From Macrostomum lignano (Eukaryota), in assembly GCA_002269645.1 (NCBI GenBank), contig NIVC01003157.1:51999-115998 (forward strand): DNA of 64,000 nt. Direction: 5' to 3'. Each line of letters begins with the position of its first letter. Positions within the stretch are counted from its first letter, which is position 1. A program made the translations under genes and the position numbers. A model generated the notes under the pieces. It did not search any database, was not told the origin of the DNA, and saw only the letters and a program-made list of their open reading frames with translations. Shown here one piece after another: positions 1 through 64,000 of this stretch.

Positions 1-25014: not shown

Positions 25015-28000
25015 GAGACTAAACGTAACTTCAGACGACTCAGTGAAAGAAAAGTGGCAACGTCGAGAATCTCGTCATCGAAGCAAGCATCGAAGCCGCT
25101 CAAAGATGAGGACTCGAGCGATGCTAGCAGGCAGCGTATGAGACAGGAGTCCCTGGACGGTTGGAATGCAAGAAAGGCAGCCGAACTCAAGGCGAATCGA
25201 GCCTCATCAGCTCAAAAGAAGCGGGAGAACTGGTGTGTTCCTTATTCCTTGACTTTCTCTGTAATCAAGGAACAATCACTTCTAGCTCTGTAGCTAGGCA
25301 ACCCAGTTATCAGATAAAGGTATCACTTACTTTTAGTTGTATCCTCAGTTGAGTACTCTTCTTAGATCTCGCGGTAGGTCTAGTCACCAGTAGTTCTGGT
25401 CTTAGATGATCCGTAGATCAGGCGCCTTGTCTCTTCTTTGGTTCTGGTCCTGGTTCTTCTTGGACTTCCGATGAAGCTCCTTCCGGCCGGTATCTGCAGT
25501 TAGGACCAATCAGAGGCCTCGTATCAACAATGGGTACCCTGCGCCGAACAGCGGTTTCTCCTTAGCCTTCTCCTTCTAGTAGTGCCTCTATGCACTCTAG
25601 TTAATGCTCCGGTACTCTCTAATAGATCCTCTAAGATCTACTAGGGTAGTCCTTCGGGCGACTACTGCCAATGGAGTCTCAAATGGACTCAAGAGTCTCA
25701 ACAGACTCTAACACTATAACAATAGTGAGTCGACTCAACAACAACTGGCGCAAATGAGAAAGGCTTACCGCAATAACTCGACCGAGTCTCGATTGACTTG
25801 GTGACCAGGAAGTCCTCCTAAGGCTTCCTCTTCGGAGCTTCTCCTATCGTCGGGAGTTGGCTCCGGGTCCGCTTCGGACCACTTGTATTTATAGAGAAAC
25901 AGACCCCTCGGGAGGTCGTTCATCACCTTTTTCGTGAATGTCAAAGGGTCACGATTCGGTGGCTGTCAAGCATGACAGGGTAGAAAGTTAAGCAACTAGT
26001 CTAGTGTAAGCGCGCATGATTGGTTACCGTAGGAGAGCTATTTTTAGATACTTTGATTGGTTCATCCGGGTACAAGCCGAATGATGAATCGTACTGGTAG
26101 GTGGGGTTTGAACTGACAAATGTAGGTTGCACGTGACCAATGATGAATCGCAGATGGGGTTTGTACTGACAATTGTAGGTCACACGTGATTGGTTGGTTG
26201 CTAAAAATAACATGTCCGACTTTTCGCTCGTCTGATTTGTTGACTAAAATATATATGTTATTCAATGCTTATTCTTATACATTCTACTTGTTTCACTACT
26301 ATGTAAGTAGTACGTTAACAATTTTATCACTTTTTGCGGGAGGCAGAATACTCTACAGAACGAAGCTAAACGAAGTGAGGCCGACCAAAAGAAAACCGAG
26401 AAAAGGTCAGGCCGCCTACCAGAGCTGGATACAAGGACTACTTAAGAACACAGGACGTTACACTTGCAAATATTGGCAGAATTCTAAAAGGCCGCTTTGA
26501 ATGCATGTGTCTATGGTTTTAGTGGCCTTTTTGCTATTTGAAGCAATGTGTATATAATACATGAATAGAAATTAAAGCCTAGTGAATAAAGCTTTTTATA
26601 TGCATGTATACCGACAAAATATTTATATTTTCTCCAAAAGGTGATCGTGAACAGGGTGTAGAAGTTTAACAAAAAACGAAGAAATACCCAAAAATAACAA
26701 GAATGACAATATTGACTAAACCCTAAACCCTAAATCTTACTAAACCCTTGTAAAAGGAATTTGCTAACCGGCGAGATATTCTTATAAGTAGCTCGTTGCC
26801 AAGTGCAATATCCAAAAAAGAGTCGAAAATTCTCAGAAACACATTAACTGAACTGTTAACGCAACGCTGTTTGGAGCCGAGAAAGAAGACGTAGCAGAAA
26901 CTAGCATACACAACAAGCCATTCTGGCGGATGACTCAATTTTCCGCGAGACACCAACTTTGTGAACTCACAGCTGTTGTCTGTAGCATATGCCTCGGTGC
27001 TTTTCCCGGACAAATTTTGTTCAAAATGTTGTTGTGTCATAGGCAGTCTGGAACATTGAAAAGATAACTCACATTTCAAATGCACTTTTATTAAATACAC
27101 TTACTGGAAGCAGAAAGCCGTAAGCTACTGGATGGCCAGCCTTGAAAGACAGATGGAGGGTCGATAGGTCGCATGTGACGCCCGGCTTGCTTCATTCTAG
27201 CATCCTCCGGCCAATGCTTGCGGCATACGCCCATGTACGCAGTAGCCTGCTGTAATACGAATCGAGCGATTTAATTTATGCTTCGAGACAAAATGGGGAA
27301 TACCAGAATGCATAAAATGTTATCTTACCTTAGTTGCAACGGGCAAAGCCTTCATGGGCAAAGCTTGTGCAGCCTGGAACGCAACACTTCGTCGGCATCT
27401 TGTATAACTCAATTGATAATTTAATTTGAAGAAAGAAATAAAAGATCCAGAGAACACAATAAAGTGAGCTGTTTGCGATCTTGTCTGCTTGGTGCTCTAA
27501 CGTAGACTTATGGGTTATGAGTATCATGCTACGCTGCGATGCGAATTACTAAGCAAAAAGGCCACTAAAACCATAGACACGTGCGTTCAAAGCGGCCTTT
27601 TAGAATTCTGCCAATATTTGCAAGTGTAACGTCCTGTGTTCTTAAGTAGTCCTTGGCTGGATACAGCAAAAGAGAAAGTCAGGATGGGTAGGAAAATTTT
27701 CCAATCACTTTTCACTTTGCTACGAGCATTTTTCTTCAACTGCGCCATAGACAGTCATCAAAACCGATATTGGTTTGATGAGACTTTCAATGCAATGCAA
27801 TGGATAACGGCGCTCGCCAGACAGTCGTTGTCACGTGCTGCGACCGCTGATTCTTTGCATTGTTTTTCTGAAGATCCTAAAGACAATGCATTGTTTGTAG
27901 TAATGGATTGTTCTGCAATAAAAATGTGAATAATGATCGTCAAATTGCTAGACAATGCAATGCAGAGGCTATGGCAATGCAAGTGTCAATGATGGCTGTC

Positions 28001-29412
28001 TATGACATGAAGCATTTGTCAATGATGGCTGTCTATGGCATGAAGCATTTATCAATGATGGCTGTCTATGGCATGAAGCATTTGTCAATGATGTCAATGA
28101 TGGCTGTCTATGGCATCAAGCATTTGTCAATGATGGCTGTCTATGGCATGAAGCATTTTATCAATGATGGCTGTCTATGGCATGAAGCATTTGTCAATGA
28201 TGTCAATGATGGCTGTCTATGGCATCAAGTATTTGTCAATGATGGCTGTCTATGGCATAAAGCATTTGTCAATGATAGCTGTCTATGGCATGAAGCATTT
28301 GTCAATGATAGCTGTCTATGGCATAAAGCATTTGTCAATGGTGGCTGTCTACGGCATAAAGCATTTGTCAATGGTGGCTGTCTATGGCATGAAGCATTTA
28401 TCAATGATGGCTGTCTATGGCATGAAGCATTTGTCAATGATGGCTGTCTATGGCATGAAGCATTTGTCAATGATAGCTATGGCATGAAGCATTTGTCAAT
28501 GATGGCTGTCTATGGCATGAAGCATTTGTCAATGATGGCTGTCTATGGCATCAAGCATTTGTCAATGATGGCTGTCTATGGCATAAAGCATTTGTCAATG
28601 ATAGCTGTCTATGGCATCAAGCATTTGTCAATGATAGCTGTCTATGGCATAAAGCATTTGTCAATGGTGGCTGTCTATGGCATAAAGCATTTGTCAATGA
28701 TGGCTGTCTATGGCATCAAGCATTTGTCAATGATAGCTGTCTATGGCATGAAGCATTTGTCAATGATGGCTGTCTATGGCATGAAGCATTTGTCAATGAT
28801 GGCTGTCTATGGCATCAAGCATTTGTCAATGATAGCTGTCTATGGCATGAAGCATTTATCAATGATGGCTGTCTATGGCATGAAGCATTTGTCAATGGTG
28901 GCTGTCTATGGCAAAGCGAGTAAATTGTGACTGTACTTGACATTATTTTCACTGTGTAGAGCAAAACAAAGAACACGCAGACAGCCGATAATGGACAGGA
29001 AGAGGCTGAAAAAAAGAAGGCTGCCAACGAAGCCGCAATAGAAAAGTGGCGCAGCGAGAAGACTACCCAGCAGATCGAGCAGCGCAGAATTAGGCTGGCA
29101 CAAGAGAGCGAAGCAAAGGCAGAAAAAGAGGCAGAAGAGGAGGACCGGAGATCGCTCAGCGCAAGCAAACGCGATGCCTGGGAGAAGAGAAAAAAGCAGG
29201 AGTTGCAGCGGAAGCGCCAGTCAAGACTGGAGGCGGAGCAGCTGGCTGCAGAAGAAAAGCGCCAGGCTGAAGAACGAAAGCGAGAATCAGCCCGATTGCG
29301 CCACGAGGAGTGGTGTGCGAAAAAGGATGATCGCGAAGAGGAGTCTGCAAAGTCGAAAGGGCAACGCGTGATGGTGCCCTGGCGACCTAATACTACTGTC
29401 AGGAGAAAATGA
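25015..29412 (+). CDS. Charged coiled-coil protein gene with repeated W-x3-K motifs (CCDC34/CCDC181/MAP9-like); one exon interrupted by a P-type element
   Basis: Exon-like blocks ~25015-25232 (DGWNARK), ~26350-26431 plus 27664-27690 (AAYQSWIQQKRK) and 28960-29412 (AAIEKW, RDAWEKRK, HEEWCAKK, stop). The exact exon structure is uncertain. Confidence 0.55.
25260..26212 (-). mobile_element. Probable solo LTR
   Basis: On the minus strand: a TGTTA start, duplicated ~60-bp blocks with CCAAT boxes, CTATAAATAC (TATA) at ~25890, and a ...TACA end. No convincing TSD was found. Confidence 0.4.
26432..27655. mobile_element. Non-autonomous P-element-superfamily DNA transposon, 1224 bp
   Basis: 104-bp TIRs starting CAAGGACTAC with 2 mismatches; perfect 8-bp TSD GCTGGATA (26424-26431 and 27656-27663); internal THAP-domain start MPTKCCVPGC on the minus strand. 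Confidence 0.92.
27984..28913. repeat. 33-bp minisatellite (about 28 copies)
   Basis: Unit ATGATGGCTGTCTATGGCATGAAGCATTTGTCA. Confidence 0.97.
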
Positions 29413-30864
29413 GAATGGCTACTGGCAGTAAGAGCTTCCACTTCTCGCTGAGTAGCACTGCTCAAAATTAAACTTGTTGATAATACTGATGCCAAGATAT
29501 TAGCTCCTATACAAAGGAAAATCATTCACTGTTATAATGCTTTACCAGAGAAAAACGTTAAAAACTTCACCAAAACTGTCAACCTTGGGATACATGACCA
29601 GCAAGTAGCTGTCTTCATGTACGCTCGTATGTATCTAGAATCAACAAAAAAATGTCGTTAGAAGTACCACAGAAGCATGCGCAACTCATGATTTTTATTT
29701 TCTTGATCTGGATTTTTAACAAAAGCTTCACAAACATACACTCGCGTACAATAAAGTCTGTTCTGATTAATTATTGGAATCAAAAAGGTGTTTAACTAAA
29801 GGTGTTTAGAGAATAAAATTTTATTTTACTACACCTACTTAGAATATTTTTTAAAACTCATAAAAACGAATTTCAGCTCATTCTGAAATAAGAATCCCGT
29901 CGGCGGCTCGAACAAACTCATAAATTTTAGAATTGCATGTCTTCAAAAATGATACAGTTGATGTACACAGCAGATGTGTCCAACTTGAGACACCGTAGGA
30001 CCGTAGTTAGTACAACAGCAAAATGAAAACCAATGAAAATAGAATCAGAAAAATACCTTAGTGCGTCCAAAAAGTTCTTAGCACCCCTCCTATCTCTGCA
30101 TCTGTTCAATCGATTTTTATAAAAATTTACACAAACATGGACCAATATGTAATGAGTTCAGTGCTTAAGTTTCAGATTAATTGGGTTGACAGAGCAAAAG
30201 CAATCGATCATTTGCTGAGGAACCTACGAAATTAGCAATTTTATTAGCCATTTTAGTAGCCATATAAATACGCTACGATTTTCCCCAACTTTGGGATCTT
30301 GGACGCTCTGGTTCTCTTGCTAGAACTCGATCTCAACTACTCGTATAAGCGTTAGGTAAGAATTATTCCGAAATTTTCCAAATTGAGTTGAGTTAGTCAA
30401 TTGAGAGAAAGAGGAAAGCCGTATTGGCAGTGAGACAAGTTATTGAGCAATAACTTCGTGATAGTAGTAGTAAATTACAGAATTTAAAGTCATTAGAGAA
30501 AAGTAAAGCGTCACAACCAGCCTTGACGCTAGACTTAGTAAACAAGCAGCGTATTGGAATCTAAAAAACAGCTTAATCAGTGCCCTACAGCTCGGGCACC
30601 AAAACAGCTACCAAGAAAATTCTCTGCTATGCGAGGAGGTCTGAAAGGTTATAACAAAATTAATTCATAGAAACGAGCTAGTATTGTTATTACTTGTTAC
30701 GCTCGTATTTGCAGTGACAAAAATGAAGAGAGATCTCGTAGATTTGTATGCGACTAAAGTACACGATACAACAAATCATCTACTCAACTCAATGAGTGAA
30801 TTAATTATTGAAAAATTTAGCATTACTCCATAAGCGTTACTGAATGTGCACTTGCTCAATAAAA

Positions 30865-33154
30865 TCAGCCAGAAGCAACTGTTGGGTTGAGAAAAAACGG
30901 CTTAGACAGCGTCGATACAAACTTCAGGTTGCTGTCTCCTGCCGTGGCTGTCATACCAACCAGCTCAGCAATGCTGCACTCGGTGTGTCGCTTGTCAATT
31001 AGTGAGAGCATCTCCTGCATCGGCGAAGGCCTTCGAGTTCCGCTGTAGCTGACAACTAAGAAGTCCGCGTCCTTTATTTTCAGAATAGTCTCGGCCGTTG
31101 AGCCCGCTAAATTCGCCAGGGTGTGAAAGAAGAAGAGCTTCGGCTTGCCCCGCAGACCGCGACACTGGTTCGGCTTGAACCTGCCGATGATGTCCCCGAG
31201 CTCCAGCTGCTCGCCATCGCTGGTGCAGATCGCGCCATCGGTGCCAGCTTTGGCTGCTAGAACGCAGCACACGAAGCATTGGTGATCCGAGAGCTCCTGG
31301 CTGAAGGCTGTCTGGTTGAGCGCGTCAACCAACTCGTCGCACGTGGGGTCCATAGGAACTTTGACGGTGAATCTCAGTCTAGCGAAGACAGTTTGCGCCA
31401 GACTGACGTCCGCGAGGAGACTTGGCTCGTCACCGCCGATGCAGAACAGCAGGCAGGCACCCTGCGGTGGAGCTGCTTCATAAACCGGCTCCACACACAG
31501 CGCTGCTGGCTGGTTCTCAGCATCCTCAGCTGCGACAGGTGAGGTATCAGGTTCGCTGCAAGAATAGGCAAGGCAAATCTACATCAATTTTCATAAAATG
31601 CTTGTTTACGTGAGTGTCAGCACGCATTCAATGTTCGATGAATTTGTACGAGTACTTTCAAGATATTGATTTGTTTTGAATCATCTAATGTAGATTTAGA
31701 GTTTCTAGTATCGACTAGCTCTATTAAACCAAGTTCACCAAAATCTGATCTGCTTACGTATTGAGCAGAAACTCGTGCCGCAGCAATTCTGCAGCTGACT
31801 TTCTCAGTCTGCGGTTTTGGGCAACGCAGTCTGCATAGAAATTAACCAGCTTCCTGCTGACTGGACGAGTCAGCTTTGGGGCACCCTGTAAGCTCAGGCA
31901 GTTGGCCAGGGCCAGCATATTCGAGCAATGGCCGTGTGGCAAAGTGCCTGTAACCATTTGATAAACTGTGCAGCCCATCGCCCAGACGTCTGACTCTGGG
32001 CTGTATTTCACAGTGTCCGATTCATCTGCTCCCAACAGCTCGGGTGCCAGAAAGTACAGCGTTCCCTTCGGAGTTGGAGTATAGGCTGATACGTGGCTGA
32101 CCGACCGGTTCAGCTGCACAGAAAGGCCGAAGTCGATCAGTTTGATTTCACTGTCCCCTCTGAGTACGATGATATTGTTGCAATTGATGTCTCTGTGCAG
32201 CACCGGTGGCTTTCTGCTGTGCATGTAGCTGAGAGCACTGCAAATCTGTTTGGAACAAGCCGTGGGTTATTCACCATGTTTGCAGGCGAGAAATATTAGT
32301 TCGTAGAAGCAGAAAGAGAAGACAAAGTGCATTAGAGACTTTTCGGTGATTAGTGCTCTTCCGTATAACGAAATTTCGAATCGGATAGACTAGACGTCTT
32401 CAAAACTTTTTTGTAATCGTAGGAACGTCCATGAGACGTTTCATTTGTGATCCTCCAAGAAGCTTGTTTCGAAAAAATGGTGAATCAATAATAAATATTA
32501 ATAGAAACATTATTTATTTACTATTAATTTTACTCGTAGAACTACGACCTAAAAATAACGTATTGGATACGTCTAACTTTCCATTGGATAAATAGTTTTG
32601 TTACGTATTTATTGACATTAGTTCACCTCACTCTGTAAGACTCATTGCGGACACAATGAAGTTTGCAGCTTGGATAAGAAGCATATCTACGTAATCTTGA
32701 ATTCTGAATTTGGAATTCGGATTTCAAAGAAAAATAACATAAAATATGGGCATTCACAGCACTTTACCTGACCCGTGAAGCGTTGAATAAATAGTTCGTC
32801 CAGCGGTTTACCATTAATGAATTTTATCAGAGACTGACCGTCTAAGAGCTCCATGAATAGCACGACCGTGAAGGGTTCCGAGTAGCAGATCTCGATGAAC
32901 TTGACAATATTCCTGTGCCTGAGAAAGCAGAGATTCCGCTCGCCCTGCACAATGGTGTCGATATTGGATATCAGGTCGCTTTGTGCGTTCCCTCCTTGCA
33001 TGGGCAGTTTGATGGTCTTGACTGCGCACTTCACCCCTCGGTCTGTCTCTACCTCGTGAACTTCGCCAATTCCGCCCCTGCCCAGCAGACGAATGCATGT
33101 CCAGGTCTTGAGGAATGGTGAGCATAGAGATCTGAAGCCATGATTTAGGGACAA
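30865..33154 (-). CDS. Ser/Thr kinase (MAP3K/STE11-like) fused to a C-terminal catalytically dead caspase domain, 3 exons, about 520 aa
   Basis: Exons ~33141/33154-32768, 32245-31758 and 31555-30865, joined by GT-AG introns of matching phase (0 and 2). Kinase motifs GRGGIG, CAVK, HRDINCNN, DFG, APE, SDVWAMG. Caspase-fold motifs HQCFVCCVL and GKPKLFFF lack the catalytic His and Cys. The start codon is unresolved: the ORF track begins at TTG, and ATG 33141 needs one added C. Confidence 0.85.
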
Positions 33155-33469
33155 TATATGCTTGTATGTATATACTTTGGTTACTGCGACTGCGCGTACT
33201 TGTTCTACGAACAGTTATTTTACTGTTATTGTAGGAAAAACTGTATTTTTAATGCCTTTAGTAAATTCAAGTGTAACTTACGATAGCTCAATTCGTTCTT
33301 CAAAAAAATTCCTATAAGATGCCGGAGTAAAAATTGGGAGTTGAAGCGAGCGCCGAGTCAGATAGCTGAAAGAACGGAGAAGTTTCGGTTTCTGTCACTG
33401 AAATTGCAGCTAAGCATATATGGGATAATATGAAGCTGCCTGTACGTAGTTGCAAAAGCACTGGATCTT

Positions 33470-34625
33470 CCCGCACGGTTTTCAATCGAAGGGTTTTCCC
33501 GCAGGGTTTTCAATCGAAGGGTTTTCCCGCAGGCTTTTTCCGCAGGGTTTTCAATCGAAGGGTTTTCCCGCAGGCTTTTTCCGCAGGGTTTTCAATCGAA
33601 GGGTTTTCCCGCAGGTTTTTTCCGCAGGGTTTTCAATCGAAGGGTTTTCCCGCAGGTTTTTTCCGCAGGGTTTTCAATCGAAGGGTTTTCCCGCAGGCTT
33701 TTTCCGCAGGGTTTTCAATCGAAGGGTTTTCCCGCAGGTTTTTTCCGCAGGGTTTTCAATCGAAGGGTTTTCCCGCAGGGTTTTTCCGCAGGGTTTTCAA
33801 TCGAAGGGTTTTCCCGCAGGGTTTTTCCGCAGGGTTTTCAATCGAAGGGTTTTCCCGCAGGCTTTTTCCGCAGGGTTTTCAATCGAAGGGTTTTCCCGCA
33901 GGGTTTTCCCGCAGGGTTTTCCCGCAGGGTTTTCCCGCAGGGTTTTCCCGCTGGGTTTTCCCGCTGGGTTTTCCCGCTGGGTTTTCCGGCAGGGTTTTCC
34001 CGCAGGGTTTTCAATCGAAGGGTTTTCCCGCAGGGTTTTCAATCGAAGGGTTTTCCCGCAGGGTTTTCAATTGAAGGGTTTTCCCGCAGGCTTTTTCCGC
34101 AGGGTTTTCAATCGAAGGGTTTTCCCGCAGGGTTTTCCCGCAGGGTTTTCCCGCTGGGTTTTCCCGCTGGGTTTTCCCGCTGGGTTTTCCCGCTGGGTTT
34201 TCCGGCAGGGTTTTCCCGCAGGGTTTTCCCGCAGGGTTTTCCCGCAGGGTTTTCCCGCAGGGTTTTCCCGCAGGGTTTTCCCGCAGGGTTTTCCCGCAGG
34301 GTTTTCCCGCAGGGTTTTCCCGCAGGGTTTTCCCGCAGGGTTTTCCCGCAGGGTTTTCCCGCAGGGTTTTCCCGCAGGGTTTTCCCGCAGGGTTTTCCCG
34401 CAGGGTTTTCCCGCAGGGTTTTCCCGCAGGGTTTTCCCGCAGGGTTTTCCCGCAGGGTTTTCCCGCAGGGTTTTCCCGCAGGGTTTTCCCGCAGGGTTTT
34501 CCCGCAGGGTTTTCCCGCAGGGTTTTCCCGCAGGGTTTTCCCGCAGGGTTTTCCCGCAGGGTTTTCCCGCAGGGTTTTCCCGCAGGGTTTTCCCGCAGGG
34601 TTTTCCCGCAAGGTTTTCCCGCAAG
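33470..34625. repeat. Array of 13-bp GGGTTTTCCCGCA units plus a 41-bp higher-order variant
   Basis: Directly visible; 41-bp compound units on the left and a pure 13-mer on the right. Confidence 0.97.
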
Positions 34626-34851
34626 AAAAAGCTCGTTGTGAATTTTCATGCAAAAGTTCGCATTCGTCACGAGACTAGTTACATATGTAGTTCATCTCGT
34701 GATTGTGTGGGAAGCCATACTGCGATTTATTGCCAGATGTAGCGCTTTGGACAGCTTTAAAAAACGCTCAGTGGGGAAACATTTGGAAAATCGCAGCTGC
34801 AAAACCTTGGGCAGTAAAGACGAATCAGGAAAATAGTGGGAGGAAGCTGGT

Positions 34852-35493
34852 CTAAAAAATCTCAGTGGGGAAATCTCGGTGGGGGAATACTGCCGCTGGG
34901 AAAATCTCAACTGTCCGTAGTAATAGGGGTTGAATAGGTAAATGAAATTGAAGAGTTTTAGCAGGCCACCTGGAGAGCAGAGCGCTGGTCTCGCGGCACC
35001 CGAGTCCGTCAGCCAAATCCAGCGCATCATCGCCGTAGCAGTTCTGCCGCGTCCAGTCGGCTCCGAGCCGCAGCAGCTGCTCCACAACCTGCGGCCGCCT
35101 CACTGCGAGCATCAGCGGGGTCTGGTGCAGGCTGTTCAGGCTGTTGACAGAGGCCCCAGCCGCTATCAGAGCCTCGCAGTCGGCTGGCGAGCCCAGACCA
35201 GCAGCAGCCTTGTGCAGGCACGAGTTGCCCAGCACATCGACCGCTGTGACATCCGAGAGTTCAATGAGTCGCTGGCGGATGCTTGCATGGAGTTCTGGGT
35301 CGATACCGGTGTCGCACACTTCCACAAAATCCATCAGCACCGTGGAGCCAGTGCTGGATGGAATGTCGCAGTTGCTGCAGCTTGCCAGCCTTTGAAACTC
35401 TTCCACATCGCCCCTCATCGCTGCGCATATCAAAGTCCTTCGCAGTGCCTTTTCCTGCGGATCGTGAGCGGGGATGGCAGCAGTGAATCGCAT
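34852..35493 (-). CDS. Ankyrin-repeat protein (intronless ORF; last ~25 aa may derive from a repeat)
   Basis: GSTVLM, GNSCLHKAA, GASVNSLNSLHQTPLMLAV, LLRLGAD and GDDALDLA repeats. Confidence 0.85.
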   Translation of the reverse strand: MRFTAAIPAHDPQEKALRRTLICAAMRGDVEEFQRLASCSNCDIPSSTGSTVLMDFVEVCDTGIDPELHASIRQRLIELSDVTAVDVLGNSCLHKAAAGLGSPADCEALIAAGASVNSLNSLHQTPLMLAVRRPQVVEQLLRLGADWTRQNCYGDDALDLADGLGCRETSALLSRWPAKTLQFHLPIQPLLLRTVEIFPAAVFPHRDFPTEIF

Positions 35494-36237
35494 GATAACA
35501 GAAGTTCGTCCCTTCACGAGCGTAGAATGATCATGACGGGAAATACATTAAAACCGACGAGGAGTTCTCTTTTTTCGGCTCAAAAATAGTGATAGCTTTT
35601 TATTGACAGTTCGAATGCTCATTGTTTAATTAGTACTTCAATATAACATCCATGTCTTATTGCTCAATCGATTCCTACAAAGCTTTATTTGCAGGAATTA
35701 GCAATTTATCTACATGTATATTTTTTATAGTTTTGTGCATACGCCGAAATAACCAAGTAGTCTAAAAATGACAACAGTGGCCTTTTATTTGGTTCCTCGT
35801 TTGGTTATTCTTTATCAATTCAATTATTTATAATAAGCGCAACTTATGCATTAAGAACTGTAAAGAACTACAGTACGTACACTTGTGTCTTTTTACTAGC
35901 AAAACTAGCGTGAAGTTTTATTAAAATGAAAGATGTTGAGTCCAATTTTTCCTGAAAATTTTGACAACAATATTGCTTAACAGTAAGAAGAAATTAAATC
36001 AAAGCTTCTTTGTTATTTTGGAAATTTTTGGCTCGGAACATATTTATCGAATAATAGGAAAAATGTATGTATGAGATATGTATGCATGTCAGCATGCACT
36101 AAAAGATAGCTTTTTAATCTGCTCGTATTTGTGTTGACTTTGGATTTTTAAAAACTCCGTAGAGTCTTTTTCGCGCAGGTCAAACCAGCCTCTAAATAAC
36201 GAGCTTTCTGAAAAACGAGATTTCCTAGAAAGCCGTT

Positions 36238-37021
36238 CTACTCATTCCACTCATCCACCATAAGTCGTCTACTATTCCTGACAGTCAAAGACGTTGCAAA
36301 CCCAACTTCAACTTGCAAACATGTTAAGTAGGCTGGAATAAATATTATGAAAAAGTGTCTTACCATCTCCGTGAGACCAGTGACGGTCAGGGTGAGGTAT
36401 CCAGATGTAACCAAGCGAGTTTCACTAAAACAAAAAAAGTTTTCCAGGTATAGGAACAATTGGCAATGAAAAATGCTTTTTAGTCCATCCTCTTACCGTT
36501 CGATGAATTCAGCAAAACCAGATCTGCTCTCCTTCCGAGCGAGACTCAAAATGCTCTTGCTCTCTCCGTTGAGTATCTTTTTCTTATCACTGCTTCGATC
36601 TCGCAGGCGCAGCAGGTGCAGGAGATGCTTCGCGCACCGCCAGCTTCCGCTCCTGACCGCCTCCGTCAGAGGTGAGCCGCCCTCCACATTCTGAAGCCAC
36701 TTCGCGTCGAACGGCAGCAGTGCCAGCAGCCGCACATTGTCCCGCCTGGCCGCAAAATGAGCAGCCGTGTCGCCACCTGCTGTGGTCTCGAACGGGTCGG
36801 CGCCGAGGTGTAGCAAGTACTCGATGCACTTTGCCGACTGCCAGGGGCTTGGAAATTCGGTGTCAGCAGTCAGCATGAGAACTGTCCGACCATTTTGATC
36901 TTTACACGTCACCAGTTCAGGCGTGGCCAGTGAGCGAATCTGGTCGAAGTCGCCTTGAAAAGCTAGTCGAGCGATTTGCTGTGAAACAGGCAAGTATTCT
37001 GTATTACTCGAAAATGGCCAT
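36238..37021 (-). CDS. Ankyrin-repeat protein; main exon 36493-37021 plus a short downstream exon
   Basis: DQNGRTVLM, LLHLGADP, GDTAAHFAA and GSPLTEAV repeats; GTAAGA donor after FIER; ATG 37021 needs removal of one T in a T-run. The 3' end is uncertain. Confidence 0.8.
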
Positions 37022-37890
37022 AATACCTCGAGCTATTATTTTAGAGAATGCAGCAAAGTACATGTGCATGTTCATGCAGAACCTTGCGCGCGTGCGATGT
37101 ACGGCCATCTCATTTGGAAATTTAGAAACCAATCTGTTTAGCAGTGCAACTACTATTTACATGTTTCATATACTATACATCAATATTTGCTTGCAGTACA
37201 TCAACACTGCATCAGCATGTAAGTAAAGAAAGAATAGGATCCGATACAACTTCACGGTTAATGCAATAACAGAAATTTAATACTAATAGTCAAATCTGAA
37301 ATGGAACCTTTTAGAATTTACTGATACACATATATCCGTACATGTTATTGAGAAAATCACATTTCAGATCTACCTGGATTGACTGACTGTTCACATCGAT
37401 CGAGTCTTGGTGATTTGTTAACGAAGACATTTTTACCAACAGCAGCTTAATTTAAACCGTTTATTAGTTTAACCCGAGGTGTCTGAGGCAGGAAAATAGG
37501 CTTGGGTTTTCACTCTGATATACAGATACTCGTACAAATAAGATTGCTTCCACGGTCAGAGAGGCCTACCGTGGATCCATGCGCAGCAGTGCTACATGTA
37601 GATGTACATGTCTGCTGTGTTACATATAAGCCTGCGGTTGCATGAAAAGTCCTTAAAGAATCATAAAATGTTTGAATTTCTTCATATCAGAATGTGAAAT
37701 CAGCGAACAGTTCAAAACACATGTAGTTACGCATGTACATGCACTGTGTCACTACCCAGAGATAGCATAAACTCTGCTGGAAACGCTATCGTGCTTGCAT
37801 GCATGTTTCATACAAAAATGTATGTCCTGGCACTTAGAAAAAAGTAAATTTACTTAAAGCGTTGAACAGAGCTGGATATTGCAAACTATT

Positions 37891-38353
37891 GGTCAGGAGA
37901 TGGCCGCTCATAAAAGGGTGGAGGGGTTAGGATGGATGGTCGCTATAATGGTCGGGAGATGGTCGCTCATAAGAGGGTGGAGGGGGTTAGGATGGATGGT
38001 CGCTATAATGGTCGGGAGATGGTCGCTCATAAGAGGGTGGAGGGGGTTAGGATGGATGGTCGCTATAATGGTCGGGAGATGGTCGCTCATAAGAGGTTGG
38101 AGGGGGTTAGGATGGATGGTCGCTATAATGGTCGGGAGATGGCCGCTCATAAGAGGGTGGAGAGGGTTAGGATGGATGGTCGCTATAATGGTCGGGAGAT
38201 GGCCGCTCATAAGAGGGTGGAGAGGGTTAGGATGGATGGTCGCTATAATGGTCGGGAGATGGCCGCTCATAAGAGGGTGGAGAGGGTTAGGATGGATGGT
38301 CGCTATAATGGTCGGGAGATGGTCGCTCATAAGAGGGTGGAGGGGGTTAGGAT
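37891..38353. repeat. 60-bp minisatellite (about 8 copies)
   Basis: Unit GGTCGGGAGATGGTCGCTCATAAGAGGGTGGAGGGGGTTAGGATGGATGGTCGCTATAAT. Confidence 0.97.
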
Positions 38354-39397
38354 GAATAGTTGTTAGAAAACTAAGCCTGACATGGTCGCAGGAATGGTCG
38401 AATTACATGATCGCATGGCCATCTTGGTCGCATATTTGTCGAAAAGTCGAGATTCGCGACCAATAATTTTTATGCGGAATGCATATTTTCTATGGTCTGC
38501 TACCCGGCAGAGTTGCTAGATTATAATAACAGCTGATAATCTCAACAGTGACAAATTGACATTCCTCGGGTGGTTTTAATTGGATATTAAGCTATCAATC
38601 TTCGCGATCACCTGCTAATACTTTTGGCTACAAAGCAGCTGATGGATCGGACCCCTGGTATACTCGAAATTTGTCTTAACTGATTCAGAAAGGACCAGAA
38701 GTACAAAAATGCAGAGTAATATGTATATAAGTGTAACTTTAATAACATATAGCCGATACTAATGACAAGCTTTATTTCCTTTGAAGCAACAGTCAGATCG
38801 ACAGTTGAGACGGCTATAGAAATAATTCACTTGCTACAAACAATGCGTTTTGCAACAGCAAATTCAGCGTGAACACGAAAATTAAGTTGCCATTCATGGG
38901 GTCTGATGCATAGGTTTGCTAATAAAGATAATTAAACATATACAAAGAAATGTTACTGCAGATTCACTCATTCGTACATACAGAGTAACTTTTTTTGTTC
39001 TTAGTAAGGAGTTTCTTAAACAGATTTAACATATACCTTACATATTAAGGTATATCGAAGAATGTATTCCGGAACCCTGTGTATGCTAACTATAACTCCT
39101 GTTAGATAATGTTACTTCACAATCTGATCTTATTAAAAAACAGCACGTAAAGTGAGGTATGGCAACTTGCGTTGTATTTACCCACACGCTTAATGACCTT
39201 TTATTGACCCCTATGTATCCATCAATGTAGGTAGATGTTCCAACTGCAGAATTCGGGCCAAATTACACGCCTTTCTAAGCCCTAATGAGTTGCCCAAATG
39301 CTAAGCACAATGATGTAAATTGTCTTGAAGATACAGTATGAAAAGTCAGACAGTTTAATCGAATTTTACAAGCCTGCAACCCTAAATAGAAGGCGAA

Positions 39398-42300
39398 CTA
39401 GAACTTGTAGTCCTTCTGGTACTTCTTAGCCGCAGATACGCTAGCCTGCGGCGCTGGCTCCTGCTGACCGGCGCGCGGAGGAGGCCGCTTCCTGGAGCCA
39501 GTTGATGCAGCGCCGCCGGCGCCAGAAGAAGCAACGCCTGGACCGCTCGCGGCGCCGCCAACAGCATAAACCTTGGAACTGCCCATGAATGCGTCGCCAA
39601 CATTGGTCTGCATCTCGGGCAACACACGGTAGGCCAGAGGCTCTTCGCCGTCGCCTTCCATGGCAGCTTCCACTGCGGCAGCGGTTCGCTGTTTCCGCAG
39701 CTCGATCATGTCGGGCGTCTCCAGCCCGGCCGGCGTGGCCGACGACAGCGCGCCGCTTGGGGTGGCCGCTCCGGCCAGGGCCGCTGCGACCGCGCCGTCT
39801 TCGTCATCGCCCGCCTCCTCGTTGCCATCTTCATCATCGTCATCGTCGTCGTCTTCCTCTTCTTCCTCCGAGGACTCGGACTCCAGCTCGCCCCACAGGC
39901 GCCTCTCAACTGGCTGGCTGGGAGTCTCGGCAGGGGCAGCCAGCTGCTGCTGGGTGGCGTAGCCGAACACATCGCCGTAGACTGGGCGGCCGTGAGCATC
40001 AACTGGTGGCTTGCCCCAGCCGCCTGAAATAAGGATAGGGGGAGCAGTGAGCATTCTGCGATTACCTAATGACGGCAGCAGCAGTGGATCGGAAGTGGAT
40101 CGGCTGAATTTTCTATTTCTTATTCATAGTTGCATTTAACCCAAAATGGTCCAATTTTGAAGAGAAATGCTGTTTTTATATACAGCAAAGTAAGAACTTG
40201 TAAAAAATCTACCTATTAATCGATGCGACCTGATTGAGTACTGACTGGATTCTTAACCTTTATGACAACTATAATAATATTTAAGTATATTAATAATAAT
40301 AAATAATATATTATGTGCAACCGACAGCTCAGCCGCAGCTATAGCGCGGCACATTGGAAGGCTGCATACGACTGTTCAGTCAAAGGCTGGGGGGGGGGTC
40401 GCCACACAAACCCTCAATTACCCCAGCTAATGCTGGCACCCATTTTACAGCTGGGTGAACTGAAGCAGTGCAGAGTTGTGTCTTGATAAAAAAACAAAAA
40501 TTGTTCCGAGTTGGCCGAGATTCGAACCCCCGACCTTCCAGTCGCAGTCCGACGCTCTAACCACTAGACTACAACAGTTTAGCAGTTACATAAGCATGCC
40601 CAAATTTTGTGCCGAAACACAAGAGACAGTCAAGACATGCAATTGAAGAGTAGTCGCAGTCATTAATACAAGTACAAACCTGCGTGATAGCCAAAAGAGC
40701 AGCCTTCAGGTATGGGAGCATTCAGGCCGGGTATGCGCAGCCGGGGAAACGCAGGCGGCGGGCCGTAGCGCTGCATGGCGATGAGCCAGGGCGGCGGGTA
40801 TCTGTCGCTGCCGGGCCCGACAGGCATACCAAGCGCGGTGCGGAGCTCGTCAGATAGAGCGCCGGGCTTCTTCGCCCTCAGCCGGGTCTCGAACTCGCGA
40901 CCTTCGTAGTACAAGTCGCCGTGGGCTATAAAAAAGATAAACGGTAGTGGATTGATTACAATAACTGCCAGATGGTTATTTGAGGGCTGTGGACAACAAG
41001 CCGCAACTTAAGGCGACAACCGCTGACCCCTGAGCACGCACACGAGATATGTACACTGCCACACGCTCACACAGGGTGTACAGCGACCCTGACTTTTTAA
41101 TTGTCAGGCATGTATTCTCCTCGTGATTTGGGGATTGGCCCTCAGGGGTTTTCCGATGAAAACGGTAGCTAGGCTAAGAAGCGTCCCGGTCCCAGAGTCA
41201 CTTGTGACGCCCCAGAGTCGTTGCAGTCAATAGAAGTAAAATAGGAAAGAAGTGACTCTAGATTCCGCCAAAAAGTTATCAAAGAGTCGCCTAGAGTCTA
41301 TTTGGGGCGTTTTTTGTCTGTGAGTCTGAAAAGACTCTGGGGCGCTTTTGTAATGTCTCTGGGCTTGTATCTGAGGCGTGCCAGAGTCGCTGTAGAATTA
41401 CCGAGTTGCCTCTAAAGCGCTAGAGTCACTGGTGAGCTGTTTGCAATGACTCTAGCGATTCTTGTCCCGCTAAAGTATTCAACGGGTGAGCTGCTCTGCC
41501 CTCCAAGGACTGCAGAAGTAAAGACAGGAATAGTTGCGAGACAAAAACTCACTGGTGAGATGCGGCTTGACCTGGTATTTGAAGAAGGCGTCGTGCAGCT
41601 TCTGGTAGTCGATGTCAATCTTGCCCACTTTCGGGCGGACTCGCTCCCGCATCTTCTGCTTCATAGTCTTGGCGTCGTCTTTCTCTTGACCAGTCTCGCG
41701 CATCTCCATAATGCCCGTGGCCTTGATGAAGTCGGGCAGCTGGAACGGTGGCTTCTCTATGCCGCGCTTGCCCTGTAGGTACTTGCGCTTAGCGCACCAG
41801 TGCCTAGGAACGGCCACGGCATTCCGGTAAGCCTTGAGCAGGCAGAGCAGCTTGGGGTCCTTGGAGCAGACATCGTGCATCTCAACTACTTCAGGCCGGT
41901 CCACGCTCTGCTTGAGCTCCGCAACGCTCATTCGGGTTAGCTTCTTCAGCTTCCGTTTCGACATCTTCTGCACGTCCTCCTCCTCGCGTTTGGCAGCAGC
42001 CGCAATCTCATCCTCATCGTCATCTTGATCTTGCTGCATCATGCCAGCTGCTCGAGCTTTCAGCAGAGCAAGGTTGCTGCTCAGAGAATTGGCTGAAGAG
42101 AGAGTATCAGGAGCACCGTTGGTGTCCGAGCCGCTGAGCTTGGCCTGGCTGACCGAGGCGGAGGCAGCTGCCGAGTCCTCGCTGACGGGTCTGAAAGCCT
42201 TGAAATGTTAGTTTGAAAGATTAATTAGGGAGAGCCTCAGTTTTAAAATGATTCTGCCAGGTTGCGATAAGCACGGATGCATTAAGGTGCACCGTTACTG

Positions 42301-42855
42301 GCGATACTTGCGGTAAATGGAGGCTCCGATTTCTGTGGTAAATCGAAAGCCTCTAAGGTGTCAAGGCTAATGGGAAATGGCTGCTCAGGTGTTAAGGCTG
42401 ATAGGAAATGGCTGCTCAGGTGTCAAGGCTGATGGGAAATGGCTGCTCAGGTGTCAAGGCTGATGGGAAATGGCTGCTCAGGTGTTGAGGCTGATGGGAA
42501 ATGGCTGATCAGGTGTGAAGGGTCATGGAAAATGGCTGCTAACGAAATAACAGCCATTAAACTGTCTCACCTGGAAGATCTTTCTAAAATGTCGAAACTT
42601 GACATCTGTCAGCTCAGGTGGATCTTCAAAAACATACTCCACTTCGATGTCCTCTCCATCGGAACCGCTGCCTTCCTGCTGCTTCTCGTGCTGACCGCCC
42701 TGCTGCTGTCGCCTCTGCTGCCTGGACTGCTTTCTGCGCTCCTTCTTGCGCTTCTGTTTGTCCCGCTTTCGCTGCTGCTGCTGCGGCTGCGGTTCAGCAT
42801 GCTGCTGTGGAGATTGATCGTCTCCATTTGTTAGCGCTTGGGTTTCCACTGTCAT
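39398..42855 (-). CDS. SF3B2: Splicing factor 3B subunit 2 (SAP145/Cus1), 4 exons
   Basis: Exons 42855-42571, 42198-41553, 40925-40680 and 40023-39398 with consistent phases. DUF382 (PRHWCAKRKYLQGKRGIEKPPFQLP, DIDYQKLHDAFF), PSP (PPPWLIAMQRYGPPP), GWGKPPVD, ETPDMIELRK, C-terminal KDYKF. Confidence 0.97.
40357..40575 (-). mobile_element. tRNA-headed SINE, copy 1 (in an SF3B2 intron)
   Basis: Minus-strand A box TAGTCTAGTGG and B box GGTTCGAATC; the body is shared with 58875-59091. Confidence 0.75.
41191..41363. mobile_element. Small MITE-like element in an SF3B2 intron
   Basis: CCCAGAG(T/A)C termini and inverted internal GCCCCAGAGTC motifs; no matching TSD. Confidence 0.4.
42358..42510. repeat. 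31-bp tandem repeat (about 5 copies) in SF3B2 intron 1
   Basis: Unit GTGTCAAGGCTGATGGGAAATGGCTGCTCAG. Confidence 0.9.
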
Positions 42856-43593
42856 TGTCTCTGAAAATAGATAGGTATACGCTCGTACACAAGTGTATTA
42901 CCAACATCTTTGAAAATATTGGCTTAATTCTGTAATCCTATCATACTAAAAATTAACTGTTAATGATTTAAGGAATAAAATGCATTAACTGGTGGGCAAA
43001 AATGCTGTGCATTTGATAGAAAAAATTTACCAAAAATGGGCCTGTTGTCAACAAACTCCTGGCCTCTTTTATTTGTCATTTTCAACACATACAAAATCCA
43101 AAATATGTGCTGAAAAGCATGAGCTTAAAATTGAAGGTTGAAATATTTTTTTAAAATAGCAAAGTACAGACTAAAATTGACTATGAAGAGGTGAGCTTAA
43201 TACTTGAAAGCTTACTCATGTTTTGGTACCTCAGGAATGATATTATATAAGCAACTAGTACATTTCAAAATTGAGACTTTTAAAACATTGCTTAAATTGC
43301 TCTGCTGAACCTCTTCCCTCAAGAAACACAACTCCTAGACTTTCTGGTCTTTGCTGTCATCTATCTGATTATAGGCATCTAAAGCTAAACAAGTATTGTC
43401 TAGAGTGTACAGTATATTCTGCATGGTAATGCTGATGGTGAGCATATGCTAAATTGGGTGTTTAGCATTCTTGCCGATCAGCTCAACAAACTTTAATATA
43501 ATGTTATCCAGGATTTGTTCCTAACAGTTAAGGCTTGGCTTAAGATAAGGCAGGCTTTATAATATATAGTTATATTTTATAACTCAAAAGCAC

Positions 43594-44470
43594 TTGAGCA
43601 GCACAGAACCTGCGGGCCCCCTGCCACCTACTCCTGACAAGAGCTGCTTTTCTGTGCCTGCCATCAGGCGCTGTCTGCCAGCCTCTTGGAGCCCAGGGAT
43701 GTGGCCAGGCAGCACTCTGCCCTCACCCCACAGTCAGCCGCCTTCTTTACCAGTCTGCCGAGTAGCCACGAGGGCATGCACCTCTTGGGCATCAAGCTGT
43801 CCATCACTGTCAGCTTGCGCTTGGTTTGCAAACTGTAGCACCTGGAGTGCACGAGTGCCACCAGCCACTTGATGCCCTTGGGGAGCATGACATAGGGGAT
43901 CACTAACATCACTTGCAAATGTGGCAACACAACGAGTTCAACTTGCAGCTTTGAGACATCCTGGGGGATATGGTATAGTATAAATAAACTCTTACTGCTT
44001 ATTTTCAATTAGTTATTTTGTCTGCCAGTAGACAAAAAGATGGCAAATGAAATAATTATGCACCATTTTAGTTATTTTGGCCTATGCCCTATTTGGCCTT
44101 AGGTGAGACAACAAGGACTGACTTAAGCTGCTCTGTTGTTCTGTATACTCTGTACTCCATTCTGAGGCCCTAGATAACAGACTTAAGGCTTAGCTGTTTC
44201 AGGCAGCCATTGAAAATGTCTTATTGTACAACACTGAGACCTGGACTTTGACAGACATAAACACCTTGGAGAGGCAGCTGGATTCTACACATGGAACTAG
44301 TTGTTGCTCATTCAGTGTGCAGCAGTCCAAGCAGCAAGACCAATGCCATGCTCTACACAAGGGTACGCCTGATGTAACCTTCTGACTTGTTGCACAAACA
44401 ACAACTTAGACCTCACCCACTATATGAAGTGCTGCTGCTCAAGCTACAGCCTGCAGCCGCAGGGGCTCTA
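43594..44470 (+). pseudogene. Heavily decayed non-LTR retrotransposon fragments
   Basis: YNTETWTLTD..LERQLD (RTE-like post-RT motif) at ~44225 and a SLRLVCKL..C zinc-knuckle-like stretch at ~43810; CpG-depleted with many stops. Confidence 0.45.
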
Positions 44471-47389
44471 TAAGCTTGGCCAAGGGTGAATGGTGAGATA
44501 TTTTAACTTGCTTTTGATTGATGCTAGTGCCTTAAATCAAGCTTAGGGTATGACTTTTTGAGGGCTATGGCCCAAAAACACATTCTTTGACTTTTCTACA
44601 TTTCTTGGCCCATTATATAGCTAGTAGGAGAAGTATTTAGTTGTTATAATAACTTTGTAACAACAAAGTTATTAATTTAGTTGTTAGAAATTTAGTTGTT
44701 ATAATAAAAGACCTTATTTGTATATACAATCATAAAGCTTATGTTATGTTATTGGCAAAGGATATAGTAAAAAAATCAATTAAATATAATAATAAAAAAC
44801 TATACAAACTAAGGTTTTAACATTAAAATTTAGCAAGGACCTAAGTATTTTTTAAATCTAAACATATATACAAAACTTTTTACATCTTAATTTTTTATTT
44901 TTTCATAATATATTTGCTTATTAGACACTATGAACATTTTGCCTAAAAACTATATAGGCTTAGTATCTCATGTCTCTTTATCTTATCTCTATAATTTAGA
45001 GTTCAAAGCACTTTTTTAAATTGAATATTTGTCTAATTGATCAAATTTTAATATTTGTTGTAATAATTTGATGCTTTCTTATTAATATTTTTATAGAACT
45101 ATTTCATTTAGCTTAGGCCAAACTATATATAATAATACTATATTATTTTTTGCTTTTTTATCCTTTATCTATTGACAAATCTAACATAGCCAGAATGGCA
45201 ACAATCTTTTTGCAGTAAAGCTTTAAAAAGTCAGTTTTAGTCCTAATAGAATGATAGACAACTTTTTGCCATTTTTGCTGTAACTTGTACCTTTAAGTCT
45301 TTTTCCTGTTGTTTGTAGTAGACACAACTTAGAATATAAAAAGTTGTTTTTTAGGGACAATAAACTTAGCATTATGATATCAATCTGCATATCAATAGCT
45401 TCACCATATGCTAACTCTATGATGGCACAATTTACTAATGGATTATTCTGTATTTTGTATGCCAACATTCATAATTATTCATATAGGCCTAGGCCTGGGC
45501 CTGGCCTATGCCAAATTTCTTGATCTACTTGATTTCTTCCTAACTAGGCACCTAGGCCTAGTCTATGGTTTACATATGATGTTTGTGTTGCCGATAGAAA
45601 CAGCTGGATGAATTCCTAGATATAGGCCTAGCCTAAATAGAAATAGCCCAAACATATGCAATGATTTACACTAAAACAGAAGAACAATTAGTAAAAAAAA
45701 ATTAATTCAAGAAATGTAGGACAATGCCATAATTTTAGGGTATCAATTAAAATGTGGTAACTGCAACAGAATTGAAATAGGATAGCACAATAAAAGGGGA
45801 AGCTGTAGCAGAATAGTAAATTGTGGAATGAACTGCAAATTCCACTAGTTTTAAGGTATCAAGTTTAAAAATGAATAAAATAAAAACTATAAACAGTATA
45901 AAGAAGTCACAATATAAACTAAAAAGCTGATAATTTTTTCTTTCTGGTGAGTGTCTATCTGTTTAAATCATGCAAGTACAAAAAAAGTTACACTTGGTCA
46001 AACTTCCCGCATTTTTTCATAAATCTATAAAATGAAGCCGAAAAATGGAAAAAATATATGCTTCTAGAAAATTAAAAACCATTGCAAAATTAAAGGAATA
46101 TAACAAAAGGTTATATATACTATAAAATATGTACATATTTAACTACAGTAAACTTGAAAAGTAAAAAAAATTTATACACCCTTATAGGGGCCAGCAAAGT
46201 TTTGTTATTGAGTTTTTGTTCTTTGAAAAAGCACCTATGGAACTTTTAAATGATGCTTTGTAAAAGGCTACAATATTGTTTCCAATATAGAAAACTCGCA
46301 TAGTATTCCCGCATTTACACAATATTAATTCAAAGTTAGAGCCAAAATGCATGTAAACTTCCATTTAAAATAAAAAAATGTTGGGCAATTTTTTTCAAAT
46401 ATGCATCGATGGTGTTTGGTGTTTTTTTCTTCTGTTTTATTATCTAAACTGGCATACAAACAAGACGAAACAATGATCTCATTGTCAGCTCTTCCCGCAA
46501 CTCCAGTAATGGCACCGATGTTTGGCTAAACGGCAGGAGTAATTATAACTGTTTTATAAGGGCTAAATGCCTCATCAGCTAATTAGTACTACTTTTTTAA
46601 TAATGTTTTGAATGTGAATTTTTGCAGCTTACATTGGCTGGGCCTGGGCCCCTTGCCAGCCAGCTGAATCGGCTTGGTTTTACATCTGGATGATCTATAT
46701 AAGGACAAAAGTGGCTTAATTATGGTGTAAGGATTAAAATTCTATAAATGGCTTAATATTATTTTGAGAATAAAAAAATATTGGGAATTAATTAGTTGTA
46801 CTTTGCAAAGCACTAGGGGGGCCTAATGCAAAATAATCTACAAGATAAAAGCTAAAAATTGACATATAAGGAATGAAAATCTATTGAATAGTTCAAAAGC
46901 TATATCATTTATAACTCAGAAAATCAGTTCTTTTAGGCCAGCAAAAATGATCACAGTGCCTTATGCGTATGGGAAAATTGCATTACGCCATATTACGGAA
47001 GTGTCAAAAAATATAACACAATAAGTGTTATAACTTTTTTATTACTTGACCAAAATTCAAAAGTAAGGTGTCATTTTACTCATACAACAAATGTCTGTTA
47101 CATGGTATCAAAAAGAAGACAAATAAAAAAATTAAAATCTCACTGGACTCCCTTACTATATATTTTTTAATTAAAAAATAAATTTGTTTTATAGGTTTTG
47201 CATTATTTTTTTATATTTTACATGTGGAACTCCTCCTTTGGAGGAGAAAGGGGAAGAACTGCCATTACTGGAATTCCATTTCCTGAAATATCTATCAACT
47301 AAAATTCCATGTCTTAAACCCTATCTTCCAAATCGTCTCCAAATTCTTTTCAAAACCTTTTAAAGACCATAGCTCAAAGACTCTCACAT

Positions 47390-47965
47390 CTTCATATCTC
47401 CTCTCTCCTCTCTTTGCTATTATTGTGACTCTTTTCTCTCCTGTCTCTCATCTCATCTCTACCCATACTCCTCTATTTATCTCTTCTCCCTTGTCTATCG
47501 TCTATACCCTTTTTTGTCTCCTCTTTTTTCTCTTATCTCTCCCCTCTTAACTCATCCTCTTCTCTCCTTTCTCATATCTCCTCATATCTATTGTCTCTCC
47601 TCTACTCTACCCTCTCTCTTCTTTTCTCCCCTCTTTTCTCATCTCTTCTCTCTCCTCTCTCTTCTACTCTCATTTCTCATCCTTCTTCCCTTATCTCACT
47701 CTTATTTCTCCTCTATTCTTTCCTCTCTTCTATTTCCTCTGTACGTTCTTAGTCTTATCCCTCCTCTCTTCTCTCTTCTCATCTTGCCTGTCTTCCTCTG
47801 CTATCTCATATCTCCCCTCTCATCTCCTCTCTTCTCTTCTCTTCTCTCTCCCTCTTCATTCCCGCTTTACTCCCCTCTTCTCTCCCATCTGTCATCTCTA
47901 ATCTTTCCTCTTTCATATCTACTCTCTTTCCTATCATCCCTCTTCTCTTTTCTCTCTTTTCTCTG
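47390..47965. repeat. CT-rich low-complexity tract
   Basis: Almost exclusively pyrimidines on the plus strand. Confidence 0.9.
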
Positions 47966-49198
47966 ACTGACTAAAGGTGCCAAATCCATCAAAATCCTCT
48001 CTGTCAAACAGAAATACTTTGAAGTCCTCTCCGTTGAACAAAGCCCCATCAAAAGCCTCTTCATTAAACAGAAGTCAGAACAAAATCAAAGTCCTTTCCA
48101 TGAAGCTGACAGCCATTGAAGTCCTCTCTGCCAAACAGACATCCATAAAAATTCTCTCCATAAAATAGAAATCTATCAAAATTCTCTTTGGGAAACTCAA
48201 AGCCATCGAAATCGTCTCCGTGAAACAGAACTTCATCAAATTCTTTTCATGAACTTTTCATGACATTCTGCACAGTACCCCAGCCAACAAAGTCTCAAAC
48301 CCTAATTTTACACGAATGTGCTCCCTTTTATGTCTACCTCTATCCTACTAACTATTAACAAGTTTTTGTTTGTGTATGGCCTTAGATTTCAGAATACATG
48401 CAAAAGTAGTTCCAGGTATTGGAATTCCCTGGGTTCAAAATCTGCGGGTTTCAACAGCTTGTAGTACTCTATTTATTGATACACTAAGCCTATCTTAGTT
48501 TGTCTAGTAATATATTTTTTCTATGCATAAGGCTCTGTTGTTATTTTGCTTTGAAAAATCACCATCTGATATAAAACATTAAATAAAAATGAGGACACTA
48601 AAACTACTATAAGTTTATTATTTGCCTACTTGACCAAATTTTATAAATGGAGATATCAGAATGCTTAGGGTCTATTTCACTGGGTTCTAATAGATTAAAT
48701 AATAAAAAATCAAAATGTTATATGCTAATGCTTTATCTTGCTAAAACATATTGTTGTCTAATAGACATTCAAGCAATCTATGGGCATAGATACATTTCTA
48801 ACTAGAGAATATTTAGATGAATATTTGATAGTTTGGTCTTTAATTAAGAAGGTTAATATAATATCCCATCTTACTCTTTCTTAATATAACTAGAAATGTA
48901 TACATAAGCACTTAGAGCAGTCAAATGTTTCTTTTGTAGATGATACAATTTTTTCTTTACAATTGCCTATTACTTAACAGTAGAACTACCAAGAAGGGGG
49001 GGGGGAATTTCCCCCCTCCCTGACAAATTCGAATTGTCAGGGAATTTCCCCCCCCCCTGACAATTTTTTTGCTATGCTGGAATGGAGCAATGCAGGCCCA
49101 CAAAATTTAAGATCACGGGCTAACTTTTTGTTGCACACCTTCTCAAACAAGAATCAAGTTGCCAGCCCCCCGGACCGTCGAGATATATGACGATTCTG

Positions 49199-50098
49199 CC
49201 AGAAGGTTGGATTTTTCCCATAAGCGCTAGTGTATTCAGTACACCCCTGTGCGCCAATCAGCACTGCGCCTTAGTGCAGCCTTGCCAAGTCTCCAAATTT
49301 CATCAGCACATCGACCACATGTGTCTGCATCAGCTCTGACTTCGTTGGTCACTAGCCTTCACCCAGGTGGAGCTTCTGGACCCTCAACAGGTGGCACCAG
49401 GTGACTATGGACACCCTGATGTGGATTTCTCTAGTTTCGCGAACAAGCCTCGACAGTGGGCAAGAATCAACCGCCAGACATTCTCAGCTAGTCTCTCAAG
49501 CATTCCGTCATCATCCTGACGCCGTCGGCTCCTTCAACAGATTACACCAAGTGACTATGGACAGCCTGATGCTGATTTCTCTAGTTTCGCCAATCAGGCC
49601 TCGACAGTGGGCAAGAATCAACCACCAGACATTCTCAGCTAGTCTCTCAAGCATTCCGTCATCATCCCGACGCCGTCGGTCCTTCAACAGATTACACCAA
49701 GTGACTATGGACAGCCTGATAAGAATTTCTCTAGTTTCGCTGATCAAGCCTCGACAGTGGGCAAAAATCAACTGCAGGACATCCTCAGCTAGTCAGTCAA
49801 ACATTCAGCCATCACCCGGATGCCATCGGCATCTTCAACAGATTACACCAGGTGACTATAAACTAGAGAAATCCGCATCAGGGTGTCCATAGTCACCTGG
49901 TGCCACCTGTTGAGGGTCCAGAAGCTCCACCTGGGTGAAGGCTAGTGACCAACGAAGTCAGAGCTGATGCAGACACATGTGGTCGACGTGCTGATGAAAT
50001 TTGGAGACTTGGCAAGGCTGCACTAAGGCGCAGTGCTGATTGGCGCACAGGGGTGTACTGAATACACTAGCGCTTATGGGAAAAATCCGACCTTCTGG
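49199..50098. mobile_element. Foldback-type element: 239-bp inverted arms around three ~150-bp tandem units
   Basis: 49199-49437 is the reverse complement of 49860-50098 with 3 mismatches; GTGACTAT(G/A) recurs at ~49401, 49552, 49701 and 49852. No TSD identified. Confidence 0.85.
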
Positions 50099-51001
50099 AT
50101 TTTCTAATAAAGTAGGCCCTAAGTCAATAATATTCTATGTATGATCTATAAAAAGGCAGGTAGGCCCTGGGTTTTTTGTGTGCAAAGTGTGCGTATGCAC
50201 CCTAAATTTTGAAATTGCACCCTGAAATTGAAAAAGTAGGTGTGGTTTAGGTGTGGTCTCATTACCTATTTTTCCTTTTAAGCCTCATTTGCATTGCCTT
50301 AACATAAGAAAAAAAATAGAAAATGCACTTGGAGCCTAAAAATTGCACTTTGAAATTATGCACAGGTGCAATTTTGCACTTTGTATTAGGCAAAAAACCC
50401 AGGGTAGGCCTATTCATAGTATACATTGATAGTTATACTTTTCAACATTTACAACTTTGATACTGCTGCTAAACAACCTAATAAAGCTTATTGAAATTTT
50501 TGCAAAGTTAAAAAACATAAGATTTGATATAAACTGATCTATGGAGTCTTAAAATTAGTCCCAACTTAAATGGACTATCCTATATAGTATAACATAGCAA
50601 TAGGTGAAAGGTGAATAAGGTAGGTAGGGTGGGACATTGAAATCTAGTTTTCATTGTTTTTCTTGCTTTGTGGGTTTGCACAATGTAGCTTAATGCTTTG
50701 TTACTAATAATATCTTTATCTAGGCCTATAAAATTTTAGAAATAATCACATCCATAGGGTTCTAACTGAACAATTAATCTTCCAGCAATTAATTGAAAGG
50801 CAAAAGGCAAAAATCTTAATAAAAATGGATTGTCTGATTTAGTTTCTCGTGCAACTTCTGACACATTGTCTTAAGATTTGTCTTATCATAAAGTTGTAAT
50901 GCACTGCTGAAATTACACTACAAATTTTTTTTGAGCTTCATATGCTGTTATTATAATATCATACCTTTAGACTTTTTCAATATTGCACTGTTTTATTTCA
51001 G

Positions 51002-53701
51002 ATGGCTGCACAGTCAGAAAATGCCTTGTCATTGCAAAATACAAATAGTGCCTTAACTATGCAAGAGGGTTGCACTGTATTGCTTCGCAAGCTGATCAAG
51101 GGTCGCAGGTTCTACTACCGTATGGAGGTGCTGCAGAGCAATGCTAGTGTATTGCTGAAAGGAATGCGAATGAGTTTGTCCGACCTGTCTGGCCACAGCT
51201 TTGGCACCCTATTCAAGCTGTCTGAAGATAGCCTTCGCTTGATGCCAGTTGACGATGCTGCTGAGTTTGACCAGTTTGAAGATCGCTTGGTGTCCGAGCT
51301 CAGCTCGCAGAATCCTCAACTGGGAGACCCAGTGACTGACAGAGACAACAGGTTGAGTTGTTTTGCATGCGTTTTTTCACTTCCATTTAGGTTTATTGTT
51401 AATGCAAAAGCAAAGATTTATTGCTGGTTGTTTACATGAATTGTGCTATAAATAAAAGAAAAGGGCAGTGTCAAAAGAACTCAAATTAAAGTGCATCAAA
51501 GGACTGGGGTAGCACAGCAGTGCATCAAAGGACTGGGGTAGCACAGCAGTGCATCAAAGGACTGGGGTAGCACAGCAGTGCATCAAAGGACTGGGGTTGC
51601 ACAGCAGTGCATCAAAGGACTGGGGTAGCACAGCAGTGCATCAAAGGACTGGGGTAGCACAGCAGTGCATCAAAGGACTGGGGTAGCACAGCAGTGCATC
51701 AAAGGACTGGGGTTGCACAGCAGTGCATCAAAGGACTGGGGTAGCACAGCAGTGCATCAAAGGACTGGGGTAGCACAGCAGTGCATCAAAGGACTGGGGT
51801 AGCACAGCAGTGCATCAAAGGACTGGGGTAGCACAGCAGTGCATCAAAGGACTGGGGTAGCACAGCAGTGCATTAAATGACAGAAAATCTAGCTTCCCAA
51901 GAGACAGTGGAAAACATTACGCCATTCAAAATTCACTCTATCCCCATAAAAAGTTTATGGTACAAATTTGCCACAAAGAACCCGAACAACGAATGTAGGA
52001 ACATTGTGGACTCCACGGGAAACCAGACGCTTTCGTCAGGCGAATTGGCCGACCTTCGCGACTCGGGCCAGTCGGGCCGGTCCGTCATCGAGCGCCTGAT
52101 CGATCGTAGCGCGAATTTCGGACAGAAGACCAGCTTTTCGCAGGAGAAATACGTGCGCAAGAAGAAGGAGAAATACTTGGACTATGTGGCCGCGCTGCCC
52201 CCCACTGTGCGCCACCTCTGTGAAATGCGCGGTCGAGGCTGGAACCTGCGCTTTGACATGCTCAGTCAGTTATTGGCCTATGCCAATGTGCACTGCGCCA
52301 GCAGGGCTCTGCTTGTTGATGACTCTTATAATCTGTTGCTAACCCAGGCTGTTTGCGAGCGTCTCTCTGCCAGCAGCGGCGGCCGCGCCTGCTTATTCGT
52401 GAACTGCCCTATGGCCGCCTCTGGTCCTGTCAGCCGACTGCGGGGTCGTTGCGCCCAGCCATGCTGCTGCGCTGATGGCGAGGCCCAGCTGGACTGCCTG
52501 CCGCTGCAGCTAGTGCGGCCTGCGCTGAGGCTGCGGCGTCTTTACGCCTCCAAGGTCTGTTCTTGCGCATGCTGTTCTGAGCTGCCTGTTTCTGCATATT
52601 GTCCTGAGCTGCCTGTTTCTGCATATTGTCCTGAGCTGCCTGTTTCTGCATGTTGTCCTGAGCTGCCTGTTTCTGCATATTGTCCTGAGCTGCCTGTTTC
52701 TGCATATTGTCCTGAGCTGCCTGTTTCTGCATGTTGTCCTGAGCTGCCTGTTTCTGCATGTTGTCCTGAGCTGCCTGTTTCTGCATGTTGTCCTGAGCTG
52801 CCTGTTTCTGTATGTTTTCCTGAGCTGCCTGTTTCTGCATGTTGTCCTGAGCTGCCTGTTTCTGCATGTTGTCCTGAGCTGCCTGTTTCTGCATGTTGTC
52901 CTGAGCTGCCTGTTTCTGCATGTTGTCCTGAGCTGCCTGTTTCTGCATATTGTCCTGAGCTGCCTGTTTCTGCATGTTGTCCTGAGCTGCCTGTTTCTGC
53001 ATGTTGTCCTGAGCTGCCTGTTTCTGCATGTTGTCCTGAGCTGCCTGTTTCTGCATGTTGTCCTGAGCTGTCTGTTTTGGTGTCTGCTGTCCTGAGCTGT
53101 CTGTTTCTGTGCCTGCTGTCCTGAGCTGTCTGTTTCTATACCTGCTGTCCTTGTCTGTCTGTTTCTATACCTGCTGTCCTGAGCCTGTCCGTGTTTATTG
53201 CATTCAACAGAGCTTCTTTAATTGCCCAACTAGGCGGCTGACTCGCCCGCTGAACCGTCGGAAAAGAAAGCCAAGCTGGAGGAGCCGCCAGATTTGAGCC
53301 AGGCTGACGACTCATCAGCTTTGGCCAGCGGCGAGTGGGACTGCCTGCTGGTGGCCAGCCGGCACAGCCCAGTGTCCCTGCTGCCGCTGCTGGATCTGCT
53401 GTCCCCGGGCCAGCCGTTCGCCTTCCACTCGCCCTACCAGGATGCGCTGGTGACCCTGGCCCAGGAGCTGACAGCGCGCGGACTGGCAAACGCCGGCCCT
53501 CTGCTGCTGTTTGACTCGTTCTGCCGGCCTTGGCAACTATTGCCAGGCCGCTGTCGCCCAGCCATGCGCATGCGAGCCACCGGCAGCGGCTTCGCGCTAG
53601 TCGGCCGTCGATCCGGCGACGGCGAAGCTGACGAAGATTGCGAAATCGACGGTGGCGAAAGCGGAGACGGCGGCGGCGAGAGTGACGAAGGCGACGCCTG
53701 A
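51002..53701 (+). CDS. TRMT6: tRNA m1A58 methyltransferase non-catalytic subunit (Gcd10/Trm6), 3 exons
   Basis: Exons 51002-51351, 51999-52554 and 53234-53701 in phase. DNRNIVDSTGNQTLS, KTSFSQEKYVRKKKEKY, LRFDMLSQLLAYANV, DCLLVASR..PGQPFAFHSPYQDAL, WQLLPGRCRP. Confidence 0.9.
51491..51872. repeat. 29-bp minisatellite (about 13 copies) in TRMT6 intron 1
   Basis: Unit GTGCATCAAAGGACTGGGGTAGCACAGCA. Confidence 0.97.
52572..53185. repeat. 27-bp minisatellite (about 19 copies plus degenerate tail) in TRMT6 intron 2
   Basis: Unit TGTCCTGAGCTGCCTGTTTCTGCAT(G/A)T. Confidence 0.97.
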
Positions 53702-53853
53702 AACTGACTTGGCTTTGCCTCAGCTGTTCATTGGAGTGCTATTTGCCATTTGAATAAATATATGTAAACTGCAACATATGGTACAGGCATTTATAATTTG
53801 CATTGGTTTAAAACACAGCGCTTGACTGCTGGTTTTATTCAGTTTCCAATAAA

Positions 53854-54170
53854 TTGCGGCACTCTATCGCCGCGCCGGCCTGGCCCGTCCCAAGTGAACT
53901 GCTGCGACTTCGGCGACTGCAGCTGGCAGGCCACATCATCCGCGCCGAGTCCTACTGCCCGCAGCCGGTGCAGGAGGTGCTGCTGCTAACGCTGCAGGCA
54001 CCCTACTGGCGCGGCCAGGCCCGAACTCGGCGTTTCGTCGACTGCCTGCTGGCCGACGCTGGCGCCCCGGACTCTGCCGGCGTTGCGGCCTTTGTTCGCG
54101 CCCAGGCTCTGAAGCGTGCCCTGTGACGCTGCTTTTTTTCCACCTGACAGCGTGCTTTATTGTTGTTGTT
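53854..54170 (+). mobile_element. 5'-truncated RTE-like non-LTR retrotransposon 3' end
   Basis: RRLQLAGHIIRAESYCPQPVQEVLL..RGQARTRRFVDCL (post-RT R-x-x-x-x-GH-x-x-R motif), a stop, and a (TTG)n tail. Confidence 0.75.
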
Positions 54171-55464
54171 ATAAAAAATTTTCATGCAAATATTAAGGTG
54201 GTTTATATTTGAAGTGCCCCATCAGTCACCCATTTCTGACACAGCCAGCTGGCTCAATAGCTCATGCTGTTAGTTGTCAAAGAACTGAAAACATGAGACC
54301 AACACAGCGTAAGAGTTGTAAAACTTTTATCACCGCAAATCACTAAAAATTTCAGACAAAAGAAAACGTTTGTTCAAAATTTGTATTGTATTGCTTTGTT
54401 ACATTAAAAGTCAATCACAATATCCGGCTATAGCCGATATGCATTGGTCCGTGCAACAAACACGCTGGGAAAAGAATGCACATTGTGTAGCAAAACTATC
54501 GCGGAAAAAGATCGGTGTATAAATAAAGTGGGGTCATGCTACAAATCTACTATATAGGGAAGTTGCTAATAAGATTGCAAAACATGATGCCTTGTAAAAC
54601 GTGTAAAAGCACCAACACATCTAAGGAAGTGCAAGTGTTGTTAATTACTGATTTTTCCAGACGAAACTATTGGGTGGTAACTATACTGAACACGGCAAGC
54701 AAAGCAGGTGCAAAAATCGAATGCGTCATTTCTACCGGTCGCTTTTACTCGCTTCTAAAAGGGCGAGCTTAGACTCGTGCGGTCAACGCCCTTGCGTACA
54801 AACACCTATAAGGCCCAGCGAAGTGTACGTCTAACTATAAATAAAGAATTAGGGCCAATGTACACTCCTGTGTGTGACCGTGCGTATGGCAGCGTAAGTA
54901 TCCTTGTGTGCCTGCTCAGGGGAGTCGGCGGAATGGGCATTAATGCCTTTTGCTAGTTGTCCGACAATGTCGCTCAAGGCCGGTTCACGTTACCGCTAGT
55001 AGCTCCTCTAGTCCAAGATTGATCAAATCAATGCAGAGTTGCTGCAAACCCATGTTAACATTGACTTCAGGCGACTTTTGGACCCACAGAGCTACTATAT
55101 ATGTGAACCCGTCCTAAAAGTGCGCCAGGGTGCACAGCATAGACCCCAGATTCGAACTAAAAAGGCCATAAACTATCTAACACTAAAGCAGGCCTGTGGC
55201 CTCTTGAAGTCTCGGACTTTTGTGGCTATGTGGCAGTGGCTCTCAAAATTCCACTGACGAGGGCAAAAGGTTAAAAAGCAAATACGTTTTGTGCATGTGA
55301 TCGGCCCCGTACATCAATTCAATGTCGGCTGAAAGTCGGTGCAATGTAAAAGTACATAATTTTCAGCGACGTCGAAAGCGCCGGCCGACATTGGATTGCT
55401 GTCTGGGGGTCTCATACATGCAAATTTTGCTTGCGAATGAATAAAAACTCGCAAAATCGGCTTT

Positions 55465-58400
55465 CTAAAAGTTGAAAGCCGGTACGATAGCAGCAGCCGT
55501 AGTGCTGTGGGGACGGCGCCGACTGTTGCACCGCTGTCTTAGAGGCTGCCGCAGGCGCCGATGGTCTCCTTTATTGACATCTGAAGCATCGCCCGAAGCT
55601 GTTTCAGCAGAGACCAATCCGAATTCGACCAATCGCTGCGACACAAAGAGGCACTGCGGCGGCAGTGCAGTTGTGGATGGACGCGCGTACGCGGCAGGAT
55701 GTCTTGCGTTGCGGGCCGCAATAAGCAGTTTGTTCGGCGCAGACACTGCGCGCCTCTGGCCAAGGCTCTCCGGCTTTGGGCCCAGGCCGATTCGGGCCGC
55801 CGTCAGAAGCAAATCGAGCAGTCTGGCCAGCATTCGGCGCCGCCTGCCAGGAGGTTGAAGAGAATCCAAGATGCTTTCCTTTAAGTACATGTACATGCTG
55901 CTGACGAATGTACATGTGTATACATATACGGAACCCACACTTTACACGCATTCTACATTTCCTCACTCATTTTCCTTACCTGAAAACTGCCTCAGCTTCC
56001 GTGAGCTCGTCATCCGGCATCAGCAGGCTGGCTAAAGCCTCGTTAACGTCCGCAGAGCATCGCATCAGCTGTCGGCGAAGGCGTCGGCCACAGCGAGATA
56101 CATTGCTGGCGCGCGTCGAAATCTCGTGCAAATCCGCTGTGGCGCGGCTGAGCCGATCTCGCGCCGCCGCTGCTGCCTGATTCAGCTCAACTACCTGCTG
56201 GCGGAGTCGGCCGTGCTCTGACGCCACCGTCTGCGCCGCCTCTGACCGTTCCTCCATGTCGATCAGCTGCGTGTCCAGCCGCCTGCAGTCATCAGCCAGT
56301 AGCCTGATTTTCTGCAACGCAATCCATAGCAAGTAATTAATAAAGAAATTATAGCTGAAGCACCAGCTATAAGAAAGTTCCTAAAGGCCTTGCTTCCACA
56401 TCCGAATGGGTGCATAAAGGTCCAGCCGGGAAGCTATGTGGCTCGTGGCACCGGTCCCCACACTGACTGACTGACTGACTGACTGACTGCCTGACTGACT
56501 GACTGACTGAATGCCTGACTGACTGACTGACTGACTGACTGACTGCCTGACTGCCTGACTGACTGACTGACTGACTGACTGACTGCCTGACTGCCTGACT
56601 GACTGACTGACTGACTGACTGCCTGACTGACTGACTGCCTGACTGACTGACTGACTGATTGACTGCCTGCCTGACTGACTGACTGACTGACTGACTGACT
56701 GACTGCCTGACTGACTTGACTGACTGACTGACTGCCTGACTGACTGACTGACTGAATGCCTGACTGACTGATTGACTGCCTGACTGACTGCCTGACTGCC
56801 TGACTGACTGACTGACTGACTGACTGCCTGACTGACTGACTGCCTGACTGACTGACTGACTGATTGACTGCCTGCCTGACTGACTGACTGACTGACTGAC
56901 TGACTGACTGCCTGACTGACTGCCTGACTGACTTGACTGACTGACTGACTGACTGCCTGACTGCCTGACTGACTGACTGACTGACTGACTGCCTGACTGA
57001 CTGACTGCCTGACTGACTGACTGACTGATTGACTGCCTGCCTGACTGACTGACTGACTGACTGACTGACTGACTGACTGCCTGACTGACTTGACTGACTG
57101 ACTGACTGTCTGACTGACTGACTGACTGACTGACTGACTGCCTGACTGACTGACTGACTGACTGACTGACTGACTGACTGACTGACTGACTGACTGACTG
57201 ACTGACTGACTGACTGACTGACTGACTGACTGACTGACTGACTGACTGACTGACTGACTGACTGACTGACTGACTGACTGACTGACTGACTGACTGACTG
57301 ACTGACTGACTGCCTGACTGACTGACTGACTGACTGACTGACTGACTGACTGACTGACTGACTGACTGACTGACTGACTGACTGACTGACTGACTGATTA
57401 TTTACAAAACTGTCCAACCTTCACCTTCAACGAGCCCTGCGTTCTGGCCGTCATCTCCCGCTCCACCCCAGCCAGCACGTCGATCTCCGTCAGGTTTTCT
57501 CGCTCCCTGGCGCGGGCCTCGTCGCCCACGCCAACCAGGTGAGCCACAGCGTCGCTAATTTCACGCAGCCGCCGGTTGAGCTCCGCATTGGCTTGAATGG
57601 TGAGGCGGCCAGTCTCCACCTGCTGGCGGCGAGATGCCGTCCGCAACTCGGCCGCCACGTCAGTCACCCGCCGCAGCATCTCCTTGCGCTGCGCATCTTT
57701 CGTAACTACGCCACTGCGGTCCAGATCGTACAGCTCCTGGCGCTGGTGAGCCTGCTCCCCGTTCGTCTGCAACTCCAGCTCGGCGAACTTGGCCGCCAGC
57801 TCCTCCTTCAGCAAACGGTATTCCTCAAGAGCCGTCAGCTTCCCTTCTGTAAGATTCGAGCATTTAATCATACACTTTCGTTGCATGATTTATTATTATT
57901 ATATTCAGAATATATCAAGACGGGTATTTTTATGCTGTTAGGTGATTTTAAGTGATAGTTAATGAATCAATCAGGTGAATCAATTGCTAATTTATTTGCA
58001 AATCCATTGAATTTGACTTCAATATAAAATCTTATACTAATTTGTGACAAAAAATAATGAAATGCCAATCAATATCATTCATAATTTCCACGAGTTCTCG
58101 ATGAGATGCAAAATAGAACCCTCTCGTGCAGCTGAACAAACGAGCCATAGAATTTGTAGATTTTAGAGGCTTCCTCCGTTCAGAACAGAAGACCTTAAAA
58201 AAGCGTTCATATAAAATGAAATGTTTGTGGAAAACAGTTGCACAGTGCGTCGTCAGCCCTACGAGCCAGCATACACTTTTCAAATATTTGCAAACTCACG
58301 AAGTGACAGCAGATCGCTCTCGAGGTTTTCTTTCATATCTTGGTGCTCCCGTCTCTGCGCCTCGGCCCGCTCCGAATAGGCCCGTTGCTCAGCTTCGTGA

Positions 58401-58708
58401 GCCTCCCGCAAGCAACGCAGCTCTTCCTGAAGTCGCTGGCAGTTGCTTGCCTTCTCTGAGAGCTGGCCTCGCAAGTATTCTAAAATGTCTTCAGTGTCCG
58501 CTGCCAGGCTGGAGCCCCGGCCCTCCAGCTGTTGATTGAGCAGCACCAGCTCATCGCAGCGGCACTGTAGCCGACTGACCTGCGACTTCAGAGAGTGAAG
58601 CTGGCGCAGCATGGCCTGCTTCTGCTGCTCCTGTTGAGGCCCGACCTTCTGATGGTCCTCAACTGCACCCCGATTGCCATCCAGCTTGGCTCTGGCGGGA
58701 GCAGACAT
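55465..58708 (-). CDS. CFAP157: Cilia- and flagella-associated protein 157-like, about 4 exons
   Basis: Coiled-coil exons including EGKLTALEEYRLLKEELAAKF..KEMLRRVTDVAAELR..ETGRLTIQAN and DILEYLRGQL..QDMKENLESD, matching the CFAP157/C9orf117 pattern as I recall it. Confidence 0.78.
56462..57397. repeat. (GACT)n microsatellite with GCCT interruptions, about 930 bp, intronic
   Basis: Directly visible. Confidence 0.99.
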
Positions 58709-58874
58709 GAAATGACATGGGGACTTCATGTGCTATACATGTGGTTATTGTTAGCACGAATATGCAGTGTTGCTCTGTGCACATGTTCCGGTTTGTGCGC
58801 AAGATCCACAGAGTTAATACAAGGATAAATTAATTAGTGAATTAATTACACCTGCCCTAATGGGCTCAAGCCTG

Positions 58875-59091
58875 AAGGCTGCGGCGGCTGTTCAGTCCAA
58901 GGACTGGGGAGTCGCCATGTACACCTTCAATTGCCCCAGCAAATTACCCCCAGCTAGCACCCATTTTACAGCTGGGTGAACTGCAGCAATGCAGAGTTAA
59001 GTGAACAAACTCAAGGACACAATTTGTTCCAGTGGGATTGGGAATCGAACCCCCGACCTTTTAGTCGCGCTCTAACCAGTTGGGCTACAAC
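58875..59091 (-). mobile_element. tRNA-headed SINE, copy 2
   Basis: Shares GAAGGCTGC..CTGTTCAGTC..CACCCATTTTACAGCTGGGTGAACTG..TCGAACCCCCGACCTT..CTCTAACCA..CTACAAC with 40357-40575. Confidence 0.75.
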
Positions 59092-61625
59092 CCCTTCGGC
59101 TACAATCCCCTCTTTTTTAGCACTGTCCCCTTATATTTTTTTCTGGTCTCTGCCCCCGCCTCCCCCCCCCCCCTAGTTGCGCCACATAACTGGTAATAAT
59201 AAACAGATTACTGATCCAAAACAATTTTCAATTAATAATGTATTCAATGCAATTAAAAGCAGTAATAGAAGTTCTAGAAAAAGGACTTCATCCTATCGCT
59301 AATTTAAAATTGCGCAAACTTGCAGCTAGCTAAGCTTGCTACTAAGGCAAACATGGACGGGAATCGATTTTTAGGATTTCAGAGTAAAAAATCATAGTAA
59401 AATTCACTTTTAATCTCTAGACGTTGTTCAGTTTAGTTTTGTACATCTGGCTACTCAAATGATTTAGGATTCTAAGCTTTGATGCTGCTGGCTTTGACAG
59501 TCACAGATGGCTAAGATGGGTCTAGGTCTATCGTGTTTTAAGTGCTTGTTGGGCTTAATATAAATTTGGTTTTGATAATATATTATTGGCTTAATGCTTA
59601 ATTATTGGCTATAAAGTATGTAATTATATAAGGCATTTTGTTTAATACTTGCATCGAGACAGACACTATAATATAGACCATGGTTTCTTGGTGTCTCAAA
59701 AAGCAAAAAATAGTCTCATGTACTAAAATTAAAATTTAGCTACATTGAAAACATAGTTAACTAATGAAATAATTACTTAAGCAATTAACTCTTAAAAAAC
59801 AAAAAAAAATCATCAGAAGAAACTGTTGTAGGCCTACTGTTGATGCATATTTTATTATATTTAGCCTTATATTATATATAGATATTGAATAAGTTCGTCT
59901 TGTTTGCAATTTACTTATATTGAATAGAAATTCCTAAAATATTATCAGAATATTATCAAACTGTAAACATTTTCTAGCATCGATAAAGCTAGTCTTTTAA
60001 AAAGTTTAAACAAAAAGCTTCAAAGCTTGCATGTAATTCTGCATAAAATATACTGCATTTCTACCTCGTTTAAAAAGTCGCATGTCGCGAGTGAATCTTA
60101 TCCGTCAACTGATATATCAAAGAAAATATGTTTATTTCTTTATTCATTTTATCCACGTATAAGTTTCTGTAGTTTTTAACTATTTTCATTGCCATTTGCT
60201 GCTAGTTATTACTTAAAGATTTGTTTGCTTGATTAACTGCAATGTTTGCGGTATAGCTATAAAAATACAGTGTACATTTAGTAAATACATGGCATCGTAG
60301 TAGGCTTTTGTAGCAAAAGGCATAAGCGTATGAAGCGAAATAAAAATGTGCATGTACAGTTTCAAGAGGCTTTTAAAAAGATTTTTATAAAACTAAAAGT
60401 ACATGTAGTAATTTAGGCAACACATTTCACTGATCGATCGACGTATTGCGTAGCCATCTGTTGATAATTTATAAGACGGGATCAAGTCGAACAATGCAGG
60501 CAGAAGCCACTGCCATACATCAACTATAAACAACCATATTTTGTCATGATAGGTCAAACCAACATAGGAGTATATGGACAAACGGGGATTTATGTAATTT
60601 GTACCTATTTTCCCAACTTATGGTCCAGGTTCCGCGCTCTTCTCACACTTAGCATAATTCTCATACATGTGCTTCCCTATAAGTTGCTGCAGTAACCATT
60701 GTCAATCACATATGTAGCATATATATATATACATGGTACATGTAATAGCTGATCTGCGTGCAATAATATGTTTTTGACAGTCAGCGTGCACACAATGGGG
60801 AATTGAATATACTTGTACATGTAGCGTGCATGGCTTTGCAAGTGCAACGCCTAATAGTAGACCATATGAGTGCGCGTACTGTATATGCAATCGATCAAGG
60901 ACTACTTTAGTATAGGACGCAACAATCAAAATCTATACGAGTATGGCAATCTTTTTGAAGGCCCGTTTTTGCATTACAGCAGCGCACTAGTAAAATTTAA
61001 CTGCTCATACAGTAATTCTCTGGATCAGTTGCTCGTAGAATGATAATTTTTTTCGAGAGGTTGTTCAACTTTTTTCTTTATCACGTGACGCAAAGTTTGA
61101 CGCTACATGTATATCTACATGTAGGAGCGGCGGGCGACAGTAAAGTAACGCCAATCGAGTTGCAAGGTTGCATACGTTAAGTGTGTAGATGGAACATAAA
61201 GTCTTAATAAACTAAAAATACACGGCCTATACGGAGCTTCTGAGGTCCAAATGTAGTGCAGGCTTCTTTAAAACAGTCGAGTAGAATGCTTTTTTTAAGG
61301 CAAGAACCGCTACGCTAAATACACGTTAACAAGCGGGCCTTCAAAAAAGTTACATTATTTGCAAGTGTCGCGTCCTCTATAACGTAATCTTCCAGTGGTT
61401 CTTGATGCAAATTAAGGATACCATTACTACACTCATGTATTATTGCAATCGTTACTCTCTGAGTTAGGGGTGTTAGACGCGCCGGAGGGTGCCGCTGTAC
61501 ATATCGCTGTACTTTGGCGGGGGGTTGAGGTGTGGGGTGTTGGCCGCGCCGGCCAGCTTAAAGCCTCTGCACCCGGCCCGGCTTGGCTCCGCCGTCATTT
61601 CTCAATTTTTTGCCCAGCCACCGCC

Positions 61626-64000
61626 ATGAGTGCCAGCCCAAAGCGACTAAACGTGCGCCAACTCAAGGCTGAGCTGCGAAACAGAGGCCTGCCTACTACG
61701 GGCCTCAAACAACAGCTTGCCAAGCGCTTGTCTACTGCACTCGGTTTAGAGCAAGCTGACGAAGACTTCAGCAACTCCGAGATGACTTCTGCTCCGGACG
61801 CCGAAGACGGCATCGGCAGCGCGGGCGAGGCGCCTCCGGGGGCGGGGAGCGACCGGCTGGCTGCGCTGCGGCAGGAGGTGGAGCTGCTCGAACTGCAAGT
61901 CCTGGAAGGCCGTCGTCGTGATCTTCAGCAACAGCTTCACACTCAGCAGCGCTTGACGGCTCAGCCCCACGCCAGCATCATCATCAGGTGAGCATAACGC
62001 ACATGCCAGTCTGCAGTTGCCCGAGGTTTTTTAATCTGGGATGAGGGAGGCGGCTCAGCTTCAGGCCGCTAATTGCCAGGCTCCGACTCGCAAGTTGCAT
62101 CGACCATATCAAGCTAGCCAGAGGACCCGGCTCAGCCAGTCAGGAGCAGTTGATCGCCACTATGGAGAATGGCTCGCTCGCATTCAGAAAGCAGGAGCCG
62201 AAGCTGTCCAGTATCTCTGCTGGTCAGTGGATCGCGGCCAACTCGATCATCTTGCAAAAGCTGATCAAGGAAAAACTCCCGGCGGCTGCTGGAAGCACTG
62301 ATGGTCTCCTGACTGACGTCCTTGGCTACCTGGACTACAATCGCAAGATCGGAGAGCTGCTGGCTGCTGACTACCCGGAGTCCGTAATCTGGGAGTTTGA
62401 CGAGGACTACCGGAGGCTGGTGGCGGAGTCGGGCATGGCGTGGGGTGAGGAGCCCCCTCAGTTGTACCACAAGCACCTCAACGCCCCAGAAACCTGCGGT
62501 TCACGCTCGCTAAGCAGCCCAGCCAGCAGCAAATCCCGGCAGCAACCAGGCCGATCTGTCTGCGCTTCAACTGCGAGTCCGGGTGCACCCGCCAGAACTG
62601 CAAGTTCCGCCACGTCTGCAAAATCCAAGGCTGCCTGGCAGCGCACCCGGCTCACGCTCACACGCAGTCGCCGCAGTCATTACTCACCGGACAGCTGCCG
62701 GGTCACGTGACCGGTGCGAGTGCAAAAAACTGATGCCATTTTATCCAGCTGACTGCTCTACTTTTAATTCCGATTTTTCTGCTTTTACTTCTTCGCTGCC
62801 CATCTCGTCTGACCTGCAACCTGACGCCTGGAGTGCTCTGCTCAGTGACGACCCAGACCGCGACTTTCTGATGCAAGGCGTTGTCAACGGTTTCGCTCTC
62901 ACCAATGCTGGCAGCCGCCTTTGACTTCGTCCAAGAACCACGCCTCCGCCCTGCTGTACCGCTCTGCTGTGGAAGCCCAGGTCGAGGAGGAGCTGCGCCT
63001 TGGGAGGTACATCCGGTGGAGCGGCCCGATCAAAATCAACCCCATCGGTGCCCTTCCCAAGTCCGACGGGCGGGTCCGCCTGATCCATGACCTGTCCTAT
63101 CCGAACGGCCAGTCTGTAAACGACTTCTACGACCAACAGAAGCACATCAAGTACTGCGCTGTCCAGCAGCTGGTTCGTCATCTCCATCCGGGACACTACA
63201 TGGCAAAAATTGATCTCAAAAGCGCCTACAGGTCCGTGCCAATCAGGCCTGCTGACTAGCGGCTCGTCGGCCTCGCCTGGCGGTTTGACTCAGACAGCCA
63301 GGACAGTCTGCTCTGCGACACCAGGCTTCCCTTCGGCGCCAAAGCTGCTTACGAAGTTTTTCACGCGTCTTTCAGCCGCCGTTACCGGCACACGCACCGG
63401 CTTGGCTTTTCTGCTACGGTGAACTACCTGGATGACTGGGCAGTCGCTGGGAAATCCGAGTCCGAGGCTTTCGCTGCTTTCAATTGCCTGCTGGACATCC
63501 TGCAGCGCCTCGGCTTTGCCATCAACTGGGACAAGGTTGTCAGACTTACGCAATGCATCGACTTCCTTGGCGTGCGCATCAACACCGCTACCGGCACCAA
63601 GTCGCTGCCGAGGAGAAAGCTCTCGAGACGACAAAGCTGCTGACTCAAACCTGCTCGGAGACTCGGGTGCACATGCGCTCTGCTCAGAAGCTGATTGGCA
63701 AGCTTGGCTGGTTCTGTCAGATTGTCCTTCATGTCAGAGTCTTCCTGCGTCCGCTCTTCGACTGGCTGACAACTGCTGTTGACTGCAAGCTTTGGGTGAC
63801 CGATGAGACCCGCGCCAACTTGTCCTGGTGGCTCAGAGCTCTGGCTTGGCTCCCCCCGGTGGCTTTGTGGCCGCGCTTTGATGAGGAGTTTGCCATGAAG
63901 ACTGACAGCAGCCGGTCGGGCGCAGCCGCCGTCATCTGGGGTGCCGAGAGTTTCTGGAGTGTCATCGACTGGGAGCTGGACTGCGGTGGTGTGTTCAGGA
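61626..64000 (+). mobile_element. Ngaro/DIRS-type tyrosine-recombinase retrotransposon (gag with SAP and CCCH, RT, start of RNase H); decayed; runs off the window
   Basis: Gag SAP motif LNVRQLKAELRNRGLPTTGLKQQLAKRL; KLSSISAGQWIAAN..FDEDYRR; CLRFNC..CTRQNCKFRHVC; RT INPIGALPKSDGRVRLIHDLS..SVND, AKIDLKSAYR, LPFG, NYLDD, FLG; RNase H MKTDSS. In-frame TAG at 63257 and several frameshifts. The recombinase is not in the window. Confidence 0.85.

What the first reader, a model, noticed from the sequence alone, without database searches (positions are those of the whole stretch)
30865..33154. Kinase fused to a catalytically dead caspase domain in one spliced gene
Seen in sequence: three minus-strand exons join through canonical introns with matching phases (RFTGQ|ICSAL; FLLN-T-EPDTS) into about 520 aa, a complete Ser/Thr kinase followed by a caspase p20/p10 fold. 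The caspase SHG motif reads VLAAKAG and QACRG reads FHTLAN, so both catalytic residues are gone. The kinase keeps GxGxxG, the VAIK Lys, DFG and APE but has HRDINCNN (Lys to Asn). Established: dead caspase domains such as c-FLIP act as scaffolds or inhibitors, and kinase-caspase crosstalk (RIPK1/caspase-8) normally uses separate proteins with death-fold adaptors. Inference: this could be a single-chain kinase/pseudocaspase regulator that docks on real caspases without a death fold. I do not recognise this architecture from model animals.
Basis: partly seen in the sequence, partly recalled or inferred. Interest (0 to 1): 0.82.

Follow-up and report, generated by a model that had tools for sequence, protein, structure and literature searches.

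The report
Flatworm ankyrin–kinase–dead-caspase fusion gene
This is a real, intact gene of the flatworm Macrostomum lignano that joins ankyrin repeats, a STE20-like protein kinase and a caspase-fold domain with no catalytic residues; the kinase-plus-caspase layout was noted in a 2024 survey, but the dead active site and the likeness to the cell-death regulator cFLIP were not mentioned there.

Summary
The three minus-strand exons join in frame through GT..AG introns. They encode a protein kinase (Pfam E 1e-45) followed by a caspase domain (E 1e-11). AlphaFold and Foldseek show a complete p20/p10 caspase fold. The catalytic His and Cys and most S1 pocket residues are gone.

There is no ATG in its first exon. 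The gene has 8 exons (37430..30865), and its 903-aa product is identical to GenBank PAA52966.1 (Macrostomum lignano Mlig026099.g2), a transcript-guided model. The N-terminus is a ~360-aa ankyrin region. This region is collinear with the ankyrin prodomain of catalytically intact Macrostomum caspases and shares their intron phases.

The kinase is STE20-like, not RIPK-like. The Lys-to-Asn change is family-wide and also occurs in active LIM kinases.

The architecture is not unprecedented. A 2024 paper reports an M. lignano caspase with a kinase prodomain. At least four diverged paralog groups share it, and two of them add a live executioner-type caspase domain.

Best reading: a cFLIP-like non-catalytic partner of ankyrin-caspases with a built-in kinase output. 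This mechanism is inferred, not shown.

Interest is moderate. It is a new variant of a known kind.

The parts
37374..37430 (-). Exon 1 (57 nt), start codon ATG at 37430-37428
   Evidence: Mapped from the P0001 gene model in L001; boundaries identical, donor GTAGAT. The resulting 903-aa protein is identical to PAA52966.1.
36497..36978 (-). Exon 2 (482 nt), ankyrin repeats; ends in phase 2
   Evidence: tblastn of P0001 and P0003; splice sites CAG| and |GTAAGA; Pfam Ank_4 at residues 69-107.
36364..36424 (-). Exon 3 (61 nt), helical insert within the ankyrin region
   Evidence: The Ank-caspase gene L002 has an exon at the same position, with the same flanking intron phases (2 before, 0 after).
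34970..35454 (-). Exon 4 (485 nt), ankyrin repeats; ends in phase 2
   Evidence: Pfam Ank_2 at residues 261-338. The counterpart exon in L002 is 488 nt with the same phase.
33468..34623 (.). 13-bp tandem repeat (about 87 copies) inside intron 4; not coding
   Evidence: Tandem Repeats Finder. Intron 4 is 1604 nt here and 1299 nt in the sister copy.
33282..33365 (-). Exon 5 (84 nt, phase 2-2), linker between the ankyrin region and the kinase; skipped in model P0003
   Evidence: Predicted disordered (residues 368-396, pLDDT below 50).
32768..33131 (-). Exon 6 (364 nt), kinase N-lobe: GRGGIG, AVK Lys, alphaC Glu.
   Evidence: Acceptor TTCAG|ATCTCT, donor CAG|GTAAAG; Pfam Pkinase.
31758..32245 (-). 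Exon 7 (488 nt), kinase C-lobe: HRDINCNN, DFG, APE. Together with exon 6 it forms an 852-nt cassette bounded by phase-2 introns on both sides.
   Evidence: best PDB match TNIK at E 2.5e-26. Reading through the donor gives ACG TAA, an in-frame stop.
30865..31555 (-). Exon 8 (688 nt plus stop): a disordered acidic linker (TEPDTSPVAAEDAENQ...) followed by the complete pseudocaspase domain (p20-like and p10-like)
   Evidence: Pfam C14; AF2 pLDDT 87.5, pTM 0.84; Foldseek to procaspase-8 6px9 with TM 0.83 and rmsd 2.7 A; active-site census; dN/dS 0.20 against the sister copy.

Best explanation
SHOWN. The locus is the intact 8-exon Macrostomum lignano gene Mlig026099.g2. It encodes a 903-aa protein with three folded domains on flexible linkers. 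(i) An N-terminal ankyrin-repeat region. (ii) A STE20-like Ser/Thr kinase that keeps every catalytic motif except the catalytic-loop Lys, which is Asn throughout this family. (iii) A C-terminal domain with a full caspase fold in which the His/Cys dyad, the S1 Arg and Gln and the substrate loops have been removed; this makes it a pseudocaspase. The pseudocaspase belongs to a Macrostomum clade that also holds catalytically intact ankyrin-caspases. The ankyrin region is homologous to the prodomain of those caspases, including its intron phases. The two kinase exons form a symmetric phase-2/phase-2 cassette sitting between the two parts.

INFERRED MECHANISM. The protein works like a flatworm counterpart of cFLIP-L with a kinase built in. 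Its ankyrin prodomain takes it to the same, still unknown, platform as the live ankyrin-caspases. Its dead protease domain pairs with a live caspase domain through the conserved caspase dimer surface, or with another copy of itself. This would modulate activation of the live caspase. The pairing would also bring the STE20-like kinase into the complex, giving a phosphorylation output and so coupling a death or stress decision to kinase signalling. The disordered Asp-containing linker (TEPD/T, AAED/A) could let an active caspase cut the kinase free, but this last step is speculative.
For: Gene and product:
- All 8 exons have GT..AG introns and the ORF is intact.
- The product is identical to GenBank PAA52966.1.
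- BOX15 gene models come from an RNA-seq-guided transcriptome assembly (StringTie, TACO and a de novo transcriptome), not from ab initio prediction (PMC5730564).
- The sister copy in L001 has the same 8 exons.

Selection:
- dN/dS between the two copies is 0.40 overall and 0.20 for the pseudocaspase core (6 nonsynonymous and 9 synonymous changes; binomial p = 0.003 against neutrality).

Fold:
- AF2 model of the pseudocaspase: pLDDT 87.5.
- Foldseek top hits are procaspase-8, caspase-7, -3 and -6 and the caspase-8 chain of the caspase-8:cFLIP-L complex 3h11, at E about 1e-14 and TM up to 0.83.

Dead active site:
-.

Family:
- The kinase-adjacent caspase domains of paralogs P0007, P0121, P0123 and P0135 all lack the Cys (QARNR, QTHRD, QAEKQ, QTEQQ).
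- P0121 and P0123 also carry a C-terminal domain with HG plus QACRG or QSCRD, which groups with executioner caspases (100% bootstrap). Dead and live caspase domains therefore co-occur in one chain.
- The pseudocaspases cluster with the M. lignano Ank-caspases (70% bootstrap). This agrees with the published 'sister to ANK caspases' placement (PMC11463336).

Shared prodomain:
- The ankyrin region aligns collinearly with Ank-caspase P0141 at 35% identity over 369 aligned positions, E 3e-36.
- Intron phases match.

Kinase probably active:
- HRD..N and DFG are nearly invariant in more than 30 paralogs, and the outgroup P0037 still has the Lys.
- LIMK1 has the same Lys-to-Asn change.
Against: - There is no interaction, activity or expression data of any kind. 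Heterodimerisation is argued only by analogy with cFLIP and from the co-occurrence of domains in paralogs.
- The full-length AF2 model gives no confident inter-domain geometry (pTM 0.50).
- The NJ support for monophyly of the kinase-adjacent pseudocaspases is weak (55%).
- Two models from a different annotation (P0003, P0420) stop right after the kinase. A kinase-only isoform may exist and could even predominate.
- This gene, unlike P0121 and P0123, has no live caspase domain, so its partner is hypothetical.
- The loops around the former active site are heavily trimmed. In caspase-8/cFLIP some of these loops contribute to the activating contact.
Confidence: 0.45

Rival explanations
1. The pseudocaspase is only a homodimerisation handle. 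Caspase folds dimerise through their last beta-strand. The dead domain would simply bring two kinase domains together for trans-autophosphorylation, with no link to live caspases or to cell death.
For: The fold and the terminal strand are retained (E210-214 in the model). The catalytic machinery is entirely dispensable. The kinase motifs are conserved. The window protein has no live caspase domain.
Against: This does not explain why the ankyrin prodomain is shared with live Ank-caspases. It also does not explain why paralogs P0121 and P0123 keep a live executioner-type domain in the same chain.
Confidence: 0.22
2. The caspase-like tail is a cleavable regulatory appendage. An active caspase cuts the disordered acidic linker (TEPD|T or AAED|A) and releases or activates the STE20-like kinase. 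From my own knowledge, caspase cleavage activates the STE20 kinases MST1, PAK2, SLK and HPK1 in this way. The pseudocaspase would serve as an autoinhibitor or a docking decoy.
For: The linker 676-704 is predicted disordered (pLDDT below 50) and contains two xxxD motifs. The linkers of the paralogs are also Asp/Glu-rich. The kinase is STE20-like.
Against: Acidic disordered linkers are common, and the motif positions are not conserved between paralogs. There are no cleavage data. This idea is compatible with the main explanation rather than exclusive of it.
Confidence: 0.13
3. The main product is ankyrin–kinase only. Intron 7 is usually retained, giving the immediate stop ACG TAA, and the caspase exon is a relic that is joined rarely or not at all. 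On this view the fusion is an annotation choice.
For: UniProt models P0003 and P0420, from another assembly and annotation, both end at ...FLLNT. Most family members are Ank–kinase proteins that stop a few residues after the same point.
Against: The transcript-guided models of both copies include the exon. Donor, acceptor and phase are conserved in both copies. The exon is intact and under purifying selection (omega 0.20). It folds confidently. Four other diverged paralog groups keep kinase and pseudocaspase adjacent, including models from the other annotation (P0007, P0123).
Confidence: 0.1
4. The domain is still a protease that uses non-canonical residues.
For: None beyond retention of the fold.
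Against: His, Cys, the S1 Arg and Gln, the GSW motif and the L1-L4 loops are all replaced or shortened. The paralogs substitute different residues at the Cys position (R, H, E, L), which argues against a conserved alternative nucleophile.
Confidence: 0.02

Closest known systems
cFLIP-L (CFLAR), the vertebrate pseudocaspase partner of caspase-8
   Same: Both have a full caspase fold without the catalytic dyad. Both carry the same type of recruitment prodomain as a live paralogous caspase: DEDs in cFLIP, ankyrin repeats here. The Foldseek hit list includes the caspase-8 chain of the caspase-8:cFLIP-L complex (3h11_B).
   Different: The origin is independent: this domain lies in a Macrostomum-specific clade, not with CFLAR. 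The prodomain is made of ankyrin repeats, not DEDs. A whole protein kinase is inserted between prodomain and pseudocaspase. The active-site loops are much more reduced. Heterodimerisation has not been tested.
Platyhelminth ANK caspases (ankyrin prodomain plus caspase; PMC11463336, citing Lee et al. 2014 for Schistosoma)
   Same: Both combine an ankyrin prodomain with a caspase domain of the same lineage. M. lignano Ank-caspase P0141 shares the prodomain (35% identity, E 3e-36) and the intron phases.
   Different: ANK caspases such as P0141 keep HG and QACRG and have no kinase. Here the kinase cassette is present and the protease is dead.
[quoted passage not shown]
   Same: It is the same species and architecture, and the authors drew on the same GenBank PAA annotation set. 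It is very probably this gene or one of its paralogs. The published placement as sister to ANK caspases agrees.
   Different: Text searches of that paper found no mention of a catalytic-site motif (QACRG), pseudocaspases or inactive caspases. It does not connect the ANK-caspase prodomain to this protein. It describes a single such M. lignano caspase and says no other unexpected prodomain was detected in platyhelminths. It treats the protein as a caspase with an unusual prodomain. Its accession list was not available to me.
STE20-group kinases (TNIK, MAP4K4, SLK, MST3, PAK1)
   Same: These are the best sequence matches of the kinase domain (E 2.5e-26 to 1e-20). The activation-segment motif KGTLYFLAPE resembles the STE20 motif GTPYWMAPE.
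   Different: Identity is only about 25-30%. The catalytic loop reads HRDINCNN rather than HRDIKxxN. The protein has ankyrin and caspase-fold appendages. The kinase belongs to a Macrostomum-specific expansion.
Other kinase–caspase fusions: Alosa pseudoharengus LOC143121611 (PYRIN–kinase–caspase), a Batillaria attramentaria protein, and an Eisenia andrei caspase with a kinase domain
   Same: Each has a protein kinase N-terminal to a caspase domain in one polypeptide (PMC11463336).
   Different: These are independent fusions. Their kinases do not align full-length with this family. The Alosa caspase groups with caspase-8/10. Both the Alosa and Batillaria proteins keep an intact QACQx active site.

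Membership tests
Caspase fold (Peptidase_C14 / clan CD) | Significant sequence match to the C14 family | tested here: met
   Pfam PF00656 at E 9.4e-12, 45.5 bits against a 21.4-bit cut-off. PDB caspases match at E 1e-12. A profile of the family hits caspase-3, -7 and -8 at E 1e-37 to 1e-26.
Caspase fold (Peptidase_C14 / clan CD) | Complete p20 plus p10 alpha/beta sandwich | tested here: met
   AF2 pLDDT 87.5, pTM 0.84. Foldseek: procaspase-8 6px9 with TM 0.83 and rmsd 2.7 A over 219 columns; 334 PDB hits at E <= 1e-3, and the 50 best are all caspase-family entries.
Active caspase (C14A peptidase) | Catalytic His (SHG) and Cys (QACxG) dyad | tested here: not met
   His is replaced by Ala (LAAKAG, with a 2-aa insertion). 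QACRG is replaced by HTLAN, so Cys becomes Leu.
Active caspase (C14A peptidase) | S1 pocket (two Arg plus Gln) and the GSW / L3-L4 substrate loops | tested here: not met
   There is no Arg at the first Arg column. Gln is replaced by His. GSW is replaced by PSP. The loops are shortened compared with 40 caspases.
Catalytically competent eukaryotic protein kinase | GxGxxG, beta3 Lys, alphaC Glu, HRD Asp, catalytic-loop Asn, DFG, APE | tested here: met
   GRGGIG, AVK, GERN, HRD..NN, DFG and APE are all read directly and aligned to TNIK. Pfam Pkinase matches positions 4-263 of 263.
Catalytically competent eukaryotic protein kinase | Catalytic-loop Lys (HRDxKxxN) | tested here: not met
   The loop reads HRDINCNN. 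Asn is family-wide, and the outgroup P0037 has HRDIKCSN. Active LIMK1 also has Asn here (PMC8750758), so activity is not excluded. Enzymatic activity cannot be tested with these tools.
STE20 kinase group | Closest similarity to STE20 kinases, and placement within the group in a phylogeny | tested here: inconclusive
   The best PDB hits are STE20-group kinases, but at low identity. No kinome-wide tree was made. In the large database the best non-Macrostomum hits were fungal KIN1-type and bacterial kinases.
Platyhelminth ANK caspases | Ankyrin-repeat prodomain N-terminal to the caspase domain | tested here: met
   Pfam Ank_2 and Ank_4 at residues 69-348. The region is collinear with the P0141 prodomain and shares its intron phases.
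Platyhelminth ANK caspases | Caspase domain in the ANK-caspase clade with an intact active site | tested here: not met
   Clade membership with M. lignano Ank-caspases has 70% NJ support, but the active site is destroyed and a kinase is interposed. Sequences from parasitic species were not available for the tree.
cFLIP-like regulatory pseudocaspase (functional class) | Dead protease domain plus a recruitment domain shared with a live paralog | tested here: met
cFLIP-like regulatory pseudocaspase (functional class) | Heterodimerises with, and regulates, a live caspase | not testable with these tools
   No multimer prediction or experiment was available. The only indirect evidence is the co-occurrence of dead and live domains in paralogs P0121 and P0123.
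CFLAR orthologue | Descent from the caspase-8/10/CFLAR lineage, with tandem DEDs | tested here: not met
   No DED was found by Pfam. The domain groups with Macrostomum caspases, not with caspase-8/10.

The most novel reading that the evidence does not exclude
Macrostomum has independently evolved a cFLIP-type switch in which the decoy caspase is hard-wired to a protein kinase. The ankyrin prodomain would recruit Mlig026099 to the same platform as the live ankyrin-caspases. The dead domain would pair with them to tune their activation. The STE20-like kinase would turn that assembly into a phosphorylation signal. Paralogs P0121 and P0123 would go further and put kinase, decoy and live executioner-type caspase in a single polypeptide, forming a self-contained life-or-death module. 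This would be a new solution to kinase/caspase crosstalk that uses no death-fold adaptors at all, in an animal where RNAi and transgenesis make it testable.
Probability: 0.3. Interest if true: 0.72.

Novelty: new variant of a known kind. Interest (0 to 1): 0.52.

Why it matters
Pseudoenzymes that regulate their active relatives are a general theme, and cFLIP is the textbook case for caspases. Here a second, independent pseudocaspase lineage keeps the cFLIP logic: the same recruitment domain as a live paralog, with a dead protease. It uses ankyrin repeats in place of death-fold domains and carries its own kinase.

If the inferred mechanism holds, three things follow. Decoy-caspase regulation would have evolved more than once. 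Kinase–caspase coupling, achieved by RIPK1 and caspase-8 through adaptors, could also be achieved by gene fusion. And there would be a concrete entry point into the largely unknown extrinsic-like death pathway of flatworms, which according to PMC11463336 have lost FADD and, in parasitic species, DED caspases.

Macrostomum lignano has RNAi and transgenesis, so the idea is testable.

If only the descriptive part holds, this is a lineage-specific gene-family curiosity that refines one line in a 2024 survey.

Tried and rejected
- **Caspase domain alone against the 5.8-billion-protein index:** no hit at all, not even the 96%-identical sister copy. This is a limitation of the word index, not biology. 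The exhaustive HMMER search of cluster representatives was used instead.
- **Profile of six Macrostomum pseudocaspase domains against the same index:** it returned only ordinary caspase-3, -7 and -8 proteins and no fusion proteins. This confirmed family membership and supplied sequences for the AF2 alignment, but it was useless as a census of domain architectures.
- **Direct transcript evidence:** I could not inspect RNA contigs myself and rely on the published description of how BOX15 models were built.
- **Literature search for the gene id Mlig026099:** nothing found. The supplements of PMC11463336 are not held, so I cannot say which accession that paper used.
- **Full-length AF2 model:** the domains fold, but pTM is 0.50 and the linkers are disordered, so nothing can be said about inter-domain contacts.
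- **RIPK-like kinase idea:** rejected. The best matches are STE20-group kinases, and no RIP kinase is among the 60 best listed PDB matches.
- **Lys-to-Asn as evidence for a dead kinase:** rejected as unsupported.
- **Decaying pseudogene exon:** rejected on the intact ORF in both copies, omega 0.20 and retention in deep paralogs.
Full report
**1. What is in the sequence**

- The exon ending ...RFTGQ stops at 32768, in front of GTAAAG.
- The next exon starts at 32245, after ...AACAG, and stops at 31758, in front of GTAAGC, with a split Thr codon.
- The last exon runs 31555-30868 and is followed by TGA.

The joined product carries a full Pkinase domain (E 1.3e-45) and a Peptidase_C14 match (E 9.4e-12). 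Solved caspases match the C-terminal part at E 1e-12 to 1e-10. In those alignments the SHG histidine is Ala within LAAKAG, and QAC(R/Q)G is HTLAN.

**2. The gene is larger than the finding**

The stretch 33154-33132 is just open frame upstream of a CAG acceptor.

A database search identified the organism as Macrostomum lignano. It returned a 902-aa protein (P0001, BOX15_Mlig026099g1, 98% identical) that has ankyrin repeats N-terminal to the kinase.

I derived that protein's exact exon structure on its own contig (L001: 8 exons, all GT..AG) and transferred it to the window. Every splice site is conserved and the ORF is intact:

| Exon | Coordinates (minus strand) |
|---|---|
| 1 | 37430-37374 |
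| 2 | 36978-36497 |
| 3 | 36424-36364 |
| 4 | 35454-34970 |
| 5 | 33365-33282 |
| 6 | 33131-32768 |
| 7 | 32245-31758 |
| 8 | 31555-30868 |

The product is 903 aa. It is letter-for-letter GenBank PAA52966.1, BOX15_Mlig026099g2.

The BOX15 annotation was built from RNA-seq with StringTie and TACO, mapped de novo transcripts and TransDecoder, not ab initio (PMC5730564). The kinase-to-caspase junction therefore has indirect transcript support.

Two UniProt models from a different annotation (P0003, P0420) end at ...FLLNT. That is exactly what retention of intron 7 gives (ACG TAA). A kinase-only isoform therefore cannot be excluded, and junction-read counts are still needed.

**3. The two genomic copies**

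The window and L001 are syntenic duplicates, about 97.6% identical in introns. This fits the duplicated karyotype of the sequenced line.

Between them dN/dS is 0.40 for the whole gene, 0.41 for the kinase and 0.20 for the pseudocaspase core. The core has 6 nonsynonymous and 9 synonymous changes, with binomial p = 0.003 against neutrality. The numbers are small, but the dead domain is not drifting.

**4. The caspase-like domain**

An AlphaFold2 model built with 42 homologues is confident (pLDDT 87.5, pTM 0.84). It has the full alternating beta/alpha pattern, including the p10-like half.

Foldseek against the PDB gives only caspases at the top: procaspase-8 6px9 (TM 0.83, rmsd 2.7 A), caspase-7, -3 and -6, and the caspase-8 chain of the caspase-8:cFLIP-L complex, all at E about 1e-14.

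I compared the domain column by column with 40 real caspases.
- The first S1 Arg is missing.
- His is replaced by Ala, with a 2-residue insertion.
- Gln is replaced by His.
- Cys is replaced by Leu.
- GSW is replaced by PSP.
- The loops that build the substrate groove and the inter-subunit linker are cut short.

The core motif GKPKLFF and the hydrophobic strands remain. This is a structurally sound, catalytically dismantled pseudocaspase.

**5. The kinase**

The best solved relatives are STE20-group kinases: TNIK at E 2.5e-26, then MAP4K4, SLK, MST3, PAK1 and ASK1. They are not RIP kinases. All catalytic motifs are present except the catalytic-loop Lys (HRDINCNN).

That Asn is nearly invariant (HRDINCxN) across more than 30 Macrostomum paralogs that also keep HRD, the loop Asn and DFG. 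The most basal family member, P0037, still has HRDIKCSN. Active LIMK1 has HRDLNSHN (PMC8750758). Conservation of the remaining motifs across a large expansion argues for a working enzyme rather than a pseudokinase, but this is an inference.

**6. Family context**

An exhaustive HMMER search with the pseudocaspase domain, followed by local domain mapping, cluster look-ups and Pfam, shows that the closest relatives are all from M. lignano. They fall into three architectures.
- **(a) Kinase with an adjacent pseudocaspase and ankyrin repeats.** P0007 is kinase-kinase-pseudocaspase-Ank. P0135 is kinase-pseudocaspase-Ank. P0121 and the seven-member P0123 cluster are kinase-pseudocaspase-Ank-caspase.
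- **(b) Ank–caspase with an intact HG/QACRG** (the P0141 cluster).
- **(c) Other fusions.** P0124 is LRAT–pseudocaspase and P0126 is Ras/Roc–caspase.

In every kinase-adjacent domain the Cys is gone, but it is replaced by different residues (L, R, H, E). The C-terminal domains of P0121 and P0123 keep HG plus QACRG or QSCRD.

In an NJ tree the kinase-adjacent pseudocaspases, P0124 and the Ank-caspases form a Macrostomum clade with 70% support. Monophyly of the pseudocaspases alone has only 55% support. The live C-terminal domains of P0121 and P0123 sit with executioner caspase-3/7 at 100%.

In a kinase tree the whole Macrostomum family is monophyletic (100%). The fusion-bearing members branch basally, and the many Ank–kinase-only genes form a derived crown (100%). 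This is what an ancestral fusion followed by loss of the caspase exon would produce.

**7. Ankyrin region and exon logic**

Residues 12-363 align end to end with residues 42-393 of the live Ank-caspase P0141 (35% identity, E 3e-36). The match includes non-repeat segments such as GSWRCAKHLLHLLRLRDR against GSWECARHLLHLLRQRRR.

The P0141 gene (L002) has counterpart exons of 524, 25 and 488 nt with phases 2, 0, 2. The window has 482, 61 and 485 nt with the same phases. All later introns in P0141 are phase 2.

In the window, the intron before exon 6 and the intron after exon 7 are both phase 2. The 852-nt kinase cassette is therefore symmetric. It could be inserted into, or removed from, an Ank–caspase gene without breaking the frame (and arithmetic on exon lengths). 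The gene is best described as an ankyrin-caspase paralog that carries a kinase cassette and a dead protease.

**8. Full-length model**

AF2 folds three domains: Ank 11-367, kinase 397-675 and pseudocaspase 705-897. Two disordered linkers (368-396 and 676-704) separate them, and pTM is 0.50, so the domains behave as beads on a string. The second linker contains TEPD|T and AAED|A. Whether these are caspase sites is speculation.

**9. Mechanism**

The strongest analogy is cFLIP-L: a dead caspase domain that carries the same recruitment module as its live paralog and regulates it by heterodimerisation. All the structural preconditions are met here. Paralogs that combine dead and live caspase domains in one chain suggest that the natural partner of the dead domain is a live one. 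The kinase would add a signalling output.

None of this has been tested. The rivals remain open: a pure homodimerisation handle for kinase activation, a cleavable regulatory tail, or a kinase-only main isoform. I put 0.45 on the main mechanism. I put about 0.9 on the descriptive statement that this is a real Ank–kinase–pseudocaspase gene.

**10. Novelty**

[quoted passage not shown] It also reports a kinase-domain caspase in the annelid Eisenia andrei. My searches of its text found no mention of catalytic-site motifs, pseudocaspases or inactive caspases. It mentions a single such M. lignano caspase.

I also found unrelated kinase–caspase fusions with intact active sites in a fish (PYRIN–kinase–caspase, Alosa) and a snail (Batillaria).

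The bare architecture is therefore known. What is new:
- the pseudocaspase status;
- the ankyrin prodomain shared with live caspases;
- the symmetric kinase cassette;
- the multi-paralog family, including members that carry both dead and live caspase domains.

Verdict: a new variant of a known kind, of moderate interest.

Noticed in passing
window 33468-34623: A 13-bp tandem repeat (TTCCCGCAGGGTT, about 87 copies) fills much of intron 4 of the gene. It creates long spurious ORFs on both strands. Intron 4 is 1604 nt here and 1299 nt in the sister copy.
   Followed up: partly
window 37890-38354: A 60-bp tandem repeat (7.8 copies, 97% matches) lies about 460 bp upstream of the gene's ATG. The array is much longer in the sister locus L001 (roughly 2050-3450). 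It could be promoter-proximal.
   Followed up: no
window 27984-28913: A 33-bp tandem repeat (about 28 copies) lies downstream of the gene and is also present in L001. It gives rise to the long mechanical ORFs at 27908-28930 and 28815-29525.
   Followed up: no
window 10594-16053 (minus strand): A cluster of long intron-less ORFs: a protein-primed type-B DNA polymerase (DNA_pol_B_2, E 2e-13), a weak Endonuclease_7 match, and an rve integrase (E 8e-9). The combination suggests a Maverick/Polinton-like element inserted here.
   Followed up: partly
window 38448-42042 (minus strand): The upstream neighbour is an SF3B2-like splicing-factor gene (DUF382, E 2.5e-53, at 41479-42042). The same neighbour (DUF382 + PSP) precedes the sister copy in L001, so the duplication is segmental and syntenic.
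   Followed up: partly
window 51877-53124 (+): An ORF with a Gcd10p/TRM6 domain (E 6.5e-35), a tRNA m1A methyltransferase subunit homologue.
   Followed up: no
L001 1810-1947: A 140-bp fragment 87% identical to kinase exon 7 (window 32179-32044) sits between the SF3B2-like gene and the 60-bp repeat in the sister locus. It is absent at the equivalent place in the window. It looks like a stray exon fragment from a paralog.
   Followed up: no
P0121 (PAA89054.1) and the P0123 cluster, M. lignano: These paralogs have the order kinase, pseudocaspase, ankyrin repeats, then a second caspase domain with intact HG and QACRG/QSCRD that groups with executioner caspases. A kinase, a dead caspase domain and a live one therefore sit in one polypeptide.
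   Followed up: partly
P0141 cluster (PAA56209.1, PAA82384.1, PAA90489.1), locus L002: Free-living M. lignano encodes ankyrin-prodomain caspases with an intact QACRG. PMC11463336 describes ANK caspases as unique to parasitic platyhelminths apart from one annelid, so that statement may need revisiting.
   Followed up: partly
P0124 and P0126, M. lignano; P0244, Alosa pseudoharengus: Further unusual caspase-domain fusions: LRAT–pseudocaspase (Cys to Ser), Ras/Roc–caspase, and a fish PYRIN–kinase–caspase-8-like protein with an intact active site.
   Followed up: no
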